Sequence record: OR780565.1
Reading direction: 5' to 3' (one strand)
Length of the DNA: 64,000 bases
Source of the DNA: Escherichia phage DCP2
Shown: positions 1-64,000 of the stretch, one piece after another
How positions within the stretch are numbered: position 1 is the stretch's first letter
Layout of the letters: every line of letters begins with the position of its first letter
Notes under the pieces: generated by a model
What the model was told of the DNA's origin: nothing
Seen by the model: only the letters and a program-made list of their open reading frames with translations
The model's database searches: none
Made by a program: the position numbers and the translations under genes

Positions 1-139
1 TGATATTGAAATAGAAGACAGAGTTGACTTTGCATCATTTGTTTCATCAAATGTTAAACAGAAAGTAGAATCATCTCTTGGAATTATTGCGTCTTGCATA
101 GATATTACAAACATGCCTTACAAGTTCGTTCAAGGATAA
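1..139 (+). CDS. 3' end of an upstream Alt-like ADP-ribosyltransferase paralog (partial)
   Basis: In-frame translation ends ...SSLGIIASCIDITNMPYKFVQG, with stop at 137-139; this C-terminus is paralogous to that of the full alt ORF downstream (..SQILASLVNINGMSKKFKM). Confidence 0.6.
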   Translation, partial: DIEIEDRVDFASFVSSNVKQKVESSLGIIASCIDITNMPYKFVQG

Positions 140-142
140 ATC

Positions 143-2200
143 ATGGAACTTATTACAGAATTATTTGACGGCGCTTCGGCGCCGGTTGTTAACTTAAATC
201 CGAAGCATAAAATACCTCAAATTTTTGCTATTCAAGCAGGCGAAGAAAGTGTGCTTCCTGGATTTAGATTTTGTACATACACCTCTGGCGGTGATACAAA
301 TAAAAACGTTAAGCCAGGCGATAAAATGATGCATATCGTAATGATAGGTGTTAATGAGAAACTATCATTAGTTAAACTTAAAAACTTAGGTGGAAATCCA
401 ATTGGCGTCATTAACGCTGTTTTTGATACTGCTCTTCAAACAATGAAACAGTATAAAATTGACGCATGCTTATTCCGCGTACTAAAAAGTAAAACAAACG
501 GCGCAGCTCGTCAAATGCAAGTTATTGCCGACCGTTTAGTACGTACTAAAGGAGCAGGTCGATATGTTCTTTTAAAGGAAATCTGGGACTACGATAAGAA
601 ATATGCATATATTATGGTTTACCGTAAAAATGCCAATTTAGAAGACATTCCAGGTGTACCTCCTATTTCAACTGAGTTATTCACAAAAGTTGAATCAAAG
701 GTTGGTGATGTTTATGTAGATGTTAAAACAGGCAATGCTGTTCCTAAAGCTGTTGCTGTTGCTGCTTCTATTGCTTTAGAAAACGATAAGCGCACGGATC
801 AAGCTGTTATTCAGAAAACTAAAATTAGTCGTCGGTTAGCAGCACAAGCTCAATATTCTACTGTCGATGCTTCACTTCAGGGTGATAGCTTCGCTGCTAA
901 GAAATATCAAGAGTTTGAATCTAAAGTTCCGGTATATAAAGCAGAAGGACCAATGAACTCTGGCGTTATTCAGGTTGGTTCAAACTTCAGCAAAGGAGCT
1001 ATCGGTGGTATGAGAAGTGCTTCTCGTTTTAAATCTAGTGATTATGAACTAGAAAGCTTCCGAAATCATATTGCATTGGCTCATGCACGTTTACGTGATC
1101 CATCTATCAAGTTACAGAGCGATATATCATATCAAGGTTCTCAAGAATATTTAAAGAATAAAGAATTTTTTGATTATAAAACTGATAAAATTTTAAGTGA
1201 TCTTGCTGACATTAATATTTCTAATAGCTTTGATGTTATTAAGAAAATTATCAATGATTTAGTTAAAGGTTCTAAAGCCACGCCAGATGAAAAGGTAGCT
1301 ATTGTTCAATTTGTCATGAATGGCGTTTATAAATTGATTAATGAGTCTGCTTCTCAAGCGTATGAATATGCAAGTACTGAAGTAACTCCAAAAGGATTAA
1401 CTCAGGCTGAGTCTGATGTAATTGAAGATTATTGTGCAGATTCATATGTTGAAATGAACTCGTTCCTTTTAGGTAAACCAGATTCTACACGTGAAGAATA
1501 CATGGAACGAGCTATTAAACACATCGAGACAATGGATTCTGCCTTTGCCAAAGGATCAGTTCTTCCTCCAGGAACTACACTTTACCGTGGACAAGAAGTT
1601 ACCTTTAAAACTTTACGTCATAATATTGAAAATAAAATGTTCTACTTCAAGAACTTCGTATCCACATCGCTTAAACCAAATATCTTCGGTGAGTATGGTA
1701 AAAACTATATGGCTCTAGATGATTCCGGCACAGTATTTTCTGGTGAAGGAGAAGGTTCTGTTGGCGCTGAAGATTTAATGCATATGGGCAGTCATTCTGC
1801 GTATGCCAATGAAGATGCTGAAACTAGCGTGGGTATGGTAATTAAAGGAGCTGAGCGAATCAAAGTTATCGTTCCAGGTCATTTATCAGGATTTCCATCA
1901 GAAGCTGAAGTTATTCTACCGCGTGGAATTTTGCTGAAGATTAATAAAGTGAGTACGTACATGATGAAAGAAACTGCTTATAACAAGTATCTAATCGAAG
2001 GCACAATCGTTCCTCCTTCTGAACAATTAGAAGAATCGGTATATGATGGTGACCATCTGATGGAAACTGGTGAAGTTCGTCCAATGACTGGATTTAACCA
2101 ATTCCTTGTAGAAGAATCAAAAGAAGAGGAAAATGAAGTTTCTCAAATCTTGGCTTCTTTGGTTAACATCAATGGAATGTCTAAAAAGTTCAAGATGTAG
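143..2200 (+). CDS. alt: Alt, packaged ADP-ribosyltransferase
   Basis: 685 aa (T4 Alt about 682 aa); MELITELFD N-terminus; R-S-E type ART motifs (LYRGQ, FVSTSL, SEAEVILPRG); sits next to gene 54 as in T4. Confidence 0.85.
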   Translation: MELITELFDGASAPVVNLNPKHKIPQIFAIQAGEESVLPGFRFCTYTSGGDTNKNVKPGDKMMHIVMIGVNEKLSLVKLKNLGGNPIGVINAVFDTALQTMKQYKIDACLFRVLKSKTNGAARQMQVIADRLVRTKGAGRYVLLKEIWDYDKKYAYIMVYRKNANLEDIPGVPPISTELFTKVESKVGDVYVDVKTGNAVPKAVAVAASIALENDKRTDQAVIQKTKISRRLAAQAQYSTVDASLQGDSFAAKKYQEFESKVPVYKAEGPMNSGVIQVGSNFSKGAIGGMRSASRFKSSDYELESFRNHIALAHARLRDPSIKLQSDISYQGSQEYLKNKEFFDYKTDKILSDLADINISNSFDVIKKIINDLVKGSKATPDEKVAIVQFVMNGVYKLINESASQAYEYASTEVTPKGLTQAESDVIEDYCADSYVEMNSFLLGKPDSTREEYMERAIKHIETMDSAFAKGSVLPPGTTLYRGQEVTFKTLRHNIENKMFYFKNFVSTSLKPNIFGEYGKNYMALDDSGTVFSGEGEGSVGAEDLMHMGSHSAYANEDAETSVGMVIKGAERIKVIVPGHLSGFPSEAEVILPRGILLKINKVSTYMMKETAYNKYLIEGTIVPPSEQLEESVYDGDHLMETGEVRPMTGFNQFLVEESKEEENEVSQILASLVNINGMSKKFKM

Positions 2201-2229
2201 TTTACAAGTCACTCGTGTTGTGTTATAAT
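2200..2229 (+). promoter_or_regulatory. T4 early-type promoter (GTTTAC-N18-TATAAT)
   Basis: gtttac at 2200-2205 and tataat at 2224-2229, upstream of the 96-aa ORF. Confidence 0.5.
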
Positions 2230-2260
2230 AATCTTACTGACATAACATGAGGAACACAAA

Positions 2261-2551
2261 ATGAAATCTTCTTTGCGCTTTTTAGGTCAAGAACTCATAG
2301 TTGAAGGCGTTATTCCTGCTGATAACGCTTTTAATGAAGCGGTTTACGACGAATTTATCAAAATTTTTGGAACAGATAAAAAGTTCGGAATTTTTCCTTC
2401 TGAAAATTTCTCAAAGCCAGAACAGACTGAAAGCATTTTCCAGGGTGTAGTAACAGGTAAATTTGAGTCAGAAACTCCGGTAAAAATTGAAGTTTATATT
2501 GAAGACAGTTTAGTTGCTTCAGTTGCTGCTTTTATTTCATTCCGTAAATAA
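2261..2551 (+). CDS. hypothetical small protein between alt and gene 54
   Basis: 96-aa ORF with ATG start, preceded by an early-promoter-like element and followed by a hairpin. Confidence 0.5.
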   Translation: MKSSLRFLGQELIVEGVIPADNAFNEAVYDEFIKIFGTDKKFGIFPSENFSKPEQTESIFQGVVTGKFESETPVKIEVYIEDSLVASVAAFISFRK

Positions 2552-2556
2552 AAACA

Positions 2557-2574
2557 TGGGGACCTTTCGGTCCC
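2557..2574. terminator. bidirectional stem-loop (GGGGACC-TTTC-GGTCCCC)
   Basis: Perfect 7-bp inverted repeat between convergent genes (96-aa ORF on plus, gene 54 on minus). Confidence 0.6.
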
Positions 2575-2579
2575 CATTG

Positions 2580-3545
2580 TTATATTGCTCCTAATATTTT
2601 ACTTTGCGAGTTGACAATTCCCGTCATAGTATTAATGTTTGAAATGCTTCCAGCAGTTCCTCCTAATCTACTAAGTCGTGAAAGCGAATTAGATAGTCCA
2701 GTAACACCTCCACTATTTCCGAGAACGCTTTGAATGCCATTTATAGCAGCAGATTCAAGCCATTCAAGCGCAGCTTGTCTATCAACTGCTCCAGCCTGCA
2801 TGACTCTATACGCAAAAGTAACATCAAATGTAGTTATTTGATTATCTCCATCATATGATAACTCAGGAGCGCTCACTGACACTGGAATGCATCCGGTGAA
2901 CATCACAGCAGTATGAGGTAATCCATTACGAGCATGAAGATTAACCTGAATGTCTGCCTCGACATCTTGTGGCAAAGCACGCAGTCCAGTTACTGGGTCT
3001 TGAACAGCGTTAACCCAGTCTTGCATTGCACGATAATTACATGCTTCTGAATCCATTCTAAATGAAATAACCAAAGGGTCTAATTCTCTCCCAGTTATAC
3101 GAATATTAGGAGAATTATAGTTCCAGTCAGTTTCATAGGATAATCTATTCTCTGGCATTTTTACAGAATATATCATCAATCCAGATGAGTTATATGCCAT
3201 GTTAAAGAAGTCAATTAAATATGTACCAACTGTAAATGAGCCCAATAAACTTTGAACTGTACGTTGACTCATGGCACCAATAAGATATTTACTAACCCCT
3301 GATTTTCTTATCAGTTTTTGTGTGCCAGCAGTAATTAGCGTGGTAATTCCCTGATTAATATCGCCTTGAGTCAATCCTAACCAATCTGAATTTAGACCCA
3401 AGTTATTATAAGAAAAGTTGCTAATTGAACTTATCAACGAAGAGCTTTTAGTTGATGGAGTTGTCGCAAAAACGCAGCTAAACATATTATTACGTTGGAA
3501 ATCTGCGTTTATTGCTTGATTATTAAATTCCTCTAAAGAATACAT
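2580..3545 (-). CDS. 54: gp54 baseplate tail-tube initiator
   Basis: 321 aa (T4 gp54 320 aa); position in the 54-48-29-28-27-51 block. Confidence 0.85.
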   Translation of the reverse strand: MYSLEEFNNQAINADFQRNNMFSCVFATTPSTKSSSLISSISNFSYNNLGLNSDWLGLTQGDINQGITTLITAGTQKLIRKSGVSKYLIGAMSQRTVQSLLGSFTVGTYLIDFFNMAYNSSGLMIYSVKMPENRLSYETDWNYNSPNIRITGRELDPLVISFRMDSEACNYRAMQDWVNAVQDPVTGLRALPQDVEADIQVNLHARNGLPHTAVMFTGCIPVSVSAPELSYDGDNQITTFDVTFAYRVMQAGAVDRQAALEWLESAAINGIQSVLGNSGGVTGLSNSLSRLSRLGGTAGSISNINTMTGIVNSQSKILGAI

Positions 3546-4639
3546 TAAAAAGTCCCCGCATATAAAGAAGCACGGTTTAACGTGATAATTTCTCTCATAG
3601 TAATCTCAAGAGTAAATGTACTAGGGAGGTTTGGAGCAATAGCTAATCCGTTAAAGTTACCATTAGGCGTTTTATCAAATCTGATGCTTTGTATTTGGCA
3701 TGGGCCAAATATTTCCGTTTTTCCATCAAACTTAGATGTTGCACCAAAGTTTTTCACCATCCAAATTGTCGGGTTTGAAACTACTAGAACGTTAGTTAAA
3801 CTCGATGTCATTTTCTCAAATAGTGTTTTATTTTTAGCTGCGTCTTCCGGAGATAAAGGTTCAATTAACGTAGAACGATACCAATCATCTAAATACCCCT
3901 TTATTTCAGCAGCATATTGAGATTTGCCCGTTTCACCATAAGAAAAATAGTTAAAATATTGATAGATATTAATAATAGCCATTAAATCTTCTGTGGAACG
4001 TGGAGTCAAATCCCATGTAAACACTTTAGTTCTATTCTCAGCACCACCATACATACTTCTGGCTGTCGTATAAATCTGTTCATTATTGTCAGCCATTATA
4101 CCTTGTGTTATACTTTCCAGTGCCCCAAATACTGCAGTTGAAGCAATATTACTTAGCACACCAGTAGCAGTACCTCCGCCTCTGCTGATAAGACTTTCTT
4201 GAACATCATTAAATCTATGTGATGATGTATCAACATCAGATTTAGATCTTGGTAAAAGAATATTTGCAACAGGGGCTTTACTTATTGTTCCTGAATTATT
4301 ATCTGATATTAATCCATTTGACAGTTTTGATACTGTATTACTGATAGTGTTTCTGGCTGTACGTAAAATACTCGAAGATGAAGAAGAGTAGTTAGATCTC
4401 ATCGATCTAAGACTTCCAGAATCCCTAGATGACATATTGTATGCAGTAAATAATAATCCATTCTTATATAGATCTGTTACCTGGAAGTCCCCTGTAGTGC
4501 CATTACCACTAGCACGCCCAGTTGGAAACTGGGCAGTGTATGTTTTAGTTGCTACTTCTGATTTAGTACTCTGTCCGGCTGAAATTTTCTCACCGGACTT
4601 TTTAATTAAATCAGCAGTTATTTCTTTAACAATTGCCAT
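3545..4639 (-). CDS. 48: gp48 baseplate tail-tube junction protein
   Basis: 364 aa, same as T4 gp48; synteny. Confidence 0.85.
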   Translation of the reverse strand: MAIVKEITADLIKKSGEKISAGQSTKSEVATKTYTAQFPTGRASGNGTTGDFQVTDLYKNGLLFTAYNMSSRDSGSLRSMRSNYSSSSSSILRTARNTISNTVSKLSNGLISDNNSGTISKAPVANILLPRSKSDVDTSSHRFNDVQESLISRGGGTATGVLSNIASTAVFGALESITQGIMADNNEQIYTTARSMYGGAENRTKVFTWDLTPRSTEDLMAIINIYQYFNYFSYGETGKSQYAAEIKGYLDDWYRSTLIEPLSPEDAAKNKTLFEKMTSSLTNVLVVSNPTIWMVKNFGATSKFDGKTEIFGPCQIQSIRFDKTPNGNFNGLAIAPNLPSTFTLEITMREIITLNRASLYAGTF

Positions 4640-4647
4640 ATTATTCC

Positions 4648-6420
4648 TTAATTAACTCCAGTCGCATCAAATACACCGGGAGCAGTCGTGCTCGTTACGG
4701 GTGTCATATTATGAACGACAGTATTTTTCTTAATAACATTATTAGTATTATTGATCGAAGGAGATGCTTGTTGAGCAGGAGCTTGCTGTGCTTTGTTCTT
4801 TTCTATTACCTGGACTTGTTTTGCTTCTGGCGATTTAGCAGAAGTTTCAGGTTTGGCATTAGGCTGATTTTTCTTGAGCTCTTGATATGTAGCATCAATT
4901 TTAGAAAATCTAGCAGCAAGTTCTTTTTTAACTGCCGGTGAATTATTTAAATCCGGGTCATCCATCCGTTTTTTAAGGTCTTCATAGGCAGCTTCAACTG
5001 ATTTAACCGTTGAGTCTTTACTCATATCAGCTGAATCAGCATATTTTTCAAAGCGAATCATTGCGGCACGGGCTTCATTAGCCTTCATTAAAGCATTTTT
5101 TCTTTCTTCAGGTGAAAGTTGCTTTAATTTTTCTTCTTCTGCTGCACGTTCTTCGTCAGTAGTTAGTGCTTCTTTATTATCAACACCACGAATCCAGTTA
5201 GATGCACGAGTTTTCCAGTTCGCAATTTTATCTAGTCCTTCTGCTATTGGACCGAGGTCTCCATTCATTCGTTTATCTTGATAATTTGCTACTTTTTCTT
5301 GGTCTTCTTTATTGAGAGATGCTCCAGTAGAATTTTGGAAATTTTCTAGTGCTCTTCCTTCTACTTCATCAGCGGTATCCTTCATACCAGGAATAACTCG
5401 AAGAATTGCCGCAGATAATTTAGCCATACCTAATTGGATAAGTTCACCTAAATTATAAAGAACCTTTCCAAGCCCTTCTACAATAGCTACTGTCAAACCG
5501 CCCCAATCTCCCGCTTCCCAGAATTTTTTAATTTCATCAATAGAACTAAAGATGCTCTGTAATAAAGGACCCCATGTTCCGGTTTCGCTAGAGAATTTAG
5601 TAAAGTCTGTACTAAACAAATCCCAAGCCTGTGAAAATTTATCTGACCAATATTTAAAATGGACCATCAACAGGTCTATTCCAACAACAACAGCCAATAT
5701 CATTGCAGTCATTTTAGCAGCTTCAATAGCAGCACTGACGGTGTACTTAAATAACATGCTTGATATTTTATCAGTAATTGAAATGGATTTCTTAAATCCA
5801 AAATCAACGGTCTTTGTTAATTTATCTAAAGCTTGAGATAATTTTAAGTTAAATGCGTCTTTTTTCTGTTTTTCTTCTGGCGATTCTTGTTTGGGTTCAA
5901 CTGGCTGAGGGGTAGGGAAAAAATCAGCATCAGGATCATTATTAACTGCTTCAGGAGCCGGTAATAAAGGACCCACAGATTCAGCTGTATCGTCCTCAAC
6001 AACTTTAACAGGAATAGCGCTTTCAACCGTAGCTAAACTAGTTCCTGTTTGTTGAATTCCGGCTGTCTGAATTTTTTGCTCTAGTAAACTTGTTAATTTA
6101 TCTAATTTGCTCCCGAGCGATTCACCGATTTCTTTATTAATATTGTTGCCAATTTCGACAGTTTCAGCAATTAACTCAGAACCAGCAGTAGTATCACTTA
6201 CTGCGCTTTCTACATTGTCAATTGCTCCAATTATTTCATTCGATTTTTCTTCGACAGTTTGAGCAATTAGTTCAGAAGCAGCTTGAGCATCATCCAATTT
6301 CGTAGATATATCGTTAAGTCCAGATAAAGTGTTGGAAGCGGATTTAGCCGCTTCCTGTGTTGGTTTATTATCTGAAATAACTTTTCTACGCATCGTTTGC
6401 ATTTCTTGTGGCTTTTTCAT
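4648..6420 (-). CDS. 29: gp29 baseplate hub / tail length determinator
   Basis: 590 aa, same as T4 gp29; extended coiled-coil-like low-complexity central region; synteny. Confidence 0.85.
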   Translation of the reverse strand: MKKPQEMQTMRRKVISDNKPTQEAAKSASNTLSGLNDISTKLDDAQAASELIAQTVEEKSNEIIGAIDNVESAVSDTTAGSELIAETVEIGNNINKEIGESLGSKLDKLTSLLEQKIQTAGIQQTGTSLATVESAIPVKVVEDDTAESVGPLLPAPEAVNNDPDADFFPTPQPVEPKQESPEEKQKKDAFNLKLSQALDKLTKTVDFGFKKSISITDKISSMLFKYTVSAAIEAAKMTAMILAVVVGIDLLMVHFKYWSDKFSQAWDLFSTDFTKFSSETGTWGPLLQSIFSSIDEIKKFWEAGDWGGLTVAIVEGLGKVLYNLGELIQLGMAKLSAAILRVIPGMKDTADEVEGRALENFQNSTGASLNKEDQEKVANYQDKRMNGDLGPIAEGLDKIANWKTRASNWIRGVDNKEALTTDEERAAEEEKLKQLSPEERKNALMKANEARAAMIRFEKYADSADMSKDSTVKSVEAAYEDLKKRMDDPDLNNSPAVKKELAARFSKIDATYQELKKNQPNAKPETSAKSPEAKQVQVIEKNKAQQAPAQQASPSINNTNNVIKKNTVVHNMTPVTSTTAPGVFDATGVN

Positions 6421-6950
6421 TCAAATAATCCAATAATATTGCCAATTCCAGTTATTGGACCATTAGGGCCAGGAATTGCTAAAGTTGTAAAAATGTCATT
6501 TGCCCATTTTAAAACGAATGCTGGCATCTCAAGAAAATTAATTTCTTTAACTTCATCATTGACCTTAAGCAAGCATTTGGATAACATATCGCTCACAGTT
6601 AAAAATTGTTCAAATTTTCCAGGAGGTCTAAAATAAAATGTATTTCCTTGGTATTGAAATTCTAATCTTTGGCATACATAAACATCATTAATGTCATAAG
6701 TATAACCATCTATTTCTTTACGAGATTTAATCTTTCCATTAAATTCCAATAAATGAATAGAAACGAAATCAACTTCTGCCGGTGACAAATTCGGACAAAT
6801 AGAATCAATAAGAAGTTTTAAATTTTCATCAGGACCTTTAACATCTTTTAAAATGTTATAATGTTTAAGACCCATTTTAGGAATAGAAACTTCTTTATTG
6901 CTTATTGGAAGAACTACTTTCTTCAGTGGTAGTATCAGATTTAAATTCAT
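6417..6950 (-). CDS. 28: gp28 baseplate hub distal subunit
   Basis: 177 aa, same as T4 gp28; ATG start; overlaps the 3' end of gene 27. Confidence 0.8.
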
Positions 6951-8070
6951 TTTTAACCTTAACTGGGTCTATTGTTTCCAGTTTCGTTGCATTAGTGAAC
7001 ATATATAGATGAGTTACTGAATTATTATTGGATAATTCATGAATAACTTCATCAACGTAAAATTCTGTTTTAAATTGGTTTTTACTATCATTAAAAATAA
7101 TTTTAACGCCAGGAGTCAAGTTAAAATTACCGACAGTAGAACATTTAGCATAGCCATCGTATTGCGCCATAGTTTGAAGACGAATAGCTTCTTCGTATCC
7201 ATTCCTATAAGTCATTTCAGAATAAGCACCTGACCTTGACACTACAATAGAGTTTTCGCCCTTTCCTGTAGTAATCATTGGCAATGAAGAATCTAAAAAT
7301 GAATGAGCATAGATAGTAGCGTTTTTCATTGGGTCACGTTTGTGAGGATTCGATTTAGTCAACCAAACGAAATCATACGCTAATGGATATTTTAATTCTT
7401 GGATGAATTGACCTATTAAAGATGGCTCACCGACAATCATTGGATATGGTTCTTGATTTATCATCATATCATAGTCCATCATGTTAACTCCCATGATGTC
7501 TTGCCACACAAACACAAATTTGTCACTTCCTACAGCTAGAGCAACTTCTCTGACATATGACAAATAGTTTTCAAATGTACTAGTCCACGGAATATCAGGA
7601 ACATAAGCATTTATAGCATTTATTGCTGGAGTTAATAATGTGCGATCTTGATAAATGACACCAAGCATTTCCTTTATAGATTCACCTGCGTCAGGGAAAA
7701 ACGGTCTGCCAAATTTAAGATTTTCTATGGAATGAATAGTTCCCAATTCAATAGCAATGATGTTATCACCCTTTGAATCTACTGACACGGAAAAATGCTT
7801 ACATCCATAAATTCGTGTTTTAACGTTATTAATATCGTTTGCATTAGCTACAGAAATCTGAATTATTTCATTTCCATCCATTTTTGTATGGATGTTTTTA
7901 GAATCATAAAACTGCAGCATTCCTTCATTTCGGCCATAAAGAGAATCCCGCATAGTTAATGTGGTAATAGTAGCAGCTAATTCAACAAATCTATTATTAC
8001 TCCAAGCGTCGTAGCTATCAAATAATTTAACGCTGAGATTTGGATATCCAGGGCGTTGCAACATACTCAT
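6895..8070 (-). CDS. 27: gp27 baseplate hub subunit
   Basis: 391 aa, same as T4 gp27; synteny. Confidence 0.85.
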
Positions 8071-8819
8071 TATTGTTTATCCTTCTCAATCAGTTTTAAT
8101 ACGAATCCGCGCTCGGCAGGAATCATTTTCATTATTGAATTTAAGCTATAATTACTTTTTACGAGTGTGTGATTAATTTGATAAAAAGTAAATATCTCAT
8201 CTGGGTTAACTAATAGCTTAAACACATCTACTATATCAGTGTATTTTTTTACATACTTATTACAACACGACATATGCAATGTTAAATTAATAGGATTCAT
8301 TGCATCAAGAATTTTTTCTAATGTTTCTATCTCGATGGCATCAACAAGTTCTATTTGACTTGATTCACTAATTTCCTTCCAATCATACCATATTTCATCT
8401 ACTTGAACAGAATGAATATTTTCAGTAATCATCTTTGCTTTATTTTCATAAAACTCAGAAGGAAACTTTAATTTAATTTTAACATTAGCTACATCAAAAA
8501 CAGGTTCCTTTAATTCTTTTTGATATATTTCAAATGGAACTGTCTTTTCTTTTTTACATTTTGGACATACAAATGTGACCGGTACTTTAGTTTTACCTAT
8601 TGACCCTACAAATACCTGCAAAAATATAAATGGTTGCCAAGTCTTCGGATAGTCTCCAAAATAATCGGCAATTAAGTCAGCAATTATTTCTTTTTGTTCT
8701 TGTGGTGACCGATGTTCTATATCGTTTCGAACTAACAAAAAATCTCGATAATCTTCTACCGTAAATGGTTTAAAACGATGAACACCATCTGGTAATTTAC
8801 AACGAATAATGTTTGCCAT
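8070..8819 (-). CDS. 51: gp51 baseplate hub assembly catalyst
   Basis: 249 aa, same as T4 gp51; divergent from gene 26 as in T4. Confidence 0.8.
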
Positions 8820-8836
8820 AGATGCTCCTTTTATTC

Positions 8837-8848
8837 TATTTATAAATA
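8837..8848. promoter_or_regulatory. divergent overlapping late promoters (TATAAATA on both strands)
   Basis: tatttataaata: plus-strand TATAAATA at 8841-8848 (gene 26) and minus-strand TATAAATA at 8837-8844 (gene 51). Confidence 0.65.
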
Positions 8849-8869
8849 TGATAAATAAAGGAGCTAAAT

Positions 8870-9496
8870 ATGTATGAATACAAATTTGATGTGAGAGTTG
8901 GTTCTAAAATAATCAACTGTCGCGCATTTACTCTTAAAGAATATCTAGAACTTATTACTGCTAAAAAGAACGGTTCAGTCGAAGAGATTGTTAAAAAGCT
9001 AATTAAAGACTGTACAAACGCAAAAGATTTAAACCGCCAAGAATCAGAACTACTGCTGATTCATTTATGGGCACATTCTCTTGGAGAAGTTAATCACGAA
9101 AACTCCTGGAAGTGCACCTGTGGAACTGAAATACCAACTCATATAAATCTATTACATACACAAATAGATGCACCAGAAGACCTCTGGTATACACTGGGTG
9201 ACATTAAAATTAAGTTCCATTACCCTAATATTTTTGATGATAAAAATATAGCCCACATGATAGTATCATGTATAGAAACAATTCATGCTAACGGTGAAAG
9301 CATTCCAGTTGAAGACTTAAATGAAAAGGAACTGGAAGATTTATATTCTATCATCACAGAGTCAGATATTGTAGCTATAAAAGATATGCTTTTAAAGCCT
9401 ACTGTTTATTTGGCTGTTCCAATTAAGTGTCCAGAGTGTGGAAAAACTCACGCTCATGTAATAAGAGGACTCAAAGAATTCTTTGAGCTATTGTAA
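8870..9496 (+). CDS. 26: gp26 baseplate hub subunit
   Basis: 208 aa, same as T4 gp26; AAGGAG RBS; late promoter upstream. Confidence 0.85.
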
Positions 9497-9894
9497 TGGC
9501 AAATATTAATAAGCTTTATTCTGACATTGACCCAGAAATGAAAATGGATTGGGACAAAGACGTTTCTAGATCTCTTGGATTAAGGTCAATTAAAAATAGC
9601 CTTTTGGGAATTATTACAACCAGAAAAGGGTCAAGGCCATTTGACCCAGAATTTGGTTGCGATTTATCTGATCAACTTTTTGAGAATATGACTCCTCTTA
9701 CTGCTGATACAGTTGAGCGTAACATCGAAAGCGCGGTAAGAAACTACGAACCGCGTATTGATAAATTAGCAGTTAATGTAATACCAGTTTATGATGATTA
9801 TACTCTGATAGTAGAAATACGCTTTTCGGTCATCGATAACCCTGATGATATTGAGCAGATAAAACTGCAACTGGCTTCCAGTAATAGAGTATAA
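9496..9894 (+). CDS. 25: gp25 baseplate wedge subunit
   Basis: 132 aa, same as T4 gp25; TAATG overlap with gene 26. Confidence 0.85.
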   Translation: MANINKLYSDIDPEMKMDWDKDVSRSLGLRSIKNSLLGIITTRKGSRPFDPEFGCDLSDQLFENMTPLTADTVERNIESAVRNYEPRIDKLAVNVIPVYDDYTLIVEIRFSVIDNPDDIEQIKLQLASSNRV

Positions 9895-9920
9895 TGCTTC
9901 ACGTATAAACGTGGTATAAT
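9895..9920 (+). promoter_or_regulatory. middle-type promoter (MotA box TGCTTCA plus TATAAT)
   Basis: tgcttca at 9895-9901 and tataat at 9915-9920, upstream of uvsY, which is a classic middle gene in T4. Confidence 0.5.
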
Positions 9921-9960
9921 GAATCTAAGTCCATCCAATAACAATTGAATAGAGAACAAT

Positions 9961-10374
9961 ATGAAATTAGAAGATCTTCAAGAAGAATTGAAGAAAGATG
10001 TGTTTATAGATTCGACTAAATTACAGTATGAAGCAGCTAATAATGTGATGTTATATAGTAAATGGCTTAATAAGCATTCAAGTATTAAAAAGGAAATGCT
10101 TAGAATTGAAGCGCAGAAAAAAGTTGCTCTTAAAGCTAAATTAGACTACTACTCGGGACGAGGAGATGGCGATGAATTTAGTATGGATCGTTATGAGAAA
10201 TCAGAAATGAAGACAGTTCTATCAGCTGATAAGGATGTTTTAAAAGTTGATACTTCATTACAATATTGGGGAATTTTATTGGATTTCTGTAGCGGAGCTC
10301 TTGATGCTATTAAATCACGTGGATTTGCTATTAAGCATATTCAAGACATGCGAGCATTTGAGGCTGGAAAATAA
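9961..10374 (+). CDS. uvsY: UvsY recombination mediator
   Basis: 137 aa, same as T4 UvsY; synteny with gene 25 and uvsW. Confidence 0.85.
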   Translation: MKLEDLQEELKKDVFIDSTKLQYEAANNVMLYSKWLNKHSSIKKEMLRIEAQKKVALKAKLDYYSGRGDGDEFSMDRYEKSEMKTVLSADKDVLKVDTSLQYWGILLDFCSGALDAIKSRGFAIKHIQDMRAFEAGK

Positions 10375-10598
10375 TGAAATATAGCATTGATGATGCTTTT
10401 AATTATGAAGAAGAATTCGAAACGGAAATTCAATTCTTAATGAAAAAGTATAATCTCAAGCGTCAGGATATTCGTATCCTGGCCGACCACCCATGCGGTG
10501 AAGATGTACTTTATATTAAAGGAAAATTTGCCGGGTATCTTGATGAGTATTTTTATTCTAAAGATATGGGCATTGATATGCATATGAGAGTTATATAA
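10374..10598 (+). CDS. uvsY.-1-like small protein
   Basis: 74 aa, ATG overlapping the uvsY stop (ATGA); position as in T4. Confidence 0.6.
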   Translation: MKYSIDDAFNYEEEFETEIQFLMKKYNLKRQDIRILADHPCGEDVLYIKGKFAGYLDEYFYSKDMGIDMHMRVI

Positions 10599-10626
10599 AT
10601 AGATATATAATTTAGAGGAGACAATC

Positions 10627-10794
10627 ATGTCAGATAAGATTTGTGTTGTCTGTAAAACTCCAATCGATTCTGCATTGGTTGTTGAAACAGACAAAGGTCC
10701 TGTACATCCTGGGCCTTGTTATAATTACATTAAAGAACTACCGGTTTCAGAAAGTTCGGAAGAACAATTAAATGAAACACAACTTTTGCTATAG
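10627..10794 (+). CDS. uvsY.-2-like small Cys-containing protein (not in the ORF track)
   Basis: 55-aa ORF MSDKICVVCKTPIDS...GPCYNY with CxxC...C spacing; GGAG RBS; followed by a hairpin and T-run. Confidence 0.5.
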   Translation: MSDKICVVCKTPIDSALVVETDKGPVHPGPCYNYIKELPVSESSEEQLNETQLLL

Positions 10795-10817
10795 TGTGAC
10801 CTTTAGTCTATAGTTTT

Positions 10818-10846
10818 GGCCCTTCCTTTTTGGTTGGGCCTTTTTT
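10818..10846. terminator. stem-loop plus T-run between convergent genes
   Basis: ggccc...gggcc inverted repeat followed by tttttt. Confidence 0.5.
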
Positions 10847-10849
10847 AAT

Positions 10850-11092
10850 TTAAAAGCTTTCTTCTACTTCATCGTCTGAATCTTCTAATTCAGCTCTTTT
10901 TCCTGCCAAAGCATCTCTGACTGAGATGTCATCAGTATCTTTTAATTCAGTTTCTTTAACTCTTTTCTTATAATAAGCTTCAAGTTCTTCTAGACCTTCT
11001 ATTGTTTGACAAGAGGCAATTTTACCCATAAATTCATCAATAGAAGCTTCATAAAGAAATTGTTTAAATTCTAGTAACATCTTTTTCTCCAA
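10850..11092 (-). CDS. UvsW.1-like small acidic protein
   Basis: 80 aa immediately downstream of uvsW on the same strand, as in T4. Confidence 0.6.
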   Translation of the reverse strand: MEKKMLLEFKQFLYEASIDEFMGKIASCQTIEGLEELEAYYKKRVKETELKDTDDISVRDALAGKRAELEDSDDEVEESF

Positions 11093-11105
11093 AGGGCCGA
11101 AGCCC

Positions 11106-12617
11106 TTATAAATTAACTGTTTTCATTACGTAATTAAATTTTTCATCTGCGTAGCGCTGAATACGATCAATGCCATGTTTTAAAAGATAGTTCAAATGAA
11201 CGTATTTCTTTTTCGTATTAGCAGATTTTGGCTTAACACCGCAATCATCAATGAGGTCCCAGACCGTTGCGATTGTTTTAGAACCATGCTTACGTAATAC
11301 GCGACCTATTGTTTGCAATACAATAATTTTAGATTTAACACCGTGTGCTAAAACAACGTGATGCAGATTTTTAACTGAAATACCAGTAGAAAATACACCA
11401 TAACTAGCTACTATAATTATTCCTTTACCGTTTTCAGCTAATGTTTTCATTACATTACGGGTTTCGGTATCAACTTCCCCTGATACGTAATAAACTTTAT
11501 CGTATTCATTTTTAATTAAATCGAAAATAGCTTTACCATGTGATACATGCTTAAACATGACAAAAGCGTTTTCATCTTTTTGTGCAAGTTTAATAGCTAA
11601 TTTAGCAATCCATTTATTTCTTTTACTGAGTCCAGTAATAATTTTTATTTCTTCTTGGTAAGTTTTTCCCTTTAATTTAGTAGTGAACTCATCGGGATAG
11701 CGAAGAAAAATACTATTAATTTTTAGCTCAGTTACTTGTCCATCTTCCATCAATTTAGAAGTCGTTACTGGCTTAAATATTTCACCAAACATTCCAACAT
11801 ACTGCATGATATTAGCTTTGCCATCACGTAATGAACCTGATAGACCGAATTTGAACATGCAGTTATTTAAACCTGATATGATAGATGAAATACTTTTTCC
11901 TGTAGCAAGATGGCATTCATCATTCATCATCATTCCAAACTGCGAGAACCATTCTTTTGGTTGTTTTACTACAGTTTGCCATGTACCAACAATTACCGGT
12001 GCATCATTTTTATATTTATCATCTTTTGATGCTCCGCCGCCGATTTTCTTTATCATTGCATGACTGAATAAACGATAATCAACAAAGTCATCAGCCATCT
12101 GAGTTGTTAAAGCGGTTGTTGGAACAATGATAAGAATTTTACCTTCATAATTTTCCAAATAATAACGTGCAAGCAAAGCTTGAATTAAAGATTTACCTGC
12201 GGATGTTGGAAGATTAAGAATTCTGCGACGATTAACTAATCCTTCGAACACTGCATCTTTTTGATACCAGTGCGGTTCAATTCTTTTATTTCCTGAATAG
12301 ATTTCTAATTTAGAAAGCCATTCATCAAAATCTTTTCTTGATAATTCTTCTTTTTCGTTAATTTGCGGGTCAATCCAGGCTTTATAGCCAAAATTATCAC
12401 AGAACTTTTTAATTTGCCCGACTAAGCCGAATGGAAGAAGGCGATTATAATCTAAAAGACGGATTCGTCCATCCCAGTGACCATATTTGTATTTCGGATT
12501 AAAACGATACCCGTCAGCTTCAAAGCTAAAGAAATCACGGAGTTCATGAAATGTACTTTCTTCACAATCAATTCTCACGTGACTAAAATCATAAAAATGT
12601 ACTTTAATGTCAGTCAT
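11106..12617 (-). CDS. uvsW: UvsW DNA/RNA helicase
   Basis: 503 aa; SF2 helicase motifs (PTSAGKS Walker A, DECH box); synteny. Confidence 0.85.
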   Translation of the reverse strand: MTDIKVHFYDFSHVRIDCEESTFHELRDFFSFEADGYRFNPKYKYGHWDGRIRLLDYNRLLPFGLVGQIKKFCDNFGYKAWIDPQINEKEELSRKDFDEWLSKLEIYSGNKRIEPHWYQKDAVFEGLVNRRRILNLPTSAGKSLIQALLARYYLENYEGKILIIVPTTALTTQMADDFVDYRLFSHAMIKKIGGGASKDDKYKNDAPVIVGTWQTVVKQPKEWFSQFGMMMNDECHLATGKSISSIISGLNNCMFKFGLSGSLRDGKANIMQYVGMFGEIFKPVTTSKLMEDGQVTELKINSIFLRYPDEFTTKLKGKTYQEEIKIITGLSKRNKWIAKLAIKLAQKDENAFVMFKHVSHGKAIFDLIKNEYDKVYYVSGEVDTETRNVMKTLAENGKGIIIVASYGVFSTGISVKNLHHVVLAHGVKSKIIVLQTIGRVLRKHGSKTIATVWDLIDDCGVKPKSANTKKKYVHLNYLLKHGIDRIQRYADEKFNYVMKTVNL

Positions 12618-12667
12618 GTCTAAATACCATGTAATAAATATATCTATATTTATACTGAGGAAATATT

Positions 12668-13348
12668 ATGATAGATAAAGATTATATTGCAGAGCTGAAG
12701 GCTCTTGATGATAATAAAGAAGCTAAAGCTAAATTAGCTGAATATGCTGAACAGTTTGGTATAAAGGTCAAAAAGAATAAATCTTTTGATAATATCGTTA
12801 TTGATATTGAAGAAGCCCTCCAGAAGCTCGCTAGTGAACCTATGCCAGAGACTGATGGGTTATCTATTAAAGACTTAATTGATGCTGCTGATGCCGCAGA
12901 AGGGTTAAAATATGACGATGAAGAAGTCAATCCAGAAGCAGCACTTCTGATTGATTCTCCGGTTAAATCTGACATTAAAATTGAAGTAGTAGAAACGGAT
13001 AAAATTCCTGAAAATACCGATGTTTTGATTGAAGATACTCCTTTTGTTGAAGAAAAATTCGAACAGGCTGTAGCTGAGATTATTGAATCTGAAAAGCCGT
13101 CTGTATTTACTCTTCCGGAAAACTTTAGTCCGAATCTTCAGCTGATTGGAAAAAATCCAGGATTCTGCACTGTTCCTTGGTGGATTTATCAGTGGATTGC
13201 TGAAACTCCGGATTGGAAATCTCACCCAACTAGTTTTGAACATGCGTCGGCACACCAAACTTTATTTAGCTTAATTTACTACATTAATCGTGACGGATCA
13301 GTTCTAATTCGTGAAACACGCAATTCTTCTTTCGTAACATTAAAATAA
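12668..13348 (+). CDS. inh: Inh-like protein (inhibitor of prohead protease)
   Basis: 226-aa acidic protein between uvsW and hoc; assignment is by position and size from memory. Confidence 0.55.
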   Translation: MIDKDYIAELKALDDNKEAKAKLAEYAEQFGIKVKKNKSFDNIVIDIEEALQKLASEPMPETDGLSIKDLIDAADAAEGLKYDDEEVNPEAALLIDSPVKSDIKIEVVETDKIPENTDVLIEDTPFVEEKFEQAVAEIIESEKPSVFTLPENFSPNLQLIGKNPGFCTVPWWIYQWIAETPDWKSHPTSFEHASAHQTLFSLIYYINRDGSVLIRETRNSSFVTLK

Positions 13349-13357
13349 GGATAACTT

Positions 13358-14776
13358 ATGGCTTTTACAGTTGATATAACTCCTAAAACACCTACTGGAG
13401 TTATAGATCAGACTCAGCAGTTTACTGCTACACCCAGTGGTCAAACTGGAGATGGACCTATTACATATGCTTGGACTGTAGATGATGTTCCACAGGAAGA
13501 AACATCTGCAACTTTTAGTTATGTACTAAAAGGACCTGCCGGTCAAAAAACTATTAAAGTAGTTGCAACAAACCCAGTTCCAGATACTGATGCTGAAACA
13601 GCTGAAATTAGTACAACTATCACAGTTCAAAATAAGACACAGACAACTACCTTAGCTGTAACTCCTAATAGTCCTCCAGAAGGAGTAATCGGAACAGCTG
13701 TTGAATTTACTGCTGCCTTAGCTTCACAGCCATCGGGCGCATCTGCTACGTATCAATGGTACGTTGACGGTTCTCCTGTGAGCGAAGCAACTTCTGCTAC
13801 ATTCAATTATACTCCTACTACAAGCGGAGTTAAAACAATTAAGTGTGTAGCTCAAGTAACCGCGGCAGATTATGATACAAAGGAAGTTACTTCTAATGAA
13901 GTGTCACTGACTGTTAATAAAAAGACGCAGACAACTACCTTGGCAGTAACTCCTGATAGTCCTGCTGCTGGAGTAATTGGAACCCCGGTTCAATTTACTG
14001 CTGCCTTAGCTTCTCAACCTGATGGAGCGTCTGCCACGTATCAGTGGTATGTAGATGATTCACAAGTTGGTGGAGAAACTAACTCTACATTTAACTATAC
14101 TCCAACTACAAGTGGAGTAAAAAGAATTAAATGCGTAGCCCAAGTAACTGCAGAAAATTATAATGAAAAGGAAGTTACTTCCAATGAAGTATCATTGACA
14201 GTTAATAAGAAGACAATGAATCCACAGGTTGCATTGACTCCTCCTTCTATTAATGTTCAGCAAGATGCTTCGGCTACATTTACTGCTAATGTTACTGGCG
14301 CACCTGAAGCAGCACAAATTACTTACTCATGGAAGAAAGATTCTTCTCCTGTGGAAGGGTCAACTAACGTATATACTGTTGATACCTCATCTATTGGAAG
14401 TCAAACTATTGAAGTTACTGCTGTCGTTACAGCAACTGACTATGATAGTAAAACAGTTAAAGCCACAGGTCAAGTTCAAGTGACTGATAAAGTTGCTCCG
14501 GAACCAGAAGGTGAATTACCTTATGTTCATCCTCTTCCACATCGTAGCTCAGCTTATATCTGGTGCGGTTGGTGGGTTATGGATGAAATCCAAAAAATGA
14601 CTGAAGAAGGTAAAGATTGGAAAACTGAAGATCCAGATAGTAAATACTACTTGCATCGTTACACTCTTCAGAAGATGATGAAAGACTATCCAGAAGTTGA
14701 TGTTCAAGAATCGCGTAATGGATACATCATTCATAAAACTGCTTTAGAAACTGGTATCATCTATACCTATCCATAA
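13358..14776 (+). CDS. hoc: Hoc outer capsid protein with four Ig-like domains
   Basis: 472 aa; repeated roughly 97-aa Ig-like modules plus a C-terminal capsid-binding region; position as in T4. Confidence 0.85.
   Translation: MAFTVDITPKTPTGVIDQTQQFTATPSGQTGDGPITYAWTVDDVPQEETSATFSYVLKGPAGQKTIKVVATNPVPDTDAETAEISTTITVQNKTQTTTLAVTPNSPPEGVIGTAVEFTAALASQPSGASATYQWYVDGSPVSEATSATFNYTPTTSGVKTIKCVAQVTAADYDTKEVTSNEVSLTVNKKTQTTTLAVTPDSPAAGVIGTPVQFTAALASQPDGASATYQWYVDDSQVGGETNSTFNYTPTTSGVKRIKCVAQVTAENYNEKEVTSNEVSLTVNKKTMNPQVALTPPSINVQQDASATFTANVTGAPEAAQITYSWKKDSSPVEGSTNVYTVDTSSIGSQTIEVTAVVTATDYDSKTVKATGQVQVTDKVAPEPEGELPYVHPLPHRSSAYIWCGWWVMDEIQKMTEEGKDWKTEDPDSKYYLHRYTLQKMMKDYPEVDVQESRNGYIIHKTALETGIIYTYP
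13631..14212 (+). repeat. tandem duplication of a 291-bp Ig-domain unit inside hoc
   Basis: Units 13631-13921 and 13922-14212 encode near-identical KTQTTTLAVTP...EVSLTVNK modules. Confidence 0.8.
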
Positions 14777-14781
14777 TCTCA

Positions 14782-14795
14782 GGGGCTTCGGCCCC
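14782..14795 (+). terminator. GGGGC-TTCG-GCCCC hairpin plus T-rich tail
   Basis: UUCG tetraloop hairpin directly after the hoc stop. Confidence 0.65.
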
Positions 14796-14864
14796 TTTCT
14801 TCATTTTAAAAGCACACAAAACGCAATCAGAAAACGATGTATATAATGGCACCAACTCGATAAC

Positions 14865-15080
14865 ATGAGATTGATTATGAGAACTGAGGTTGTGGTGTTT
14901 ACACTCCATGAGTCTGGAAAGTCATTCATTGAAATTGCTCGTGAATTGAACTTACAGGCAAAGGAAGTGGCTGTATTATGGGCTCGAGCTATGACTGCTA
15001 AGAATAAATTTGAGACTCGAGAAAAAGTTGTCTATAGAAAAAGACATATTAATAAAAAGGTGAAAAATGGAACAGTATGA
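14865..15080 (+). CDS. hypothetical small basic protein
   Basis: 71-aa ORF with ATG start between hoc and rnlB. Confidence 0.45.
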   Translation: MRLIMRTEVVVFTLHESGKSFIEIARELNLQAKEVAVLWARAMTAKNKFETREKVVYRKRHINKKVKNGTV

Positions 15081-15345
15081 TCTTTATGAAAATGAATCTT
15101 TTGCTAATCAATTACGCGAAAAAGCACTTAAAAGCAAACAGTTTAAGCTAGAGTGTTTTATTAAAGATTTTTCGGAACTTGCTAATAAAGCAGCTGAACA
15201 AGGTAAAACATATTTTAGTTATTATTGCACTGCTCGCGATAAATTGATTACTGAAGAAATTGGTGATTGGCTGAGAAAAGAAGGATTTAGCTTTAAAGTC
15301 AATAGTGACCAGCGTGATGGTGATTGGTTAGAAATTACATTTTGA
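15067..15345 (+). CDS. hypothetical protein
   Basis: 92-aa ORF with ATG start, translationally overlapping the previous ORF. Confidence 0.5.
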   Translation: MEQYDLYENESFANQLREKALKSKQFKLECFIKDFSELANKAAEQGKTYFSYYCTARDKLITEEIGDWLRKEGFSFKVNSDQRDGDWLEITF

Positions 15346-15354
15346 GGATTAATT

Positions 15355-16359
15355 ATGTTTAAAAAGTATAGCAGTCTTGAAAATCATTACAATTCTAAAT
15401 TCATTGAAAAACTTTATAGTTTAGGATTGACTGGCGGCGAATGGGTAGCTCGTGAAAAGATTCATGGCACAAATTTCTCACTGATTATTGAACGCGATAA
15501 AGCAACTTGTGCTAAACGTACTGGACCGATTCTTCCTGCTGAAGATTTCTTTGGGTATGAAATTATTCTAAAGAATTACGCTGATTCCATTAAAGCAGTA
15601 CAAGATATTATGGAAACTTCAGCAGTTGTATCTTATCAAGTCTTCGGCGAATTCGCTGGACCTGGCATTCAGAAGAATGTCGATTATGGTGATAAAGATT
15701 TTTATGTATTTGACATTATTGTTACTACCGAAAGTGGTGATGTGACTTATGTCGATGATTATATGATGGAATCATTCTGTAATACATTTAAATTTAAAAT
15801 GGCTCCACTTTTAGGTCGCGGTAAATTTGAAGAGCTTATTAAATTGCCAAATGATTTAGATTCTGTCGTCCAAGATTATAATTTTACAGTAGACCATGCT
15901 GGATTAGTTGATGCAAATAAATGCGTTTGGAATGCCGAAGCAAAAGGCGAAGTATTTACTGCTGAAGGATATGTATTGAAACCTTGTTATCCTTCTTGGC
16001 TTCATAATGGAAATCGTGTAGCCATCAAATGCAAGAATTCCAAATTTAGTGAAAAGAAAAAGTCTGATAAGCCTATTAAAGCTAAAGTTGAACTATCAGA
16101 AGCTGATAACAAATTGGTGGGAATTTTAGCTTGCTACGTTACACTGAACCGAGTAAATAACGTTATTTCTAAAATTGGTGAAATTGGTCCAAAAGATTTT
16201 GGAAAGGTGATGGGACTAACTGTTCAAGATATTTTGGAAGAAACTTCTCGTGAAGGTATTACTCTAACTCAAGCAGATAATCCTTCTTTGGTTAAAAAGG
16301 AATTAGTTAAAATGGTACAAGATGTACTTCGTCCGGCTTGGATTGAATTGGTAAGTTAA
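15355..16359 (+). CDS. rnlB: RNA ligase 2
   Basis: 334 aa, same as T4 Rnl2; nucleotidyltransferase KxHGT motif (REKIHGTNF) near the N-terminus. Confidence 0.9.
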
Positions 16360-16366
16360 ATAAAAA

Positions 16367-16382
16367 GGGACCGAAAGGTCCC
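16367..16382. terminator. GGGACC-GAAA-GGTCCC hairpin between convergent genes
   Basis: Perfect 6-bp stem with GAAA loop and flanking T/A runs. Confidence 0.6.
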
Positions 16383-16388
16383 TTTGTT

Positions 16389-17672
16389 TTATTCATCAAC
16401 GATAATTTTTGGTAGCTTAACACCTAATAAAACAGACAAATCTGAACGACCCGCCATTTTATCCATGTCTCCACCATCAATTATTCTTGCTTCTTTTTCA
16501 TCTTTTGCTACAGTGTAAGGATTTGCTGATAAAGCATATCTAACTAATAAACCGATAGATGGCTGCAAACTTTCTGGGTCAACTACAACTTTAAATGCAC
16601 CTACATGTTCAGGGTCATCTAAGTCAAGGCCTTCTGTATACGGAGCATAGAAAATTGATCCAACAATTTCTTTTTCACCGATATTTTCTACTACGCCAAC
16701 GATTACATAATCTAATGGGCTGTTAGTATCGCAATAAAGCGGTAAACCATTAGCTAAGAACCCATAGGCATTTTGTGAAAGATATTTATCATCTTCTGGT
16801 TTATGTTTTAACCAACCTGATGCAGCAAGAATCGCAGCAGCACGAGCTGAAGCAACACAGAACGTTGCTGTATAAGTTGATTCTTTTTGGATATGCGAAA
16901 CCATTTCACATACCATTCGGTATAATGAACGACCAGCTTCAGGTGCAGATGCATAACTCAAATCGATGAATCCAGTATCAGTAATTCCTGTAACTTTATA
17001 GCGTTTTGACACTGTAATCAAAGACTGCAGAATATCTTTATTGATTTCATCTGCCATTTCAGTTGCAAGCAAATCTTCCAAGAAATTAGGAGCATCGAAT
17101 CCATTTGCTTCTAAATCTTGTGCTAATTCAACTGTGATACCAGTTTTAAGTTTACGAGATTTAACTGCGGTTTGCCATTTATTAATCTGGAATCTAGCAT
17201 CCGCAATTTCACTATCAGAGCTTTCAAATTTGCTTGTTGACGCTGCGTCAGAAAATAGACGAACCTTTAAAAGAACAATTGCAATCTGAAGAGCTAATTC
17301 TAAATCGCTTTCTTCAATATCAGCAAATGGTGTATCTTCTAATACTTTATAAACGATATTATTATATTTGAATAAATCGCCCTTATTGAGAGTTAATTTA
17401 GACTCTTCTGTTAATTCTGTGATTTGTTCTCGGTCTACATATCCAGCTTCGCCAGCATAAGTAGCACCAGTTTTAAATGTAAATTCATTGTCTGGGTTAA
17501 GGTATTTGATACCATAAAAAGCAGCAACAGGTTGATTAGTTCTTTGCGTTGCTACAATGTCAGAATATATTAATTTAGTGGTAGCGCGAGTCAAAGCAAC
17601 GAGATTTGGGCGACCGATTGAGTTGCTATTCGTTGTGGTTGATTCGCGCAGAAGTTCGTTGATTTTAGCCAT
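16389..17672 (-). CDS. 24: gp24 head vertex protein
   Basis: 427 aa, same as T4 gp24; minus-strand TATAAATA at 17700-17707 upstream. Confidence 0.85.
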   Translation of the reverse strand: MAKINELLRESTTTNSNSIGRPNLVALTRATTKLIYSDIVATQRTNQPVAAFYGIKYLNPDNEFTFKTGATYAGEAGYVDREQITELTEESKLTLNKGDLFKYNNIVYKVLEDTPFADIEESDLELALQIAIVLLKVRLFSDAASTSKFESSDSEIADARFQINKWQTAVKSRKLKTGITVELAQDLEANGFDAPNFLEDLLATEMADEINKDILQSLITVSKRYKVTGITDTGFIDLSYASAPEAGRSLYRMVCEMVSHIQKESTYTATFCVASARAAAILAASGWLKHKPEDDKYLSQNAYGFLANGLPLYCDTNSPLDYVIVGVVENIGEKEIVGSIFYAPYTEGLDLDDPEHVGAFKVVVDPESLQPSIGLLVRYALSANPYTVAKDEKEARIIDGGDMDKMAGRSDLSVLLGVKLPKIIVDE

Positions 17673-17771
17673 TGTATTTTCCTTGTTGAAATATAATACT
17701 ATTTATAAAGTTATTTACAAGACCAAAGTAATATGATATTATATTCATATACAAATGGAGTGGTGTTTAAA

Positions 17772-18434
17772 ATGAAATATTTAATATATCAAATTACTAA
17801 TATCATCAATGGAAAAATTTACATCGGAGCTCATGCTACTCTTGACGAAAACGATGGTTATATGGGTTCTGGCGTAAACATCAAAAAATCCATCAAAAAA
17901 TATGGTATTCATAACTTTAAAAAAGAAATTCTTTATTCTTTCTCCTCATCTGAGGAGATGTATAAAATGGAAGCTTTACTAGTCAATGAGGAATTCGTTA
18001 TGAGAACTGATACTTATAATGCTGCTATTGGTGGTAGAGGAAATCCAGTTATAGTTCATTTGCAAGATCCTTCATATCGTAATATGTTATCAATGCGAAC
18101 AAAAGAAGGAATGACTGCGGAAGCTAAACGAAAAATATCAAAGGCAAAAACAGGCGTTAAGCAATCTGATGAAACTATCGCGAAGCGAGTTAAAGGGCGC
18201 AATGAATATTATAAAACACATGTTCATCCACGAAAAAATAAACCTATATCGATTTCACATCGTAAAGCTATTTCTGAAAAACTTAGCGGTATTAAAAAAT
18301 TTATTCCAATATGTATAAAGGGTGTCAAATTTGATAATCCTGATTACGCAGCGGAGCATTTTAAAGTTAGTCCTAAAACTATTCGCAATTGGATAAATGC
18401 GGATGATATGCCTGATTGCTATCGTATAAAATAG
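17772..18434 (+). CDS. segD: GIY-YIG homing endonuclease, SegD-like
   Basis: KYLIYQITNIINGKIYIGAH GIY-YIG motif; first ATG at 17772; lies between genes 24 and 23. Confidence 0.7.
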   Translation: MKYLIYQITNIINGKIYIGAHATLDENDGYMGSGVNIKKSIKKYGIHNFKKEILYSFSSSEEMYKMEALLVNEEFVMRTDTYNAAIGGRGNPVIVHLQDPSYRNMLSMRTKEGMTAEAKRKISKAKTGVKQSDETIAKRVKGRNEYYKTHVHPRKNKPISISHRKAISEKLSGIKKFIPICIKGVKFDNPDYAAEHFKVSPKTIRNWINADDMPDCYRIK

Positions 18435-18439
18435 AAAAA

Positions 18440-18457
18440 GGGAACCCGAAGGTTCCC
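18440..18457. terminator. GGGAACC-CGAA-GGTTCCC hairpin
   Basis: Perfect 7-bp inverted repeat between the seg gene and gene 23. Confidence 0.6.
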
Positions 18458-18483
18458 TAAAATTGTGCTTCTATCGTTAGAGA

Positions 18484-20049
18484 TTAGATACCTTTAACAT
18501 ATACACGTCTAAAGTAAGCGTTTTTACCAAGGCTATTCAGAATAGAAGGCATACCGCTCTGGATGCGAGAAGCCGGAGCCTGAGCAGCGGATTCTGCAAA
18601 TGGGTTGATACCGATACCGTAACGAGTTTTGAATCCCATTACTGGTTGGAAGTTCTTCGGATCGGAACCACGCAGCGGAGTCAGAGCTACATATGGAGCA
18701 TAGTAAATACCAGCATCCATTTCGTTCGGACCTTTATAACCTACAGTGAAATAATCCTGTTTAGCATACTGGTCGATATATACACGGTATTTACCACCCA
18801 GAACACCCGCAAATACTGACTTGGTAGTATCAGTGTTAAAGCCGGTAGCCAGACCCTGTGCAGCATAAGAAATGCCAGTATCAACTGAAGCCAGAACGTT
18901 AACTACGTTACGGGAAGCGATAATGAAGTTACCTTCACCACGACCGGTCTGACGAGCAATTTCAACTGCTTCTTTGTCAATCTGGAACAACAGAGCTTTA
19001 AAGGATTCACCCGCCCAGCGAGCACCACGAATATCAATCGGATCCTGGAAGTCAAATACACCAGCTTTAGAACCCGGAGTCAGGGTCATACCAGATTTAC
19101 CAACCTGAGCGGAGTAGTTAATCCAATCAACAACTTCGCGGTTGATTTCCAGCATAATTTCTGTAGCCAGAATACCAGACAGTTCAGCATCAGCATCCAT
19201 ACCGTGAACAGCGCGAAGGTCTTGTGCTAATTCAATAGAGTAAGCAGCTTTCAGCTGACGAGATTTAGCTTCGATAACTTGTTTATCGATACGGAAGCCC
19301 ATTTCATTCCATGGGTTATCGGTAGAACCGTTGAAACCTTCCTGAAGTTCAGCGATAGAAGTAGCCATACCTTCAGCGATTTCTACCAGTACACCAGCTT
19401 CCATTTGTTTCTTAATTTCAGCATCTAATTTGTCTGCGTCAGATGCGCCTGAATCAATTTGTTTAGCTGCTGTAGCTTGCAGATATACTGTACCAGTTTC
19501 CTGGAAGAAGTGAGTGTAAATAGTTCCGACTTCAAGAGTATCACTTGCTTTCAAAGCAGCGAATTTCTTAGCAGCACCCTGACCAGAGAACATTGCATCT
19601 GGACCATACATTGGGTGGAATGCTTCTTTAGCGCCGGAAGCGATTGGATCTTTACCATATACTGCGCGCAGCGCGAATACCTGGCCAGTCGGGCTGTTCA
19701 TTGGCTGAACACCACAAATATCGAAAGCAATCAGGTTAGGAATAGCACGACGTACCATACCCATAACAGCTGGGCCAATCTGAGTTACTGCGCCAGAAGT
19801 CTGACCTGCGGCGATGTTGGTAGCATTGTAACCGTGGTCACCACCGATTTCAGCTTCTGTTAAGAAAGAACCGAATGCCTGAGCAATTTTTTCGTCTTTA
19901 TATTCCGGAGCTGTCTGGAAATCTTTTTCCTGGTTTTCAAAGATTTTAGCGATAATCGCTTGTTTGCTATTAGCAATTTCCGGTAAACCTTCACCTTCCA
20001 GTAATGGCTTCCATTTGTTCAAAAGTTCAGCTTTAGTTTTGATAGTCAT
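18484..20049 (-). CDS. 23: gp23 major capsid protein
   Basis: 521 aa, same as T4 gp23; MTIKTKAELLNKW N-terminus. Confidence 0.95.
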   Translation of the reverse strand: MTIKTKAELLNKWKPLLEGEGLPEIANSKQAIIAKIFENQEKDFQTAPEYKDEKIAQAFGSFLTEAEIGGDHGYNATNIAAGQTSGAVTQIGPAVMGMVRRAIPNLIAFDICGVQPMNSPTGQVFALRAVYGKDPIASGAKEAFHPMYGPDAMFSGQGAAKKFAALKASDTLEVGTIYTHFFQETGTVYLQATAAKQIDSGASDADKLDAEIKKQMEAGVLVEIAEGMATSIAELQEGFNGSTDNPWNEMGFRIDKQVIEAKSRQLKAAYSIELAQDLRAVHGMDADAELSGILATEIMLEINREVVDWINYSAQVGKSGMTLTPGSKAGVFDFQDPIDIRGARWAGESFKALLFQIDKEAVEIARQTGRGEGNFIIASRNVVNVLASVDTGISYAAQGLATGFNTDTTKSVFAGVLGGKYRVYIDQYAKQDYFTVGYKGPNEMDAGIYYAPYVALTPLRGSDPKNFQPVMGFKTRYGIGINPFAESAAQAPASRIQSGMPSILNSLGKNAYFRRVYVKGI

Positions 20050-20067
20050 TTGTGTTAACCTTTAAAA

Positions 20068-20877
20068 TTAGAAACGAGATGCGACTTTCGCATATACACT
20101 TACAATATCTTCTGCACCTTGTGCAGATTTATCTTCTACAGCTTCAGTGACGAAATTCAGTCCGGCTGCTTCAGTATCAGGAGTATTTATACTCTCAGTA
20201 ATAGTGCTTTCATCTTTATTAGATTTCTTCACCATTTCTACGATTGCACTCAATTTACTTGAGAATGCATCTGAATAATCCATACCTTCGACCAGAGCAG
20301 AGACTTTTTCTTTTTGAGACTCAGTCAGATCTTTAGTACTTTCGCTCAATGCCACTTCACGCTGCACATAATTGATATATGCGTCACGCTTATTGAGTTC
20401 TTCGAACAGACGAGCTGATTCTTCTTTATGTTCTTGCAGTTCTTCTTCCATTTCAGCTACAACATCAACTGATTCTTCTGGAACAACAACGTTGTGTTCA
20501 ACGAAGAGCTCTTTCAATCCACCAAGCATGGATTCAAACAGTTCGGCTTTGATACCTTTATCTACTGCTAATTTATTTTCAGTGAGCCATTCTTTTGCAA
20601 GATGGTCAAGGAATTTAGAAGCTTGCTCAGCGATTTTCTTCTCAGCTTTTTCTTCTGCTTCTTCTTTATTTTTTTCTACTTCTTCTTCTGCTTTTTCAGC
20701 AATTTTAGCGATATGAGATTCAGCTAATTTAACGGCGTGCTGCTTGACGGTAGCTTCGAATACAGTGCCGAAAGTTTCTTTTGCTTCCGGAGAAATATTA
20801 ACTGATTCGAAAATACTATCAAGAGCAACGGAAGCATCAATTTTCTGCGCTTCGGCAATCAGTTGTTCTTTAAGCAT
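20068..20877 (-). CDS. 22: gp22 prohead core scaffold
   Basis: 269 aa, same as T4 gp22; highly charged coiled-coil composition; minus-strand TATAAATA at 20905-20912. Confidence 0.85.
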   Translation of the reverse strand: MLKEQLIAEAQKIDASVALDSIFESVNISPEAKETFGTVFEATVKQHAVKLAESHIAKIAEKAEEEVEKNKEEAEEKAEKKIAEQASKFLDHLAKEWLTENKLAVDKGIKAELFESMLGGLKELFVEHNVVVPEESVDVVAEMEEELQEHKEESARLFEELNKRDAYINYVQREVALSESTKDLTESQKEKVSALVEGMDYSDAFSSKLSAIVEMVKKSNKDESTITESINTPDTEAAGLNFVTEAVEDKSAQGAEDIVSVYAKVASRF

Positions 20878-20907
20878 TTTGTAGTCCTGTTGTTTAGATA
20901 ATAATAT

Positions 20908-21546
20908 TTATAACGCTTTTTTCATGGCCTCTGCGAGAGCCATATAGGCGTCATCGGCACTTGTATCGGCTTCCGCCGTCTGTGATTCGGTAATTTCCTT
21001 AGGAGTTACCCATGCATCTGGAGCACTTGGACCCCATACTGCATCAACACCTACAGTTAATTTGAATCCTTCGTTTACGATACGATAACCTTTATTTGTG
21101 TCAGTCAATGAACCTAATCCACGAGAAGAAACTCCTGGAATCCATCCGGCACGAATATTAGCTGCTAATTTATCTCCAGGACCGTGGTCACCTTCAATAA
21201 CACGAGCTCGTCCGTATACGTCATTTCCTTTCCACCACATATCTTCTATAATGATAGCGGCTTGCATCGGGTCAACATTAGCGCGTGGAGGATGATTTAA
21301 TTCTCCGAGAGCTTGTTTAGTTAAAACTTGCTCATTAATATAGTCTTTTACCGCTTTTTCTAATATGCGTTTTGGATAAAGACGTTTATTTCTATTGACG
21401 ACTTCTGCTTGCATGAATATTCCTTCGATGTATAAACCCGGTTTTAAACCTAAGTCTTTTCCATCGTGGGATTCAAGCATTGGCACACCATCAATAATTT
21501 CGCCAGGTTGACCCCAAGTTTCAATTAGTAATTGGGGTTCATTCAT
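20908..21546 (-). CDS. 21: gp21 prohead core protease
   Basis: 212 aa, same as T4 gp21; synteny. Confidence 0.85.
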   Translation of the reverse strand: MNEPQLLIETWGQPGEIIDGVPMLESHDGKDLGLKPGLYIEGIFMQAEVVNRNKRLYPKRILEKAVKDYINEQVLTKQALGELNHPPRANVDPMQAAIIIEDMWWKGNDVYGRARVIEGDHGPGDKLAANIRAGWIPGVSSRGLGSLTDTNKGYRIVNEGFKLTVGVDAVWGPSAPDAWVTPKEITESQTAEADTSADDAYMALAEAMKKAL

Positions 21547-21971
21547 TAGCTTAATCCTAATGCTTTACGGCGTTTAAGAGCTTTTTTACGCTTACGCTGA
21601 GCACGAGATTGACCTGCTGGATTGGCAATCTTCGTTTTGGTAGCTTTGCGAGCAATTTGTCTACGTTTTGCTTTAGACAGCCCAGTGGTTTGAAATGCAT
21701 TACGTTCGCGTGTTTTGCGGTCTTTAGTACGTGTAATTTCACCACGAGCTGAAACGTGCTTAACAATGAATTCATTTAACGGCATATTTTCATTAATAGA
21801 AGCTAATGCAACTGCTAAATCAGTTTCATCATCAAGCATATTCTCGACAATTGTATTTATATCGTCTTTATTTAAAGCAGAAGACAATTCGTCAAAGCGA
21901 CCCTGTGCTTCAGGAATAAGTGCTTCGACATTCTCGAGAACTAATTCATGAGTTTCAGGGATCAGAAGCAT
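21546..21971 (-). CDS. 68: gp68 prohead core protein
   Basis: 141 aa, same as T4 gp68; synteny. Confidence 0.8.
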
Positions 21972-22212
21972 TATTCATCATCCTCGTCTTCGTCATCTTC
22001 GTCAGAGTCTTTGTCTTTTTTGTCGTCTTTATCATCACCGTCTTCGTCATCATCCTCGTCTTCAGGTTCTTCACCTTCGATTAAGAAATTACGAGCGATA
22101 GCGATTTTTTCTTCTTTAATTAAATCAATCGTTCTTGCAGCCATGGCTTCAGCAAATAATTTACGAGCTGCTACGAGGTCGTTTGATTTAATAGCTTCAA
22201 TTAAACCTTCCA

Positions 22213-22213
<1 letters not shown>
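21971..22213 (-). CDS. 67: gp67 prohead core protein
   Basis: 80 aa with poly-acidic C-terminus ([14 protein letters not shown]...); same length as T4 gp67. Confidence 0.8.
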
Positions 22214-23838
<1,625 letters not shown>

Positions 23839-23870
23839 TTAAGCAGGATGGGGATTTCTCCCCATTCATT

Positions 23871-24362
23871 TTATTCCCAATAATCGAGAGCGAGAGTTAC
23901 TTCAAAGGTTTGGATTTCATTGTTTGAATCCCAATCTAATTGAAGTTCACCCACGTTAGTAGGCCACAGGCCTTTAATTTCGACTTCTTTTGTTACAGTT
24001 TTAGCGTCACGAGCATATTGGCGTACAATAGCACTCTTTTTATACTCTGCTGGTTTTCCACCAGTAATTTCGTTTCCTTGCCCAGCAGCAATGCTTTGCC
24101 AGTCAACAAACTTCTGACGTGCATCATGCGCCTCATCATTCATTACTGTAATAGTCCAGTCATCGAATGTACGATCGCCTGCTACGTTAATTTTACGGTT
24201 CATAAATCCGACTGGAATTTTTTCTACAATACCAGCTGGTAAAGCAGTGGCTTTACATTGGAATGTAAAATTTTGTCCAAGATAAGAAATTTCTACTTGG
24301 AATAAGTTAGGTCGAGCAAAATCACCAGATTCAAACGCTCGTGTTACATCATCTACAAACAT
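23871..24362 (-). CDS. 19: gp19 tail tube protein
   Basis: 163 aa, same as T4 gp19; minus-strand TATAAATA at 24377-24384 and 24436-24443. Confidence 0.85.
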   Translation of the reverse strand: MFVDDVTRAFESGDFARPNLFQVEISYLGQNFTFQCKATALPAGIVEKIPVGFMNRKINVAGDRTFDDWTITVMNDEAHDARQKFVDWQSIAAGQGNEITGGKPAEYKKSAIVRQYARDAKTVTKEVEIKGLWPTNVGELQLDWDSNNEIQTFEVTLALDYWE

Positions 24363-24469
24363 ATTAGCCTCTGTAGTATTTATATCCCTATGTTTAACCT
24401 AGGGCATATAGAATTAAAGAATTAAGGATATAGTGTATTTATATGGCCTGCCGAAACAGGCCTTTAGAA

Positions 24470-25027
24470 TCATTCTAGTAAATCCCAAAGATCTACGCTA
24501 TTTCTTTTTGACTTTTCTCGGTTAGATTCCCAAGTGATTATTTCTAAATTTTTTACGCTTGCTATAATTTCCGGCGGAATTAAATTATCAAATCCATATT
24601 TGATAGATACTTTATGATCGAGTTGGTAAGCACCTTCTACACCGCACACTCCTATTTTATCAGCATTCGGCCATTTTGACCAAATTTTTCTTATTTTAGC
24701 TGACTTAGTTATAGAATGAACTCTACTAGCATATAATGCAAACTCTTTTCTTTTACCAGTCCATCGAGGATGTTTATCGCCTCTTTGCCATGGTCTGCTT
24801 ATTCCGGATTGAACTTCCGAATTTTTAATAGCAACTTGTTTAATACTACATTTTCTACATGCATGTGTGGGTGTTCTATTTAAAAGCTGAATGCTTCTAC
24901 TAAATTTAATACCGCACAAATCACATTTAGCGTCAACTATTTTATTACTATTCTTTGGCATTAATTCTATTGGAACAGATACTGTATCATGATATGATAC
25001 TTTATATCCTAGAATTGTCGACCACAT
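24470..25027 (-). CDS. HNH homing endonuclease inserted between genes 18 and 19
   Basis: Cys-rich zinc-finger region plus HNH motif (QLDHKVSIKYGFDN...ITWESNREK); start set at the first ATG (MWSTI) because the track's TTG start overlaps the gene 18 terminator hairpin. Confidence 0.7.
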   Translation of the reverse strand: MWSTILGYKVSYHDTVSVPIELMPKNSNKIVDAKCDLCGIKFSRSIQLLNRTPTHACRKCSIKQVAIKNSEVQSGISRPWQRGDKHPRWTGKRKEFALYASRVHSITKSAKIRKIWSKWPNADKIGVCGVEGAYQLDHKVSIKYGFDNLIPPEIIASVKNLEIITWESNREKSKRNSVDLWDLLE

Positions 25028-25092
25028 TTTTGAATGATTTCTTGGTTTTATTGTAACAAACTTAGAAATAATCACTTGTTTCCTCGAGAATA

Positions 25093-25106
25093 GGGGCCGA
25101 AGCCCC
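25093..25106 (-). terminator. GGGGC-UUCG-GCCCC hairpin after gene 18
   Basis: Minus strand reads ggggcttcggcccc immediately 3' of the gp18 stop. Confidence 0.6.
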
Positions 25107-25114
25107 ACAATCAA

Positions 25115-27094
25115 TTAACCTGCAAGACCAGTTAACTCATCGAAATCTGCGCCAGTAGCAGTTGCGACGAAATTAAGTTGGATATAATTTATACTACGAG
25201 CCGGTTGGATGTAGAATGTTGCAACAAACTCATTTCTATCAATTACTGACGGAGTGTTATTTGTTGTATCGCAAACTACACGATATTCATAAATTCCACC
25301 GAGAGCTTTAATTCCCTGTAAGTATTGGGCAGTTTCTGTGCGGAATGATGAACGAGTAAACGCGTTGTTTAATTCGAACAAACGATATTTTGAACTACGT
25401 CCGATATTCGTTTTCAACATATTAAACAGACGACGAACGTTAATACGATCAAATGGAGAAGGAACAGAAGTAGCTGTTTTATCACCATATAATACGTAAC
25501 CATCACCACCTGTACCAGTTACTGGGTTGATAGCTTCTTGGTATAAACGGTCGCGCTGAGCTTGGCGAGTTTCAATAGCAAGTTTAATAACGTTAAGAAT
25601 CTGGCCGCGATTATAACCAGCTGGAGACATCCAAGTCTGAGAAACGTTATCGGTTCTTGCACATAAACCGGCAATATCAGCTGCTAATGGAACCCAACGA
25701 TTTACATCATTATATTTGTCATACTGATATTTGTAGTTACCATCAATTGCTGCGTAGGTTGAACTGATATTAAAGTTATTATCAGTGTATGAACCTGTTG
25801 CGGTTCTCCAATTGACTAAGTTATCAACAGCGCGAGTTACAGGAATTCCAACTACAGTTTCGCGCGGTGGTGAGCACAATACTAAGCAATCCTGGCGAGC
25901 ATCCCCAATTGAAACAACGTGTTTTTGGACAGTAGATGCTGTTTCCAAAGATTCACCGGCGCAAGAACCAGCAATAAACAGCTGAACGTCAACAGATTCA
26001 CGGTCAGCAAAGAAGTCCCAGGCTTCCATTAAATCTCCTGCTGTTACTTCAGCATTTGATGATAATCCACCAGACAGAGTTAAAATTCCAGAGAATCCTT
26101 CTGGCCAGTTTTGTGCAGTTGCGAAAATATATTCTGAACCACCTTTTGCGAAAAAGTCATCAATGTAGATGTTACTATCGTAAATATCTTTTTCACCACG
26201 CTTTGTTGAAAGAACAATACTTTGAACAATAGCATCATTACGGCGAACTATAATAGCGTATTGTGAATCAGTTTGTGGTCCATATCCAAACACTGCCTTA
26301 GCAGTAGATGCGCGTGTTCCGCCACCTGGATAAATTGGGAGTAATGCAGAAGCTCCTTTTGCGTAGTCAGCTTTAGATACGATTTCGATTTCGATTTTAT
26401 CGCCCAACTCGCCTGGATAAAGAGCTACTACTCCTGGAATTCCATATTTTTCGAGATTTGCTTGAAAGTCAACCGCTGTCATAGCAGCTTCAGCATTTTC
26501 AATTTCAGCTAATAAAATACCGGAATCAGTAATAATTTTTCCGAGAGTTATTACTGCAGCTAAGCCAGATGAAGACGAAGAAATTTCCGCGGTCCAGTTA
26601 GAACCTAGTTCTGGATATTCACCGACTTCTTTCGCTTTAGCGATAATTTTTGCGGTAGGAATATTAATTTTCTTAATTTTTCCATCAGCATCTACTTCGG
26701 TAATTTTACCTTCCGTTTCAATGTCTTCTGAAACATACTTAACTGTGATTTTATCTCCAACCGCGTAGTTACTACCTGGGGTAGAAATAGTGTATTCAAT
26801 ATTACCAGCAATCGGAGATGAGTTTTTAGCGGTATCTCTATCGACAGCACGCACAACTCGCAAATCATTTCCATATTGTAAGAAATTCATTGCAGACATA
26901 AAATAGTCAGCAGTTTCAGCTGTAGGTTGACCAAAAGTATTAACTAAATCTACTTCATTTGTAACCTGTTTGATCTGAAAAGCAGGACCCCACTGGAATT
27001 TACCGGCCAAAGCTGCTGTACCAGTAGAGTTATTAACCACGGTGCTTTGAACCGTAGTTTCTTTGAGCTCAATGCCCGGAGATAATAAAGTCAT
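25115..27094 (-). CDS. 18: gp18 contractile tail sheath
   Basis: 659 aa, same as T4 gp18; minus-strand TATAAATA at 27124-27131. Confidence 0.9.
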   Translation of the reverse strand: MTLLSPGIELKETTVQSTVVNNSTGTAALAGKFQWGPAFQIKQVTNEVDLVNTFGQPTAETADYFMSAMNFLQYGNDLRVVRAVDRDTAKNSSPIAGNIEYTISTPGSNYAVGDKITVKYVSEDIETEGKITEVDADGKIKKINIPTAKIIAKAKEVGEYPELGSNWTAEISSSSSGLAAVITLGKIITDSGILLAEIENAEAAMTAVDFQANLEKYGIPGVVALYPGELGDKIEIEIVSKADYAKGASALLPIYPGGGTRASTAKAVFGYGPQTDSQYAIIVRRNDAIVQSIVLSTKRGEKDIYDSNIYIDDFFAKGGSEYIFATAQNWPEGFSGILTLSGGLSSNAEVTAGDLMEAWDFFADRESVDVQLFIAGSCAGESLETASTVQKHVVSIGDARQDCLVLCSPPRETVVGIPVTRAVDNLVNWRTATGSYTDNNFNISSTYAAIDGNYKYQYDKYNDVNRWVPLAADIAGLCARTDNVSQTWMSPAGYNRGQILNVIKLAIETRQAQRDRLYQEAINPVTGTGGDGYVLYGDKTATSVPSPFDRINVRRLFNMLKTNIGRSSKYRLFELNNAFTRSSFRTETAQYLQGIKALGGIYEYRVVCDTTNNTPSVIDRNEFVATFYIQPARSINYIQLNFVATATGADFDELTGLAG

Positions 27095-27125
27095 TTTTAA
27101 TCCTCTTTAATATGCTTTAATATAT

Positions 27126-30263
<3,138 letters not shown>

Positions 30264-30305
30264 GATTTTCTCCTAATCTGGGCTTTAATTAGTTTATAAT
30301 ATTTA

Positions 30306-32007
<1,702 letters not shown>

Positions 32008-32009
32008 TT

Positions 32010-32025
32010 AAAATCCTTTGGGGCC
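32010..32025 (-). terminator. GGGGCC-TTGC-GGCCCC hairpin after wac
   Basis: Perfect 6-bp inverted repeat between wac and gene 13. Confidence 0.55.
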
Positions 32026-32038
32026 TTGCGGCCCCATG

Positions 32039-33496
32039 TTATGCTGGTGATAAAAAGGTAGAAAGTAGTACCCATTCGCCGTCTTTACGAACGTAAGCTT
32101 GGCCATCTTTTGGAGCTTCAGGAATATAACCCGCTTCTTGTAGAGCTTGAACGCTGCTCTGTAAAGAGGATATATTGTCTTTAGCTGTATTTACTTCATG
32201 CGTGACTGCCGCAATGTTAGTTTCATTCGTTTTTATAGAATTAGTTAATCCTCGTTCTTCAACAGTTGATCCGTCAGGATTATTTCCATTTATAAGTGAA
32301 GTAAGTTCAATAACTTGACCTTTAATTCCTGTTCTATTATTTCCTATTTCAACTTGTATATTTTGAACATTATTGTTTAAAACTGAAACTTCTCCTTCAA
32401 GCACTGAAACTTTATTTAATAGAGATCCAGAAGGAGACGGTTGTCCTCCGCTGGAGTCAGTTCCAACAATTTGATTTAACCACGAAACATTCGCTCTTAA
32501 ACCAGACGAAGTGTTTTCACCAACAATTCCGTTTAAAGACTCAATAGAAGTTGTGTGATTTTTAATTTTTCCTTTAATACTAGAAGGAATATCATCTGAA
32601 CCTATAGAAGTTTCAATAGCCGTTAAGCGCTGTTTAACACCTTCACTCTGATTTAATTCATTATTAATAGATTCAATGCTACTTTTGTTATTATTAATTT
32701 CTGTTATTATAGAAACATTTTCTGGGTATCCAATAGAAGATTTAATTTCTGCTATATCAGAATTTATTAAAGTTTGTTTATCATCTATAGTGTTTAATCT
32801 ATTATAAATATTTGGTCCAAAATCTACTGGTTTATTACCAAGTTCATCGCGTAATTTACCAACTTCAACCGTCAATGATCCTACGTCAGATTCAGTAAAT
32901 TTATTTTCTAATTCACTTAAACGAATGCCTTGTGAAGATAATAATGTACTATTTGTTATTATTCTATGTTTCATTCCTGTGCTAGCATTACCAACAACAG
33001 GAAGACCGTTAATGTCTTGGCCAGAATATTGTCCTAATTCCTGTTTAATCCACAATAAATCATTTCTAATTGTTCTATAAACAGAGTTTTCTTCATCATT
33101 AAATGGACCTATATCAGCAATAATTTTGTCAACTGTATTATTAGTTCCAGTTAATATATCAGTGTGTTCACTGGTAAGTGTCTTTAAATTCGATATGTCA
33201 TTTTTATTAACACTGATCTGCGATAGTGCTTCTATATCTCCTGATACATCTAAAACTCCTTGAATTGTTTTAATATCTTTCTGTGATGTTTCAATGGCAG
33301 TTTTAAGAATTCCCACATTTTCATCAAGAACTTCGACGTTTTTAAACACGGAAACAATTGGTCTATTCATTGATCCATCATTTCCATACTTAGTACTAGC
33401 TCCTAATATTTCTTCACCATTTTTAATCCATGAAATACGTTCCTGACCTTCGTCAGGAACGCTATCAACAAAAGGTAACTCTTTTAATTCAATCAT
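32039..33496 (-). CDS. wac: fibritin (whisker antigen control) with C-terminal foldon
   Basis: 485 aa; C-terminus [30 protein letters not shown] is the fibritin foldon. Confidence 0.95.
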
Positions 33497-33505
33497 TTGT
33501 AATCC

Positions 33506-35056
33506 TTAGTAATGAACTTTAATAATATAGTTTAATGATATATTCCATGGTCTAGTTTCATAACCAATTAATCCTTCACGATTAAGTGTACCATGAGCAT
33601 CTCTCGGTCCACCTAATTCAAATCCATCATTAGTGAAGTATGAAGCATTATCCCAGTCGGAATATTTTCTAGTTCCAAGATATCCTTGATAAACTGACGC
33701 GCCAAATGGGCCTTCACTTCTGTTATATTCACCCCAACCACCAGCATGTTTATGGTATGACATTTGTTGTGCCTGAACACCACCAACATGCATTCCGTCA
33801 CATCCTACGCCCAGTCTATCCTTTCCATAGCCATCTTGTCCACGTTGATTTAAAATATGACCGCCTGTGCCGGCTCCTCTGACGAAAAGACCCCGCATAT
33901 CAGGAACGCCAGGATTATTCCAATCGCCACCAAATCTTGTTCCAACTACGTTTCTATAATCAGGAAATTGGTCACCTGACACGGTTCCGCCGTGGCACAT
34001 AATCCAACCTGGAGGTGCTGAATCACCTGCAAACATCATAATAGTCCCAACCGGAACTCTTTCTGATGCATAACGTTCTGTCGCAACAGGTTGATCACCA
34101 TTTTTCCACATTCCGCCGCGCGACCAAATTCCGTTTGCTGTAAGATGGTCTAAATTTAAAGAACCATTAATAGTTTGTCCACCACGAGTATTAATTACAT
34201 CTGCGTTCCATGCTAATGCTCCAGAGCTATCACCTTCAGGGGCAATACCGGCTTGCGTCGTTAATTTTACCACTCCACGCATAGAACCGGTAGCTCCTCG
34301 ACCATTTAGTGTTTCACCTGTTACTGCAACACCACCCAAATTATTATTAATTTCAGTCTGCGTTCCTAGGCGTATAACACCCTTATATTCATGTGTTGCA
34401 ACAGAATTCATAAAGGTATACGGGGAAATTGCATATCCTTCGCGGAGAGTTCCTTGACGAATTTGTGCAACAGTAGATAATTGAACTACTCCTCTCACCG
34501 ATTCTGTTGCAGTGTCTTCTGAAGGAGCTATTTGCGAAATTAATTTTATTGCAAGTTTTTGGGTTTTTAGCGGAGTCATCGCAGTAGTATCATCAACTCC
34601 AGCCAAAGCTGCAGGTGTAGATGATATTTTAATAACCCCGTTTGATGACTCAGACGAATATCTATTTTTGAACACATCGTCAGTGTGGTATTTCAGTTTT
34701 TGTGGTGTTATTGATGAATTATTATCTGAGCCTTTTAATGTTTCTTCATTTGTTGAATAACGCGTTAAACCATATTTAGTTTCAGTAGCATTTGGATACA
34801 ATAATCTTGTTGCTAATGTAGCTGGTGTAACGATTTTAGAATTATTAGTTCCATCTAAAACCTCTTGCTCTGACGCAATCATTGCTATTCCTTTAACTTC
34901 CATAGTTGCATCAGGAATACCATTTACGCCGATATTACTTATTTTTGATAATGCAGACTGTACTGTCGTAACAGTGCCAGGAAAATTCGATCCAGTAGGA
35001 TCGAATTTAACATATTTTGATTCATTTGATACGTGCTGATATGTATTGTTACTCAT
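33506..35056 (-). CDS. 12: gp12 short tail fibre
   Basis: 516 aa (T4 gp12 527 aa from memory); [14 protein letters not shown]-terminus; C-terminus ...[13 protein letters not shown]. Confidence 0.85.
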
Positions 35057-35712
35057 GCTACTCTCTCAAAATAATAAAATACTGTAGGTTGTGTGTGACT
35101 ATCTAGCGTAACAGTTTGCGCACCTAATAATTGCCAAGTTCCATACCCAGGTTTAGAAGGAGAAATTATTTCCTGTTTGAAAGTAATTCCTTTATCAGAG
35201 TATTGTTCTAAGATATGTTCTTGGTTATCTAAATACTTAACTTGTATTTTATTTCCTATGGTAGGATGGTCTTCAAATGAATCAATTGCAATAAATTTTA
35301 CAACCATTTCCTGTAGAGCTATTCTAACGGCACTAGTAAATTCAATTGAAGTCATTCCATTAGTAGCTTTAACTGGAATACCAAACATGTTAACAATAAC
35401 TGGGTCACCTGATTTGACTGAAGTATCAGTAACAGTTCCTTCAAATGACCAATAGTCGGTTTGTTGCACGCCAGTAGGAGATACGCCGCTTATATTAACT
35501 AATACAGCTCCAACCGGTTGCTCTGCCATATTTCTAACATCATTGATAGCAGATTCTACATTCGGGTCATAAAAACCTTTTGCTATTTGTGAAATTGTTA
35601 CAGCGCCTACTGGCTGATTATTCATAACCGAAATATCATTTTTCTTAGTTCTAAAACCAAGAAAATCTGCTAAGCGGGAAATAACTCCCGCTTTATTATT
35701 AAGTAAACTCAT
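35053..35712 (-). CDS. 11: gp11 baseplate wedge / short-fibre attachment
   Basis: Start set at MSLLNNK (35712), giving 219 aa as in T4; TAATG overlap with the gene 10 stop. Confidence 0.85.
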
Positions 35713-37517
35713 TATGCAATCCTTATCCAACGGTATACAGTAATAGACGGTTGAATATTACTAATATTAGTAGGAGGAGTATGTGAAGAGTTTGTTGTTG
35801 CGTAGTCTTCACGATATTTTGTATATATAGGACCAGTTTCGTCTGGGTCATATTGACAACCTCCAATAATAACTGATCCGTTTTCATCTTCAATTAAAAC
35901 TTTTTCATCAGTTTTAGTCGCAGGAAGATTTGCGTTCTCAAGTGTCACCGATGTTGTTCCAACTGTTCCACCGGCAGTATGTGAAGGATTTCCGCTAGAA
36001 TCTAAATCATTATTGTTTAAAGCAAAGTTTGGATCCGTAACATCATCATTCCATCCTACTAAAACTTGTCCTTTACCAAATAATTTCCATGAACCAAATC
36101 CCATATAAGTCACCGGATTATTTGGATTTATAGCATTTTCATAAATTGAACCTACAGGATAAATGCTATCGAAAATAGATGATATTGAATTATACGTTCT
36201 AGTATAAGAATCAACTTTTTCAACATTTGGCCAACCGATTTTATCAAAATCTGTTAAGGCTACATCACCAGTAACTTCGGTAGATGATCCTTTACTAACA
36301 TAACGGTCATCCGTTAATTCAATGATGTCATCTTTTTCTAAAAGAGTTCCTAAATCATTATTGAACCACGTTATAACGATTATATCGCCTGATTCAAATT
36401 TTCTATCAAATAAAAGACTGGTAGGTTTTCCATCTTCATATTCTATAGAATAATCTGTGTTTGATTCTTTCCATTCGCCACCAAGAGATATACATCCTTC
36501 TTGCGTATCTGAATTAGCGCCTTCGCACAAAAACAGAGGATACCCAGCTGTTCCAGCCTGTTGCTGTAAAATTCCATTAAAACGAACCTCAAGAGAATTA
36601 GGATTAATGGGTTCGCCAGGAATTAATCCAAAAGCTGAAAATGGAATTGATTTCATCGCCGATAAATCAGTAACATAAATGCTTCCTTCTAAAGAAGTCT
36701 TTGATGTTAGTTTTGAATCTAGCACTTTTATTTGGCGTCTTGTATATGAACTTCTCCATTGTGATACACCATCCATAAACGTTTCAATTTGAACAGTGTC
36801 GCCAATATTACAAGGCTGTCTTAACCTAATATTAAATCCATCAAGAGGAATTAATTCTCCTTCATTTTCCCCCGGAGAGCCAAAGTCACTGTTTTCACTA
36901 AATACATCGCCGTAATATAATTCGTTACCGCGGTGTTTTACTCTGATGTTATTGACATTATAACTAGTTCCATGGAAAACATCTAAAAAGTCAGTTTGTC
37001 CTTGAACTTCTACTAAAAATTCTTTGCGAGCTACATTACTAATATCTGAACTAATAATTTTATCAATTTGTTTGTTTTTGACATACTCCCAACGTCCTGG
37101 AGCGCAATAAACGAGCTCTAAATCACTAAATTGAATATTAATTTCAACTGACGATGACGACCCTTTAATTGTATCCCCAGAAGCAGCTACTAAAGTAACT
37201 GGATTAATGTTCCATGTTGCAAATACATCCCTAGCTCTAATTACTTTATTATAATCATTAACAGTTCCTTTAGGAAGTTGTAAAGTTACTCTTCCAGAAG
37301 AGGTATTAATAGCGTATGATTTTCCCCACTTAGCTTTTAATGTTTGACCGGATGAAGCATTATAAGTTTTCCAGGCACCGGCTGAATATGGAACATCTCC
37401 ATCGCCAAGTTCATAATAAAGTTCATCAAAGTTTTCATTTATTTTTATACCACCTTTACGCAGGTAGTCACCGGTACCATCATCAACAACATTACCGATA
37501 TTAATATTTTGTTTCAT
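35712..37517 (-). CDS. 10: gp10 baseplate wedge subunit
   Basis: 601 aa (T4 602). Confidence 0.85.
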
Positions 37518-38383
37518 TATTGAGCCACCCCGATTTTCTGCGTAGCGATAACTTTAACTGCTGCTCTCATACCGACAGTTGAAGAACTTATAGTCGCTGT
37601 TACATAATTTGTTTTAATACTAAATGCAATATTAGCGATTTCGTCTTCTTCAGTTTCATTCCCAACTCGCATGACAGCATATTCAGAAGAAATGACCTCT
37701 GAATTAACATTATCCACAAGAATATTTATTTCTGCTGTTTTAATTTTTCTTCCATCTATCGATTGGCACGTAACTAACAATTTAGCCATGTTATATTCAG
37801 TACGGTGAAATAGTGGAATGTCAACTGATCCAGATGTAGAAATATTCCATGTACCTTCAGCTGGTGATTCCTTTTGTCCAAACATACTTTCAATAGAATA
37901 ATTCCAAACAGATGTAGAATTATCAGATGAAATACATCGTAAAGTAACTTTACTATATGGGCTAGTTACTACCAAATTACCCGAAACGCCTTTGATTGAA
38001 TCAATAGCCTGAATTGTTAAAGGATTAGTAACTGATATTGATCCATTTGAGTTAATAAATTCAACACAGTCGCCAAGTTCGCCTTTTTCAATGATAACTT
38101 TAACACCTACAGTAGAGGTATCAATATCATGTCTAGTGCCAACTTTTACTGGAGTTGCGTACTCTGCTATAGAGTGCTTTTGATAATATCCAGTAGCATG
38201 GATAATTTGGCCATTTGCTCCAGTGCCATTTGCTACTGCCATTTTGCGCTGATCGCCAAACGCATTATAAATTGCGTTAAAATCACTATTAATTTTATTA
38301 CCACCGTCGAATAAGATATCACCAGTAGAAGCGTTACCAATTTCGCCGGTATCAATCAATTTCTTTGGTTCTTGAATGAACAT
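37517..38383 (-). CDS. 9: gp9 baseplate wedge, long-fibre socket
   Basis: 288 aa, same as T4 gp9; minus-strand TATAAATA at 38408-38415. Confidence 0.85.
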   Translation of the reverse strand: MFIQEPKKLIDTGEIGNASTGDILFDGGNKINSDFNAIYNAFGDQRKMAVANGTGANGQIIHATGYYQKHSIAEYATPVKVGTRHDIDTSTVGVKVIIEKGELGDCVEFINSNGSISVTNPLTIQAIDSIKGVSGNLVVTSPYSKVTLRCISSDNSTSVWNYSIESMFGQKESPAEGTWNISTSGSVDIPLFHRTEYNMAKLLVTCQSIDGRKIKTAEINILVDNVNSEVISSEYAVMRVGNETEEDEIANIAFSIKTNYVTATISSSTVGMRAAVKVIATQKIGVAQ

Positions 38384-38423
38384 AGCGGTTTCCTTATGAG
38401 TTTATAGTATTTATAAAGAAAAA

Positions 38424-38441
38424 GGGAGCCCATGGGCTCCC
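38424..38441 (-). terminator. GGGAGCCC-ATG-GGCTCCC hairpin after gene 8
   Basis: Perfect 8-bp inverted repeat between genes 8 and 9. Confidence 0.5.
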
Positions 38442-38446
38442 TTAAT

Positions 38447-39451
38447 TTAAAATGTAAACAGAATATTGATTTCTTCTGTCTGATCCATTGCCATGATAAT
38501 AGGTGGCCTATTTTCCATATAAATCATTTCGCCCGAATGCCTCATTAAATCTTCTGGATCATAATAATCCTTTTCAGCTTTAACGTTTGGGTCATTTGGA
38601 TGAACTTTAGCTTCAAGAGGATTGGTGATTATTGATATTTGTCTAAATCCTTTATTTCCCGGTAATGCAGCATCAGGAAAATAAACTGAATCTAAATATG
38701 CTTTAAAACGGATAGTATTTGCCTTAACACGGTAAATTAATCCAAAATCATCTTGTTGCCAAGTGAGATTATCTTCATACCCCCATCTAGTTGGGTCTTC
38801 TTTTAATTCCTCAGGCCAAGGAACTACGATATATTCATTTGTGCATCTATTTATAGATACATCAGGCGGAATCTCAAAAAGATATTCCCAAACATATCCG
38901 TCTCCAGGTTCGATTGTTCCTTCCGCGTCTCCTCGACCTTCAGGAGGAGTCATTGACCTAACAGAAGGAGTCCATTTTCCACCTAACTTAATACATTCAT
39001 CCTTGTCAGTCAAAGATGTTATTGAGCATGTTCCTGTGTCAGGAACATCTAAACAACGATATACTAGCCATCCTGCGCCTGATTCAGTAGCATTGTAAGG
39101 AGCTGAGTTACATACTACAATATCGTTAATTCTAAATGTGTATGGATCCGGATATCTAGTATCTCCCCAATCTCTACGAGGAATAACCGCATCAAGCATA
39201 GATGGAAGAACCTTTACGGTTCCCATCATATGAGTCCACATGTCAGTTACACCCAATACAGAATCAGTTGGATAAGGTGGAGCAAAGCCCACCTCATTTT
39301 CATTTGATGACCACGGTTCTGATCTTCCAAATGTGATAAAGATAGTGTTTTTATCCGGACCACTCCCAATTGAATTATAAAAATTCAACATTTTTTCTGT
39401 TCTAAATTTTGAAGTAACTATCGCACGATAGATAACACTTGAATCATTCAT
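38447..39451 (-). CDS. 8: gp8 baseplate wedge subunit
   Basis: 334 aa, same as T4 gp8. Confidence 0.85.
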   Translation of the reverse strand: MNDSSVIYRAIVTSKFRTEKMLNFYNSIGSGPDKNTIFITFGRSEPWSSNENEVGFAPPYPTDSVLGVTDMWTHMMGTVKVLPSMLDAVIPRRDWGDTRYPDPYTFRINDIVVCNSAPYNATESGAGWLVYRCLDVPDTGTCSITSLTDKDECIKLGGKWTPSVRSMTPPEGRGDAEGTIEPGDGYVWEYLFEIPPDVSINRCTNEYIVVPWPEELKEDPTRWGYEDNLTWQQDDFGLIYRVKANTIRFKAYLDSVYFPDAALPGNKGFRQISIITNPLEAKVHPNDPNVKAEKDYYDPEDLMRHSGEMIYMENRPPIIMAMDQTEEINILFTF

Positions 39452-42400
39452 CTATTTTAACCTGTGTTGGATTTTCAGGGTCTCTTGGATTTCCTATATT
39501 ATCTTTTAGACGTTTATTAACTAAATCCCTAAACTGTGCAAATGTTGTTCCAGATGCGTCAAATAGAGGACTCATTAACTTGCGTCGTTCAGAAGGCAAT
39601 TGACCTTGAAATATTGAATTACTATTTTCAGCATTATAGTCATCAGGAAGAGGATATTTTACACCAGCCATTGGGCCAGGTTCATAAATTGCTTCTCCTG
39701 TCACTGAATCATGTTCAATTTCGCCAGTTGGAGTTAATTTAGCTACTCTATCAGCATATTCAGTAGGCAATCCAGAATCCCATTTGTAGTTTTTGTATTT
39801 ATTAATTATAGTCTCTGTGTGTTTAAGAGTTAAACCAACATTAATAAACATCGTTAAAAGGGTAATTGCTATAAATCCAAATCCTACTGGATGAACAAAA
39901 CGAATAACGTCAGATTTCCAGCGAGAAGAAGGTAAATTGGATTTAATTTTCATTACATAATATGATCGGCTTCTATTAATATAGTCTATATTATTTTGAA
40001 GCAAATCCTTTCCTTTAACACCACGAATAATTTCGCCTTCAAAACTCGGAAGTCTTTCTGCTTTAACTTCTTGACCAGCAATTAATCTTCCCAAAAGATT
40101 ATGAATAGTTACGGTCCATTGCAATTTACCATTAGAATAACTTCTTTCTATATAAGTAACATTACATCTTCCTGTGGCTGTATAAATCGTTTGTCCTACC
40201 AAATCTTCAGTTAAAGAATCAGATTGAACGATTATATCGTATTCAGTACCAGCACCAGATTCAATTTCAATTTCAACTTCTTCATTATAAAGAACTTTAA
40301 AAAGAAATTTGTATGATGCTTCAATTCCTTTAGTAGAATAAAAATCATAGCTACGTGATTCAAAAAATCTTGCAACAGCATCACGTTTGTCAGCATTTAA
40401 ATAAATGTTTCTTTTATATATCTCTGACCACAAATATTCCCATGCATGCTCTTCTCGTGGATATTTGTTACGAATTAAATTTCGTAAATTGTTATACTGA
40501 GTTCCATATCCATCAGAAAGATATTGAATATATGCTTCGCAAAATGCCTCAAAATTCGAATCTTGTAGTAAATAAGAATCAGGCATCATTGTGCCAATCA
40601 ATGGTCTTAAATCAGGGTCAGCTAATCCGTGCTCTTCTTCTGGTGACCAAGGAGTCTCATGCTCTTGGTTTTGTAAAAATGCTTTTAAAAATATTCCAGT
40701 TGGCTTCCAAATTATTTCAACCGTGTCTCTCACTCGATAGTTAAAATCATAATAAGAAATTATTTCACCAGAGGATTTATAAAAAAGCATCCCAGACGCA
40801 TATTTTTTAAATCCCGTGAATTTAACGTTTGGCATTACTATAGTGCAATCGCCGTCATCCCAGTATTCATGAACTAATCTATCTGGCGATGTTTCTGGAA
40901 AATTTTCAATAACTTTAGTATATTTTAAATCTGCATAAACTACCACAGCCCTATTAGAGTTGTTTATCCAGCACCGTGTATTAGACTTTTTAGACCAGTT
41001 AAAGAATGGTTCTGCATAGTATTTCATTGGCTGAGGCGTAAAAGTTTCCCAATCAGACTTTTCATCTGCTATAAATGCCATCATATGATAATGCTTATCA
41101 GCTAACCATTCACGAGGAAATTCATATTTAACGGCACCGATTAACTGATATTTTGCTACAGTTTCAGGGTCATTAACAACGTTATCATTTAAAAATTTAA
41201 AATTACTCGAAGATAGAGAAACTAATTTACCATCAGTTGACATATTCGCATACCCAGGTTGAATACGTCTTCTTTCTTCTTCAGTGTTGCCAAAAACTCT
41301 TTTCCACGTTTTTGTGTCATGATTTAAAACATATATTCCTTTATCAGTAGAATCAATTATTTTTGACGTTCTAGGATTAGCATTTAATGTTTCAACTTCA
41401 CCGATAATAAGAGCAAAAACTTTATCACCAATAGAATCCATTTTATAGCATACTGCTTTAGGATTTCCAGTTATAGTCATTGTATCAGGTTCAAATAGCC
41501 TTTCCGAATATGTTGGAGATAATGGATCAGAATCTATAGGTGCATTACTCGTTTTTATGTATCTAACTTTGTCTCTGGCGACAACGTAAATGTAATCATC
41601 GGTGCAAGTAATAGCTTCAGCTATACGATACACGTTTGCAGGTAATGTAGCATAAGTACCAAAGATTTCAACATCAAATCCCAAATGAAGTTGATCACCA
41701 AGTTTAGCGAATGTTATGTCCTGCGAACTAAATCTGACATCATCAGCTGACCATCTAACATCAGTAGATTTGCGGCCATAGAAAATCTTGTCGTATCCTA
41801 GAACGTATGTTGTGCTCGCAGATTGGTAATATACAGTCTTAGATAAAGGATATCCTACACGGTCATTGAAGAGCTTTACAGCTTTCCAGGTTTGACCTTT
41901 ATCATTGGATACTTTAACTACAGGTTGATAACGCTCAAAAAGATATAGAATCCCTTCTGATTCCATCAAATAAACTCGATTAATATCCTTACATACTTGC
42001 TGAATAGAACCTTGTATTTCATGATACTCATTTTCACCAATAATAAAATTACTTATTGATGAAACATCAGCATATGATGGGCTGAATTGGAATGATTCAT
42101 TCATCAATGCAGCCATTATAGTATCATTATTAAAATTAACATAGTCAGAATTATTAAGAGTAAATTTTTCCTGAATGAATTTATTAGCTAATTGCATTTC
42201 AATCATGTTTTGAAATGTATAAGCGTTTGTAGCAAAAGTTTCAAACTCTTCGGTATAAATCCAATCAGACTGCTCAAAATCCTGTGCAGCTGTAGCTACT
42301 CTAATAATGTACGATGTCAATGGATTAGCATTATCAAAAAAGAAGCTGTTATTTGCAGTATATCCTAAGTTAATCCATCGGTATTGATTGCTCGGGAGAT

Positions 42401-42542
42401 TTTCCCCCGAGTTTGTTTTTGTCTCAGCGATTTCTACAAAATAGTAGAAATTAGCACCAACGTCATCCCAGCGTACTTGCACCTGATTTGCGGATAACTT
42501 GGAAATTCTGAGACTAGTGACTGAAGGTGCTTTTACTGTCAT
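39444..42542 (-). CDS. 7: gp7 baseplate wedge initiator
   Basis: 1032 aa, same as T4 gp7. Confidence 0.9.
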   Translation of the reverse strand: MTVKAPSVTSLRISKLSANQVQVRWDDVGANFYYFVEIAETKTNSGENLPSNQYRWINLGYTANNSFFFDNANPLTSYIIRVATAAQDFEQSDWIYTEEFETFATNAYTFQNMIEMQLANKFIQEKFTLNNSDYVNFNNDTIMAALMNESFQFSPSYADVSSISNFIIGENEYHEIQGSIQQVCKDINRVYLMESEGILYLFERYQPVVKVSNDKGQTWKAVKLFNDRVGYPLSKTVYYQSASTTYVLGYDKIFYGRKSTDVRWSADDVRFSSQDITFAKLGDQLHLGFDVEIFGTYATLPANVYRIAEAITCTDDYIYVVARDKVRYIKTSNAPIDSDPLSPTYSERLFEPDTMTITGNPKAVCYKMDSIGDKVFALIIGEVETLNANPRTSKIIDSTDKGIYVLNHDTKTWKRVFGNTEEERRRIQPGYANMSTDGKLVSLSSSNFKFLNDNVVNDPETVAKYQLIGAVKYEFPREWLADKHYHMMAFIADEKSDWETFTPQPMKYYAEPFFNWSKKSNTRCWINNSNRAVVVYADLKYTKVIENFPETSPDRLVHEYWDDGDCTIVMPNVKFTGFKKYASGMLFYKSSGEIISYYDFNYRVRDTVEIIWKPTGIFLKAFLQNQEHETPWSPEEEHGLADPDLRPLIGTMMPDSYLLQDSNFEAFCEAYIQYLSDGYGTQYNNLRNLIRNKYPREEHAWEYLWSEIYKRNIYLNADKRDAVARFFESRSYDFYSTKGIEASYKFLFKVLYNEEVEIEIESGAGTEYDIIVQSDSLTEDLVGQTIYTATGRCNVTYIERSYSNGKLQWTVTIHNLLGRLIAGQEVKAERLPSFEGEIIRGVKGKDLLQNNIDYINRSRSYYVMKIKSNLPSSRWKSDVIRFVHPVGFGFIAITLLTMFINVGLTLKHTETIINKYKNYKWDSGLPTEYADRVAKLTPTGEIEHDSVTGEAIYEPGPMAGVKYPLPDDYNAENSNSIFQGQLPSERRKLMSPLFDASGTTFAQFRDLVNKRLKDNIGNPRDPENPTQVKIDE

Positions 42543-44521
42543 TGTGATATAGGCTCCAAATCGATAGTTAAGTATTGCGGGCGTAAATCATTTTCAAATA
42601 CAATCAGTGAACCATCACGTGTGAAAATAACATCGTCTATTGGGTCAGAATATAGTTCAATAGTCTGAACCTCAAATTTATCGGATGTTAAATTAATTTT
42701 AGCGATATTCCAATAAATCATATCAGCTGGATAATTTATTTCACCGATAACATAGTATTTGTCGCGTCCATCAGAATTTGCTAATTTATTAAAATCATTG
42801 CCTGTATATGGCTGAATGTTTTCATTTTCTGTAACATCGCCAGAAGCAAATGGACCAATAATAACTTTACCAATTCCTTTAGAATCTCGGTCTGTTGATA
42901 CTATACGAACATCATATAATACATCTTCTTCTAAACCAGTATCAGGATTTACAACCTTTCGTCCAGAATTAAATGAAAACGTATTAGATTCCATAGAACG
43001 ATCTTTTATTTGATTATTGTATTTAATACCTGCTTCAGGTGTTTTATAGAAGTTTTGTACTTCACGAACCATTTGAATAGTCGCTGATGAACCAATGACA
43101 GAATGATCTGCATCATCTACATAAGTTAACATCTTAGATTTAGCGAAAGACGAGTTAAAAATTTCTACATCTTCGGTATAATAGCGATCAATTTTATCAA
43201 TTATTTGACCTTCTAGCCACTGTTCTGATTCTTGCAGCTTATTTAAAGCATATGTGACTTTTAAATTAGTCTTAACAAAAAGATAATTAGGAGAAATAAT
43301 TGATGGTGTAATAGGAGCTAAATTATAATCTTTGAGATAATTTTTAATATCTTCACGTTGTACAGTAGTTAAATATAGTCCTGATTTAGGTTTAGCAGCA
43401 ATAAATGCATAACCGGGTTTAGTAGAATCAGTGAAAGTCTGAACCGCTTGAATAATAGAACCGAATCTTTCTGAAACAAATGTATCATAGTCGGTCGCAG
43501 TTACGCAGCGTTGCTGGGTTTCGCGTTTAATAGTACCCAATTCGCGAATACGCTCAATATCTTCTGGATCGCCACCGCCATCTGCCCCAACAAAATCTGG
43601 GTCATCGTTTGGATTTTCATTAATGTTGATGACAGTTATATTTGTTAATGTATCTGCATATGAAAATCCGACTGCGCCATTCGCATCTGCACCGTTAGTA
43701 CTGATGTACTCAATAACAATCGTAGAGTTCTGGGTAGGTTTAAGACCTCCAATATAATTAGCGGTCAATGCTCCTTCTGCCGCATTAACGGAAATCTCAC
43801 CTTCACCAAAATAAAATTCAGTATTTCCATCAATAGTTTCACGCATGTAGTAAATTGTTGATGTAGAACCAGCATGAACCATTGACTTTCTTGTCCAGTT
43901 AATCCATTCTGCTCCATCAACATACAGCTTAACTTGGTTTCTATCTATATTTTTGTCATAAATGATAATAGGTGTTAATTTATCATAAATGATTTCAGTT
44001 CTTACTATACGTCCCTGGGCTAATTTTAAACGCGGAAAATATTGGTTATTTTTATCGCGAATAGCAATAACATCTTCGGTAGATACAAAGTTATAAGGAT
44101 TAACGGAAGTATCTTTTGCATATGCTAAAAAGCGAGTACCGCGAGGAATAGTAATGTAATTTCTATTCAATGCGTCGGTGCATGTTAACATAATTTCGGT
44201 CTGCGCAGCGGATTTTGAAGTAGGTAAATATCCGTTATCTTGTGCAGCTTGAACAACTGAACTTCGTAAGTTAGCAGTACGCATAAAGCTTTCATACACA
44301 GCAGCATTACCAAACTGTTGAATGTACAGCGTATTATAAGCCAAAAGGTCGCACAGAACGTTTAATCTTGAGCCTTCAAAATCATAATCCAAAAATTCAT
44401 TTTGGCCATTAAGCCATTCAATGAGGTTTTGTTTTATTTCAGCAAATGTACCCCCGACGAATATCTCGGGAATAGCATTTGCTGTTCTTGTTAATTGATA
44501 ATTTACAGGGGTATTTGCCAT
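42539..44521 (-). CDS. 6: gp6 baseplate wedge subunit
   Basis: 660 aa, same as T4 gp6. Confidence 0.9.
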   Translation of the reverse strand: MANTPVNYQLTRTANAIPEIFVGGTFAEIKQNLIEWLNGQNEFLDYDFEGSRLNVLCDLLAYNTLYIQQFGNAAVYESFMRTANLRSSVVQAAQDNGYLPTSKSAAQTEIMLTCTDALNRNYITIPRGTRFLAYAKDTSVNPYNFVSTEDVIAIRDKNNQYFPRLKLAQGRIVRTEIIYDKLTPIIIYDKNIDRNQVKLYVDGAEWINWTRKSMVHAGSTSTIYYMRETIDGNTEFYFGEGEISVNAAEGALTANYIGGLKPTQNSTIVIEYISTNGADANGAVGFSYADTLTNITVININENPNDDPDFVGADGGGDPEDIERIRELGTIKRETQQRCVTATDYDTFVSERFGSIIQAVQTFTDSTKPGYAFIAAKPKSGLYLTTVQREDIKNYLKDYNLAPITPSIISPNYLFVKTNLKVTYALNKLQESEQWLEGQIIDKIDRYYTEDVEIFNSSFAKSKMLTYVDDADHSVIGSSATIQMVREVQNFYKTPEAGIKYNNQIKDRSMESNTFSFNSGRKVVNPDTGLEEDVLYDVRIVSTDRDSKGIGKVIIGPFASGDVTENENIQPYTGNDFNKLANSDGRDKYYVIGEINYPADMIYWNIAKINLTSDKFEVQTIELYSDPIDDVIFTRDGSLIVFENDLRPQYLTIDLEPISQ

Positions 44522-44529
44522 TTTAAATC

Positions 44530-44823
44530 CTATTTAATGAATACTTTAGATGATGCCTGAGCCACAGTATCACCGCATGATATTGGATCAGCCATTTGAA
44601 CCGCTTTCTTTCCAGTGACATATACCTTAGAAGTTCTAGGTTGTGTCACTCCGCCATGTGTTTCATATGGCTTTTTAATTTCTGTATGTTCTGTAATTGG
44701 ATCACCTGCTACGAGAACAGCAATTCCTCCAGTGAATACTTTACTTTGTGTGGCATTCACAACTGTTGGAGGCCATGCTTCATGGCCAGCAGTAACACAC
44801 TTATCATAACTTAATCCTGACAT
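44530..44823 (-). CDS. 5.4: gp5.4 PAAR-repeat spike tip
   Basis: 97 aa, same as T4 gp5.4; position between genes 5 and 6. Confidence 0.8.
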
Positions 44824-45378
44824 CTATGACCTCTCATACACATAGCTTCTTAATTTATTAGCCCAACGACTCCAATTTCCAACTATAGTTTTTGTGTAAT
44901 TTTTAACTAGAGTTTTTCTTACTGGAGCAGGAGGATCCGTCGGTTCAGTAGTATCAGAGGATGACCTAGAATTACTGCCAGAACCTCCAGATTCACTTTG
45001 TTCTTGGTAGTCATATATTAATGTTACTTCGTAAGTGAATGTCTTCTGGAGGTTTTGAGGAGCTTTCCATAAATACAACTGAGTATCAGAATCAGTAGGA
45101 AGTTCTTCCCATGAAGCAGCAGTTTTAAATTCATCGCCTAAACGATATTTCAACGCGTCATTTCCAAATCCAAACACAGATTCATATGTTCCGTATAAGC
45201 GATTTTCTTCTACTAAAACCCCAGGAGTTTCTTCGTAACTAGTTATATTTATAGATACTAACGTTTCACCTGTTTCTAATTGAGCGGTAAAGGTGACGTC
45301 GATAGAAGAACCTTCCATGGATTCTCCTAAATCAGCGCTCATTGGAAGTATATTAGCCAATGTCAATCCTCGATCCAT
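44824..45378 (-). CDS. gp5.1-like hypothetical protein
   Basis: About 184-aa ORF between genes 5 and 5.4; start uncertain (ATG at 45378 or 45342; track start is TTG). Confidence 0.55.
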
Positions 45379-47080
45379 CAATTGTGTATTGACCAGATGA
45401 AATAGAACTCATAGATGCCATTTTTTCTGTCCAATCACCACCAACGTCCCAATCAACTGTCCCAGCAACTTTCCAAGAAAGATTTCCATTTACTGTGTTA
45501 GTTTGATTTCCTTCAACTAAAGTGGTAGCATCTCCTTTAACTGTAATGTCAGCATTACCTTCAACTACAATAGTAACATTACCTTTAACTAGGATAGTTC
45601 CATTGCCTTCAACTGTCTTAGTTTCATCGCCACGTACAAATATTGTATTGCTTCCATCTATTTGGTGAAGACGATTATCCATGTTGTAATAAATTTCTGA
45701 TCCACCGACGTTAGTCTTTTTATCACCGGCTACCAAAAAATTACCATCAGCATTTGTTATATCATACAAATTATCAACAGTTTTTCTTGTTCTTCTTCCT
45801 GACGGTGATACTTCCTCATATGTTCCAGTCGGATGAACTAATCTGTATCGTTCTTGTCCCGGGGTATCGTCAAATTCCTGAATATGACCGCTTTCAGTTT
45901 CCATTGTGTGAACATACGGATATTCACCTTTATATGAAGAAACAGGTTCTTTGAATAAAATTCTTGAATCATTCGGAATAGGAGGATCGGCCGGGTCAGA
46001 AGACTTTACTACAGTAGCAGCCATTGCTGACAAAGACCTAGCTGGCGTTTTAACTTCAATACCGTATGATTCCAAATTCCCTGTAAGAATAATCATGGTA
46101 ACACGGGATGCACGGCCTTTTGTTTGTTGATACCACAATGAATCACGACCGGCTTTATATGCTTTTTCCCAATCTCCGGCTAACATAGCAGTTAACATTG
46201 TGTTAAATTTAGCTACGCCACCAACGCCCATTTGGAATGCCATATTTTCTAACGCCATTTGACGAGAACGATTAACTGCTTTCCAAACTGGGCCAACTTT
46301 AGAATGTGATTTAATGTCACGTTGCATATCAGCCAAATCGCGTTCAAATAAAGTTACCGCTTCTTCCATTGTAATAGAACCTGGATTTCCGGTAATTTCA
46401 CGACCAACTTGTTTTGATAAAACTTTATTAATTTGAGCCATATCACGAACTGGCTGCTTTATGATAAGATGACCAATACCAATTGTCGGATATCCTTCAG
46501 TATCCCAATAAACTTTTAGTCTTAATCCTTCATCACGGCGAAGCATGTCAGCCATTGACATATTTGGATTATCATCGGTTGGAATCTCTGATAGTGGTCT
46601 ATCATCGGGATTTATTGCAGTGTCTAAGTTACTATCTTGGATAATGTTAGAAGACGAATCATATCCTACTTCTCCGCCTTGGTTTAATACATTAGTATCA
46701 TTTCCTAGACGTCTAGGATACTGTCCAGTTGGGTCAGAAAATCCTTCAAGTCTATTAGGTTTTTCGCGAACTATTCCACCATACGTGCCAAGAACAATTC
46801 CGTTAGTTTTCCATTTGTCTAAAAAATGACCATAAACTCTAGTTCCTTCTACCGGACCAGTAACGGAGCCTCCAATTCCAGACATTGCTGCAGAAGTTAT
46901 AGGTTGAATAACTGACATCCATGGTAATTTATCAGTTGGAATACCCATTACATCGCCTTGTGCTCTTTGAGGTGGATGCAGACCAACTACACGAACACGA
47001 ACACGACCTAATTTTAATGGGTCCATTCTATCTTCAACAACACCAACAAACCAATTAAGGTTATTACTTATCATTTCCAT
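45353..47080 (-). CDS. 5: gp5 baseplate hub spike with lysozyme domain
   Basis: 575 aa, same as T4 gp5; internal T4-lysozyme-like segment (RRDEGLRLKVYWDTEGYPTIGIGHLI); C-terminal beta-helix repeats (VxGxxTxxVxGN). Confidence 0.95.
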   Translation of the reverse strand: MEMISNNLNWFVGVVEDRMDPLKLGRVRVRVVGLHPPQRAQGDVMGIPTDKLPWMSVIQPITSAAMSGIGGSVTGPVEGTRVYGHFLDKWKTNGIVLGTYGGIVREKPNRLEGFSDPTGQYPRRLGNDTNVLNQGGEVGYDSSSNIIQDSNLDTAINPDDRPLSEIPTDDNPNMSMADMLRRDEGLRLKVYWDTEGYPTIGIGHLIIKQPVRDMAQINKVLSKQVGREITGNPGSITMEEAVTLFERDLADMQRDIKSHSKVGPVWKAVNRSRQMALENMAFQMGVGGVAKFNTMLTAMLAGDWEKAYKAGRDSLWYQQTKGRASRVTMIILTGNLESYGIEVKTPARSLSAMAATVVKSSDPADPPIPNDSRILFKEPVSSYKGEYPYVHTMETESGHIQEFDDTPGQERYRLVHPTGTYEEVSPSGRRTRKTVDNLYDITNADGNFLVAGDKKTNVGGSEIYYNMDNRLHQIDGSNTIFVRGDETKTVEGNGTILVKGNVTIVVEGNADITVKGDATTLVEGNQTNTVNGNLSWKVAGTVDWDVGGDWTEKMASMSSISSGQYTIDGSRIDIG

Positions 47081-47654
47081 AAGATTTCTCCATTATACGT
47101 ATAAGGTCGTTCATAAATGAATTGATGTCTGATTTTGCTATTATTTTTATTTGACGAAGTTTTTCATTTTCAAGAACAGCAGCTTCATACGTATCGACCG
47201 CAGCAAGTGCTCCTTCATATTGAGGATATTTTCTAGCTTTATCGCCTTTGTCATACCAAACATATGGATTATCATCGTATGATATTAAATTATAAAATTT
47301 TTCACCATTCTCATTCACATGATATACTATTTGGTCTCCACCTACATTTTTGTATTTTTGTATAGATGCTTGATAAGCAGCTTCTTGCGAAGTAATCCAT
47401 CCATAATACGGATCATAATTATCATTACACATCAATAAAACCCAATACAACTGTGGATTTCCATATATAGCATTTGCTAATTCTTCCGGGCGTGGTGAAC
47501 CTTTAATATAATAAGTACGTAAACGGTATCCCGCAAGAGCGCGTTTGAAATAGTCTTTATAGTTTCTAAAAATATCTGTCATAGGAATAGTCGGCGCGTT
47601 TTTATTCACCGTTTTGGCCGCATATTCAATCGGATCAAAAAATGTAAAGAGCAT
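47064..47654 (-). CDS. 53: gp53 baseplate wedge subunit
   Basis: 196 aa, same as T4 gp53. Confidence 0.85.
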   Translation of the reverse strand: MLFTFFDPIEYAAKTVNKNAPTIPMTDIFRNYKDYFKRALAGYRLRTYYIKGSPRPEELANAIYGNPQLYWVLLMCNDNYDPYYGWITSQEAAYQASIQKYKNVGGDQIVYHVNENGEKFYNLISYDDNPYVWYDKGDKARKYPQYEGALAAVDTYEAAVLENEKLRQIKIIAKSDINSFMNDLIRIMEKSYGNDK

Positions 47655-47667
47655 GGGCCCTCCTGTT

Positions 47668-47690
47668 TATAAATATATTATCTATTTATA
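47668..47690. promoter_or_regulatory. divergent late promoters for genes 4 (plus) and 53 (minus)
   Basis: Plus-strand TATAAATA at 47668-47675; minus-strand TATAAATA (tatttata) at 47683-47690. Confidence 0.6.
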
Positions 47691-47701
47691 AGGAGAATCC
47701 A

Positions 47702-48154
47702 ATGGCATATTCTGGAAAATGGGTTCCTAAAAATATATCAAAATATAGAGGTGACCCTAAAAAAATTACGTATAGATCAAATTGGGAAAAATTCTTTTTT
47801 GAATGGTTAGATAAAAATCCAGAAATTATTGCATGGGGTAGTGAAACAGCAGTAATTCCTTATTTTTGTAATGCAGAAGGGAAAAAACGTAGATACTTCA
47901 TGGATATTTGGATGAAAGATTCTTCTGGACAAGAATTTTTTATTGAAATAAAGCCTAAAAAAGAAACACAACCACCAATTAAACCAGCACATCTAACAAC
48001 CGCAGCGAAGAAAAGATTTATGAATGAAATTTATACATATTCCGTTAATACTGACAAATGGAAAGCAGCTCAAGCTTTAGCTGAAAAGCGTGGAATAAAA
48101 TTTAGAATTTTAACAGAAGATGGATTACGAGCTCTTGGCTTTAAGGGGGCATAA
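47702..48154 (+). CDS. 4: gp4 head completion protein
   Basis: 150 aa, same as T4 gp4; AGGAG RBS. Confidence 0.85.
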
Positions 48155-48981
48155 TGGCTATTTTTCAAATAATTAATGAAAGCACTCCCCAAGTTCCAAA
48201 GGTTAAGCAATCATTAAACGAAAAGAAATGGATTCAGATAGGTCTTGAATACAAAAAGGCCAAAGCAAAAGGAATGACAGGAAAGCAATTTGCTGAAGAA
48301 AGAGGAATCAAATACTCTACGTTTACTTCGGCAATGTCAAAATATGCTTCAGGAATTAAAACAGCTGAAAAGATTCAAAATCTTGAATCAAAACCAATGA
48401 ATAAACTCAATAAGCAAGAAAGACAACTGCTTATGATAAATTCATTCAGACAAACATTGCGTGATAAAATTCGTAATGAAGGCGCAGCAATTAATAATAA
48501 AACCAGAAAGTGGTTTGCTGAAACTATTAAGCAGGTAAAAGGACATAAAGTTGTTCGCCCGCAGCCGGGACGAATATATGCTTTTGCTTATGATGCTAAA
48601 CACAAGGAAACTCTTCCTTATTGGGATAAATTTCCTTTGATAATTTACCTTGGTTTAGGTAAACATAATTTAATGTACGGATTGAACTTGCACTATATTC
48701 CACCTAAAGCTCGTCAACAGTTTCTAGAAGAGCTTTTAAAGCAATATGCAAATACACCTACTATTACTAATAAAACGAAATTGAAAATTGATTGGAGTCA
48801 AGTGAAAGGATTTAGGGGTGCAGACCAAATGATTAAGGCATATATACCTGGTAATATTATGGGTAGCCTAGTTGAAATCGCCCCGAAAGACTGGGCGAAC
48901 GTTGTGTTAATGCCACTCCAAAGCTTCTACTCCAAAGGAAAACGTTTCTCTGCAAACAAAGTTTGGAGCAATGTACGATGA
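48154..48981 (+). CDS. 2: gp2 DNA end protector protein
   Basis: 275 aa (T4 gp2 274); ATG overlaps the gene 4 stop. Confidence 0.85.
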
Positions 48982-49637
48982 ATTATGAAAAAATTTATAA
49001 TTCACTAATTGATAGGGCTCGCAATAGAGCCCTTACTGGATATAAAGAAAGACATCATATTATTCCGAAATGTTTAGGCGGTAGTAATGATGCTTCTAAC
49101 TTGGTTGATTTAACTCCAGAAGAGCATTATGTTGCACATCAACTATTAGTAAAAATACACCCAAATTCTTTAAAATTATCTTATGCGGCCATAAAAATGA
49201 CGGTTTCAACTAAATATGTTAGGAGAAATAATAAAGTTTATGGTTGGTTAAAAAGAAAACATGCAAATAATATTTCAAATACACAAACTGGACGAAAATA
49301 TTATAATAATGGTAAAAGATGTATAAAATTGCATGATGGAGATATAATTCCTGAGGGATTTATTTTAGGAAGAGGATGGAGTCCGACACAAGGCACAACT
49401 CATTCTAGAAAAAATGATACATTTAAAAACAAAAAGCTTCAATCTGCTTTAGCTAATAAACGGTGGGAAAAAGAAAAGAAAATAATGTTAGATAACTTTG
49501 GAGTTAGCACTATTGATGAAGCAAAGAAAATTGTTCTTGATTTTAAATCAACTTGTCATCCAAGATATTGGCGAAAGCCAACTTTAGAAAAATTTCCATT
49601 TATGACTTCTGCTCGTTTAAGAAGTCTAATAAATTAA
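48978..49637 (+). CDS. HNH homing endonuclease inserted between genes 2 and 3
   Basis: HNH motif ([32 protein letters not shown]); ATG at 48978 overlaps the gene 2 stop (ATGA). Confidence 0.7.
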
Positions 49638-49743
49638 TTCTATTATCTTCCATTCTTTTCTATTGTTTGTTCTAATTGGAATTGAATGGAAGGGACTTAG
49701 ACCCATTATACCACCAACATTTATAAAGCATTATGAGGAATAT

Positions 49744-50274
49744 ATGTCACAAGCTCTGCAACAAATTTTTAACCAAGCAAATACAACTAACTTTGTAGTA
49801 TCAATACCACATAGTAATACTACATCTGCTTTTACTTTAAATGCTCAGTCAGTTCCTATTCCGGGAATTAGGATACCTGTTACTGATACCGTGACTGGGC
49901 CGTTTGGACTAGGCCGAGCACAGCGTCCAGGAGTTACATTTGAATACGACCCACTCATCGTGAGATTTATAGTTGATGAAGAGCTTAAGTCGTGGATAGG
50001 AATGTATGAATGGATGCTAGGAACTAGTAACTATCTTACAGGCGAAAATACTGCCCAAAAAACAGGTCCTGAATACATTACGCTTTACATTTTAGATAAT
50101 AGTAAAACTGAAATCGTGATGTCAATAAATTTTTATAAGCCCTGGGTTTCTGACCTGTCTGAAGTAGAATTTAGCTACACAGAAGATTCAGACCCAGCCT
50201 TAGTATGCACAGCAACGATTCCTTATACGTATTTTCAAGTAGAAAAAGATGGCAAAATTATAGCAGAAGTTTAA
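49744..50274 (+). CDS. 3: gp3 tail completion / sheath stabilizer
   Basis: Start set at the MSQALQQIF ATG, giving 176 aa as in T4 gp3 (the track ORF uses an upstream TTG). Confidence 0.85.
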   Translation: MSQALQQIFNQANTTNFVVSIPHSNTTSAFTLNAQSVPIPGIRIPVTDTVTGPFGLGRAQRPGVTFEYDPLIVRFIVDEELKSWIGMYEWMLGTSNYLTGENTAQKTGPEYITLYILDNSKTEIVMSINFYKPWVSDLSEVEFSYTEDSDPALVCTATIPYTYFQVEKDGKIIAEV

Positions 50275-50298
50275 TGCTTCAGTTTCATGTGTTATAAT
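50275..50298 (+). promoter_or_regulatory. middle-type promoter (MotA box TGCTTCA plus TATAAT)
   Basis: tgcttca at 50275-50281 and tataat at 50293-50298, upstream of gene 1; same taaTGCTTCA context as the uvsY element. Confidence 0.5.
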
Positions 50299-50323
50299 CT
50301 TAACTAAATTTGAGGAGAAACAT

Positions 50324-51048
50324 ATGAAACTAATCTTTTTAAGTGGTGTAAAGCGTAGTGGAAAAGATACTACCGCAGATTTTATCATGAATAATTATTC
50401 TGCAGTTAAATATCAACTTGCTGGTCCTATTAAAGATGCATTGGCTTATGCATGGGGTGTATTTGCAGCAAACACTGACTATCCTTGCTTAACTCGTAGA
50501 GAGTTTGAAGGAATTGACTATGATCGTGAGACTAATTTGAATTTGACTAAATTAGAAGTAATTATGATTATGGAACAAGCATTTTGCTATCTTAATGGTA
50601 AAAGCCCAATTAAAGGTGTGTTTGTTTTTGATGACGAAGGAAAAGAATCAGTTAATTTCGTAGCATTTAACAAAATTACTGACGTTATAAATAATATTGA
50701 AGATCAATGGTCAGTCCGTCGTCTGATGCAAGCCCTAGGTACGGATTTGATTGTTAATAACTTCGACCGCATGTACTGGGTAAAATTATTTGCTTTAGAT
50801 TATCTTGATAAATTTAACTCAGGTTATGATTATTATATCGTTCCTGATACCCGTCAAGATCATGAAATGGATGCGGCTAGGGCGATGGGTGCTACAGTAA
50901 TTCATGTAGTTCGTCCTGGTCAAAAATCCAATGATACACATATTACAGAAGCTGGATTGCCAATTCGTGATGGCGATTTAGTAATTACAAACGATGGTTC
51001 TCTTGAAGAACTTTTTTCTAAAATTAAAAATACACTAAAGGTACTATA

Positions 51049-51049
<1 letters not shown>
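50324..51049 (+). CDS. 1: gp1 dNMP kinase
   Basis: 241 aa, same as T4 gp1; P-loop GVKRSGKDT. Confidence 0.9.
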
Positions 51050-51734
<685 letters not shown>

Positions 51735-51746
51735 TTTCACAAAGTT

Positions 51747-51776
51747 GTTTACATAGGGTTTTAGTTGTGATACTAT
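51747..51776 (+). promoter_or_regulatory. early promoter with embedded stem-loop (PeSL-like)
   Basis: gtttac-N18-tactat; flanking atagggt...accctat inverted repeat; upstream of ipI. Confidence 0.5.
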
Positions 51777-51810
51777 TACCCTATCAAAACAAAACCAAAT
51801 GGAAATCAAA

Positions 51811-52044
51811 ATGAAAACTTACCAAGAATTTATTGCTGAAACTGCTGATGTAAAAGTTGAGTTTATTTACACTGGCAAGAAAGATAAAATGGGTGAAATG
51901 CCTCATGGAGTTCTTCGTGATGCATTAGATAATTTCGGTCAACTCGCCGCAGAAGATTACGGTGATAAAATTGTTGTTACTGGTCCTGCTGCAGTTATTG
52001 AAAAATGGGCAGCAGAAAATAAATCAATTTTTCGTAAAAAATAA
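51811..52044 (+). CDS. ipI: internal protein I (capsid-targeted, injected)
   Basis: N-terminal capsid targeting sequence MKTYQEFIAE; about 77 aa; position next to 57B as in T4. Confidence 0.85.
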   Translation: MKTYQEFIAETADVKVEFIYTGKKDKMGEMPHGVLRDALDNFGQLAAEDYGDKIVVTGPAAVIEKWAAENKSIFRKK

Positions 52045-52074
52045 GTTTACTTTTAGATAGGGTAGTGATACTAT
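52045..52074 (+). promoter_or_regulatory. early promoter with embedded stem-loop (PeSL-like), second copy
   Basis: gtttac-N18-tactat with gataggg...ccctatc inverted repeat; shares the 19-nt string gtgatactattaccctatc with the copy at 51768. Confidence 0.5.
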
Positions 52075-52102
52075 TACCCTATCTACTACTGAGGAGAATA
52101 AA

Positions 52103-52288
52103 ATGAAACGTTGTGAATTAATTCGAAATGTTGCTATTGCAATTTCTGCTTCCGCTTTTAGTTTTTCAATGTTTGTTGGATTTATATGTGGATTATTGAC
52201 TACAGCAGAAAATGTGTTTTCACTTGTAGTAGCATTTTTAATTGGTTTAATTGCTATTGTTATGGATAAAATTTCTAAAGGTGAATAA
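52103..52288 (+). CDS. small hydrophobic membrane protein
   Basis: 61 aa with two predicted TM segments; GAGGAG RBS. Confidence 0.55.
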   Translation: MKRCELIRNVAIAISASAFSFSMFVGFICGLLTTAENVFSLVVAFLIGLIAIVMDKISKGE

Positions 52289-52686
52289 TGAACGTTGAAT
52301 ATTATGTATATGCGGATTACGAAAATAATCCGTCTAAAGATGAAGATAATCGTTTAGGTGTAGATGCTTTCGATTCCCCTGCGGCGGCATGGCAATGGGT
52401 TGAAAGAACCGATATTCCTTACCGTTATATTGAAGTGGTTGACCACGCAGGAAACAAGTATCCTAAGGAAGCATATGTTGCTTCCGGGAAGGTAAATTTC
52501 CTTTTGTTTGCAGGTGATAATTATTATCCCCGTGGTGGGTATACCGATTTAATTGCTAAAGCATTCTCTGAAGATGAACTCCGTGACATTATCAAAGAAA
52601 ATGAAAACAAACCGATGGATTCTAATCGCTTTGATTGGTGGCAAATCGTAAATGCTAATACTCACACTATTGTTGATGAAGGCTGA
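52288..52686 (+). CDS. hypothetical protein
   Basis: 132-aa ORF; ATG overlaps the upstream stop (TAATG). Confidence 0.55.
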   Translation: MNVEYYVYADYENNPSKDEDNRLGVDAFDSPAAAWQWVERTDIPYRYIEVVDHAGNKYPKEAYVASGKVNFLLFAGDNYYPRGGYTDLIAKAFSEDELRDIIKENENKPMDSNRFDWWQIVNANTHTIVDEG

Positions 52687-52688
52687 TA

Positions 52689-52976
52689 ATGATTCTTTAT
52701 GCGAAAGTATCATCCATTGAAAATGGATATAAATATGATCAAGACGCGGCTAAAGCTTTGATTGATGATTATGGCATTTTAACATGTTTTGAAGTTGAAA
52801 AGGTTTACATTGACCGTTCATCTTCTCAAGTTAAATTAGTGAAGGAAGAACGTAAATTTAATACAGTAAATTTTGATTTCTTTATTGAAACGGAAAAAGG
52901 TCCTCTTGAATATGATATTTTCAAGAATCCTTTGGGTCTTGAATGCATCGTAAATATGTATTATCATAAATGGTAA
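52689..52976 (+). CDS. hypothetical protein
   Basis: 95-aa ORF with ATG start in an early-gene block. Confidence 0.5.
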   Translation: MILYAKVSSIENGYKYDQDAAKALIDDYGILTCFEVEKVYIDRSSSQVKLVKEERKFNTVNFDFFIETEKGPLEYDIFKNPLGLECIVNMYYHKW

Positions 52977-53086
52977 ATATGCTTTAAGAATTATTTGTTA
53001 TTATTAACTTATATCGCACTGATTAATACCCTCTATCATCAAGGGCTCTTTCCTGAGAGCCTTTGTTAATAATTGGGAATCATATT

Positions 53087-53695
53087 ATGGATACTAAATT
53101 AGCTGAAATTTTTGAAGGAAAACATCCAAATTTTAGTACAGGAAAGCTGAAAGACAAAATAATAAAAGAAAATATTTTTCCATATGAGTGTGCAATTTGT
53201 AAAATTTCAAAATGGCAAAATAAGCATATTGTTCTGCAATTAGACCATATTGATGGAAATAACAAAAATCATCTTAAATCAAATTTAAGATTATTATGTC
53301 CAAATTGCCATTCGCAAACTGATACTTTTGCTGGTAAAAATATTAAAAATAATAAAAAGCGTTATAATGTTAGTGATGAAGAAATTTTAAACGCATTATT
53401 AAATTCGGCTACTATATCATCTGCAATTACTTCATTAGGTTTAAGTAAAGGCGGAAACTATAAAAGATTCATTAAAATTGCTAATGATAATAAATTATAT
53501 CATTTACTGGTAAATATTAATGAAAAGATTTTAACTGATGAAATTTACGAAGAATTAGTTAAAATCGATTATTCTAAATTTGGATGGGTTAGTAAAGCTG
53601 CTAAAATAATAGGTATAAGCCCACAAAAAGCTAGAAAATGGATAGAACGAAAATGTCCAGAATTGATAGAACAATCTTTTTCACGTAATAAATAA
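53087..53695 (+). CDS. HNH homing endonuclease immediately upstream of the tRNA cluster
   Basis: HNH motif (LQLDHIDGNNKNHLKSNLRLLCPNCHSQ); first ATG at 53087 (the track start is TTG). Confidence 0.7.
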   Translation: MDTKLAEIFEGKHPNFSTGKLKDKIIKENIFPYECAICKISKWQNKHIVLQLDHIDGNNKNHLKSNLRLLCPNCHSQTDTFAGKNIKNNKKRYNVSDEEILNALLNSATISSAITSLGLSKGGNYKRFIKIANDNKLYHLLVNINEKILTDEIYEELVKIDYSKFGWVSKAAKIIGISPQKARKWIERKCPELIEQSFSRNK

Positions 53696-53701
53696 TATAG
53701 A

Positions 53702-53788
53702 GCGAGAATGGTCAAATTGGTAAAGGCACAGCACTTAAAATGCTGCGGAATGATTTCCTTGTGGGTTCGAGTCCCACTTCTCGCACCA
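53702..53788 (+). tRNA. tRNA-Leu (anticodon TAA), CCA encoded
   Basis: Manual cloverleaf: gcgagaa/ttctcgc acceptor, anticodon loop cttaaaa, long variable arm, ggttcgagtcc T-arm. Confidence 0.8.
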
Positions 53789-53793
53789 AATTT

Positions 53794-53867
<74 letters not shown>

Positions 53868-53877
53868 ATTTAATTTA

Positions 53878-53951
53878 CTCCGTGTAGCTCAGTTTGGTAG
53901 AGCGCCTGATTTGGGATCAGGAGGTCCAAGGTTCAAATCCTTGTATGGAGA
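53878..53951 (+). tRNA. tRNA-Pro (anticodon TGG), no encoded CCA
   Basis: Manual cloverleaf: anticodon loop tttggga, ggttcaaatcc T-arm; 2 nt upstream of tRNA-Ser (dimeric precursor arrangement). Confidence 0.75.
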
Positions 53952-53953
53952 CT

Positions 53954-54043
53954 GGAGGCGTGGCAGAGTGGTTTAATGCACCGGTCTTGAAAACCGGCAG
54001 TCGCTCCGGCGACTCATAGGTTCAAATCCTATCGCCTCCGCCA
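53954..54043 (+). tRNA. tRNA-Ser (anticodon TGA), long variable arm
   Basis: Manual cloverleaf: ggaggcg/cgcctcc acceptor, anticodon loop cttgaaa, long variable arm, CCA encoded. Confidence 0.8.
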
Positions 54044-54047
54044 GTTT

Positions 54048-54124
54048 TGCTGATTTAGCTCAGTAGGTAGAGCAACTCACTTGTAATGAGAAGGTCGGCG
54101 GTTCGATTCCGTCAATCAGCACCA
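54048..54124 (+). tRNA. tRNA-Thr (anticodon TGT)
   Basis: Manual cloverleaf: tgctgat/atcagca acceptor, anticodon loop cttgtaa, ggttcgattcc T-arm. Confidence 0.75.
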
Positions 54125-54125
54125 A

Positions 54126-54199
54126 GGCCCTGTAGCTGGAAGGTTCAAGCAAGCGACTCATAATCGCCAGATGGTGGTTCAATTCCACCCAGGGCCACC
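54126..54199 (+). tRNA. tRNA-Ile/Met (anticodon CAT; probably lysidine-modified Ile as in T4)
   Basis: Manual cloverleaf: ggccctg/cagggcc acceptor, anticodon loop ctcataa. Confidence 0.75.
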
Positions 54200-54208
54200 A
54201 AATTAATT

Positions 54209-54296
54209 TGGGGAGTTATCCCGTAGAGGTAGCGGTGTGGACTGTAAATCCATTGTCATTGCGACTCGGGTGGTTCGACTCCACCACTCCCCACCA
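54209..54296 (+). tRNA. tRNA-Tyr (anticodon GTA), long variable arm
   Basis: Manual cloverleaf: ggggagt/actcccc acceptor, anticodon loop ctgtaaa, ggttcgactcc T-arm. Confidence 0.7.
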
Positions 54297-54300
54297 ATTT

Positions 54301-54375
54301 GGATGTGTAGCTCAATGGCAGAGCGATCGCCTGTTAAGCGATTGGTTATAGGTTCGAATCCTATCACGTCCGCCA
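54301..54375 (+). tRNA. tRNA-Asn (anticodon GTT)
   Basis: Manual cloverleaf: anticodon stem atcgc/gcgat with loop ctgttaa, ggttcgaatcc T-arm. Confidence 0.75.
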
Positions 54376-54489
54376 AATTTGTGACAACTGTCACATTAAT
54401 ATCTACTTGACGCGATTATAGGGGTTGAACTGATCACTCTTCTCTTAATTTCGTGTGAAGACATCTTGATTGTTGGAGTAGGTATTAAT

Positions 54490-54565
54490 GTGGCCGTAGT
54501 TCAGTTGGTAGAACTCGAGATTGTGATTCTCGTAGTCATGGGTTCGACTCCCATCGGTCACCCCA
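54490..54565 (+). tRNA. tRNA-His (anticodon GTG) with extra 5' G(-1)
   Basis: Manual cloverleaf: anticodon loop ttgtgat; 8-bp acceptor stem including G-1 opposite discriminator C. Confidence 0.75.
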
Positions 54566-54569
54566 ATTA

Positions 54570-54645
54570 CGGGGCATAGCTCAGAAGGAAGAGCAAGGAC
54601 CTTCTAAGTCCTAGGTCGTAGGTTCGATCCCTACTGCCTCGACCA
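54570..54645 (+). tRNA. tRNA-Arg (anticodon TCT)
   Basis: Manual cloverleaf: anticodon stem aggac/gtcct with loop cttctaa, ggttcgatcc T-arm. Confidence 0.8.
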
Positions 54646-54663
54646 ATTATAAGTGAGGAAAAT

Positions 54664-55014
54664 ATGAAAGGTAATGTTTATTTAGTAGTTCATGATTTAA
54701 CATTCTATTTTAATCATAATGATACTGTTATTTCTGAACGTGTAATTAATTTGCTTTATCAGCATGCAGATTATGTTTATGTCGAAAACGAATATGGTCA
54801 TTGGCAATTTCTCAAAAATCGTTCATTTGGTTTAGATGGTTACGAATATTTTGATCGTAAAGACCTTTTAGATACAATTCCGTTATCTACACAATATCAA
54901 AATCATAAGTCTTTACATAAATGCCGGCTAATTCGAAATGCTGAATCCGCGTATGAAGCAATTGATTTGTGGCGTAAACGCCGTGAATATATTGATTCTT
55001 TAAAAGAATATTAA
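54664..55014 (+). CDS. hypothetical protein downstream of the tRNA cluster
   Basis: 116-aa ORF with GAGGAAA RBS and ATG start. Confidence 0.55.
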   Translation: MKGNVYLVVHDLTFYFNHNDTVISERVINLLYQHADYVYVENEYGHWQFLKNRSFGLDGYEYFDRKDLLDTIPLSTQYQNHKSLHKCRLIRNAESAYEAIDLWRKRREYIDSLKEY

Positions 55015-55318
55015 GAAACCGGGTCGCTACCGGTAAGTCGTCGGACTGATGTTCCCTGGAGTATAGTTTCCTCCCACAGTTTTACTGTGTTCTGGCTCTT
55101 TACTATCACAGCAGAAACGGCGCACCGAATTATCGATTCGAGGAAATATCTTTGCCGTAAGCCGAGTAGCGTTTTTGACGGAACGTTCGGATATGGTCGA
55201 GATATGGCCTTTTAAAAATATTGAGTAGCGTCAACTACTTAATAACCGGGTTCGAATCCCGGCGTTTCGTACAAACACTTGCCTTAGCAGGTGGAACCCC
55301 GACAAGGTTGCCGCAAGG
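55015..55318 (+). ncRNA. GC-rich structured non-coding region; candidate small stable RNA(s)
   Basis: About 300 bp with no convincing ORF, above-background GC, and a tRNA-like T-arm (ccgggttcgaatcccgg); T4 has stable RNAs of unknown function near its tRNA cluster. Confidence 0.35.
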
Positions 55319-55349
55319 CTTAGCCCCGACCGAAAGGTTGGGGCTTTTT
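55319..55349 (+). terminator. 31-nt hairpin plus T-run (repeat copy 1)
   Basis: cttagccccgaccgaaaggttggggcttttt; identical copy at 55876-55906; followed by TATAAATA at 55352-55359. Confidence 0.65.
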
Positions 55350-55397
55350 GGTATAAATATTAGTATATTAAATCTACAAATTAAAACAGGAAATAAG

Positions 55398-55871
55398 ATG
55401 AAATCATATACTCAATTTTTAAATGAAGCGGTGTTAAATGAAGCATCTAGCACCGAAATTCAAGCTGTTGCAAAAGCTGCCATTGCCGCGGGTAAATATT
55501 CCTATAAAGATGCTTCTGATGAATCGCGATTCCAGTTTGCACGCGACATGAAAGCGGAAGGATTTACGGGAAATGCAGTTAGTATGGCCTGGAAAAGTTT
55601 AGTTGCTACTGGCGCTGCTTTTGCAAAGGCTTCGGGTAAACCTGCTCCTAAAGCAGATCCTAAAGCGGCACAAGAAAAAAATATCGTTAAAGGAATTATC
55701 GCTAAATATGAAGCTATCCTTAAAGAGCTTTTAGTAATCAAAACCGAAGGCCAAAAGTTAGCCCGTGCTTATAGTTTCAAAGATAATCCACATGTTCACT
55801 CTCTTGAGTATGTTGAAGACATCCAAAAAATTATTAAAGACCGCATTTGGTCTGCTAAACAAATCAAATGA
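55398..55871 (+). CDS. internal protein (CTS-bearing, IPII/IPIII-class)
   Basis: N-terminal MKSYTQFLNE resembles the MKTYxEF(L/I)xE capsid targeting sequence; late promoter upstream; the track ORF's 5' extension is rejected. Confidence 0.7.
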   Translation: MKSYTQFLNEAVLNEASSTEIQAVAKAAIAAGKYSYKDASDESRFQFARDMKAEGFTGNAVSMAWKSLVATGAAFAKASGKPAPKADPKAAQEKNIVKGIIAKYEAILKELLVIKTEGQKLARAYSFKDNPHVHSLEYVEDIQKIIKDRIWSAKQIK

Positions 55872-55875
55872 CATT

Positions 55876-55906
55876 CTTAGCCCCGACCGAAAGGTTGGGG
55901 CTTTTT
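55876..55906 (+). terminator. 31-nt hairpin plus T-run (repeat copy 2)
   Basis: Exact repeat of 55319-55349, directly after the IP gene stop. Confidence 0.65.
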
Positions 55907-55996
55907 AGTTTGAATCACTCGGATAACGCTGTTACGGATAGTAACAAAGTAATAAATAATTAATAACCAACCGATAAATTATTTCAAGGATTTTAA

Positions 55997-56560
55997 ATGA
56001 AAACCTATGCCGAATTTTTAACCGAAGCAGCAAAATTACCATCTGAAGCAGATCTTACTAAAGTATTCTTCCAATTGGACCCAAAAGACCGCGGCGATTT
56101 TCTTAAGTGGAAAGCTAAAGCTATTGAAATGTACAACATCGATAATAGTTCTTTTACAATGAGTCAAGAAAATAAATTCAATAAAGCATTTTTCAAAATT
56201 TCTAAGAAATTGGCATCTGGCGCTCAGGTTCCTAAATCTGTGTTAGCTACTCCTGAACGCGCACCTGTTAAAATTTCTAAGAATATGTTCGACACTAAAA
56301 AATACGTTAATGCTTTGAATAAAGCTCTTGATGCATTGGATGATGCAAAGAAGGCAGCCCGCGATCTTCAAGACGTGTACACCGATTTTGACCGCAAAAC
56401 TAAAGGTTCTATTTCAAATAGCGAACGCAATAGTGTAAGTGTTTATTCTGATAGCCTTGATGTTCTTGGCGATGCGTATACTGAAATTAAAAATCGTATT
56501 AACACTGCATCTAAGCTAAAAGCTGCTGCAGAAGCTATAATAAGTAAACTAGGTAAATAA
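55997..56560 (+). CDS. internal protein (CTS-bearing, IPIII-like)
   Basis: N-terminal MKTYAEFLTE capsid targeting sequence; 187 aa; followed by ccctatc-taaat-gataggg hairpin plus T-run at 56569-56592. Confidence 0.7.
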   Translation: MKTYAEFLTEAAKLPSEADLTKVFFQLDPKDRGDFLKWKAKAIEMYNIDNSSFTMSQENKFNKAFFKISKKLASGAQVPKSVLATPERAPVKISKNMFDTKKYVNALNKALDALDDAKKAARDLQDVYTDFDRKTKGSISNSERNSVSVYSDSLDVLGDAYTEIKNRINTASKLKAAAEAIISKLGK

Positions 56561-56789
56561 TTTTAAATCCCTATCTAAATGATAGGGCTTTTTGGTATCT
56601 AGGCCTTTCTGGACCTCTCTAGGCATCATTTAGTTTATACCCTTTATAATATATTATCCTATCCTTTAATTGCCCATCCCTGCCCTAGAATTCCCTAAAA
56701 ATTTTTTCACAAAACTGTTTACATCTCTGTTCTTCCATGGTACTATACAACTATCAACTACTGATACAGAAAACAACTTGGAGAATGAA

Positions 56790-57053
56790 ATGGATAATTA
56801 CGGCGAACTGTTCAACTTCTTTATGAAATGCGTTTCAGAAGATTTCGGTCGTACAGTGAATGATATTAAAGTTATCGGTCCTGATCATCCGATGTTTGAA
56901 ACTTACGCAGTAATGGGTAATGAAGACGGTCAGTGGTATACTGTAAAAGTTGTGATTAATATGTTCACAGCAGAAGGTTATGTTAAACTGTCTTCTAAAG
57001 TTTACCATGATAACGACGAAATCGCAGAAGAATATTTCAATAATATGAAATAA
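56790..57053 (+). CDS. hypothetical small acidic protein
   Basis: Start set at the MDNYGELF ATG with GGAG RBS; early-promoter-like gtttac-N18-tactat at 56716-56745. Confidence 0.5.
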   Translation: MDNYGELFNFFMKCVSEDFGRTVNDIKVIGPDHPMFETYAVMGNEDGQWYTVKVVINMFTAEGYVKLSSKVYHDNDEIAEEYFNNMK

Positions 57054-57154
57054 GTTTACGCAGGCTCATGATTGAGATATTATGAGCCTATAATTTGACG
57101 ATAGAGTATTATACTCCTACGGATTTTAAATCTCAATTAACCTAAGGAAATACT

Positions 57155-57748
57155 ATGAACACACTGAAGAAAATTGTTGAGTTTATTCGCACTAAACTTG
57201 GTTCTGCTATGGCTAAAAATCTATCTGTCGAAGAACAGTATACTGCTGCAGCAGCAAAACTACTTGATAAAATTAAAGATCTAAAAACTGCTTCTGTTAA
57301 ATCTATTAACGAAGAAAAACGTATTCGTGAACTTGTTATCGAAAAGAATCGACAGGCCGAATCAAAAGAGCGTGAAATTCGTAAACTTCTTTCCGAAGGC
57401 CAAGATGTAACAATGCATGCTAAACTCGGTTTACTATATCGTCGAACAGCTGAGCAGTTGACTACTAAGGCTGACGGTTATGCTGAAATGCGAATTGAAA
57501 TCGCCAAGAAAGTAGTTGAGTTAGATGATGCTCGTCAAGAACTTGCGGTTAAATTGGAATATATCCGTGAAACTCGTGCAGCAAATGCCCTTGGAATTAG
57601 TACTGCCGATGATGTAGTTGAAATTGCAGCACTGACTAAGGTTGATATTGAAGATACCCTTGCTCGAGTTGAAACCTTTAACGGTAATATTTCTGGGGTT
57701 GAAACTACCTCTGCCGATGTTCAGGAATACATTAATTCTCTGAAATAA
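57155..57748 (+). CDS. coiled-coil protein, possibly PspA/IM30-like
   Basis: 197 aa, almost entirely heptad-rich helical sequence; the PspA-like call is a weak impression from composition only. Confidence 0.5.
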
Positions 57749-57752
57749 TGAT

Positions 57753-57770
57753 AAGGGGCTTCGGCCCCTT
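57753..57770 (+). terminator. AAGGGGC-TTCG-GCCCCTT hairpin
   Basis: Perfect 7-bp inverted repeat with UUCG loop after the coiled-coil ORF. Confidence 0.6.
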
Positions 57771-57789
57771 ATACTTGGAGTAAATAGGA

Positions 57790-58404
57790 ATGAAAATGAA
57801 AATGCAAAGTGATTTCAATTCAATGTTTGAAGAGTTCCAAAGACAGGTTGATGTTCCAGACCAATTACTAAATGCTCTTAAACGCATGGCAGAAGGACGT
57901 AATTACTATTGGGGGTCTTCATATGAAACTGATGAAAGCCTTTCCGGAAGATTTTCTAGAGGTAAAAAGTCTTTAATACGTCCTGGAATACTTATTAACA
58001 GTATTGAATCAATTCATTTATTAACATGTGATTTTGACGTTGAATTTACTGATTTTGTTTCTCCTGAATGGACGGTCTGTTATTTAAACGACGATTATGA
58101 TTATCTTGGCGTTTATAGTTTAAGTGATGCACGGTTTAAACGTAATTTACAAAAGTCAAATTTATTTTATATTGATACTACGGTAAAATTTCAGGGCAAG
58201 AAATATTTCTTTACTCTTATAGTTGATTCTGAAACGAAGCATGAGAATAAACGTATTCTTAGTAAAAAGAATATCTTAACTATTGTTGATGATCTTTTTG
58301 ATAAATTCGTAGAAAATCCCAATTTTGAAAGCGATTTATTACTAGAAAAATTTGTTAAGGAATGTAGAGAATATGTCAAAACCATCACTATACCTTCCAA
58401 GTAA
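57790..58404 (+). CDS. hypothetical protein
   Basis: 204-aa ORF with ATG start and GGA RBS. Confidence 0.5.
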   Translation: MKMKMQSDFNSMFEEFQRQVDVPDQLLNALKRMAEGRNYYWGSSYETDESLSGRFSRGKKSLIRPGILINSIESIHLLTCDFDVEFTDFVSPEWTVCYLNDDYDYLGVYSLSDARFKRNLQKSNLFYIDTTVKFQGKKYFFTLIVDSETKHENKRILSKKNILTIVDDLFDKFVENPNFESDLLLEKFVKECREYVKTITIPSK

Positions 58405-58765
58405 ACCGTTGAAGTATGAATTAAAGCGCCAGCTAATTCCTACTGATGTATTAGTAGGTCCTGTGACAGCTGTATCATTTATAATCCTAATGATTATTGG
58501 AATAGTTATAGATGTTACTACTGATATTGAATCAGACGCAGTATTTCTGTTAGTATTAATTCTTCCATTAGTAGTTCCATTTTTATTAGTACCTGTAAAT
58601 TGGGTAGGATACTGGTATCAAGGAAGACATTATCGTAAACGCGTACGCGAATGGAAAGCTCAGTGTAAAAAGATTAAAAAGGAACATCAGCTTAAACTTG
58701 CTGCGTATGAATTTAATGAAATTATGAAATTTGTTAAGGAATCACGATGCAAAAGCCAAAACTAA
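58373..58765 (+). CDS. small 2-TM membrane protein, paralog A
   Basis: First ATG at 58373 (MSKPSLYLP); two hydrophobic helices then a basic tail ending ..FVKESRCK. Confidence 0.5.
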   Translation: MSKPSLYLPSKPLKYELKRQLIPTDVLVGPVTAVSFIILMIIGIVIDVTTDIESDAVFLLVLILPLVVPFLLVPVNWVGYWYQGRHYRKRVREWKAQCKKIKKEHQLKLAAYEFNEIMKFVKESRCKSQN

Positions 58766-59109
58766 ATAAAGTCAAATATTCGTTTCCAGAGGCACTATTA
58801 ATTCTTGCCATATCAGCATTTGCAGCTCTTGCAGGTAGTCTTATTGGATTAATGATTGACTGTCTTATTTTAAACATCGACGGCACAGTAAATATAACAG
58901 AAGTTTGGAGTGAGCTTTGTTATACTAAAATTATTTCATTGTTTTCATTCTTTGGTATCATTTTATATTTTCATTATGATAATTTTAAAATAAATTGGCA
59001 AAGAAAAAAGGATTACAAAATACAATTAAAAGAATATAATAACTACATGTCTTATATTGAAAAAGAATCAATGGAAGAGTTTGTGAGTGATTGCAGGAAA
59101 ATTAAATGA
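58747..59109 (+). CDS. small 2-TM membrane protein, paralog B
   Basis: 120 aa; two hydrophobic helices then basic tail ..EEFVSDCRKIK; the start lies within the end of paralog A. Confidence 0.55.
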   Translation: MQKPKLNKVKYSFPEALLILAISAFAALAGSLIGLMIDCLILNIDGTVNITEVWSELCYTKIISLFSFFGIILYFHYDNFKINWQRKKDYKIQLKEYNNYMSYIEKESMEEFVSDCRKIK

Positions 59110-59594
59110 TTTTAAAAACTCGCTGGTATGATTTAGATGATGGAGATGATGGCATTCCAGTTGATAGAGTTGATTGGAATGGCTGTTCCGAAGATATGAA
59201 AAATTTGTTGATTAGGGAGTTTAGAATGGGATATCAAGTAGTTAAGCCATCTACTGTAACAGACGATAAATTCGTTTGTATTCAAAACGGTCGTGCTAAG
59301 TTAACGAACGCTGAATGGTTTACGGATAAGAATATGCTTCTGTGGTATATCATTAGTCTTCCTGCGTCATCATTCGTATTTTACTTCTTTGGAAAAAATC
59401 CAATGGACAGAATAGGAGATTGGGCTCTTTGTACTATATTTGTTAATATTTTTACTGCAGCAATATTATCCGGAATATGGTGTGTGTTCATTGAAATGCC
59501 ATGGCGGTTACGCAGACAACAAAAGATTTTTGATGAAAAGAAATATGCTCAAAATTTAAATAACTTTATCACTGAATGCAGGAAATTAAAATGA
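59106..59594 (+). CDS. 2-TM membrane protein, paralog C
   Basis: 162 aa; soluble N-terminal region, two hydrophobic helices, tail ..NFITECRKLK; ATGA overlap with paralog B. Confidence 0.55.
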   Translation: MILKTRWYDLDDGDDGIPVDRVDWNGCSEDMKNLLIREFRMGYQVVKPSTVTDDKFVCIQNGRAKLTNAEWFTDKNMLLWYIISLPASSFVFYFFGKNPMDRIGDWALCTIFVNIFTAAILSGIWCVFIEMPWRLRRQQKIFDEKKYAQNLNNFITECRKLK

Positions 59595-60031
59595 AAACAT
59601 TATCAGCTGGTATTATCTTTATGACAGAAGATAAAGATTTATTTATGGGACGAGTTACCGGTTCTCGTAAACCTGGAATGATTGCACATCGCTGGGATAT
59701 TCCAAAGGGGCGTGTAGAAAGTTCTGATTTGAATGCACTGGAAGCTGCAAAAAGAGAATGCTCAGAAGAGACTGGTTTTATCGATTATAATCCAGACCTT
59801 CTAGAAGACTTAGGTGTATTTAAATATTCTAGTAATAAAGACTTACAGTTATTTTATTATACGATTCCAGTAGAGCATGAGATGTTTAGAAATTGCCATT
59901 GCGAGTCTTATTTTGAAAATAAAGATGGCGTTATGATTCCAGAGATGGATGCTTTTGCTCTTATTCCTCGTACTCAGTGGCAATATGTGATGGGTCCTTC
60001 ACTTTACCGAATAATGAACAGCCTCTTTTAA
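59576..60031 (+). CDS. nudE: NudE Nudix hydrolase
   Basis: 151 aa from the ATG at 59576 (alternative ATG at 59591 gives an ATGA overlap); Nudix box GRVESSDLNALEAAKRECSEETG; directly upstream of e as in T4. Confidence 0.8.
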   Translation: MQEIKMKTLSAGIIFMTEDKDLFMGRVTGSRKPGMIAHRWDIPKGRVESSDLNALEAAKRECSEETGFIDYNPDLLEDLGVFKYSSNKDLQLFYYTIPVEHEMFRNCHCESYFENKDGVMIPEMDAFALIPRTQWQYVMGPSLYRIMNSLF

Positions 60032-60834
<803 letters not shown>

Positions 60835-60835
60835 T

Positions 60836-60865
60836 GTTTACTTCCTCCAAGGACTTTGATACTAT
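60836..60865 (+). promoter_or_regulatory. early promoter with embedded stem-loop upstream of denV
   Basis: gtttac-N18-tactat; inverted repeat cctccaa (60844-60850) / ttggagg (60881-60887) pairs the promoter region with the denV Shine-Dalgarno. Confidence 0.5.
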
Positions 60866-60892
60866 ACATTCATCAACTACTTGGAGGAAATT

Positions 60893-61309
60893 ATGACTCG
60901 TATCAATTTAACACTTGTTTCTGAACTGACCGATCAACATCTTATGGCTGAGTATCGTGAATTGCCACGTGTTTTTGGTATAGTTCGTAAGCATGTGGCA
61001 AACGGTAAGCGCGCTAAAGATTTTAAAATATCTTCTAAATTTATTTTAGGTTCTGGTCATGTTACTTTCTTTTACGATAAGTTAGAATTTTTGCGAAAGC
61101 GTCAATCGGACATTATAACGGAATGCTTAAAACGCGGGTTCAGTATAAAAGATACTGAAGTTCCTGACATCAGCGATATTCCAGTAGAATGGAAAAATGA
61201 TTATAATCCATGCAAATCAGCTATTAAGTTGAGTCAACAACGACTCGATGAAAAAATTTTAATGAAGCCACACTGGTATAAGTATTACGGCAAAAATATT
61301 TACATTTAA
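60893..61309 (+). CDS. denV: endonuclease V, pyrimidine-dimer DNA glycosylase
   Basis: Start set at [12 protein letters not shown], giving 138 aa as in T4 DenV; GGAGG RBS. Confidence 0.9.
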
Positions 61310-61454
61310 ATAACATGGGAATAACCTGGACCTCATGATTCTATGAGGGATTCCCGCCAACCTGTAATAAGGTCGAGCCCAAGTGCGGTAATGGGTAAAT
61401 ACAGAAATGGACAATTCATGCGCCATGGAATGGCCCAAATTTAGAGAGAATAAA

Positions 61455-61994
61455 ATGAGAACATTTTTAACTGGTCCTTATCTATCCCTGATGAATGCTT
61501 TTACACACCATTCTGATGCTAGAGTAGAAGAAATTTGTAAAAACGAATATATCCCACCATTTGAAGACTTACTTAAGCAGTATTGCACACTTCGACTAGA
61601 CGGTGGACGTCAATCCGGTAAATCAACTGCTGTGACTAACTTTGCTGCTAATTGGCTGTATGACGGTGGAACAGTTATTGTTCTTTCTAATACTTCAGCT
61701 TACGCTAAAATTTCTGCAGGCCACATTAAAAAAGAATTTTCTCGTTATTCTAGTGATGATATTCGATTCCGCTTATTTACTGATTCTGTCCGTAGTTTTA
61801 TCGGTAATAAAGGAAGCAAGTTCAGAGGTTTATCTCTTTCGCGAATTTTGTATATAATCGATGAGCCTGTTAAATCTCCTGATATGGATAAAATTTACGA
61901 TATTCATATTGAAACTGTGCAACACTGCTGTAATAGTAAATGCTGCATTGGCGGTATTACTCGTCCGCAGTTTTTCGTAATTGGAATGCAATGA
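61455..61994 (+). CDS. small P-loop NTPase
   Basis: Walker A GGRQSGKST and Walker B-like ILYIIDE; start at MRTFLTG (alternative ATG at 61425). Confidence 0.55.
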   Translation: MRTFLTGPYLSLMNAFTHHSDARVEEICKNEYIPPFEDLLKQYCTLRLDGGRQSGKSTAVTNFAANWLYDGGTVIVLSNTSAYAKISAGHIKKEFSRYSSDDIRFRLFTDSVRSFIGNKGSKFRGLSLSRILYIIDEPVKSPDMDKIYDIHIETVQHCCNSKCCIGGITRPQFFVIGMQ

Positions 61995-62320
61995 TGACAG
62001 ATACGCAACTTTTCGAATATCTTTATTTTTCGCCAAAAACTATTAAAAATAAATTGGTGAATCATTTTGAAATTTTGGCAAATAACAACGTCTTGAGCGA
62101 ATTTTATCCCAAGCAATACAAATTACAAAAAGGTGTATTCAAAGGATGCAGAGTTTTGTGCACTGCTCCTAATGCAAGATTAATGAATAAAATTCCATAT
62201 TTTACCATGGAATTTATTGATGGACCATTTAAAGGATTAATTACTCAAAGTTTAATGGCATATGATTCTGAGCCATTTTTAATTAAAGAACAGTCTTGGA
62301 TAAATTTATTTTCTAATTGA
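61991..62320 (+). CDS. hypothetical protein translationally coupled to the P-loop ORF
   Basis: ATGA overlap with the upstream stop; 109 aa. Confidence 0.5.
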   Translation: MMTDTQLFEYLYFSPKTIKNKLVNHFEILANNNVLSEFYPKQYKLQKGVFKGCRVLCTAPNARLMNKIPYFTMEFIDGPFKGLITQSLMAYDSEPFLIKEQSWINLFSN

Positions 62321-62326
62321 GGTTAT

Positions 62327-62689
62327 ATGAAAGCATATCAAATTCTTGAAGGCACGCATAAAGGTACTATTTATTTTGAAGATGGTATTCAAGCACGAAT
62401 TATTGTCTCTAAAACCTTTAAAGAGGACTCTTTTGTAGACCCGGAAATTTTTTACGGTTTGCATGCCCGCGAAATTGAAATTGAAACACAACCTACAGTT
62501 AAAATTGAAGGTGGTCAGCACCTGAACGTTAACGTTCTGCGTCGCGAAACTCTGGAAGATGCAGTTAAGCATCCGGAAAAATATCCGCAGCTGACCATCC
62601 GTGTATCCGGTTATGCAGTTCGCTTTAACTCTCTGACTCCGGAACAGCAGCGCGACGTTATCGCTCGTACCTTTACTGAGAGCTTGTAA
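62327..62689 (+). CDS. GrcA/YfiD-like autonomous glycyl radical cofactor
   Basis: C-terminal 60 aa ([59 protein letters not shown]) matches the E. coli GrcA / pyruvate formate-lyase glycyl-radical domain, including the RVSGYA glycine; T4 Y06I is a known homolog. Confidence 0.85.
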
Positions 62690-62910
62690 TGGCAAAGATA
62701 ATTATTGAAGGTTCTGAAGATGTGCTAAATGCTTTCGCCGAATGGTTTAGTAATTCAGGCGAACAGCAATTTAATGAAGCATGGAACATGGGTGATATTA
62801 ATGGAATTTATCCTACGACAGAAATTTCTGTTCAGGGATATGGCATTCATGAACCTATTCGTTTAGTTGAATATGATTTGGGAACAGGTGAGGAAGTAAA
62901 ATATGATTGA
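62689..62910 (+). CDS. hypothetical small protein (vs-region)
   Basis: 73-aa ORF; ATG overlaps the GrcA-like stop. Confidence 0.5.
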   Translation: MAKIIIEGSEDVLNAFAEWFSNSGEQQFNEAWNMGDINGIYPTTEISVQGYGIHEPIRLVEYDLGTGEEVKYD

Positions 62911-63169
62911 AGACATTAAAGGTTATAAGCCACATACTGAAGAGAAAATCGGTAAAGTGAATGCTATCAAAGACGCTGAAGTTCGTTTAGGACTTATCTT
63001 TGATGCTTTATACGATGAATTCTGGGAAGCACTAGATAATTGTGAAGACTGTGAATTCGCAAAGAATTATTCCGAAAGTCTCGATCAGTTAACTATTGCT
63101 AAAACGAAGCTTAAAGAAGCCAGTATGTGGGCTTGTCGTGCTGTGTTCCAACCAGAGGAAAAATATTAA
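62903..63169 (+). CDS. hypothetical small protein; candidate Vs.4/Acb2-like cyclic-nucleotide sponge
   Basis: 88-aa ORF with GAGGAAG RBS; the Acb2 suggestion is positional (counting back from regB), not from recognised motifs. Confidence 0.5.
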
Positions 63170-63447
63170 TGGCTCAATTAAGCGCAGGGTTTGGTTATGA
63201 GTATTATACTGCCCCTCGTCGTGTATCTGTCGCTCCTAAGAAAATTCAAAGTCTTGATGACTTCCAAGAAGTAGTCCGTAAAGCTTTCCAGGACTACGCA
63301 CGTTATCTTAAAGAAGATTCACAGGACTGTCTCGAAGAAGATGAAATTGCTTACTATGAGCAGCGTCTTGAACAGCTTAAAAACCTACATGAGGTTCGTG
63401 CAGAAGTTACAAAGTCTATGAATAAATTGATTAGATTTAAAGAATAA
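63169..63447 (+). CDS. hypothetical small protein (vs-region)
   Basis: Start at the [11 protein letters not shown] (TAATG overlap); 92 aa. Confidence 0.5.
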
Positions 63448-63450
63448 CTG

Positions 63451-63480
63451 TTTACTTTTCCTCTTGACTGTGGTATAATT
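63451..63480 (+). promoter_or_regulatory. early promoter (GTTTAC-N18-TATAAT) with embedded stem-loop upstream of regB
   Basis: gtttac at 63451-63456 and tataat at 63475-63480; inverted repeat cctcttgactg / cagttaagagg brackets the -10 and abuts the GAGGAG RBS. Confidence 0.6.
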
Positions 63481-63506
63481 TTTCTATCAGTTAAGAGGAG
63501 AATAAC

Positions 63507-63968
63507 ATGACTATCAACACAGAAGTTTTTATCCGTCGAAATAAGCTTCGTCGTCACTTTGAGTCGGAGTTTCGTCAAATTAACAATGAGATTCGTGAGG
63601 CATCAAAAGCAGCAGGGGTCTCATCGTTTCATCTAAAATATTCTCAGCATCTTCTTGATCGTGCAATTCAACGGGAGATTGATGAGACATATGTTTTTGA
63701 ATTATTCCATAAAATAAAAGACCATGTTTTAGAAGTTAATGAATTCCTGAGTATGCCTCCGCGTCCTGACATTGACGAGGATTTTATTGATGGGGTTGAA
63801 TATCGTCCTGGGCGTTTAGAAATCACCGATGGAAATCTTTGGCTTGGATTTACAGTTTGTAAACCTAATGCGAAGTTCAAAGACCCGTCACTTCAGTGCA
63901 GGATGGCAATTATCAATAGTCGTCGTTTACCAGGAAAGGCTTCTAAAGCAGTAATTAAAACTCAATGA
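63507..63968 (+). CDS. regB: RegB site-specific endoribonuclease
   Basis: 153 aa, same as T4 RegB; strong early promoter and GAGGAG RBS. Confidence 0.8.
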   Translation: MTINTEVFIRRNKLRRHFESEFRQINNEIREASKAAGVSSFHLKYSQHLLDRAIQREIDETYVFELFHKIKDHVLEVNEFLSMPPRPDIDEDFIDGVEYRPGRLEITDGNLWLGFTVCKPNAKFKDPSLQCRMAIINSRRLPGKASKAVIKTQ

Positions 63969-63975
63969 GGTAAGC

Positions 63976-64000
63976 ATGAGAAAAGCACTACTCGCTGGTC
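63976..64000 (+). CDS. 5' end of next gene (partial)
   Basis: ATG at 63976 reading MRKALLAG... runs off the window end. Confidence 0.35.

Follow-up and report, generated by a model that had tools for sequence, protein, structure and literature searches.

Analysis of a 64,000-nt stretch of DNA from Escherichia phage DCP2 (record OR780565.1; hereafter the window) confirmed that a tandem pair of Alt-type ADP-ribosyltransferase (ART) genes is present in this T4-like phage, at positions 1-2200 (Table 1). The full explanation preferred here, to which a probability of about 80% is assigned, is that the window comes from a Tequatrovirus with the alt locus in its T2/T6 state, consisting of the alt orthologue (A), a 3-nt spacer and a full-length paralogue (B). 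The pair had been proposed in an earlier reading made from the letters of the window (the sequence-only reading), and it proved to be real with its labels swapped: alt is the truncated open reading frame (ORF), and the complete one behind it at 143..2200, called there the full alt gene, is its paralogue.

Two Alt-type genes in tandem

Frame 2 is open across window 2..136 (DIEIEDRVDFASFVSSNVKQKVESSLGIIASCIDITNMPYKFVQG) and closes with TAA at 137-139, and the B ORF runs for 685 codons from the ATG at 143. The spacer is 3 nt, the ATG being the fourth base past the stop, in agreement with the "4 bp later" of the sequence-only reading. The similarity of the two C-termini noted there was also recovered, the fragment of A aligning gap-free to B residues 643-683 (11/40 identities; BLOSUM62 score of 46 within the window). 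This score was reached by 8 of 2000 shuffles against the whole ORF and by none of 5000 against its last 60 residues; therefore, the within-window similarity is weak yet above chance.

The window itself holds only 45 codons of A, and the complete gene was read in near-identical phages, with Escherichia phage ECO07P4 showing 99.9% identity over window 1-2600 and base-for-base identity at 1-142. The fragment was 100% identical to residues 653-697 of A in ECO07P4, T2, and T6; with T4 Alt it shared 95% identity (residues 640-682), and the DNA of the A-to-B junction showed 96% identity with T4. By its identity with the C-terminus of T4 Alt and its position directly upstream of the alt.-1 start, the fragment is the end of the alt orthologue. 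Complete A shared 70% identity with T4 Alt overall and 100% in aa 1-235. Alignment of both full proteins, with A (697 aa) taken from ECO07P4, showed them to be collinear over residues 1-694 with 41% identity (E 5e-159), and both matched PF03496 above its gathering cut-off of 23.4 (A, 129.5 bits; B, 73 bits). The R-S-E residues were present in both proteins, as R480, S505-T-S, and E587-A-E589 in A and as R482 (nt 1586-1588), S507-T-S509 (nt 1661-1669), and E587-A-E589 (nt 1901-1909) in B. Complete A thus carries the full R-S-ExE core, and the case that the sequence-only reading had named against itself, an upstream ORF without an ART core, does not apply.

Judged by best reciprocal similarity together with the same position as T4 alt, B is no orthologue of alt. 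Its identity with T4 Alt is only 41%, and it lies at the alt.-1/alt.-2 position, where it matched T4 Alt.-1 and Alt.-2 with 88% and 98% protein identity, respectively, and the T2 and T6 genes with 97.4-97.7%; B is the intact form of the T4 remnants alt.-1 and alt.-2. In addition, B was collinear with T4 Alt over its full length (41.6% identity, residues 1-683 vs 1-679, E 1.5e-156) and gave a full-length match to phrog_802 (E 2.7e-255). Domain content, catalytic residues, collinearity, and gp21 motifs all point to B as an Alt-like ADP-ribosyltransferase of the Alt/VIP2 clade (PHROG 802). The downstream gene alt.-3 is a neighbour and no Alt paralogue.

Table 1. Features of the alt locus and of the gene for the prohead protease in the window
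Feature	Position	Strand	Basis
End of the alt orthologue (A), last 45 codons + TAA	2..139	+	Identity to ECO07P4/T2/T6/T4 Alt
AAGGA, likely Shine-Dalgarno for B	132..136	+	Read from sequence; 6 nt before ATG
Paralogue B, putative 685-aa Alt-like ADP-ribosyltransferase	143..2200	+	Homology, PF03496, phrog_802, dN/dS
Predicted N-terminal propeptide MELITE, gp21 motif ITE-6	143..160	+	Conservation; T4 Alt ITE-6 site
N-terminal alpha/beta domain, aa 7-235	161..847	+	55-82% identical to A
A5 run, A4 in T4	302..306	+	Comparison with T4
Left CTAAAAAGT copy, left breakpoint of T4 deletion	482..490	+	Comparison with T4
Divergent all-helical central region, aa 236-415	848..1387	+	No significant pairwise similarity to A alleles
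ART domain, aa 416-620	1388..2002	+	PF03496 match
L629-E-E631, predicted C-terminal gp21 motif	2027..2035	+	Aligned with T4 Alt LTE-619
Predicted C-terminal propeptide of B, 54 aa, pI 4.6, + stop	2036..2200	+	Sequence; stretch matched in the sequence-only reading
Right CTAAAAAGT copy, right breakpoint of T4 deletion	2181..2189	+	Comparison with T4
Sigma-70 (T4-early type) promoter TTTACA-17-TG-TATAAT for alt.-3	2201..2229	+	11/12 consensus positions
alt.-3, 96 aa, DUF5498	2261..2551	+	98% identity to T4 Alt.-3
Bidirectional terminator hairpin between alt.-3 and gene 54	2556..2577	.	Sequence scan
Gene 21 prohead protease (Peptidase_S77)	20908..21546	-	E 1.5e-111

Domain plan, predicted processing, and probable expression

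A and B, both of roughly 690 aa, share a common plan: a 6-residue propeptide ending in ITE, then the conserved N-terminal domain, a helical region that varies, the ART domain with its R-S-ExE residues, an LxE site, and an acidic propeptide at the C-terminus. The N-terminal domain occurred only at protein N-termini, in ~69 protein clusters, and we infer that it is the module incorporating B into the prohead core. PF03496 was detected in 8 of the 10 sampled distant clusters with this domain; since these eight are ARTs, the idea of a general delivery module on non-ART effectors was rejected. As side observations, cluster P0183 contains a degenerate ART-like sequence, judged by eye, cluster P0184 (541 aa) contains no recognisable ART, and the precomputed family PF26846 is listed for homologues. 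When residues 1-416 of B were searched against Pfam with E allowed up to 10, T3SchapCesA alone was returned and was dismissed as noise (E 0.074, 13.6 bits vs a cut-off of 29.1).

Within the ART domain, R482, S507, S509, E587, and E589 were invariant in 29 homologues, and aa 510-560 form a B-specific PN-loop insert. Mutation of the matching Glu of T4 Alt, published as E577A, abolished activity (PMC11404850); the second Glu counts as E576 in NP_049811, a numbering offset of one residue. The AF2 model of B (pLDDT 73.7) matched the arginine-specific ART Vis, followed by C3, an iota-like toxin, Certhrax, and VIP2. This fold and the catalytic motifs are what support a predicted NAD-dependent mono-ADP-ribosyltransferase activity of B on host targets, RNA polymerase alpha among them. 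A PDB sequence search found no solved Alt structure, its sole match being Vis (E 0.78).

For processing, the cleavage sites of T4 Alt, ITE-6 and LTE-619, have been determined by mass spectrometry (PMC5694885), and the GenBank annotation X15811 records 6 amino acids cleaved off. ITE-6, and [LIM]xE directly before [SA] and then YDGDxLMETGE, are conserved family-wide; in B, the family-invariant S-V-YDGDxLMETGE comes after LEE-631, and the first 27 nt of A and B are identical. The product of gene 21 is the enzyme expected to cut both paralogues. Because T4 Alt cut at LTE-619 loses 63 residues (PMC5694885), the C-terminal stretch shared by the A fragment and B lies outside the mature enzyme, and the fragment falls wholly inside the C-terminal propeptide of A, downstream of LTE-632. 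B would enter the prohead core via its N-terminal module and be trimmed by gp21 at ITE-6 and LEE-631 to a protein of ~69 kDa, which would be injected together with the DNA and modify arginines of host proteins by ADP-ribosylation. Both Alt-type enzymes are probably head-packaged and injected to modify host proteins; a literature search found no virion proteomics of a Tequatrovirus with the A+B pair.

With regard to expression, the AAGGA of B abuts the A stop codon at 137-139, and this suggests translational coupling between the two genes. No promoter- or terminator-like sites were found between A and B, and TATAAATA was absent from window 1..2200; a terminator followed by TATAAATA lies just upstream of A only. 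A promoter of its own for B was rejected, as sigma-70-like matches within the gene did not exceed shuffle expectation and TATAAATA was lacking. Late transcription of B may start at the alt late promoter and place it on one mRNA with A.

Distribution of the pair and the deletion within B in T4

The A and full-length B pair was found in T2, T6, and ~400 database records and the T4-type deletion junction in ~90, figures that count records and not lineages. The tandem pair is the usual state, and T4 represents a minority, deleted state. Compared with the present sequence, T4 lacks 1,699 bp between two CTAAAAAGT copies, and its shortening of the A5 run to A4 is a -1 frameshift that splits the remnant into alt.-1 and alt.-2. 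Pairs of such 9-mers are common enough that, by our estimate, 2 kb of AT-rich DNA would contain several by chance, and the repeat carries weight only because its copies coincide with both deletion endpoints. On this comparison, alt.-1 and alt.-2 of T4 are the remains of B after the 1,699-bp deletion and the -1 frameshift. Existing annotations imply another history, in which T4 shows the original state and an insertion into alt.-2 gave rise to B (the T6 note in MH550421, "apparent insertion in alt.-2") or the 5' part of alt was partially duplicated to give alt.-1/alt.-2 (the T4 note in NC_000866). We give such a history almost no credence, for the "extra" 1,699 bp complete an ORF under purifying selection whose collinearity with Alt extends through the ART domain, cleavage site, and propeptide, the 9-bp repeat is present once in T4 and twice in the full gene, the T4 frameshift lies in an A-run, and the tail of T4 alt.-2 is the 3' end of B read in another frame.

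Single A/B chimeric genes were identified in three phages, PST, SCS4, and KAW1E185, the last with the C-terminal tail of B grafted onto an A body; unequal A/B crossovers at short identity islands made these single genes. Moreover, DNA identity between the T4-type and T2/T6-type alleles of A is 97% across nt 1-720 and reaches 98-100% in the final ~120 nt (with 90% for the 1861-1920 bin), whereas between these conserved ends identity falls to 27-80%.

The tandem alt pair is already known and its genes are annotated in hundreds of records. T2 "alt.-1" (AYD82791), T6 "alt.-2" (AXN58232), and PP01 YP_010073571, the last annotated as Alt-like RNA polymerase ADP-ribosyltransferase, are the same gene in the same tandem position (97.4-99% protein identity) with no difference of substance from B, and the feature is therefore already catalogued. 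Duplication of alt in tandem was described in 2006 (PMC1524935) and again in 2026, and the same diverged-paralogue reading has been published for Tequatrovirus 6phi13/SHFML-11 (PMC13600099). Nolan 2006 was the only relevant paper found in a literature search on alt.-1/alt.-2.

Among known systems, T4 gpAlt (NP_049811, 682 aa) resembles B in domain order, R-S-ExE ART, ITE-6/LxE motifs, YDGDxLMETGE, acidic C-terminal propeptide, and a locus between gene 30/alt.1 and alt.-3/54. It differs in its propeptide (63 aa vs 54 aa predicted in B), in sharing only 41% identity with an unalignable central region and PN-loop, and in that B has no promoter of its own. T4 alt.-1/alt.-2 (NP_049810, NP_049809) are orthologues of B at the DNA level, with 96% identity across window 7-490; the gene is frameshifted and partly deleted there and intact here. 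The bacterial R-S-E toxins Vis, C3, iota/CDTa, VIP2, and Certhrax (14-26% sequence identity across matches) are secreted and have other delivery domains. T4 ModA and ModB are ~200 aa long, early, and unpackaged, lacking the N-terminal domain and propeptides. The T4 internal proteins IPI-IPIII vary between T-even phages and, unlike Alt-type proteins, are small, non-enzymatic, and without a C-terminal propeptide. ModA and ModB are R-S-E clade phage ARTs acting on host proteins (PMC5512222), and IPI-IPIII are prohead-core proteins with an N-terminal targeting peptide removed by gp21 that are injected with the DNA (PMC9958956, PMC5694885).

Proposed function of the second paralogue

The central region of B (180 residues) gave E ~0.3 against A, compared with 7e-32 between the two A alleles, and neither this region nor the PN-loop insert could be aligned to A. 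Turn 1 of the ARTT loop also differs, being GFPSEAE in B but GIATEAE or APSNEME in the alleles of A. Strong purifying selection acts on B, with a dN/dS of 0.045-0.078 overall and at most 0.13 in every segment (central/PN-loop, 0.11-0.13; ART, 0.04-0.08). As B has an unrelated or altered central region, PN-loop insert, and ARTT turn 1, we infer that the target set of B would differ at least partly from that of Alt.

A broader reading, which we hold tentatively and at somewhat less than even odds, is that the T-even alt locus is a cassette system and B a second injected ART with its own host targets. The N-terminal propeptide and domain and the C-terminal propeptide would be its constant delivery parts, and the T4-type A, T2/T6-type A, and B would supply interchangeable effector bodies; the target of B could be a defence or stress protein, and B may have escaped study through its deletion from T4, the model phage. 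Alternatively, B could be a back-up that is packaged, active, and directed at the same substrates, including RNA polymerase alpha, being kept only for dosage or through recombination dynamics. T4 has lost B, and PST and SCS4 the A body, at no obvious viability cost, so that the two may be largely redundant, and both retain the ExE motif typical of arginine-specific ARTs. Redundancy is nonetheless unlikely, given that the regions that cannot be aligned between A and B are under purifying selection within B, that ~400 records keep both genes intact, and that ARTT turn 1 differs between B and the A alleles. It is more doubtful still that B is unpackaged and acts late inside the infected cell, or serves in the core or scaffold without catalysis. 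Alt itself has been called both an enzyme and a core protein (PMC11404850), and no virion evidence for B was found; against this stand the conserved N-terminal propeptide, N-terminal domain, and both gp21 motifs of B, its invariant catalytic residues, the low dN/dS of its ART segment, and the chimeras, which remain intact genes after swapping an N-terminus or C-tail between A and B.

Alt, with about 40 copies per head, is the textbook case of an enzyme that enters the cell with the phage DNA, and it has been studied almost entirely in T4, while the second intact Alt-type enzyme of T2, T6, and ~400 records is not known to have been characterised. Should B be packaged and hit targets of its own, the first seconds of a T-even infection would modify the host more than the T4 model implies. 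Furthermore, the parts of Alt that constitute the delivery module are marked out by the conservation of the propeptides and by naturally occurring A/B chimeras, which is useful for packaging foreign proteins into T4 heads.

Tandem Alt-type genes at the start of the window

The start of the window corresponds to the T4 region 30/alt.1/alt/alt.-1/alt.-2/alt.-3/54: the 3' end of an ORF (A), a 685-codon ORF (B), and alt.-3 follow one another on the plus strand, and genes 54, 48, and 29 come next on the minus strand. Positions 1-2600 were 99.9% identical to Escherichia phage ECO07P4 and shared 97-98% identity with numerous Tequatrovirus genomes, PP01 and Yersinia phage ZN18 among them. Alignment inside the window revealed that the 45-residue fragment of A matched residues 643-683 of B without gaps (11/40 identities, score 46), a score reached by only 8 of 2000 shuffles against the whole ORF and by none of 5000 against the last 60 residues of B; the similarity is weak but real. 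Moreover, positions 1-142 equal ECO07P4 base for base, and the upstream gene of that phage encodes 697 aa that align end to end with B (41% identity, E 5e-159). With the upstream gene read in ECO07P4 and both proteins aligned over their whole length, the two tandem Alt-type paralogues proposed by the sequence-only reading were borne out, both by the above-chance fragment alignment and by the collinearity of the ECO07P4 gene with B.

That reading had, however, called the complete ORF the full alt gene, which reverses the labels. The fragment shared 95% identity with T4 Alt 640-682 and 100% with the upstream protein in ECO07P4, T2, and T6, whereas B was only 41.6% identical to T4 Alt but 88% identical to T4 Alt.-1 (residues 1-61) and 98% to Alt.-2 (residues 62-116); therefore, the truncated ORF is alt and the complete ORF is its paralogue.

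Features of the tandem locus, related genes, and chimeric alt genes (window positions unless stated)
Feature	Position	Strand	Remarks
A, 3' end	open frame 2, base 2 to TAA at 137-139	+	45 residues encoded
B, start	ATG 143; AAGGA at 132-136	+	read from sequence
B, N-terminal domain	B residues 1-235		55-82% identity to A
B, central region	B residues about 240-430		2-20% identity to A
B, ADP-ribosyltransferase (ART) core			25-48% identity to A
B, PN-loop insert after STS			identity to A dips to 12-20%
B, C-terminal tail			30-42% identity to A
Early-type promoter for alt.-3, TTTACA-17-TG-TATAAT	2201-2229	+	strong, 11/12 matches
Bidirectional terminator	2556-2577		hairpin
gp22 scaffold	20068-20877	-	
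gp21 prohead protease (Peptidase_S77)	20908-21546	-	
Yersinia phage PST chimera	L004 3141..5201		crossover B gene nt 294-304, window about 436-446
SCS4 chimera	L007 3136..5196		crossover B gene nt 447-472, window about 589-614
KAW1E185 chimera	L006 3136..5193		crossover B nt about 1757, conserved ExE/EVILPRG codons, window about 1899

Segmental divergence, catalytic residues, and processing signals of B

Identity between B and A varied strongly by segment. In pairwise comparison, the central region of B did not match either A allele significantly (E about 0.3), whereas this stretch is still recognisably similar between the T4-type and T2/T6-type A alleles (32% identity, E 7e-32). In addition, the PN-loop inserts of B and A were unalignable, and ARTT turn 1 was GFPSEAE in B, the corresponding A sequences being GIATEAE in one allele and APSNEME in the other. 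Such elements contribute to substrate choice in C3- and iota-type ARTs, and the differences in these three regions may be linked to substrate choice in B.

B matched PF03496 at 73 bits (cut-off 23.4) and, over its full length, phrog_802 'Alt-like RNA polymerase ADP-ribosyltransferase'. Its catalytic residues, assigned by sequence, are R482 in LYRGQ, S507-T-S509, and E587-A-E589 in EAEVILPRG, all invariant across 29 aligned homologues down to 42% identity. In T4 Alt, the mutation published as E577A abolished ADP-ribosylation (PMC11404850); direct counting of NP_049811 (T4 alt, L003 7455..9503) places the ExE glutamates at 574 and 576, a one-residue offset. Against the PP01, PE37, PST, and SCS4 orthologues, B had an overall dN/dS of 0.045-0.078; by segment, the values were 0 (N-terminal domain), 0.11-0.13 (central region), 0.04-0.08 (ART domain), and 0.03-0.10 (C-tail).

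Mass spectrometry has shown that gp21 cleaves T4 Alt at ITE-6 and LTE-619, removing 6 N-terminal and 63 C-terminal residues to leave 68.2 kDa (PMC5694885); GenBank X15811 also records the 6-residue removal. Motif search placed the C-terminal site at LTE-619 (T4 Alt), LTE-632 (T2/T6-type A), and LEE-631 (B), and S-(V/I)-YDGDxLMETGE comes next in all three. Across 29 homologues, an N-terminal [IL]xE and a C-terminal [LIM]xE|[SA] with YDGD..(L/M)E(T/S)GE were conserved, and AF2 predicted disorder (pLDDT <50) for residues 629-663 of B despite this conservation. Mature B is thus predicted to comprise residues 7-631 and to weigh about 69.0 kDa, the acidic propeptide accounting for 54 further residues. 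All 45 visible residues of A fall within its 65-residue propeptide; therefore, the C-terminal paralogy seen in the sequence-only reading holds as similarity, but what was recognised is a shared processing/packaging tail and not the enzyme.

The Alt N-terminal domain occurred in only 69 clusters, always N-terminally, when 1.84 billion representative proteins were searched exhaustively. About 54 of the 69 measured 560-790 aa; the remainder, down to 36 aa, are probably fragments or remnants. PF03496 was present in 8 of the 10 most distant clusters sampled, and no convincing structural relative of the domain was found. Two distant proteins, P0184 (541 aa) and P0183 (485 aa), carried the domain without a Pfam ART match. 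By eye, P0183 has a degenerate-ART look (LYK, TSCS, NSE-IVLPRG) and P0184 lacks any recognisable ART motif; the delivery domain may therefore sometimes bear a different cargo.

Deletion, expression, and exchange at the locus

T4 DNA aligned to positions 7-490 (96% identity) and then jumped to 2181-2595 (95% identity), the two blocks sharing the 9-mer CTAAAAAGT (482-490 and 2181-2189), which is single copy in T4; therefore, 1,699 bp are absent from T4, and the lesion bears the signature of a deletion between short direct repeats. Furthermore, the A5 run at 302-306 is A4 in T4, a frameshift that splits alt.-1 from alt.-2, and out-of-frame reading of the 3' end of B accounts for the unusual C-terminus of T4 Alt.-2 (SSKCSLQVPRVVL). 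GenBank describes an 'old duplication of the first part of alt' in T4 and an 'apparent insertion in alt.-2' in T6; a deletion in T4 is the better description than either.

Just upstream of A, ECO07P4 carries, in this order, a terminator hairpin, a T4 late-promoter box TATAAATA, and a ribosome-binding site. This box had zero occurrences in 1-2200, and no promoter or terminator was found in the 3-nt gap between A and B; therefore, the simplest view is that B is a late gene sharing a transcript with alt and probably coupled to it in translation, and such timing would fit a prohead protein. The neighbouring alt.-3 (2201..2551 with its promoter, plus strand; DUF5498, 96 aa) is 98% identical to its T4 counterpart and, despite its name, unrelated to Alt; a near-consensus early-type promoter of its own directly follows the stop codon of B.

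Counted as records in the phage collection rather than independent lineages, the internal 1.67 kb of B was at least 80% covered in 401 and the T4-type deletion junction occurred in 90, while A had a T2/T6-type central region in 319 and a T4-type one in 175. The pair is present in T2 and in T6, with B 97.4% and 97.7% identical to that of the window and A 98.9% and 99.1% identical to that of ECO07P4. DNA identity between the two A alleles was 97% for nt 1-720 and 98-100% for the final ~120 nt (with 90% for the 1861-1920 bin), but dropped abruptly to 27-80% between these stretches, with sharp edges near nt 720 and near nt 1860-1980. Their proteins (L001 4046..6139 versus T4 alt) were 100% identical over residues 1-235 and only 11-33% over residues 260-420. 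This pattern is a recombinational mosaic, and with two such diverged alleles, results on T4 Alt may not transfer to Alt of T2 and T6.

Moreover, three phages (Yersinia phage PST, SCS4, and KAW1E185) carry a single chimeric alt gene, made by unequal crossover between A and B at a different A-to-B point in each. All three remain intact open reading frames; therefore, the N-terminal module and C-terminal propeptide are interchangeable between the paralogues, as would be expected if common delivery parts flank an effector body that varies.

Elsewhere in the window, a 224-aa HNH homing-endonuclease ORF (48963..49637, plus strand; phrog_655, E 2.6e-59; no Pfam match at 1e-3) overlaps by its start the 3' end of ORF 48154..48981 (gene 2 by position) and explains a ~660-bp insertion relative to PP01 between genes 2 and 3. 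Ten tRNAs (53702..54645, plus strand: Leu, Gly, Pro, Ser, Thr, Met(cat), Tyr, Asn, His, Arg) occupy the position of 8 tRNAs and segB in PP01, without tRNA-Gln and segB and with additional Tyr, Asn, and His; the flanks (about 51.8 to 61.3 kb) aligned only patchily with PP01.

Earlier descriptions and significance

A 2006 paper reported tandem duplication of alt, naming T4 alt.-1 and alt.-2, ORFs of RB49 and 44RR, and one full-length duplicate in 44RR (PMC1524935). In 2026, two Alt-like paralogues with 43% identity were described in Tequatrovirus 6phi13/SHFML-11, with a proposed functional divergence that matches the sequence-only reading (PMC13600099). In many genomes, RefSeq gives both genes the label 'Alt-like RNA polymerase ADP-ribosyltransferase'. 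The tandem pair is real, but ordinary and already catalogued. The searchable literature yielded no exact map of the T4 deletion, no mention that both gp21 sites are conserved in B, and no description of the A/B chimeras; experiments on B did not turn up in literature searches, which were aimed at other questions. What interest remains comes from the lack of the putative second enzyme in the best-studied phage.

Follow-up and report, generated by a model that had tools for sequence, protein, structure and literature searches.

Hoc, the capsid display platform of phage T4 and the basis of the phage-adherence-to-mucus model, has 376 residues in T4, whereas the hoc gene of Escherichia phage DCP2 encodes 472. 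We asked how this longer protein arose and how its extra part relates to the Hoc proteins of other phages, working in a 64,000-nucleotide stretch of DCP2 (accession no. OR780565.1), hereafter called the window. A preliminary description had proposed that Hoc gained a fourth Ig-like domain in this phage through an in-frame tandem duplication of 291 bp, leaving near-identical units whose differences could be counted to date the event.

Identity of the gene and domains of its product

The gene is covered by one open reading frame, which is intact (Table 1). In a phmmer comparison, its product matched T4 Hoc (PDB accession no. 5vf3, chain Z; 376 aa) with an E value of 1e-213. The match falls into two stretches, residues 1 to 106 and 187 to 472, the latter aligning to T4 residues 91 to 376 with 573 bits, and 96 residues are left as extra. 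Since T4 Hoc aligns in two stretches around one 96-residue unit, the excess corresponds to exactly one domain-2 unit, in agreement with the two lengths given in the preliminary description. The 12.6- to 16.4-kb region of the window has the canonical T4 arrangement, with the gene order uvsW, inh, hoc, 24.3, 24.2, rnlB, and this order agrees with the annotated neighbors of hoc in the T4-type records that we fetched (T4, RB68, NBG2, and others). The inh-hoc-24.3-24.2-rnlB context and the near-identical T4 Hoc C-terminal domain together support the identification of positions 13358 to 14776 as hoc of a Tequatrovirus (T4-like) phage.

Table 1. Features of the hoc locus in the window, with coordinates, strand, and the evidence for each
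Feature	Coordinates	Strand	Description and evidence
uvsW	11106-12617	minus	Window ORFs
inh	12668-13348		Window ORFs; 5' neighbor of hoc
hoc coding sequence	13358..14776	+	472 aa + stop; ORF list; phmmer to T4 Hoc; 99.9% nt identity to annotated hoc of phage ECO07P4
Ig-like domain 1, D1 (aa 1-90)	13358..13627	+	Aligns to T4 Hoc residues 1-90; beta-sandwich in AlphaFold2 model, pLDDT about 80-93
Linker homology, D1/unit-1 boundary	13622..13639	+	ACAGTTCAAAATAAGACA; TV-QNK-T; read from sequence; start of Tandem Repeats Finder array
Repeat unit 1 (aa 91-186), domain-2-type Ig/PKD-like, type A	13628..13915	+	Tandem Repeats Finder; repeat search; clade of first units
Linker homology, unit-1/unit-2 boundary (repeat junction)	13910..13927	+	ACTGTTAATAAAAAGACG; TV-NKK-T; read from sequence
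Repeat unit 2 (aa 187-282), domain-2-type Ig/PKD-like, type B, T4 domain 2 orthologue	13916..14203	+	Identity and dS to T4 domain 2
Linker homology, unit-2/D3 boundary	14198..14215	+	ACAGTTAATAAGAAGACA; TV-NKK-T; read from sequence; end of Tandem Repeats Finder array
Ig-like domain 3, D3 (aa 283-378)	14204..14491	+	Aligns to T4 Hoc domain 3; Pfam; beta domain in AlphaFold2 model
C-terminal capsid-binding domain (aa 379-472)	14492..14773	+	Aligned to T4 Hoc, 96.5% nt identity
Terminator-like hairpin with T-run	14781..14806	+	Directly 3' of hoc stop codon; consensus scan
Two small ORFs	between hoc and RNA ligase 2		Window ORFs
RNA ligase 2	15355-16359		Window ORFs

The hairpin that follows the gene, placed at positions 14781 to 14796 without its flank, lies at the same place as an annotated terminator in NBG2 and fPS-2. 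No copy of the late promoter sequence TATAAATA was found on the plus strand just upstream of inh or hoc, and a sigma-70 scan returned no more sites than shuffled sequence did. Every segment of the 472-aa protein is acidic, with a pI of 4.56 for the whole, and acidity has also been described for Hoc homologues. Another observation was that positions 5000 to 29000 of the window (24 kb) find their best public match, at 97.0%, in phage CJY920, whereas hoc, taken alone, reaches 99.9% identity in ECO07P4 and ECO07P5, two phages isolated on Escherichia fergusonii. Relative to its sequenced relatives, the genome is a mosaic.

Matches to the Pfam families PKD, Ig_3, I-set, and Ig_2 exceed the cutoffs; the best PKD match covers residues 195 to 267, within unit 2, and the matches on D3 start at residue 289 and extend to residue 355 (Ig_3) or 374 (I-set). 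An AlphaFold2 model, built from a 42-sequence alignment (mean pLDDT of 83.5), features four consecutive all-beta domains at about residues 1 to 90, 91 to 186, 187 to 282, and 283 to 376 with pLDDT values of about 90, and is poor at the C-terminal domain, where pLDDT drops below 50 at residues 380 to 403 and 469 to 472 and reaches about 50 to 67 between them. The top PDB matches of this model in Foldseek are four-Ig chains, namely, Sidekick Ig1-4, Dscam Ig1-4, and ICAM-5 D1-D4. The predicted fold thus supports the presence of four Ig-like domains in the 472-aa Hoc, as the preliminary description had it.

A diverged tandem repeat with a period of 96 codons

Tandem Repeats Finder reported a single array at positions 13622 to 14215, with a period of 288, 2.1 copies, 79% matches, 0 indels, and a score of 752, and a second repeat search aligned positions 13622 to 13909 with 13910 to 14197 at 78%. 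When the gene was compared with itself at shifted offsets, the sole peak was at 288 nt, where 528 bases match; no other offset in the range of 270 to 309 gave more than 421. Two adjacent in-frame copies are thus present as proposed, while their period is 288 nt, or 96 codons, instead of the 291 bp and 97 codons put forward earlier. The additional codon per unit in that description, like the count of 2.1 copies, arises from a third, partial occurrence of the linker (TV-NKK-T).

Cut in codon phase (Table 1), the two units show 62 base differences in 288, of which 39 are in third codon positions, and 20 residue differences in 96. Their identity is thus 78.5% in DNA and 79% in protein, and they are not near-identical. 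They lie head to tail, in frame, and without a spacer, and are closer to each other than to the other domains of this Hoc. Given that the protein identity of the units to the flanking domains D1 and D3 is only 37 to 42%, compared with 79% between themselves, they are true paralogues of domain 2, and the outcome that would have refuted the preliminary description, units no more similar to each other than to the flanking domains, does not hold. The residues in which they differ cluster at unit positions 48 to 57 and 80 to 84, and 16 of the 20 are not part of a predicted beta strand (Fisher P = 0.0007), a distribution that indicates diversified loops on a conserved Ig core.

A linker of roughly 18 nt recurs at all three Ig boundaries. 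The junction between the units consists of a linker of the D2/D3 type (NKK) joined to a start of the domain-2 type (TQTTT), and exact runs of 14, 22, and 15 nt are common to both units.

Kinship and age of the two units

Next, we compared the units with each other and with T4, estimating synonymous and nonsynonymous divergence by the method of Nei and Gojobori. Between unit 1 and unit 2, dS is 0.87 and dN is 0.127 (dN/dS of about 0.15). Unit 2 is much closer to T4 domain 2 (dS of 0.25, dN of 0.068, and 89.9% nucleotide identity) than unit 1 is (dS of 0.72, dN of 0.139, and 78.8% identity). The remaining segments differ from their T4 counterparts by a dS of 0.30 and a dN of 0.132 (D1), 0.35 and 0.098 (D3), and 0.19 and 0.004 (C-terminal domain). 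Because a dS of 0.87 between the units stands against 0.19 to 0.35 for orthologous segments of this hoc and T4 hoc, the split of the units is considerably older than that of this hoc allele from T4's, and counting differences to date a recent duplication loses its basis. Purifying selection has maintained both units. A separate contrast in constraint is seen inside hoc when it is compared with T4, the capsid-binding domain (positions 14492 to 14773) having a dN of 0.004 and the Ig-like domains (positions 13358 to 14491) a dN of 0.07 to 0.14.

Phages BP32 and LH2 each have a single domain 2. That of BP32 shares 99.0% identity with unit 1 of NBG2 and 95.5% with unit 1 of this phage, and that of LH2 shares 96.5% with unit 2 of this phage. 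Unit 2 is the orthologue of T4 domain 2, and unit 1 that of the single domain 2 of phages such as BP32. Since identity between genes varies from domain to domain (between the window and NBG2, 0.896 in D1, 0.944 in unit 1, 0.983 in unit 2, and 0.993 in D3), hoc itself is a recombinational mosaic.

To obtain an overview of these relationships, we built a neighbor-joining tree of the 288-nt units in hoc DNA from 21 phages; this tree has no outgroup, the Mosigvirus-like domain 2 having been rejected as a root because it is too divergent for reliability, and it summarizes mosaic sequences. One clade comprises all first units and the domain 2 of the single-copy genes of BP32, Nami, HX01, fPS-2, F27, AREG1, and IMG4, and the other comprises all later units together with the domain 2 of T4, RB68, LH2, and IMG2. 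The two units of this phage hence represent two deep lineages, each of which also occurs as a single-copy domain 2 elsewhere, and this speaks against a recent duplication in this phage. We then typed the units of the retrieved protein clusters and the window after removal of the two linker residues, as A when they were closer to other first units and as B when they were closer to later ones. Type A was assigned to 36 of 37 first units and type B to 39 of 44 later units; the 77 single-copy units (31 A and 46 B) lie along a continuum that includes intermediate forms. By these assignments, the first copy is almost always of type A and later copies of type B, with single-copy genes holding A, B, or a mixture. 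In every multicopy gene sampled, the units are 74 to 84% identical in DNA, and no young arrays, i.e., arrays with near-identical units, were seen among the multicopy hoc genes sampled. In the protein clusters P0061 (472 aa) and P0066 (567 aa), the later units are much more divergent, with 41 to 57% identity to unit 2 of the window, and therefore unit types beyond A and B exist.

One to four copies of domain 2 in T4-type phages

In a megablast search, hoc was matched by 678 phage records. The genes of ECO07P4 and ECO07P5 reach 99.9% identity along the entire 1419 nt, and full-length matches at 90 to 97% come from dozens more, including OES_C-1/2/3, BF15, NBG2, PP01, slur phages, teqskov, and pSs-1. 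As a junction-specific BLAST search joins noncolinear pieces and cannot part one-unit from two-unit genes, we used an evenly spaced sample instead. Among 60 megablast records taken in even steps down a ranking made with the 472-aa query, 14 have a match of 1419 to 1425 nt in one piece, the hoc of slur03 is longer, and most of the others have the 1131-nt T4 form. With about 15 of 60 records holding a hoc of 1419 nt or more, roughly a quarter of the sampled T4-type hoc records carry more than one unit.

Hoc length in the relatives follows the number of units, 376, 472, 568, and 664 aa corresponding to one, two, three, and four of them, and the retrieved protein clusters of 376, 472, and 567 to 570 aa hold one, two, and three domain-2-type units. 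Four tandem units, and thereby six Ig-like domains, are found in slur03 (locus L037; LN881728.1, positions 31 to 2025), whose hoc has 1995 nt and encodes 664 aa; this is the longest T4-type Hoc among those that we examined. Three units (568 aa) are present in UGKSEcP1 (L030), which has five Ig-like domains, and in a metagenome contig (L031). A scan of IMG/VR yielded 21 loci, with only four complete T4-type genes and a fifth that is truncated (L013), and further hoc genes were therefore taken individually from GenBank.

A second, Mosigvirus-like Hoc lineage (N terminus MAYTVSIAPL...; IMG/VR contigs L005, L006, and L011, with hoc from position 1501) has undergone an independent duplication of domain 3, seen in its forms of 471 to 472 aa, the duplicated domains being identical at 72 of 90 residues in L006 and 43 of 90 in L005, and it includes a 282-aa Hoc without domain 2. 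Domain gain and loss are therefore apparently confined neither to domain 2 nor to the Tequatrovirus lineage. The records of HX01 (L025) and vB_Eco_F27 (L035), with hoc at positions 301 to 1431, are assigned to Mosigvirus, but their hoc is of the Tequatrovirus type along its full length, with about 87% nucleotide identity to that of the window throughout. In RB69, on the other hand, the match covers only the last 273 nt of hoc, at 96.7%. The comparison suggests an exchange of the Ig string across genera, the boundary of which would lie at the conserved C-terminal domain.

How the array may have arisen

We read this gene as an ordinary Tequatrovirus hoc whose two-unit allele is one state of a population-wide polymorphism of one to four copies, not as a fresh duplication (probability of about 0.9). 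T4-type phages replicate through recombination, and domain-precise, in-frame gain or loss by unequal exchange would therefore be the simplest explanation of the series from one to four copies. Copy number would change by unequal homologous recombination during mixed infection or self infection; to judge from the anatomy of the gene, likely exchange sites would be the linker at each Ig boundary and conserved sequence within the units. Were the D1/D2 linker to recombine unequally with the D2/D3 linker, the product would carry just the NKK/TQTTT junction that we observe.

The layout of the units, in frame and spacerless, and their much greater similarity to each other than to the flanking domains are also what one would expect if domain 2 had been copied once in this phage or its immediate ancestors, recently enough to be dated by counting differences. 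We nevertheless consider this highly improbable: the dS between the units is about three times that between this hoc and T4 hoc, with no sign of a several-fold faster synonymous evolution in unit 1; each unit is much closer to a single domain 2 of another phage (BP32 or LH2) than to its neighbor; and the allele is common to dozens of independent genomes. A gain of the fourth domain in this phage is not supported either: the allele is common in public genomes, and the sequence data would be as compatible with a loss in T4-like three-Ig alleles as with a gain here. While tandem repeats are a known source of assembly error, a repeat collapsed or expanded by the assembler has next to no probability in this case, since 62 differing positions out of 288 allow reads to place the units unambiguously, the frame is intact, and the same 1419-nt gene occurs in many independently sequenced phages; the independent genomes led us to reject this explanation.

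Within the polymorphism that we favor, the array might have been assembled in a mixed infection by unequal crossing-over of two single-copy hoc alleles that had diverged beforehand, in which case divergence would precede the apparent duplication. Both A and B circulate as single-copy alleles, hoc is mosaic domain by domain, linker homology is present at each boundary, and no sampled multicopy gene has units more than 84% identical in DNA. Repeated assembly should also yield B-A arrays, yet all but one of the typed first units are A, and the same data are expected from duplication, divergence, and subsequent loss; we regard this origin as a good possibility, if short of even odds. Alternatively, the multiunit array could be ancestral, with three-Ig alleles such as T4's arising by unit deletion and single A, B, and chimeric domains 2 being unequal crossing-over products of an A-B array. 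This would account for single-copy domains 2 of A, B, and intermediate form and for the near identity of the BP32 domain to NBG2 unit 1, and the fixed order suggests that the array originated once and was not put together repeatedly. However, more distant Hoc lineages mostly have three Ig-like domains and duplicate another domain in their four-Ig members, some single-copy units read B then A along their length (e.g., P0038), as would not be expected from simple deletion in an A-B array, and the unit tree is unrooted, so that we hold this alternative tentatively and put it distinctly below even odds. Taken separately, the fixed A-first order seems to argue for a single origin of the array, and the lack of near-identical units for either assembly from diverged alleles or instability of young arrays.

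It is tempting to speculate that the one to four domain-2 copies, in which A keeps the first place and the units differ by 16% or more in DNA, constitute a selected, recombination-driven polymorphism of length and avidity that fits the capsid fiber to mucosal or surface niches, and that unit divergence is itself selected, stabilizing the array against the highly active recombination of the phage; we consider this unlikely.

Consequences expected for the capsid fiber

T4 Hoc forms a 180-Å fiber of four domains, with 155 copies per capsid and the C-terminal domain at the center of gp23* hexamers (PMC10385173), and its capsid-binding domain comprises residues 281 to 376 (Fokine et al. 2023, PMC10385173). 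Because the C-terminal domain of the 472-aa Hoc is almost unchanged from that of T4, the same attachment, with one molecule at the center of each gp23* hexamer, is to be expected. From the T4 dimensions (180 Å for four domains), the fiber would be about one Ig domain, or about 45 Å, longer, and it would display two domain-2-type surfaces with different loops. This added surface could change reach, avidity, or ligand range toward mucin glycans or other surfaces. In the Hoc of PNJ-9, domain-2 residues S183/L184/T185 have been reported to bind fucose on MUC2 (Fu et al. 2024, PMC11853027); the 472-aa Hoc has the tripeptide SLT twice, at residues 183 and 279, and one or the other might be a counterpart of this site. 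By analogy, it is plausible that domain number tunes adherence or display, and the natural alleles with three, four, five, and six Ig-like domains offer a ready series on fiber length and module number versus adherence, antigenicity, and display.

Relation to known Hoc proteins

Compared with T4 Hoc, the protein studied here is encoded at the same locus between inh and 24.3, and its D1, unit 2, and D3 are orthologous to T4 D1, D2, and D3; T4 Hoc differs in having no type-A unit 1 between D1 and its D2, and hence three Ig-like domains instead of four. The 472-aa Hoc proteins of ECO07P4/ECO07P5, OES_C-1/2/3, BF15, NBG2, PP01, slur02/04/13, teqskov, and pSs-1 share the two-unit layout at 90 to 99.9% nucleotide identity over 1419 nt, and their differences from the gene in the window are allelic only, with identity that is mosaic from domain to domain. 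GenBank records with this layout mostly annotate the product as Hoc, Hoc-like head decoration, or PKD domain protein.

Variation in domain number is well documented for more distant homologues. Fokine et al. (2023, PMC10385173) described 650 Hoc homologues with one to ten Ig-like domains, ten being reached in Hoc of Serratia phage Muldoon (PMC10385173), and the Hoc of PNJ-9 has two (Fu et al. 2024, PMC11853027). These two, like the Hoc proteins of slur03 and UGKSEcP1, share with the present protein a conserved C-terminal anchor and a variable Ig string and differ from it in copy number. The Hoc-like protein of Klebsiella phage PMBT63 has four Ig-like domains, 46% identity to T4 Hoc, and an inserted domain at residues 109 to 209 (PMC13435897); it belongs to a distant lineage. 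The module present twice is domain 3 in the Mosigvirus-like lineage and domain 2 here. Our literature search, which included four-Ig and duplicated Hoc proteins and whose coverage is incomplete, yielded no explicit account of a domain-2 copy series in Tequatrovirus, of the A/B order, or of homology among the linkers.

Public databases thus already list the four-Ig protein as Hoc, and Hoc proteins that differ in the number of their domains, four included, have been published. The repeat is real but is a common allele of a well-known gene, to which the present analysis adds descriptive detail: a corrected period, an age for the copies, a rule for the order of A and B, a range of one to four copies, and homology of the linkers.

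Follow-up and report, generated by a model that had tools for sequence, protein, structure and literature searches.

A candidate free-standing HNH homing endonuclease gene and a linked tail sheath haplotype at the gene 18/19 junction of a T6-like phage

Free-standing homing endonucleases are so well known in T-even phages, of which they are a textbook feature, that a further candidate between genes 18 and 19 (designated ORF X) is no surprise; what is new is that its family has so far gone unrecognised and that its domain order is unusual, with a zinc module first and the HNH domain last. The free-standing HNH homing endonucleases of T-even phages are represented by the Mob proteins, and the usual make-up of phage homing endonucleases is one catalytic module combined with many DNA-binding modules and encoded beside core genes (PMC2988022). 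T4 MobA-MobE, like ORF X, are free-standing, are intergenic beside a conserved gene and are patchily distributed among T-even relatives; in both cases an HNH-type catalytic domain is joined to a separate, presumed DNA-binding part. Flanking sequence is co-inherited with the Mob genes and may be so with ORF X. SegD, encoded between genes 23 and 24, resembles the candidate in being a selfish nuclease gene placed in a junction of the late structural cluster.

No paper was found on a gene between 18 and 19 in T-even phages or on the ORF X family. A 2010 census of homing genes in T4-related genomes has no 'other HNH' entry for RB3 or Acj61, both of which carry an ORF X homologue, so that at least two of the phages surveyed carry a member of the family that was not counted among their homing genes. 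The single 'other HNH' gene counted there for T6 could be T6ORF154, which lies between genes 13 and 14 and matches Pfam HNH_4.

The insertion between genes 18 and 19

The window (the whole stretch of 64,000 nt that was analysed) comes from a T6-like Tequatrovirus, and the region of the locus is 98-99% identical to SF2-1, SYGD1 and T6. Gene 18 (tail sheath protein, 659 aa; 25115-27094, minus strand, TAA stop at 25115-25117) encodes a protein 99% identical to T4 and T6 gp18 with five Pfam matches (Gp18_dom_I, Phage_sheath_1, Phage_sheath_1C, Gp18_domIII_N and Phage_sheath_domII), while gene 19 (tail tube protein, 163 aa; 23871-24362, minus strand) matches PF06841. An intact minus-strand ORF was present between these two genes, as the first-pass annotation had reported. 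ORF X occupies positions 24470-25075, with a GTG start at 25075 and a TGA stop at 24470-24472, and corresponds to T6ORF160. No paralogue of it was found within the window.

The first-pass annotation put the length of the ORF at about 185 aa, which corresponds to an ATG at 25027. The most likely start is instead the GTG, giving 201 aa, since all 38 aligned homologues open with MI(I/S/T)xK at a point 16 residues before that ATG, since a GAGGA ribosome-binding site (25081-25085, minus strand; kept in both insert types with minor variants) stands 6 nt before the GTG, and since T6ORF160 is annotated in GenBank in the 201-aa form; the 185-aa form is less likely. The N-terminal residues M-I-I/S-x-K-x-V (window 25040-25075) were kept across the family even where the rest of the N-terminal half could not be aligned, and the first 36 nt of ORF X were nearly identical between the two Tequatrovirus types. 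Possible reasons for this conservation are a structural strand, a signal for translation or an anchor for the recombination that would exchange cassettes. Homologues are generally filed as 'hypothetical protein'; occasional GenBank labels are 'type II restriction endonuclease', 'holin' and 'putative head morphogenesis protein', and the RB9 and Aplg8 records have no gene call; the 'holin' and 'head morphogenesis' labels look like propagated annotation errors.

In T4, genes 18 and 19 are adjacent, as the first-pass annotation had stated, with a spacer of 116 nt and no ORF X. The boundaries of the insertion were set by alignment of the window with T4, pSs-1 and UP19 and by the junctions of 23 Tequatrovirus loci, across which they were exact. 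The inserted segment is 645 nt long (24470-25114, minus strand) and consists of a hairpin, the ribosome-binding site and the complete ORF with its TGA; in T4 its place, directly behind the stop codon of gene 18, is taken by 9 nt (TACGGTGCA). The remaining 107 nt of the T4 spacer, which include a hairpin (GGCCTGTTTCGGCAGGCC) and two TATAAATA late-promoter boxes, are identical in the window.

Both hairpins and both late-promoter boxes were located where the first-pass annotation had placed them; the ownership that it gave to the hairpins was reversed. The hairpin GGCCUG(UUUCGG)CAGGCC at 24445-24462 (minus strand), previously assigned to ORF X, belongs with the two boxes of gene 19 (24436-24443 and 24377-24384, minus strand) to the native 18-19 spacer, because the empty T4 junction has all three with no base changed; the hairpin is also identical in 12 of the 12 empty junctions examined. 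The hairpin GGGGC(UUCG)GCCCC (GGGGCTTCGGCCCC; 25093-25106, minus strand), previously described as the terminator of gene 18, lies inside the insert just upstream of the ribosome-binding site, and was present in both insert types and in none of the empty junctions. Neither hairpin has a T-run and neither was therefore flagged by a terminator scan. Their loops are of the UUCG type, C(UUCG)G in the insert hairpin and U(UUCG)G in the native one, and T4 is known for an unusually stable class of UUCG hairpins in intercistronic regions. Both are more likely to be RNA stability or processing elements than terminators. The possibility that the insert hairpin hides the ribosome-binding site, as reported for mobE, was considered and rejected: GAGGA begins only 7 nt after the end of the hairpin but is not paired with it, and the region folded no more stably than shuffled sequences (z -0.19).

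A promoter belonging to ORF X was sought, and no TATAAATA box was found between the gene 18 stop and the ORF start; sigma-70-like matches were at chance level. The nearest late box upstream, located by pattern search, precedes gene 18 (27123-27130, minus strand) and is the sole candidate promoter for ORF X. The likeliest route of expression would therefore be read-through of the late gene 18 transcript.

Domain layout and N-terminal types

The first-pass annotation described ORF X as a Cys-rich zinc-finger region followed by a C-terminal HNH motif. The HNH assignment was supported by motif, predicted fold and the annotation of relatives; Pfam and NCBIfam did not confirm it. The N-terminal half (approximately residues 1-125; 24701-25075, minus strand) contains a CxxC...CxxC zinc module (C51, C54, C73 and C76) and varies between types, while the C-terminal domain (approximately residues 126-201; 24473-24700, minus strand) has the motif YQLDH(154)...N(176)L...W..N(185)RxK and a predicted beta-beta-alpha-metal fold characteristic of HNH nucleases. 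Residues Y150, Q151, D153, H154, S157, N176, L177, W182, N185, R186 and K188 were invariant in 38 full-length homologues, and the D, H, N and N of the motif, which make up the D-H/N/N pattern of HNH enzymes, were also invariant in 33 diverse sequences of the C-terminal domain. The last residue of the motif in ORF X is N, not H. The best structural matches of ORF X were to 4h9d (Gme HNH) and 5h0o (phage GVE2 HNH), both of which are small HNH endonucleases.

Sequence models recognised the protein poorly. ORF X had no match among the Pfam HNH families, for which one of the 38 members matched HNH_4 (E 0.078), and none in a scan of NCBIfam. Its best PHROG was 5104 ('unknown function'), while matches to homing endonuclease or HNH PHROGs were weak (E 0.0016-0.0025) and were located in the zinc-finger region. 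A PDB profile search with the C-terminal domain gave no HNH match; the leucine-rich-repeat proteins that it returned were discarded as an artefact, as the stretch IGxLxNLQxL mimics such a repeat. PDB sequence and profile matches of the N-terminal half were likewise set aside as noise from C2H2 or treble-clef zinc fingers, and weak treble-clef matches (DUF4379 and mS66) were recorded for the same half. The zinc module is a putative small DNA-binding or recognition domain. A profile search with the C-terminal domain brought in 85 further proteins, of which seven are named McrA by JGI and three carry NUMOD3 above the Pfam cut-off. As a DNA-binding motif, NUMOD3 is characteristic of homing endonucleases.

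Apart from scattered base differences, two stretches are near-identical between the T6 and pSs-1 types: one runs from the hairpin over the ribosome-binding site into the first dozen codons, the other covers the gene from approximately codon 128 onwards. Their HNH domains are 90% identical in protein sequence, while the N-terminal halves between these stretches are only 30% identical. The same pattern was seen at the level of Dhakavirus, where UP19 and QL01 are 99% identical in gp18 and gp19, 89% in the HNH half and 35% in the N-terminal half. N-terminal halves grouped by type across genera (60% identity for T6 and UP19; 53-57% for pSs-1 and either QL01 or S16), and a third type was found in VR26-like phages. 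Tequatrovirus and Dhakavirus each hold two or three N-terminal types, the T6-like and the pSs-1-like occurring in both, so that the types predate or cross genus boundaries. Over 253 pairs, identity of the HNH domain tracked that of gp18 and gp19 (r 0.8), as against r 0.4 for the N-terminal half.

Full-length homologues were found directly after the sheath gene in Tequatrovirus, Dhakavirus and Gelderlandvirus and in phages of Acinetobacter, Vibrio and Sinorhizobium. The same arrangement was seen in some 40 viral contigs from the environment, with a gp19 only 30-38% identical to that of the window. Relatives that share the HNH domain alone have other N-terminal regions, NUMOD3 among them, and were located after gp23 (six environmental loci), between gp47 and gp46 (four loci), and after gp44, gp41, nrdA and a 5-hmdU DNA kinase gene. 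In some environmental T4-like contigs (3608-7100 of L086 and 3425-5167 of L097), those following gp23 are large multi-domain versions of 550-580 aa with a treble-clef zinc finger (DUF4379) at the N-terminus; an adjoining 606-aa ORF combines DUF4379 with a CapR domain.

Distribution and the linked gene 18 haplotype

Among Tequatrovirus-level records of the phage collection, the junction was empty (T4-type) in 382, carried the T6 type of ORF X in 69 and carried the second type (pSs-1, RB3, RB9 and HP3) in 48; the gene is missing from T4 and from about three quarters of its close relatives. The first-pass annotation had taken ORF X to be mobile and had proposed that homologues universal at this position would argue otherwise; the comparison of T4-like phages showed the gene to be widespread at the junction and not universal, which does not refute that proposal of mobility.

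A hypervariable block of 33 nt, in which almost all differences are synonymous, was identified near the 3' end of gene 18 (25166-25198, minus strand; codons ARSINYIQLNFV), 51-83 nt upstream of the last base of the stop codon. Here the window differs from T4 at 14 positions, with a single amino-acid change (Q to T). Over the last 150 nt of gene 18, diversity was 0.011 within the T6 type, 0.004 within the second type and 0.062 among empty genomes, and divergence between occupied and empty genomes was 0.072-0.086, against a background of 0.02-0.05 elsewhere. Farther into gene 18 than approximately 300 nt, occupied genomes were as diverse among themselves (0.03-0.05) as empty genomes were, and the divergence of one group from the other was no greater, which indicates that occupied genomes do not form a single clone. 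The first 150 nt on the side of gene 19 were essentially invariant, with no differentiation. Two signals in the downstream genes were set aside: four gp19 sites (365-392) seemed to be associated with occupancy in an initial set of nine sequences but showed only a mild bump in the larger set, and a lower diversity of occupied genomes across gp20 was disregarded as one divergent empty locus (L013) inflates the comparison.

The block was linked to the type of insert. In a set of 23 loci, made up of related and not phylogenetically independent sequences, one haplotype was shared by all seven T6-type loci and another by all four second-type loci, while the T4 haplotype was present in 9 of 12 empty loci and in no occupied locus. 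All 69 T6-type records were at least 96.2% identical over a 234-nt query spanning the block and the junction, as compared with 80-90% identity over the 96-nt gene 18 part of that query for approximately 258 empty records. The association is imperfect, since the T6-type haplotype is also present in about 16 empty records and that of the second type in one or more empty loci (L115); such genomes may reflect loss of the gene or crossovers in the stretch of about 125 nt that both types share between the block and the N-terminal region, and across which the two co-vary. Three Dhakavirus-level loci with three different types had 21-25 differences in the last 90 nt of gene 18 and 1-6 in each of the next five 90-nt windows upstream.

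The gp18 C-terminal peptide encoded here, KPARSINYI(T/Q)LNFVAT...GADFDEL, is kept across genera, and conserved core-gene sequence is the usual target of a homing endonuclease. The type-linked haplotype is consistent with co-conversion, and the co-variation of block and cassette may represent a functional pairing of a recognition domain with a self-immune target. The 33-nt block would then be the target or self-immunity site, or else the core of a co-conversion tract; that it is the target of ORF X is a serious possibility, to which we give slightly less than even weight. As a candidate target it lies within an essential gene and differs almost only at synonymous sites.

Probable homing, its alternatives and comparison with known systems

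ORF X is very probably an HNH-fold protein encoded by a real, selected and sporadically present insertion. The explanation offered by the first-pass annotation, a free-standing HNH homing endonuclease, agrees with the precise insertion, the patchy distribution, the motif and fold, the purifying selection described below, the linked haplotype and the occurrence of HNH relatives beside core genes; the gene is present or absent at a fixed site, next to a core gene able to supply a target. Judged from these sequence features, ORF X probably works as a free-standing homing endonuclease of a distinct HNH subfamily at the gene 18/19 junction. As no promoter of its own was found, it would depend on late transcripts that read through from the promoter of gene 18, and translation would start at the GAGGA and GTG of the ORF itself. 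On co-infection with a relative lacking ORF X, the zinc module would bind the conserved 3' end of that phage's gene 18 and the HNH domain would then nick or cut there. Recombinational repair from the donor genome would copy ORF X together with the adjacent gene 18 haplotype into the recipient, while the donor's own haplotype would protect it from cutting.

Selection on the gene bears on two of the alternatives. Among seven T6-type copies pN/pS was 0.0-0.08, polymorphic codons comprising 21 synonymous and 4 replacement, and in 232 of the 239 phage records with a homologue, 80% or more of the query protein was aligned at a single place. Decayed copies, which are expected in the classic homing cycle, were rare; this rarity, the imperfect association of block and type and the lack of differentiation on the gene 19 side count against homing. 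Two split homologues were seen, one in Vibrio phage vB_VmeM-32 (2277-3345 of L009), where a 274-aa zinc-ribbon ORF is followed by a 107-aa HNH ORF in another frame, and one in Acinetobacter phage vB_AbaM_3014 (H89), where the match is broken into two parts, which lie under separate annotated ORFs; decay of the gene or frameshifts from sequencing may be the cause in these phages.

Strong purifying selection and so few broken copies would also be expected if ORF X were an accessory nuclease long resident in the T4 superfamily, passed on vertically at the 18/19 junction and lost many times (T4 being one case) without homing. Its role would be, for example, to cut the DNA of co-infecting competitor phages or of the host. 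The position of full-length homologues, which directly follow gp18 in 40-odd loci of phages as far apart as T-even phages and very distant T4-likes, and the tracking of gp18 and gp19 by the C-terminal domain fit such a history. Against it, one genus with flanks 95-99% identical has junctions that are empty, of type A or of type B on mixed backgrounds, the N-terminal types do not follow the phage phylogeny, and a one-sided, type-linked gene 18 haplotype is what homing with co-conversion predicts. An accessory nuclease that does not home is therefore considered unlikely, though a competitive benefit and homing are not mutually exclusive.

It is still more doubtful that ORF X has lost the ability to cut DNA and survives, domesticated or decaying, as what is left of a former homing endonuclease. 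The N in place of H at the end of the motif, the failure of any HNH sequence model to recognise the domain and the split or truncated relatives in the Vibrio and Acinetobacter phages could be read in this way, but the catalytic-type residues are invariant and the strong purifying selection speaks against a degenerate gene. A packaging-associated HNH nuclease, like those encoded beside the terminase genes of HK97-like phages that assist terminase cutting, would account for the place of ORF X in the cluster 16-17-18-X-19-20 between the terminase (gp17; 27126-28958, minus strand) and portal (gp20; 22213-23799, minus strand) genes, and for its resemblance to 4h9d and the phage-encoded 5h0o, relatives of which are presumably encoded beside terminase genes, but is highly improbable, as ORF X is absent from T4 and 382 other records and so is not needed for packaging, as T4-type gp17 carries a nuclease domain of its own, as the HNH relatives lie beside gp23, gp46/47, gp44, gp41 and nrdA and not beside terminase, and as interchangeable N-terminal types with linked gene 18 haplotypes would be left unexplained.

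A further reading, which we put forward tentatively and with rather little confidence, is that the 18/19 junction holds, in place of one simple selfish gene, an old multi-allelic system of recognition and immunity, in which at least three interchangeable N-terminal cassettes (T6-like, pSs-1-like and VR26-like) are attached to one locally homogenised HNH domain and each is paired with a synonymous 'password' in gene 18. If so, the types would persist by cutting and out-competing co-infecting relatives that have a different password, and the empty state would survive as a cheap third strategy.

Other selfish genes were noted in and around the late cluster. A 233-aa ORF (17733-18434, plus strand) between gp23 (18484-20049) and gp24 (16389-17672) matches SegE_GIY-YIG above the Pfam cut-off and GIY-YIG weakly; it stands at the segD site of T4 and T6 and is a second selfish nuclease gene in the same late cluster. 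The 19/20 junction holds a 192-193-aa ORF in a QL01-like locus (L026, 5385-5966) and in a T-even-type locus (L016, 4026-4604), starting MYCTY(L/I)TIYTG..YIGST and with weak matches to SegE_GIY-YIG and NUMOD3. This is probably a Seg-like homing gene, so that, with ORF X at 18/19, both junctions flanking gene 19 serve as landing sites. The window was also compared over 30306-32007 and 11106-13348 with the T6 locus (L120), with which it has the 18/19 insert in common. The HNH_4-positive T6ORF154, between genes 13 and 14 in T6, is not in the window, where gp14 (30306-31076) and gp13 (31078-32007) abut, and nor are segE and T6ORF179 of T6, uvsW being one intact ORF of 503 aa (11106-12617) beside inh. 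Homing-gene content is thus reshuffled between near-identical phages.

The PHROG 5104 family, filed as 'hypothetical protein', can now be given a reasoned, if predicted, function. The locus offers a clean natural experiment, with two or three types of recognition domain and an empty state in otherwise near-identical phages, so that T4, T6 and RB3-type laboratory phages could be used directly for tests of target prediction, self-immunity and marker exclusion.

Among described enzymes, the small HNH endonucleases 4h9d and 5h0o, the best structural matches, are single-domain proteins of approximately 90-100 residues that are 9-20% identical to ORF X and show no presence/absence insertion behaviour. 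I-HmuI and I-HmuII come from introns of Bacillus phages; I-HmuI (PDB 1u3e), a weak structural match to ORF X, is intron-encoded and has an N-terminal nuclease followed by DNA-binding modules of the NUMOD type. SegD shares with ORF X its kind of location, but its catalytic family is GIY-YIG and not HNH. The Mob family has its HNH domain at the N-terminus, whereas that of ORF X is at the C-terminus behind the zinc module. No sequence similarity between ORF X and MobA-E was detectable, which places it outside that family; unlike the Mob proteins, ORF X is missed by Pfam HNH models and sits in a late structural operon.

Follow-up and report, generated by a model that had tools for sequence, protein, structure and literature searches.

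Among the mob proteins of phage T4, MobA and MobE are demonstrated endonucleases. I-HmuI of the Bacillus phage SPO1 is an intron-encoded HNH nicking endonuclease, which begins with an HNH domain and continues with small DNA-binding modules in an extended row. The mob proteins are built from a common N-terminal HNH domain and a distinct C-terminal region, and the mobE gene of T4 exhibits a start/stop codon overlap, for which the authors suggested a coupling that limits endonuclease synthesis (PMC2988022). The mobB and mobE genes of T4 are inserted between conserved genes, i.e., alpha-gt and alpha-gt.2 in the case of mobB and nrdA and nrdB in the case of mobE; they are free-standing and sporadically distributed, like the gene analyzed here at the junction of genes 2 and 3. 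According to the count of a 2010 review, phage RB32 has two mob-like genes (PMC2993671). In the RB32 annotation of 2006, the gene RB32ORF146c (ABI94970) was described as 'putative site-specific intron-like DNA endonuclease' and as 'similar to mobB; not conserved from T4 position'. Genes of the VR7ORF161c type were annotated as 'putative mobile endonuclease, similar to MobB and RB32 ORF146c'. Literature searches with ORF146c, VR7ORF161c, and any endonuclease at the gene 2/3 junction retrieved no paper that names or tests the gene, and no data on the activity, cleavage site, or inheritance of the protein or its close homologues.

The gene 2/3 junction of Escherichia phage DCP2 was analyzed within a window of 64,000 nucleotides (sequence record OR780565.1). 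Gene names were assigned by collinearity with the annotated records of T4 and RB32, and the gene 3 product was also identified via the Pfam model Phage_T4_gp19. Gene 5 (45353-47080) and gene 53 (47064-47654) are located on the minus strand. They are followed on the plus strand by gene 4 (47702-48154), gene 2 for the DNA end protector (48154-48981, 275 aa), the homing endonuclease gene (HEG) under study (48978-49637, 219 aa), gene 3 for the tail completion and sheath stabilizer protein (49744-50274, 176 aa), and gene 1 (50324-51049). The HEG extends from an ATG at 48978-48980 to a TAA at 49635-49637, and the TGA of gene 2 (48979-48981) overlaps its start codon in an ATGA that is exact by coordinates, as claimed in the initial annotation. 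The choice of this ATG is supported by the N-terminal residues MNY, which are nearly invariant across the homologues. The same frame also contains a TTG at 48963, upstream of the ATG. Genes 2 and 3 are each complete, and the HEG, which sits between two protein genes, interrupts no gene and lies outside any group I intron. Gene 2 is one codon longer than its T4 counterpart of 274 aa. In T4, the two genes are indeed adjacent, in agreement with the initial annotation, and are separated by the same spacer of 106 bp (49638-49743 in DCP2) without any ORF between them.

The initial annotation had recognized a clear HNH motif and had proposed an HNH homing endonuclease, and both statements were borne out. 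The predicted catalytic motif of the beta-beta-alpha-metal type (49053-49139, plus strand, residues 26-54) is intact, and an alignment of 31 homologues shows no exchange at H26, H27, N41, H50, or H54. The protein matches PHROG 655 'homing endonuclease' with an E value of 9e-59, and 2933 database homologues were found at E<=1e-5, the best of which is 99% identical. The Pfam scores for HNH_5 (17.8 bits) and HNH (16.5 bits) remained below the curated cut-offs of 27.5 and 21.4, respectively; this reflects how well the models fit this particular sequence, the motif itself being intact. In a tblastn search of 50,697 phage records, 33 records contained a protein with at least 99% identity and four a protein with 95-99% identity. 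The same search recovered T4 MobB (45.2% identity over residues 1-114 of the HEG protein, E 1e-22) and mobE of phage RB7 (45.5% identity, E 1e-20), and for these paralogues no alignment extended beyond residue ~114. Judged from its sequence, the protein fits the mob design, with an N-terminus related to MobB and MobE and an unrelated C-terminal half. The homologues rule out a chance ORF and identify a real free-standing HNH homing endonuclease gene of the mob type.

A search of PDB sequences with the single HEG protein gave no match, and a profile search recovered only generic HNH motifs, among them that of McrA (6ghc, E 0.0017), which was matched by the family profile. An AlphaFold (AF2) model was generated from the 31-sequence alignment and had a pLDDT of 90.2. 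At the motif, it contains strands at residues 24-27 and 42-45 and then a helix at residues 47-60, which would correspond to the beta-beta-alpha-metal arrangement. A further helix and a small beta-hairpin over a conserved YYNNG..CIKL segment follow. Residues 130-150 form a linker of lower confidence that leads to a C-terminal four-helix domain (49431-49634, plus strand, residues ~152-218). This domain is presumed to bind DNA, and it is the most divergent part of the protein between genera, with 40-61% identity. Whole-chain fold searches with the model yielded no significant match, and I-HmuI was recovered neither by the sequence profile nor in either of the fold searches. The domains PF22083 and PF07460 are annotated on some distant homologues; on this basis, and from what is established for the family, the HEG protein is expected to share the general design of I-HmuI.

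A comparison of the gene 2-gene 3 interval across relatives had been proposed as a check, and it showed that the gene is far from universal. A census with four junction queries of 75-80 nt found the HEG in 37 of 503 Tequatrovirus-type records and its absence in 466 (~93%), including T4, whereby the records are not independent isolates and four phages are listed twice (GenBank and RefSeq). The full ORF is kept in 35 of the 37 HEG-containing records. A megablast search with the block of 2121 bp from gene 2 to gene 3 matched 512 records, 36 of them over the whole block and phage CT01 over 78%; the HEG-less matches listed were all exactly 1462 bp long, i.e., 659 bp shorter. The block is 97.6% identical to RB32, where the same gene, RB32ORF146c, occupies this position and likewise starts within an ATGA overlap, and identical copies of RB32ORF146c occur in RB33, HY03, vB_EcoM_112, and other phages. 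The insertion has thus been annotated since 2006 and is of an ordinary kind that is well understood. Homologues at the same junction were also found in other genera, namely in 9 of about 34 Gaprivervirus records, with the same length difference of 659 bp, in the Moonvirus NM4.3 (Moon, Merlin, and CF1 are without it), and in the Serratia phage SP1. A role of the HEG together with gp2 or gp3 in virion assembly was considered and rejected, because 93% of the close relatives lack the gene.

The boundaries of the insertion were read from an alignment of 11 sequences. In HEG-less phages, gene 2 ends with AAA GTC TGG TCA AAT ATC TAA, followed by TTCTATTATC, whereas in HEG-containing phages it ends with AAA GTT TGG AGC AAT GTA CGA TGA and leads into the ORF. 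The insertion thus carries its own replacement of the last gene-2 codons (WSNVR* for WSNI*). The recoded tail comprises positions 48963-48981 on the plus strand and reads VWSNVR* versus VWSNI* in T4, and a synonymous serine change within it, from TCA to AGC, creates the Shine-Dalgarno sequence GGAG at 48966-48969. Among the 11 sequences, position 48963 and the recoded tail are the only sites that strictly track the presence of the HEG. At the other end, the ORF terminates with AGA AGT CTA ATA AAT TAA, which is again followed by TTCTATTATC. Its last 14 nt (49624-49637, plus strand, GTCTAATAAATTAA) can be aligned to GTCAAATATCTAA, the native end of gene 2 in HEG-less phages. The Salmonella phage Manna has AGT CAA ATA TCT AA at this place, which is the native gene-2 tail. 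The original end of gene 2 has therefore probably been displaced to the last 13-14 nt of the ORF, and these would mark the right edge of the insertion. The 106-bp spacer is intact, matching that of T4 in length and almost entirely in sequence, and neither its stem-loop (49646-49693) nor the ribosome-binding site of gene 3 is altered by the insertion.

A pattern scan revealed the late-promoter consensus TATAAATA at 47668-47675 on the plus strand, 27 nt upstream of gene 4, and this is the sole plus-strand box between 47668 and 50686. Because there is a single box and it lies upstream of gene 4, genes 4 and 2, the HEG, and gene 3 would most simply form one late message. The box is the likely source of this transcript, whereby its role as a promoter is deduced from the T4 late-promoter consensus. 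The spacer was also inspected for a late promoter that would serve gene 3 alone, and this possibility was discarded, as the only candidate, TATAAAGC, is implausibly near the ribosome-binding site of gene 3. A scan for sigma-70 promoters and terminators found no excess of sites over shuffled sequence.

For the translation of the HEG, two modes were considered. Coupling to gene 2 is deduced from the ATGA overlap and is plausible, at roughly even odds. Alternatively, the HEG might be initiated independently from its own GGAG, which is located 8 nt before the ATG and arose through the recoding from TCA to AGC, so that the overlap would be a by-product of the landing site of the insertion; we regard this as a serious possibility that falls somewhat short of an even chance. 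It is disfavored by the finding that an overlap of 1-4 nt has been kept in four genera despite diverged surroundings (ATGA, TAATG, TTGA or an upstream ATG, and TGATG) and by the same arrangement at mobE of T4 (PMC2988022). RNA folding is relevant to the same question. An 81-nt RNA of the Tequatrovirus junction folds better than shuffled sequences (z -3.1), and this signal comes mainly from an AU-rich hairpin that starts at the G of the AUG. When folded by itself, a hairpin that would pair with the GGAG did not surpass shuffled sequence (z -0.46), which speaks for independent initiation, and the other genera have no comparable structure at the junction. For these two reasons, the RNA folding was dropped as evidence on a sequestration of the ribosome-binding site.

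Several observations indicate that the HEG has spread recently and that some copies decay. The GC content of the ORF is 29.7% (GC3 15%) and thus lower than in gene 2 (35.4%) and gene 3 (37.7%). Among four HEG-containing phages, the pairwise nucleotide differences amount to 0.60% in the HEG body, while genes 2, 3, and 1 reach 2.15%, 3.70%, and 4.1%, respectively; the HEG body is thus 3-6 times less diverse than its flanking genes, and the copies have a more recent common ancestor than the genomes around them. The HEG occurs in at least two gene-3 haplotypes, each of which is also found without it. In phage Manna, the flanks are T4-like on the left up to 48909 and on the right from the last codons of the ORF onward, which confines the converted block associated with the HEG to approximately 48918-49626. 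Mosaic flanks alone are, however, no proof of homing, given that T4-like phages recombine so freely. In phage CT01, an in-frame deletion of 486 bp has left a remnant of 57 aa without the HNH motif, a stage of degeneration that is expected of the homing cycle. Between genera, the amino-acid identities are 53-66% for the HEG protein, 62-74% for gp2, and 45-61% for gp3, with one and the same rank order for the three proteins. The HEG lineage has therefore kept its site while the genera diverged. The highest divergence resides in the C-terminal half, as would be expected if the specificity tracks the local target.

The best explanation for these results is a free-standing HNH homing endonuclease gene of the mob type whose insertion point is the extreme 3' end of gene 2, and we assign it a probability of about 80%. 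According to this explanation, the HEG would be transcribed late within the message of genes 4, 2, and 3, and its translation would be weak, with ribosomes either restarting at the overlapping ATG after the stop codon of gene 2 or starting from the GGAG made by the insertion. During co-infection with a HEG-less relative, the enzyme would, by analogy to T4 MobA and MobE, nick or cut the gene 2-gene 3 region of the relative, and recombinational repair would copy the HEG and a short flanking stretch of gene 2 into that genome. The carrier may protect itself through its differences in gene 2, i.e., through a cluster of substitutions at 48918-48933 or through the recoded tail together with the split junction. 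A very unlikely alternative is that the ORF is an inactive relic, which homed once, was fixed in some lineages, and has since been carried along by ordinary recombination. The presence in only 7% of the records, the clearly decayed copy of CT01, and the ORF of Manna, which has lost its stop codon and runs on into gene 3, would all agree with a relic, and I-TevIII of T4 is a case of this kind (PMC2988022). Against it stand the full ORF in 35 of 37 records and the protein identity of at least 99% in 33 of the 37 closest tblastn matches. Moreover, catalytic residues that are invariant across genera with about 50% identity point to long-term purifying selection, and the low diversity of the HEG body relative to its flanks is the opposite of what neutral decay predicts. 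Similarly improbable to us is that the enzyme is kept mainly as a weapon for the exclusion of co-infecting relatives, with self-spread being secondary. SegF and SegG cause localized marker exclusion of T2 genes, as cited in a review (PMC2993671), and an action on the replicating DNA of a competitor would be in keeping with late expression from an essential operon. Yet a frequency of 7% argues against a strong benefit for the phage; exclusion and homing are, moreover, the same biochemical act viewed at different levels, and nothing in the present data separates them.

Within the favored explanation of a homing endonuclease, the location of the target was considered next to the insertion. Positions 48918-48933 (plus strand, codons 256-261 of gene 2) contain 10 substitutions in 16 bp, with CTCCAAAGCTTCTACTCC (LQSFYS) in DCP2 versus CTTCAGCAGTTCGTTTCA (LQQFVS) in T4, and this cluster is 45 bases upstream of position 48963 and the recoded tail. 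In the 11-sequence sample, the variant cluster was present in all HEG-containing sequences and in one HEG-less phage; in the census of 503 records, it occurred in 37 records with the HEG and in 15 without, whereas the T4-type cluster occurred in none with the HEG and in 451 without. One recombinant class is thus seen and the reciprocal class is absent, which would be expected if a HEG-containing genome with the T4-type cluster cut itself; alternatively, the cluster may be where conversion tracts begin, some of which terminate within the 30 conserved bases in front of the HEG. From its sequence pattern, the cluster is a candidate target or immunity site, and that it is the target itself is a tentative proposal that we consider rather doubtful. 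The inference is weakened by the non-independence of the records, by Gaprivervirus and Moonvirus, in which these codons vary regardless of HEG status (HEG-containing VR7 equals HEG-less SP18, and HEG-containing NM4.3 equals HEG-less Moon), and by the HEG-containing phage UPEC07, which differs from the T4 form at the cluster by only 2 nt. The cluster could merely be hitch-hiking. In that case, the target might be the insertion junction, composed of the end of gene 2 and the start of the spacer and split by the insertion, a possibility that we hold to be real, if clearly below even odds, and that would resemble the homing of introns in its classical form. Tequatrovirus and Gaprivervirus agree in their insertion point to within a few nucleotides and have the right-hand flank TCTATTATC in common, and the HEG-independent variation of the cluster codons in two other genera would agree with a junction target as well. 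However, such a target predicts HEG-containing phages with the T4-type cluster, of which there were none among 37 records, compared with 15 records of the reciprocal class, and the free-standing endonucleases of T4 usually cut in a neighboring gene, off their own insertion site (PMC2988022). The probability that is left after these two sites falls to a target elsewhere in gene 2 or gene 3. A further observation concerns the 'Q + aliphatic' allele of the cluster (QV, QM, or QI), which was found in HEG-less genomes only, in all three genera. Codons 256-261 of gp2 (L-Q-x-F-x-S) might be the recognition or cleavage site, and the two-allele polymorphism in Tequatrovirus, Gaprivervirus, and Moonvirus might reflect a long arms race; we consider this unlikely. 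If it were true, HEG-less phages would escape cleavage by acquiring resistant gene-2 alleles, and a selfish endonuclease would be the force behind amino-acid replacements that affect an essential virion protein in several genera.

The initial annotation had also stated that the endonuclease complement of this phage differs from that of T4, and a blastn comparison of the window with 71-127 kb of T4 agreed with this and with each of the examples given. The segE gene is absent, with window positions 12611-12631 in place of T4 112044-112680. Genes 18 and 19 are separated by 644 bp that hold an ORF (24470-25114, minus strand, 214 aa), which belongs to PHROG 5104 (function unknown) and has an HNH-like C-terminus. 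At the tRNA locus, an HNH endonuclease ORF (53087-53695, 202 aa, PHROG 14736) is present at the position of the T4 tRNA-Gln; ARAGORN predicted ten tRNAs from 53702 onward, and tRNA-Gln was not found among its predictions at this locus. The segD region, for which a segD-like gene had been noted, is collinear with T4 at 96%. In addition, segC and 5.3 are also absent, with window positions 44822-44827 in place of T4 80217-80775.

The HEG mainly matters for correct annotation and has little impact beyond that, being one more case of the well-described situation that the main differences among T4-like phages lie in which free-standing homing endonucleases they carry. It is nevertheless a convenient test case for how HNH 'mob' enzymes choose their targets and protect their own genome, as it offers nucleotide-clean boundaries, a recoded gene-2 tail that supplies a ribosome-binding site, a start/stop overlap in four genera, and a gene-2 cluster that accompanies every HEG of the census. 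The phages already sequenced provide natural alleles of three putative classes, i.e., sensitive, resistant, and HEG-bearing.

Among the known systems, I-HmuI is intron-encoded, whereas the HEG is free-standing. MobB and MobE of T4 have about 45% identity to the N-terminal HNH domain over approximately 110 residues; their C-terminal halves are unrelated to that of the HEG protein, and their genes occupy other insertion sites. VR7ORF161c of the Gaprivervirus phage vB_EcoM_VR7 shares the gene 2/3 junction, the architecture, and the net insertion of 659 bp. The proteins of VR7, NM4.3, and SP1 have 50-66% amino-acid identity to the HEG protein and 40-61% in the C-terminal domain, so that their sequence specificity has probably changed together with the host genus. 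RB32ORF146c, being the same gene, differs from the HEG of DCP2 by only five nucleotides in the body of the ORF and shows no functional difference.

Analysis of the C-terminal region of gp2, the DNA end protector, revealed a hot spot of variation just upstream of the HEG, the mob-type HNH homing endonuclease ORF of 219 aa between genes 2 and 3 (window 48978-49637, plus strand). In a comparison that included the phage sequences L009, L010 and L015-L019, both x positions of the motif L-Q-x-F-x-S (codons about 256-261, window 48918-48933) were polymorphic across three genera, with the residue pairs QV, SY, QF, AY, QM, SQ and QI. Each residue change is caused by several adjacent nucleotide substitutions. 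Among the sequences compared, the form with Q and an aliphatic residue occurred exclusively in genomes without the HEG.

Two of the phages carry altered copies of the HEG. In Shigella phage CT01 (L003, 1325-1498), an internal in-frame deletion of 486 bp has left an ORF of 57 aa without the HNH motif, while the recoded gene 2 tail and the cluster of substitutions in gene 2 have both been kept. This HEG is a decayed copy. In Salmonella phage Manna (L012, 1325-2620), the native gene 2 tail, shorter by 1 nt, is found in place of the final codons of the HEG. The stop codon is missing, and the reading frame stays open across the 105-nt spacer and continues into gene 3, resulting in an annotated CDS of 431 aa. 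This CDS represents either a real read-through fusion of the HNH endonuclease and gp3, generated by a conversion tract that ended within the ORF, or a sequencing error.

The start of the HEG contains an AU-rich inverted repeat of 11 bp (window 48979-49004: GAATTATGAAA AAAT TTTATAATTC), the first base of which is the G of the start codon. This repeat is the main reason why the 81-nt RNA of the gene 2/HEG junction folds better than shuffled sequences (z -3.1). HEG homologues of other genera lack it.

A second annotated homing endonuclease gene is present in Escherichia phage UPEC07 (L010, 46-753), where it is located in the divergent 53/4 region, directly upstream of gene 4 and overlapping it. 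In Gaprivervirus, the entire 53-4-2-3 block is therefore a landing zone for genes of this type. The head completion protein gp4 itself (window 47702-48154) matched the Pfam family Tn7_TnsA-like_N above the cut-off (E 1.7e-21); this family has an endonuclease fold, in agreement with the name "head completion nuclease" in newer records.

Further endonuclease-like ORFs were found elsewhere in the window. Compared to T4, a 644-bp insertion between genes 18 and 19 (24470-25114, minus strand) contains an ORF of 214 aa, which matched PHROG 5104 of unknown function (E 5e-82) and had no match in Pfam. It has Cys pairs and an HNH-like C-terminus (LDHKVS...N...ESNREK) and is probably a further free-standing endonuclease that is not so named in the libraries. 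An HNH endonuclease ORF of 202 aa (53087-53695, plus strand; PHROG 14736, E 5e-124; GC 25.5%) lies immediately upstream of tRNA-Leu, in the position occupied by tRNA-Gln in T4. ARAGORN predicted ten tRNAs at 53702-54645, and tRNA-Gln was not among them; its gene may have been replaced or destroyed by insertion of this ORF.

The comparison with T4 also revealed the clean absence of segC together with gene 5.3 from the 5.1/5.4 interval (window 44822-44827) and of segE from the inh/uvsW interval (window 12611-12631), the latter bearing out the initial annotation, which had described the phage as apparently lacking segE. Collinearity with T4 holds across the segD region. Little or no similarity to T4 was detected in the alt region (window 490-2181) and within gene 12, encoding the short tail fibre (33818-34257). 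The identity to T4 was 89-91% in the block 25114-44827, compared to 95-96% in the rest of the window.

Follow-up and report, generated by a model that had tools for sequence, protein, structure and literature searches.

The internal proteins (IPs) of T4-type phages are small, non-essential proteins encoded at the 57B-trna.4 and e-denV sites, and they carry an N-terminal capsid-targeting sequence (CTS) of 10 residues with an (I/L)-x-E cleavage site. Residues 4 and 7 of the CTS are needed for targeting, and Y4, F7, I/L8 and E10 govern targeting together with processing (PMC9026906). In recent studies, specific type IV restriction enzymes were assigned to Ip1, Ip2, Ip3 and Ip6 (PMC12373910; 10.1101/2025.11.20.689424). 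The first three inhibit GmrSD enzymes, a different one in each case (PMC12373910), while Bas37_0260 (phage KarlGJung) inhibits McrBC type IV restriction and is needed by Bas37 to escape McrBC (2025 HIDEN-SEQ preprint, 10.1101/2025.11.20.689424). Injected IPs act before phage gene expression and therefore shape the strain range of therapeutic T4-like phages; because matches between Ips and enzymes are now known, any Ip without an assignment points directly towards a host defense.

The arrangement of ip genes as cassettes is already known in T-even phages, where it is textbook material, and the locus described here adds no new principle to it. PeSLs (promoter-early stem-loops), the mobile regulatory cassettes of T4-type phages, consist of an intergenic early promoter plus stem-loop, and in hyperplastic regions they are located at the edges of indels or replacements (Arbiol 2010; Comeau 2014). 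PeSL-like elements have been described at T-even IP loci (PMC2839356, PMC4122927). Mini-circles at PeSLs were found by inverse PCR in RB49 and phi1 only (PMC2839356), and the elements at T-even IP loci are considered analogous rather than homologous to the RB49 PeSLs with mini-circles (Arbiol 2010, PMC2839356). The ip shuffling seen here is of the PeSL type described by Arbiol 2010 and Comeau 2014 and, as cited by these two and by Silas 2025, by Repoila 1994. The cassettes also resemble those of integrons, in that single promoterless or self-contained genes lie between short repeats and are exchanged as units; unlike integrons, they have no integrase and no attC-type site, and exchange would presumably proceed by phage general homologous recombination on repeats of 15-40 nt.

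The window analyzed in this study is a 64 kb stretch of Escherichia phage DCP2 (OR780565.1); its DNA is ~99% identical to many Tequatrovirus coliphage records, and by sequence it is a T4-like coliphage (Tequatrovirus). Very probably, its four ip genes (51811, 55398, 55997 and 60553) are spread over three variable sites, 57B-trna.4, rnaC-e.8 and e-denV, each between repeated regulatory hairpins, and related phages gain, lose and swap cassettes by recombination there. The four genes encode small proteins that probably travel inside the phage head and enter the host together with the DNA. The novelty is modest and consists in one more ip site, the third, which lies 3' of rnaC between terminators; recent papers speaking of 'two Ip loci' do not mention it. 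Across the genomes compared (T4, PST, OE5505, DalCa, Bas37, PP01, a48, EC.W14-2, mogra and KP1), ip genes vary by presence/absence and by replacement. An earlier note on this DNA had read the locus as cassettes shuffled in the PeSL manner and had proposed examining relatives for swapped repeat-flanked cassettes; the ip genes do sit between repeated promoter/terminator hairpins, and the compared genomes do show cassette variation.

A six-frame scan of the 64 kb for MK[ST][YF]x[EQK][FL] returned exactly four matches, compared to a chance expectation of 0.02 (mean of 200 shuffles), and all four are starts of + strand ORFs: 51811 (77 aa), 55398 (157 aa), 55997 (187 aa) and 60553 (93 aa), termed here IP-A to IP-D. 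This confirms the four CTS-like N-termini that the earlier note had picked out. Y4 and F7 are present in 4/4 of these ORFs, as is (L/I)-x-E, the motif for cleavage by gp21, at residues 8-10 (IAE, LNE, LTE and LSE); in IP-B, a further LNE occupies positions 13-15. By analogy with T4 IPIII, the 10-residue CTS at each N-terminus would bind the prohead scaffolding core, and the prohead protease gp21 would then cut it off after the motif at residue 10. The mature protein would remain in the head and enter the host with the DNA, where it could disarm a host nuclease ahead of any phage gene expression. We infer such head packaging, cleavage and injection for IP-B, IP-C and IP-D from their N-termini; a search of the literature on Tequatrovirus virion proteomes and on RB32ORF133c and RB14ORF136 found no proteomic or N-terminal data for these three proteins.

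The gene for IP-A (51811..52044, +; CTS MKTYQEFIAE) occupies the ipI position, and it had been taken for T4 ipI, with the other three genes as extra IPs. That assignment was rejected: BLASTP of IP-A against T4 IPI gave E = 0.058 at 26% identity, the PHROG families differ (8111 vs 4363, the latter being T4 ipI), and no orthologues of T4 ipI, ipII or ipIII were found in the DCP2 window (tblastn of the whole window for ipI). All four DCP2 proteins are non-T4 IPs; outside the CTS, their sequences do not resemble those of T4 IPI, IPII or IPIII. IP-A is Ip6 (IpVI): it matches phrog_8111 'internal virion protein' at 1e-52, is present in 245 phage records, several of which name it ip6 or ipVI, and is 100% identical to Bas37_0260, which lies at the same locus. 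The mature form is ~67 aa with a pI of 6.5. Through the identical Bas37 protein, the proposed anti-nuclease step has experimental support for Ip6. The suggestion that these proteins are injected anti-defense candidates stands, with the correction that the copy of the 51811 protein in Bas37 inhibits McrBC and not GmrSD.

Two early promoters with stem-loops flank ip6. Upstream, PeSL1 (51747..51785, +) has a GTTTAC -35 box, a TG-n-TACTAT -10 box and a stem, ATAGGGT/ACCCTAT (-14.8 kcal/mol, z -3.8); PeSL2 (52045..52086, +), upstream of trna.4, has the stem AGATAGGGTA/TACCCTATCT (-18.5 kcal/mol, z -4.6). In both elements an 18-nt spacer separates GTTTAC from a TG-preceded TACTAT and the stem encloses the -10 box; judged by sequence, the boxes follow the T4 early-promoter pattern. 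The 19-mer GTGATACTATTACCCTATC occurs twice in the window, at 51767-51785 and 52065-52083, where none is expected by chance. The repeated early-promoter stem-loop that had been reported around this gene at 51768 and 52066 is real and folds well, with coordinates off by one and a gene other than ipI between the copies. GTTTAC-N18-TACTAT with stems is found at 51747, 52045, 57054 and 60836 (fold z -3.7 to -5.2), so that all four elements combine -35/-10 boxes at 17+/-1 spacing with a stem-loop, as PeSLs do, and such elements lie at indel or replacement boundaries among close relatives (ip5, ipI/ip5 and e.7). Unlike the RB49 and PST figures, in which the stem is upstream of the promoter, the DCP2 stem wraps the -10 box.

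When Pa, Pb and Pg denote PeSLs with distinct stems, the 57B-trna.4 site reads Pa-ipI-Pb in T4, Pa-ipI-Pb'-ip7-Pg in EC.W14-2, Pa-ip5-Pb-ip6-Pg in PST, OE5505, DalCa and Bas37, and Pb-ip6-Pg in the DCP2 window. The ip5 cassette, which Bas37 carries upstream of ip6, is missing from the DCP2 window. In T4 the PeSL1 element is found 3' of ipI, and in OE5505, DalCa, PST and Bas37 it separates ip5 from ip6. Insert sizes in the sampled loci were about 360, 440, 700, 790 and 1083 nt.

The third site lies beyond rnaD (55014-55126, +) and rnaC (55133-55271, +), two stable RNAs (79% and 99%, respectively, to annotated T4 rnaD and rnaC by blastn) that end the tRNA transcription unit. Both were placed through alignment to T4, because Rfam over 51000-61500 matched only ten tRNAs and nothing at rnaC/rnaD. 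Terminator T1 (55319..55349, +; stem AGCCCCGACC/GGTTGGGGCT plus T5; -20.3 kcal/mol, z -3.7) forms the left boundary of the IP-B cassette and is the single terminator at rnaC-e.8 in T4 and PST. Directly 3' of T1 is a late-promoter core, TATAAATA (55352..55359, +), 46 nt upstream of the start of IP-B (55398..55871, +; a second site, LNE-A, comes after the CTS MKSYTQFLNE). Terminator T2 (55876..55906, +; -20.3 kcal/mol, z -5.2), an exact 31-nt copy of T1, forms the right boundary of IP-B and the left boundary of IP-C (55997..56560, +; CTS MKTYAEFLTE). Terminator T3 (56569..56593, +; CCCTATC/GATAGGG plus T5; -10.5 kcal/mol, z -2.7) lies after IP-C and is followed by GGTATCTAGGCCTTT, the sequence found 3' of the single terminator in T4 and PST. 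The 31-mer shared by T1 and T2, CTTAGCCCCGACCGAAAGGTTGGGGCTTTTT, occurs exactly twice in the window, where none is expected by chance. All three hairpins are followed by TTTTT, as in intrinsic (rho-independent) terminators, and the DalCa and OE5505 records annotate them as terminators. The exact 31-nt hairpin around the 55398 gene and the ccctatc/gataggg stem after the 55997 gene, both described in the earlier note, were thus recovered. Its comparison to PeSLs fits the early-promoter elements but not this site, where IP-B is bracketed by terminator hairpins and then a late promoter; unlike PeSLs, the IP-B/IP-C boundaries are terminator plus late-promoter units with no early promoter.

Occupancy of rnaC-e.8 differs among relatives: the site is empty in T4 and PST, holds IP-B alone in PP01 and a48, where the e.8 leader directly follows the hairpin equivalent to T2, and holds IP-B together with IP-C in the window, OE5505 and DalCa. 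The TATAAATA core before IP-B is kept in PP01, a48 and Klebsiella phage KP1, the last of which has the same order of terminator, core, IP-B and hairpin, with a stem whose sequence differs yet still pairs. The survey of flank spans at rnaC-e.8 is qualitative only, because a second variable slot (e.7) confounded it.

The joints at both 57B-trna.4 and rnaC-e.8 fall inside repeated hairpins. Every ip gene is a unit between near-identical regulatory hairpins. Those at 57B and e-denV are PeSL-like, being early promoters whose stem surrounds the -10 box; those at the rnaC site are intrinsic terminators with a late promoter after them. Homologous recombination on these short repeats, within one genome or between co-infecting phages, would delete, insert or replace single genes, and each exchanged gene would keep working expression signals. 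A rather unlikely alternative is that the hairpins are ordinary promoters and terminators under selection for expression, with the variation arising from general T4 recombination in conserved flanks during mixed infection plus occasional illegitimate events. Each element does have a plausible regulatory role (early-promoter boxes, terminator hairpins with T-runs, late promoter), relatives share 88-100% identity in the flanking genes, which is ample homology, and mini-circle evidence, limited to RB49 and phi1, includes none for T-even IP loci. However, the presence/absence joint of the ip5 cassette lies exactly within a 32-nt GATTTAAAATAATTTCACAAAGTTGTTTACAT duplication around ip5, the joints around IP-B and IP-C lie exactly within GGGGCTTTTTGGTAT, one and the same PeSL pair flanks ipI in T4 and the unrelated ip5 in OE5505, and gene number cannot change by flank recombination alone, all of which argues against this alternative.

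IP-B and IP-C, at a site that is empty in T4, were found in 511 and 164 phage records, respectively. Every listed row calls them 'hypothetical', and neither an internal-protein label nor an ip name appears among the listed rows or cluster names, making them two candidates for knockout screens. Both belong to one PHROG family (phrog_2280), which has no assigned function, yet pairwise BLASTP shows little similarity beyond the CTS. Both are basic (pI 9.5), like T4 IPII and IPIII; they are predicted to be all-alpha, IP-C with two helical domains. Pfam gave no significant match for any of the four IPs, with a sub-threshold cytochrome b562 match for IP-C only, and homologues in a set of 5.8 billion proteins form shallow families of 13 clusters (IP-B) and 11 clusters (IP-C). 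AlphaFold models of IP-B (pLDDT 75) and IP-C (pLDDT 59) had no informative PDB/BFVD match and resembled no known fold; consequently, no mechanism was drawn from fold.

Tentatively, and with somewhat less than even confidence, we propose that the IP-B/IP-C site, just 3' of the tRNA/rnaC unit, is a third hotspot for internal proteins, ordered terminator, late promoter, gene, terminator and conserved from Tequatrovirus to Mosigvirus and Jiaodavirus, and that its products are packaged, injected inhibitors of host defenses, such as GmrSD variants active on T-even phages without a matched Ip inhibitor. It is quite improbable that the two proteins instead act in the cytoplasm without being packaged, their CTS-like start having been copied by recombination within a module that the genes share at their 5' ends and that comprises the ribosome-binding site and the first codons. 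Their 'hypothetical' status, the lack of proteomic support in the literature search and the absence of a canonical late promoter before IP-C are consistent with that idea. Upstream of IP-C there is only TAATAAATA, and an exact TATAAATA is missing before IP-A as well. However, IP-B and IP-C retain the targeting- and processing-critical Y4, F7, L8 and E10, the CTS motif persists in relatives <45% identical overall (MK-FKEFLAEAS, MLEYSEFLKE), a late promoter adjoins IP-B in three genera, and the two basic proteins are close in size to IPII* and IPIII*, both of which are missing from DCP2.

A role in charge neutralization or DNA packing has long been discussed for T4 IPII and IPIII, and IP-B and IP-C might likewise serve mainly a physical function inside the head rather than inhibit specific defenses. 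Their pI, predicted helical structure and models without an enzyme-like fold would suit such a role, as would the wide distribution of IP-B across genera, which is more like a semi-core function. We nevertheless regard it as unlikely, since IPII and IPIII, the basic IPs of T4, are inhibitors that each target a specific GmrSD, and since T4 and PST lack IP-B and IP-C, neither of which can therefore be needed for head assembly. If IP-B, IP-C and IP-D are injected inhibitors, their most likely targets would be other type IV restriction enzymes (GmrSD- or Mcr-like). Such enzymes are not a guaranteed target, because the GmrSD variants tested were not reproducibly inhibited by ip4-ip10 (PMC12373910 supplement).

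IP-D (60553..60834, +), at the e-denV site, starts in overlap with the stop of lysozyme gene e (ATGA), upstream of which are two TATAAATA cores (60034 and 60047). The protein belongs to phrog_3499, which, like phrog_8111, is an annotated internal-protein family, and its 48% identity to ip5 of OE5505 identifies it, by sequence comparison, as an Ip5 paralogue. Between IP-D and denV is an early promoter with a long stem, TTCCTCCAAG/CTTGGAGGAA (60836..60898, +; -18.5 kcal/mol). The e-denV site is variable among relatives, with similar elements at gene boundaries. A further element, PeSL3 (57054..57092, +; stem AGGCTCATGA/TTATGAGCCT, -15.7 kcal/mol), follows e.8 and marks the empty e.7 slot.

Of the 1,152 phage records that matched a 5-kb query taken from the feature under study, 54 covered at least 80% of the query and 35 were at least 99% identical to it. 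The high-coverage relatives were Tequatrovirus (T4-like) phages infecting E. coli, Shigella, and Yersinia, and gene order on the + strand of the window is that of the T4 map read counter-clockwise: gene 3, gene 1, 57A, 57B, an internal-protein (ip) gene, trna.4, trna.3, trna.2, an HNH endonuclease gene, ten tRNAs, an extra ORF, rnaD, rnaC, two ip-like genes, e.8, e.6 through e.2, nudE, e, an ip gene, and denV. The earlier note had claimed four ORFs with N-termini resembling the 10-residue capsid-targeting sequence (CTS), and a six-frame scan for MK[ST][YF]x[EQK][FL] returned the same four starts (51811, 55398, 55997, and 60553), exactly four matches in 64 kb, each opening an ORF, against a mean of 0.02 in shuffled sequence. 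Y4, F7, I/L8, and E10 are present in all four; in IPIII mutants, capsid targeting depended on residues 4 and 7 and processing by the prohead protease gp21 on residues 8 and 10 (PMC9026906). In T4, the CTS attaches the protein to the prohead core, gp21 cleaves after E10, and the mature form is injected along with the DNA (PMC9026906). The 55398 product (IP-B) carries a 5-residue duplication (FLNEAVLNEA, 55398-55445) that places two gp21-type L-N-E/A cleavage sites in succession, so that its predicted mature form would begin at residue 11 or 16; a single site is present in several of its homologues.

The gene at 51811 occupies the position of T4 ipI and had been read as ipI, an assignment that was rejected because the similarity of its product to T4 IPI (N-terminus MKTFKEFTSTTT) is confined to the leader and its family is phrog_8111. 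The product is Ip6 (IpVI), found in 245 records, several of them naming ip6 or ipVI, and its sequence is identical (100%) to that of Bas37_0260 from phage KarlGJung (Bas37). Disruption of that gene is reported to render Bas37 specifically McrBC-sensitive (November 2025 preprint, 10.1101/2025.11.20.689424). Its target is McrBC, which Ip6 blocks (10.1101/2025.11.20.689424), rather than GmrSD. No orthologues of T4 ipI, ipII, or ipIII or of PST ipIV were found anywhere in the window, and the picture of IPI plus three extra proteins has to be abandoned, as none of the four is a T4 internal protein. IP-D, encoded at 60553, is a member of phrog_3499, shares 48% identity with Ip5, and is labeled "internal head protein" in many records. 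The 90% cluster of IP-D includes RB69ORF127c of a Mosigvirus, which suggests that the gene has been exchanged between genera.

IP-B and the 55997 product (IP-C) are both assigned to phrog_2280 ("unknown function"). IP-B is found in 511 phage records and IP-C in 164, and all of the records and cluster names listed call them "hypothetical" or "uncharacterized". Bas37 carries both, as bas37_0244 (IP-B) and bas37_0243 (IP-C). Their predicted CTS-less forms (16.0 kDa for IP-B and 19.6 kDa for IP-C, both with a pI of 9.5) are close in size and pI to T4 IPII* and IPIII* (pI 9.6), whose genes the window lacks. The AlphaFold model of IP-B is all-alpha with two domains (pLDDT 75), that of IP-C has the same layout but is weaker (pLDDT 59), and neither model matched a known fold. 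In OE5505, the IP-C gene (10237-10799) is split in the annotation into overlapping ORFs at 10237-10557 and 10554-10799, which points to a frameshift; the gene may be a pseudogene, or there may be a sequencing error. Ip1, Ip2, and Ip3 are each active against one GmrSD-type enzyme, without cross-protection (PMC12373910), and no reproducible inhibition by ip4 to ip10 was seen for the GmrSD variants so far tried (PMC12373910 supplement). Some GmrSD clusters restrict T-even phages yet have no known Ip inhibitor (Silas 2025). By analogy with Ip1 to Ip3 and Ip6, the most likely role of IP-B, IP-C, and IP-D would be to inhibit other first-response nucleases after injection.

The repeats reported around these genes are real, and the 19-mer elements, the 31-mer terminators, and the CCCTATC/GATAGGG hairpin all fold far better than shuffled sequences. 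Two copies of the 19-mer GTGATACTATTACCCTATC flank ip6 as had been described for the supposed ipI, although the copies start one base earlier than first given, at 51767 and 52065. The exact 31-nt terminator said to bracket the 55398 gene was recovered at 55319 and 55876, as was the related CCCTATC/GATAGGG stem, followed by a T-run, 3' of the 55997 gene (56569-56593). The repeats on either side of IP-B are not early-promoter stem-loops but terminators with a late promoter behind them. Overall, the earlier note recognized the feature correctly.

Comparison among relatives identified three variable sites. At 57B-trna.4, each gene boundary is marked by an early promoter (GTTTAC, 18 nt, then TACTAT preceded by TG) with its -10 box inside a stem-loop, and three recurring stem variants, Pa (GATGAGGTA), Pb (ATAGGGT), and Pg (AGATAGGGTA), enclose differing cargo: Pa-ipI-Pb in T4, Pa-ipI-Pb'-ip7-Pg in EC.W14-2, Pa-ip5-Pb-ip6-Pg in PST, OE5505, DalCa, and Bas37, and Pb-ip6-Pg in the window. 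A 32-nt direct repeat, GATTTAAAATAATTTCACAAAGTTGTTTACAT, bounds the ip5 unit in relatives; the window lacks the unit and retains one copy. Sixty of the 630 flank-matching records, chosen to spread across the set, had inserts of about 360, 440, 700, 790, or 1083 nt at this site, corresponding to one to three ip genes. Gene content also varies at e-denV, where the window has IP-D, DalCa and Bas37 have no insert, T4 has ipIII and ipII, PST has ipIII and ipIV without denV, and OE5505 has an ipIV-like gene without denV. Early promoter/stem-loop elements mark the gene boundaries here except at the e/IP-D junction of the window, where the genes overlap. In this stretch (60500-60560), the overlap is an ATGA, and the window lysozyme ends in ...TGTWKAYI; lysozyme e of T4, DalCa, and OE5505 ends in ...TGTWDAYKNL, followed by an early promoter.

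The third site, rnaC-e.8, contains a single terminator, GGTATCTAGGCCTTT, and the e.8 promoter in T4 and PST. PP01 and a48 have a terminator, TATAAATA, IP-B, a second terminator, and GGTATCTAGGCCTTT; in the window, OE5505, DalCa, and EC.W14-2, GGTATCTAGGCCTTT is additionally preceded by IP-C and a third hairpin. Comparison of these layouts therefore places the joints in the 3' half of the hairpin and the T-run (GGGGCTTTTTGGTAT). The IP-B cassette layout is also present in Mosigvirus mogra and in Klebsiella phage KP1 (Jiaodavirus). In KP1, the tRNAs are followed by a hairpin, TTTTTAGTATAAATA, an IP-B homologue with the N-terminus MKFKEFLAEAS, and another hairpin; the KP1 stem differs in sequence yet still pairs. 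The e.7 slot between e.8 and e.6 (57054-57154) is empty in the window. T4 has e.7 (111 aa) here, and in Bas37 and PST the slot holds a 58-aa ORF; all that is left in the window is a promoter-early stem-loop (PeSL) and a stretch of about 60 nt similar to the 3' flank of the Bas37 ORF. The empty slot is a further indel at a PeSL.

Repeated short regulatory hairpins could supply homology to the phage recombination system, and recombination at them would allow single genes to be excised, inserted, or replaced with a promoter or terminator kept on each side. PeSL shuffling of this type has been proposed, and experiments in RB49 and phi1 revealed mini-circles (PMC2839356); the mechanism was extended to the T4/PST pair (PMC4122927); both papers cite Repoila 1994 for IP loci. 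The joints mapped by sequence comparison fit this model. The main content of the finding is established knowledge, largely explained already. No description was found of the third ip site downstream of rnaC or of its two unannotated CTS proteins, which may have been recognized earlier among the more than 30 IP variants known according to Arbiol 2010 (PMC2839356). The value of the finding is mainly as a pointer to two candidate anti-defence proteins, IP-B and IP-C.

Several additional features were observed nearby. An HNH homing-endonuclease gene (53087-53695; phrog_14736, E 5e-124) separates trna.2 from tRNA-Leu. Many otherwise ~99% identical relatives, such as DalCa, lack this gene and cover only 87-88% of the query, and T4 and PST have instead the GIY-YIG gene segB within the tRNA cluster. 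The window encodes ten tRNAs at 53702-54645 (Leu, Gly, Pro, Ser, Thr, Met/CAT, Tyr, Asn, His, and Arg) compared to eight in T4, and lacks tRNA-Gln, the first of the T4 cluster. A 114-nt spacer between tRNA-Asn and tRNA-His (54376-54489), without an assigned feature, contains a 24-nt inverted repeat (83% complementary). Between tRNA-Arg and rnaD lies a 116-aa ORF (54664-55014; phrog_3355, unknown function) whose stop abuts the rnaD start; T4 lacks this ORF, and its rnaD is directly 3' of tRNA-Arg. In the stretch 55014-55271, rnaC is 99% identical to its T4 counterpart but neighbouring rnaD only 79%, and an Rfam scan of the rnaD/rnaC region returned tRNA matches only, with none at rnaC or rnaD. 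Finally, two adjacent small membrane-protein genes in the e.2/e.3 region have 80% identical 30-nt 3' ends (59080-59109 and 59565-59594, ...CRKIK stop), suggesting that they are tandem paralogues.

Follow-up and report, generated by a model that had tools for sequence, protein, structure and literature searches.

The species 1 and species 2 RNAs of bacteriophage T4 have been functional orphans since the 1970s. In T4, transcription runs across the whole tRNA cluster and stops after the gene for species I RNA, and the resulting transcript is a common precursor from which the tRNAs and the species I and II RNAs derive (PMC2330249). RNAC and RNAD of T4 are classed as late, and RNAC has been seen as a discrete RNA by Northern blot (PMC9697503), while a review describes the roles of the species 1 and 2 RNAs as unknown (PMC3014915). 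In the annotated T4 record, tRNA-Arg is followed by rnaD (71053..71171), labelled 'small, stable RNA; species 2 RNA', and then by rnaC (70908..71046), labelled 'species 1 RNA'.

Other stable RNAs that do not decode are known to carry a mimic of the acceptor/T-arm type and to be handled by tRNA enzymes, among them the tRNA-like domain of tmRNA and YrlA (bacterial Y-RNA-like); in YrlA the ends form a Ro-binding stem, not an acceptor mimic. The tRNA-like structures of plant RNA viruses, such as that of TYMV, are viral elements that imitate the shape of a tRNA to engage host tRNA enzymes.

The locus downstream of the DCP2 tRNA cluster

We analyzed a 64,000-nt stretch of Escherichia phage DCP2 (OR780565.1), here called the window, which BLAST against phage genomes assigns to Tequatrovirus (T4/T2-like coliphage). 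ARAGORN places ten tRNA genes at 53702-54645 on the + strand. These are followed by a 116-aa ORF (54664-55014) and, on the same strand, by the segment that an initial annotation had delimited as 55015-55318 and had read as the equivalent of the small stable RNAs of T4. This reading was right, because positions 55011-55351 align base for base with rnaD, rnaC, their 3' trailer and the terminator in the annotated T4 record. What had been described as a single stretch of about 300 bp is refined to two RNAs and a conserved 3' trailer, with the T-arm belonging to the tRNA-shaped rnaC, and its bounds are corrected: the structured unit starts at ~55011, overlapping the stop codon of the 116-aa ORF, and ends with the terminator at ~55351 (Table 1). 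The interval very probably holds two stable-RNA genes, orthologs of rnaD and rnaC, that are cut from the tRNA-operon transcript, together with the trailer and terminator. Both RNAs are already known and are ordinary members of the T4 family.

Table 1. Features of the rnaD-rnaC locus, in window coordinates
Feature	Position	Strand	Description
rnaD homolog (T4 species 2 RNA)	55011..55126	+	about 116 nt; aligns to T4 71053..71171
rnaD 5' hairpin P1, ACCGG-GUCGCUA-CCGGU	55018..55034	+	5/5 pairs hold, two compensated
rnaD closing helix	55037..55043 (GUCGUCG) with 55118..55125 (CGGCG(C)AC)	+	7 pairs, 99.2% of cells paired
rnaD helix P2	55050..55053 (UGUU) with 55110-55113 (AGCA)	+	4 bp, from covariation only
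rnaD apical hairpin, CACAG-UUUUA-CUGUG	55075..55089	+	G55087 pairs with C55077
Spacer GAAUUA, rnaD to rnaC	55127..55132	+	6 nt
rnaC homolog (T4 species 1 RNA)	55133..55271	+	139 nt; 138/139 identical to T4, no gaps
rnaC acceptor-like stem	55134..55140 (CGAUUCG) with 55263-55269 (CGUUUCG)	+	7 positions, one compensatory pair
rnaC long arm, D-arm position	55141..55211	+	~70 nt, irregular; 13/27 pairs compensated
rnaC long-arm tip, UUGACG	55175-55180	+	invariant in 16/16 distinct homologs
rnaC third arm, anticodon-arm position	55219..55244	+	10 bp, 7/10 pairs compensated
rnaC third-arm loop, CGUCAA	55229-55234	+	6 nt, invariant
rnaC T-arm, CCGGG-UUCGAAU-CCCGG (CCGGGTTCGAATCCCGG)	55246..55262	+	5-bp stem, 7-nt loop, tRNA T-loop sequence
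Conserved 3' trailer (CAAACACUUGCCUUAGCAGGUGGAACCCCGACAAGGUUGCCGCAAGG)	55272..55318	+	outside the mature RNAs per T4 annotation; small hairpins predicted
Intrinsic terminator	55319..55351	+	hairpin 55322-55345, 10 bp, then UUUUU

As had been stated for it, the segment is richer in GC than its surroundings, at 48.4% for 55015-55318 against 35.9% for the whole window and 29.6% and 38.8% for the upstream and downstream flanking ORFs, and its composition matches that of the tRNA cluster (48.0%). The T-arm-like sequence that had been noticed, CCGGGTTCGAATCCCGG, is also present. Over the rnaD/rnaC stretch DCP2 is 100% identical to Escherichia phages YUEEL01 and MLP2, among others, and BLAST with a slightly narrower query matched the stretch in 1077 phage records, with query coverage of at least 80% in 679. 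In T4 rnaC likewise comes last in the tRNA transcription unit, with the same trailer and the same terminator, and between the two phages rnaC shows no material difference; in DCP2, however, the rnaD-rnaC unit is separated from tRNA-Arg by the 116-aa ORF.

Many GenBank records carry 'hypothetical protein' calls across the stretch, as would be expected if the 216-aa ORF at 55221-55871, or some small ORF, were real. We consider a coding function extremely improbable. The 216-aa frame opens with a TTG inside the T-arm region and has no RBS, whereas the downstream ORF has a plausible start at ATG 55398, placed 6 nt after AGGA and giving 157 aa, so the view of the longer frame as an implausible 5' extension stands. 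The absence of any credible ORF, claimed in the initial annotation, is likewise upheld over the ~340 nt that follow the 116-aa ORF: none inside 55015-55318 exceeds 42 aa, and no conserved reading frame, nor a conserved ORF with an RBS, was found among the relatives. Stop-free stretches are present in all six frames, but 1-nt indels shift their frame from one relative to another. The T4 annotation at this place consists of RNA genes, and variation in rnaD and rnaC follows base pairs, without codon periodicity.

The trailer has the consensus CACUUGCC(U)U(A)GCAGGUGGAACCCCGACAAGG and is nearly invariant at every occurrence, be it after rnaC, directly after rnaD (Dhakavirus), after another element or alone (Erwinia phage Cronus), and a terminator lies downstream in every case. 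Trailer and terminator together share 76 identical positions with T4 in an 80-nt alignment, and their fold has z = -3.99 relative to shuffled sequence. We considered the trailer as an antiterminator that competes with the terminator stem and rejected this, because the terminator varies in sequence and the trailer does not. The 31-nt terminator repeat in which the segment had been said to end, CTTAGCCCCGACCGAAAGGTTGGGGCTTTTT, occurs in exactly two copies, at 55319-55349 and 55876-55906 (0 of 100 shuffles give any), each of them a 10-bp terminator-like hairpin with a U tract. The corresponding terminator is annotated as such in phage fPS-65.

Folds of rnaC and rnaD

Diverged copies of rnaD and rnaC were gathered from annotated genomes and from IMG/VR, and the comparison covers five genera of Tevenvirinae together with an unrelated group of ~150-kb phages. 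An Rfam scan and a covariation analysis against related phages had been proposed as checks on the initial annotation. At the gathering score Rfam 15 detects only the ten tRNAs in the window and has no family for rnaC or rnaD; a permissive scan (E up to 10) of 54900-55450 gave nothing relevant, and no Rfam match was obtained for rnaD or rnaC in the relatives. The covariation analysis supports a fold for each of the two RNAs through compensatory changes.

RNAalifold applied to 16 distinct rnaC sequences gives a four-arm cloverleaf, and the single-sequence MFE prediction returns the identical fold. The MFE is -50.2 kcal/mol (z = -4.56, with 0 of 200 shuffles as good), compared with z = -1.34 for the opposite strand. 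The consensus has 47 pairs, with 97.3% of cells paired; 22 of these pairs show a compensatory change, and none of 500 shuffles reaches such values. Every slid control remained below 48% paired. The covariance model of rnaC, R1, finds a single copy in the window (165.8 bits, E 2.5e-41). The acceptor-like stem contains two invariant U.U mismatches, and at its third pair, the compensated one, nine sequences have A-U and seven have G-C. An A-rich linker separates the long arm from the 10-bp arm, and the T-arm follows this arm after one nucleotide and is joined directly to the 3' acceptor strand. The third pair of the T-arm, the one compensated there, is G-C in nine sequences, U-A in six and U.G in one. 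The annotated 5' end of T4 rnaC (U1) lies one nucleotide outside the 7-bp stem. Two small hairpins, AGGA-AAUA-UCUU and GGUC...GGCC, are superseded by the long-arm pairing, which has compensatory changes.

The weak alignment of rnaC with tRNA-Sec suggested another acceptor pairing, between ACGGAACG (55177-55184) and the 3' strand. It was rejected because it is broken in Karamvirus and Gelderlandvirus while the pairing of the 5' end shows an A-U to G-C swap. With true tRNAs the rnaC model aligns from end to end, albeit weakly (21.8 and 20.1 bits). rnaC resembles a canonical tRNA in its four-arm cloverleaf, in its 7-bp acceptor stem formed from both ends, in its T-arm, with GGUUCGAAUCC joined directly to the 3' acceptor strand, and in its location in tRNA arrays. 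It differs in that an arm of ~70 nt replaces the D-arm, which in tRNA has 3-4 bp, that a 10-bp stem with a 6-nt loop stands where a tRNA has the 5-bp stem and 7-nt loop of its anticodon arm, and that it is missed by tRNA finders. Its acceptor stem further departs from that of a tRNA in the two mismatches and in what follows at the 3' side, UACAA(A), which is invariant in all homologs, so that rnaC has no encoded CCA.

tmRNA and viral tRNA-like structures use just such a module, an acceptor-like stem stacked on a canonical T-arm, and the T-arm at the 3' end prompted us to consider a tmRNA or two-piece tmRNA. That rnaC is a chargeable tRNA-like or tmRNA-like molecule active in translation appears very improbable nonetheless. 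ARAGORN made no tRNA or tmRNA call in 54646-55400, and the Rfam tRNA, tmRNA and permuted-tmRNA models stay below threshold, the best sub-threshold matches being tRNA-Sec at 17 bits (E 1.4), whose alignment uses the pairing that covariation rejects, and tmRNA_permuted at 10 bits, confined to the T-loop. rnaC also lacks an encoded CCA, its acceptor stem is interrupted by two U.U mismatches, and at the third pair of that stem A-U or G-C stands in place of a G3.U70, the G.U alanine identity pair of tmRNA; the 6-nt loop has no U33, and neither a tag reading frame nor pseudoknots are apparent. The tmRNA candidate was rejected on these grounds. Elements of the TYMV type are 3'-terminal parts of genomes that end in CCA and are aminoacylated, whereas rnaC is a free small RNA without CCA.

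The loops of rnaC are invariant across homologs whereas the stems vary. The UUGACG of the long-arm tip and the CGUCAA loop of the third arm are exact reverse complements, and their duplex is calculated at -7.5 kcal/mol; the chance of such a match is ~7e-4 when one 6-nt loop is compared with the three 6-mers of the 8-nt tip, a figure that is post hoc. A loop-loop (kissing) contact between the two is plausible from the sequence. In the RNAalifold consensus the tip is closed by U.G pairs that leave only UGAC open. Scans of IMG/VR and metagenomes for variants of the rnaC loops recovered only near-identical copies or unrelated matches. That the loops read as a codon and an anticodon (GAC and GUC, aspartate), or recall the Y-G-U sites cut by colicin-E5-type nucleases, are ideas only. 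The invariance of the loops against covarying stems would also suit base-pairing regulators, in which UUGACG, CGUCAA and the GUCGCUA loop of rnaD pair with phage or host mRNAs, tRNAs or rRNA and would alter the translation or decay of these targets, and the RNAs are stable and accumulate late (PMC9697503). We find such a role doubtful, given that the mutual complementarity of the two rnaC loops suggests a contact within the RNA; seeds of six nucleotides are moreover too short for target prediction.

For rnaD, 19 distinct sequences support three helices, with 98.7% of cells paired and 5 of the 16 pairs compensated (0 of 500 shuffles), and the covariance model R2 finds one copy in the window (118.5 bits, E 3.9e-26). 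Because the single-sequence fold energy is unremarkable, being no better than that of shuffled sequence (z = -0.21), the structure rests on covariation, which supports a predicted rod closed by a long-range helix and bearing a 5' hairpin. In P1 the compensations are A-U to G-C and, in the copy from the ~150-kb phages, C-G to A-U. The closing helix shows one G-C to C-G swap, in L007, and also appears in the single-sequence MFE fold. P2 is absent from that MFE fold, and its first pair is U-A in nine sequences versus A-U in eight, with further changes of U.G to C-G and U-A to C-G; the CUG/CAG pairing of the MFE fold was dropped as covariation favors UGUU/AGCA. The internal loops, GGACUGA opposite GAAA and CCCUG opposite AUCAC, are conserved. 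The sequence of the apical hairpin differs wholly between lineages, each of which has some hairpin there.

Compared with T4, rnaD has 95 identical positions, its 5' ~50 nt and 3' ~25 nt being near-identical and its center replaced. The two share the 5' hairpin, the GUCGUCG/CGGCGCAC closing helix, P2, the internal-loop sequences and the place immediately upstream of rnaC. They differ in the central ~45 nt, which in DCP2 form another hairpin, of the T2/BW-1 type, in the 3' end, which is CCG here versus CCA in T4, and in the 5' end, which lies at the ORF stop codon here and at tRNA-Arg in T4.

Distribution among phages and a mutation in rnaD

Both RNAs are present in Tequatrovirus and Gaprivervirus (SP18). 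In Dhakavirus (VR5) rnaD is directly followed by trailer and terminator, without rnaC. In Karamvirus (Pet-CM3-4, ZX13) and Gelderlandvirus (Melville) tRNA-Trp and tRNA-Gly flank rnaC at distances of 2-8 nt; the A/U-rich 5 nt between the CCA end of tRNA-Trp and rnaC are the same as those that precede rnaC in DCP2. The covariance model also detects a diverged rnaD-like RNA in Karamvirus, right after tRNA-Asn, which retains the P1 hairpin with a different sequence and keeps the motif order of hairpin, AAGUCGUCGG, CCCUG, CACAG and ACGGCGC. Unrelated ~150-kb phages of the phiWec188 type carry a copy of rnaD within their tRNA cluster. The copies of rnaD and of the rnaD-like RNA begin 3-10 nt after the CCA end of a tRNA. 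The two RNAs thus occur independently of each other and at differing positions in the arrays. The additional copies from a metagenome scan were all near-identical ones of Tequatrovirus.

This distribution bears on whether the segment is a non-functional remnant, that is, decayed tRNA pseudogenes or GC-rich spacer carried along with the tRNA cluster. Its tRNA-like composition and T-arm motif would agree with such an origin, as would its place in a recombination-prone, variable region (PMC2330249). However, rnaC differs from that of T4 at a single position although the gene content around it differs, the compensatory changes are many, and at least five genera have kept the RNAs, so that decay is scarcely credible.

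In a 2025 study, three lines of the T4-like phage BW-1 were evolved on E. coli ECOR34, a semi-permissive host, and gained greatly in virulence; the only mutation that they shared was a SNP in rnaD, a T-C transition at position 164264 (PMC12685909). We mapped this SNP onto the rnaD structure, taking the deposited BW-1 record as the ancestor. The gene order of BW-1 is the same as in the DCP2 window, and the affected base, a T on the plus strand of the record and an A in the RNA, is equivalent to 55087. In BW-1 the apical hairpin is CACAG-UUUUA-CUAUG, with a C.A mismatch, and the mutation converts its 3' strand to CUGUG and restores a C-G pair. The mutated hairpin is the DCP2 allele. This suggests that the structure of rnaD matters for growth on some hosts. 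The SNP could already have been in the starting stock rather than have arisen three times independently.

Production and possible roles of the two RNAs

The acceptor stem with the T-arm is the part of a tRNA recognized by RNase P and by 3' trimming enzymes, and the species 2-species 1 precursor is processed by RNase P or RNase E. We propose that host tRNA-processing enzymes would excise rnaC through its acceptor/T-arm module and that its tRNA shape may keep the excised RNA stable; rnaC, found between two tRNAs in other genera, would be treated there like an extra member of the array. The RNA is unable to decode because of its 10-bp arm with a 6-nt loop, the lack of a D-arm and the lack of an encoded CCA. 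Deletions of the T4 tRNA region grow on laboratory hosts, and any role of rnaC or rnaD must therefore be conditional. Our suggestion, a tentative one, is that the mature RNAs may work in trans, each as a structured mimic that engages a host factor directed at tRNA or RNA, with a benefit that would vary with the host strain. To such a factor rnaC would present a tRNA-like module together with two invariant complementary loops that may kiss.

The locus may instead act only in cis, punctuating and stabilizing the polycistronic tRNA transcript, in which case the structures would serve as entry sites for processing enzymes, as a protective 3' end and as terminator, and the excised RNAs would be inert by-products. 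The RNAs always lie in or beside tRNA arrays with a terminator after them, the conserved trailer module precedes the terminator every time, and for T4 neither a partner nor a phenotype has been reported (PMC3014915), all of which is consistent with this possibility. We nevertheless regard it as somewhat unlikely. Across genera the stems drift but the loops and internal loops do not change, a degree of constraint beyond what a spacer needs, and each RNA can occur without the other, at varying places in the arrays. The RNAs also accumulate as stable species (PMC9697503), and a mutation in an rnaD stem was selected on a particular host (PMC12685909).

Action in trans as structured mimics might extend to rnaC and rnaD being RNA-based host-range or counter-defense factors, with rnaC as a mimic or decoy and rnaD as a second structured decoy, a more specific proposal that we judge unlikely. 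Here rnaC, locked by its loops, would occupy or misdirect a host tRNA-directed enzyme, e.g. an anticodon nuclease or another tRNA-targeting defense, and the stability of the rnaD hairpin would tune growth on particular E. coli strains, as may be the case for the mutation of BW-1 on ECOR34.

To the RNAs described from T4, this analysis adds two covariation-supported folds, the complementary invariant loops, a wider distribution and a structural reading of the BW-1 SNP. In most GenBank records of these phages the stretch is either called 'hypothetical protein' or carries no annotation. Since this is so and Rfam holds neither RNA, the folds could serve as starting points for two RNA families and help to clear away spurious ORF calls, the 216-aa extension among them. 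The value of the locus lies in this correction of annotation and in a handle on the old question of what the RNAs do, for which the reading of the BW-1 SNP and the complementary loops of rnaC offer concrete entry points. If true, the counter-defense reading would explain what these long-orphaned RNAs are for.

The ORF between tRNA-Arg and rnaD

In T4, rnaD (the species 2 stable RNA) directly adjoins tRNA-Arg, whereas in the window the two are separated by a 116-aa ORF without a Pfam match. The stop codon of this ORF shares bases with the very start of the rnaD homolog, and tRNA-adjacent trimming, a possible source of the rnaD 5' end in T4, is therefore excluded as the source of that end here. 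Within the tRNA array itself, an uncalled gap contains a GUGACA...UGUCAC hairpin and could represent another small RNA or a remnant. The coordinates of these and the other features are collected in the table.

Features of the window and of the compared sequences (local coordinates for L-numbered sequences)
Feature	Sequence	Position	Context
Uncalled gap, 114 nt	Window	54376-54489	Within array, between tRNA-Asn and tRNA-His
ORF, 116 aa	Window	54664-55014	phrog_3355, function unknown
31-nt terminator, two identical copies	Window	55319-55349; 55876-55906	Flank first downstream ORF on both sides
First ORF downstream of RNAs	Window	55398-55871	phrog_2280, function unknown
Second ORF downstream of RNAs	Window	55997-56560	phrog_2280, function unknown
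rnaD-like RNA	L007 (record name Pseudomonas phage PsgM04F)	1497-1614	
Uncalled element, ~130 nt	L004 (Dhakavirus VR5); also L019	about 1290-1420 (L004)	Between tRNA-Met and tRNA-Arg
Uncalled stretch, ~220 nt	L009 (Erwinia phage Cronus)	1580-1800	3' of stand-alone trailer-like element, just 5' of tRNA-Met
RNA-like stretch, ~110 nt	L034 (metagenome contig JACCDR012148657.1)	1682-1789, minus strand	Directly 5' of tRNA-Glu and tRNA-Lys

Related elements in other sequences

In three T4-like genomes from IMG/VR (L021, L027, and L028), tRNA-Arg and rnaD are ~65 nt apart, and this interval includes a short extra element, AAUGAAGACUAUUAUAUAGUCAAGCCGUCGUAUGAAGACUGAUUACCAGCAUUCACCGGCGCAACA. Its motifs follow the order of those in rnaD, with a hairpin, AAGCCGUCG, GACUGA, AGCA, and CGGCGCA, while the central domain is absent; the element looks like a miniature rnaD paralog. 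The rnaD-like RNA of PsgM04F matches the copy in Escherichia phage phiWec188 at 100% identity and its counterpart in the record named Acinetobacter phage ABPW7 at 98%; each of the three genomes is ~150 kb. The hosts named in these records are perhaps not to be trusted; alternatively, the phages could be very close relatives.

The uncalled element of VR5 and L019 carries two T-arm-like motifs, GCGGTTCGATTCCGTC and GGTGGTTCGAGTCCACC, and ends at its 3' side in GAACAAACAC, as found in the 3' flank of rnaC, the species 1 homolog. It may be an additional tRNA-like RNA of these phages. The Cronus stretch, for which neither Rfam nor ARAGORN gave a call, holds GGACUGAUCACCCCUCACUG, with rnaD-like wording, and the T-arm-like UGGGUUCGAGUCCCAGCG. 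On the metagenome contig, a promoter-like TTGACA...TATAAT is followed by the RNA-like stretch, which has GGGGGUUCGAUUCCCCCCGUUACGUACAAUA at its end. The rnaC covariance model scored this region weakly (18 bits), and the stretch may be a distant relative.

Paralogous ORFs and terminator copies 3' of the RNAs

Downstream of the RNAs lie two paralogous ORFs, whose N-termini, MKSYTQFLNEA in the first and MKTYAEFLTEA in the second, resemble the leader that targets T4 internal proteins to the capsid. The late-promoter-like TATAAATA (55352-55359) lies 3' of the first terminator copy. The layout of ORFs, terminator copies, and TATAAATA resembles shuffled gene cassettes.
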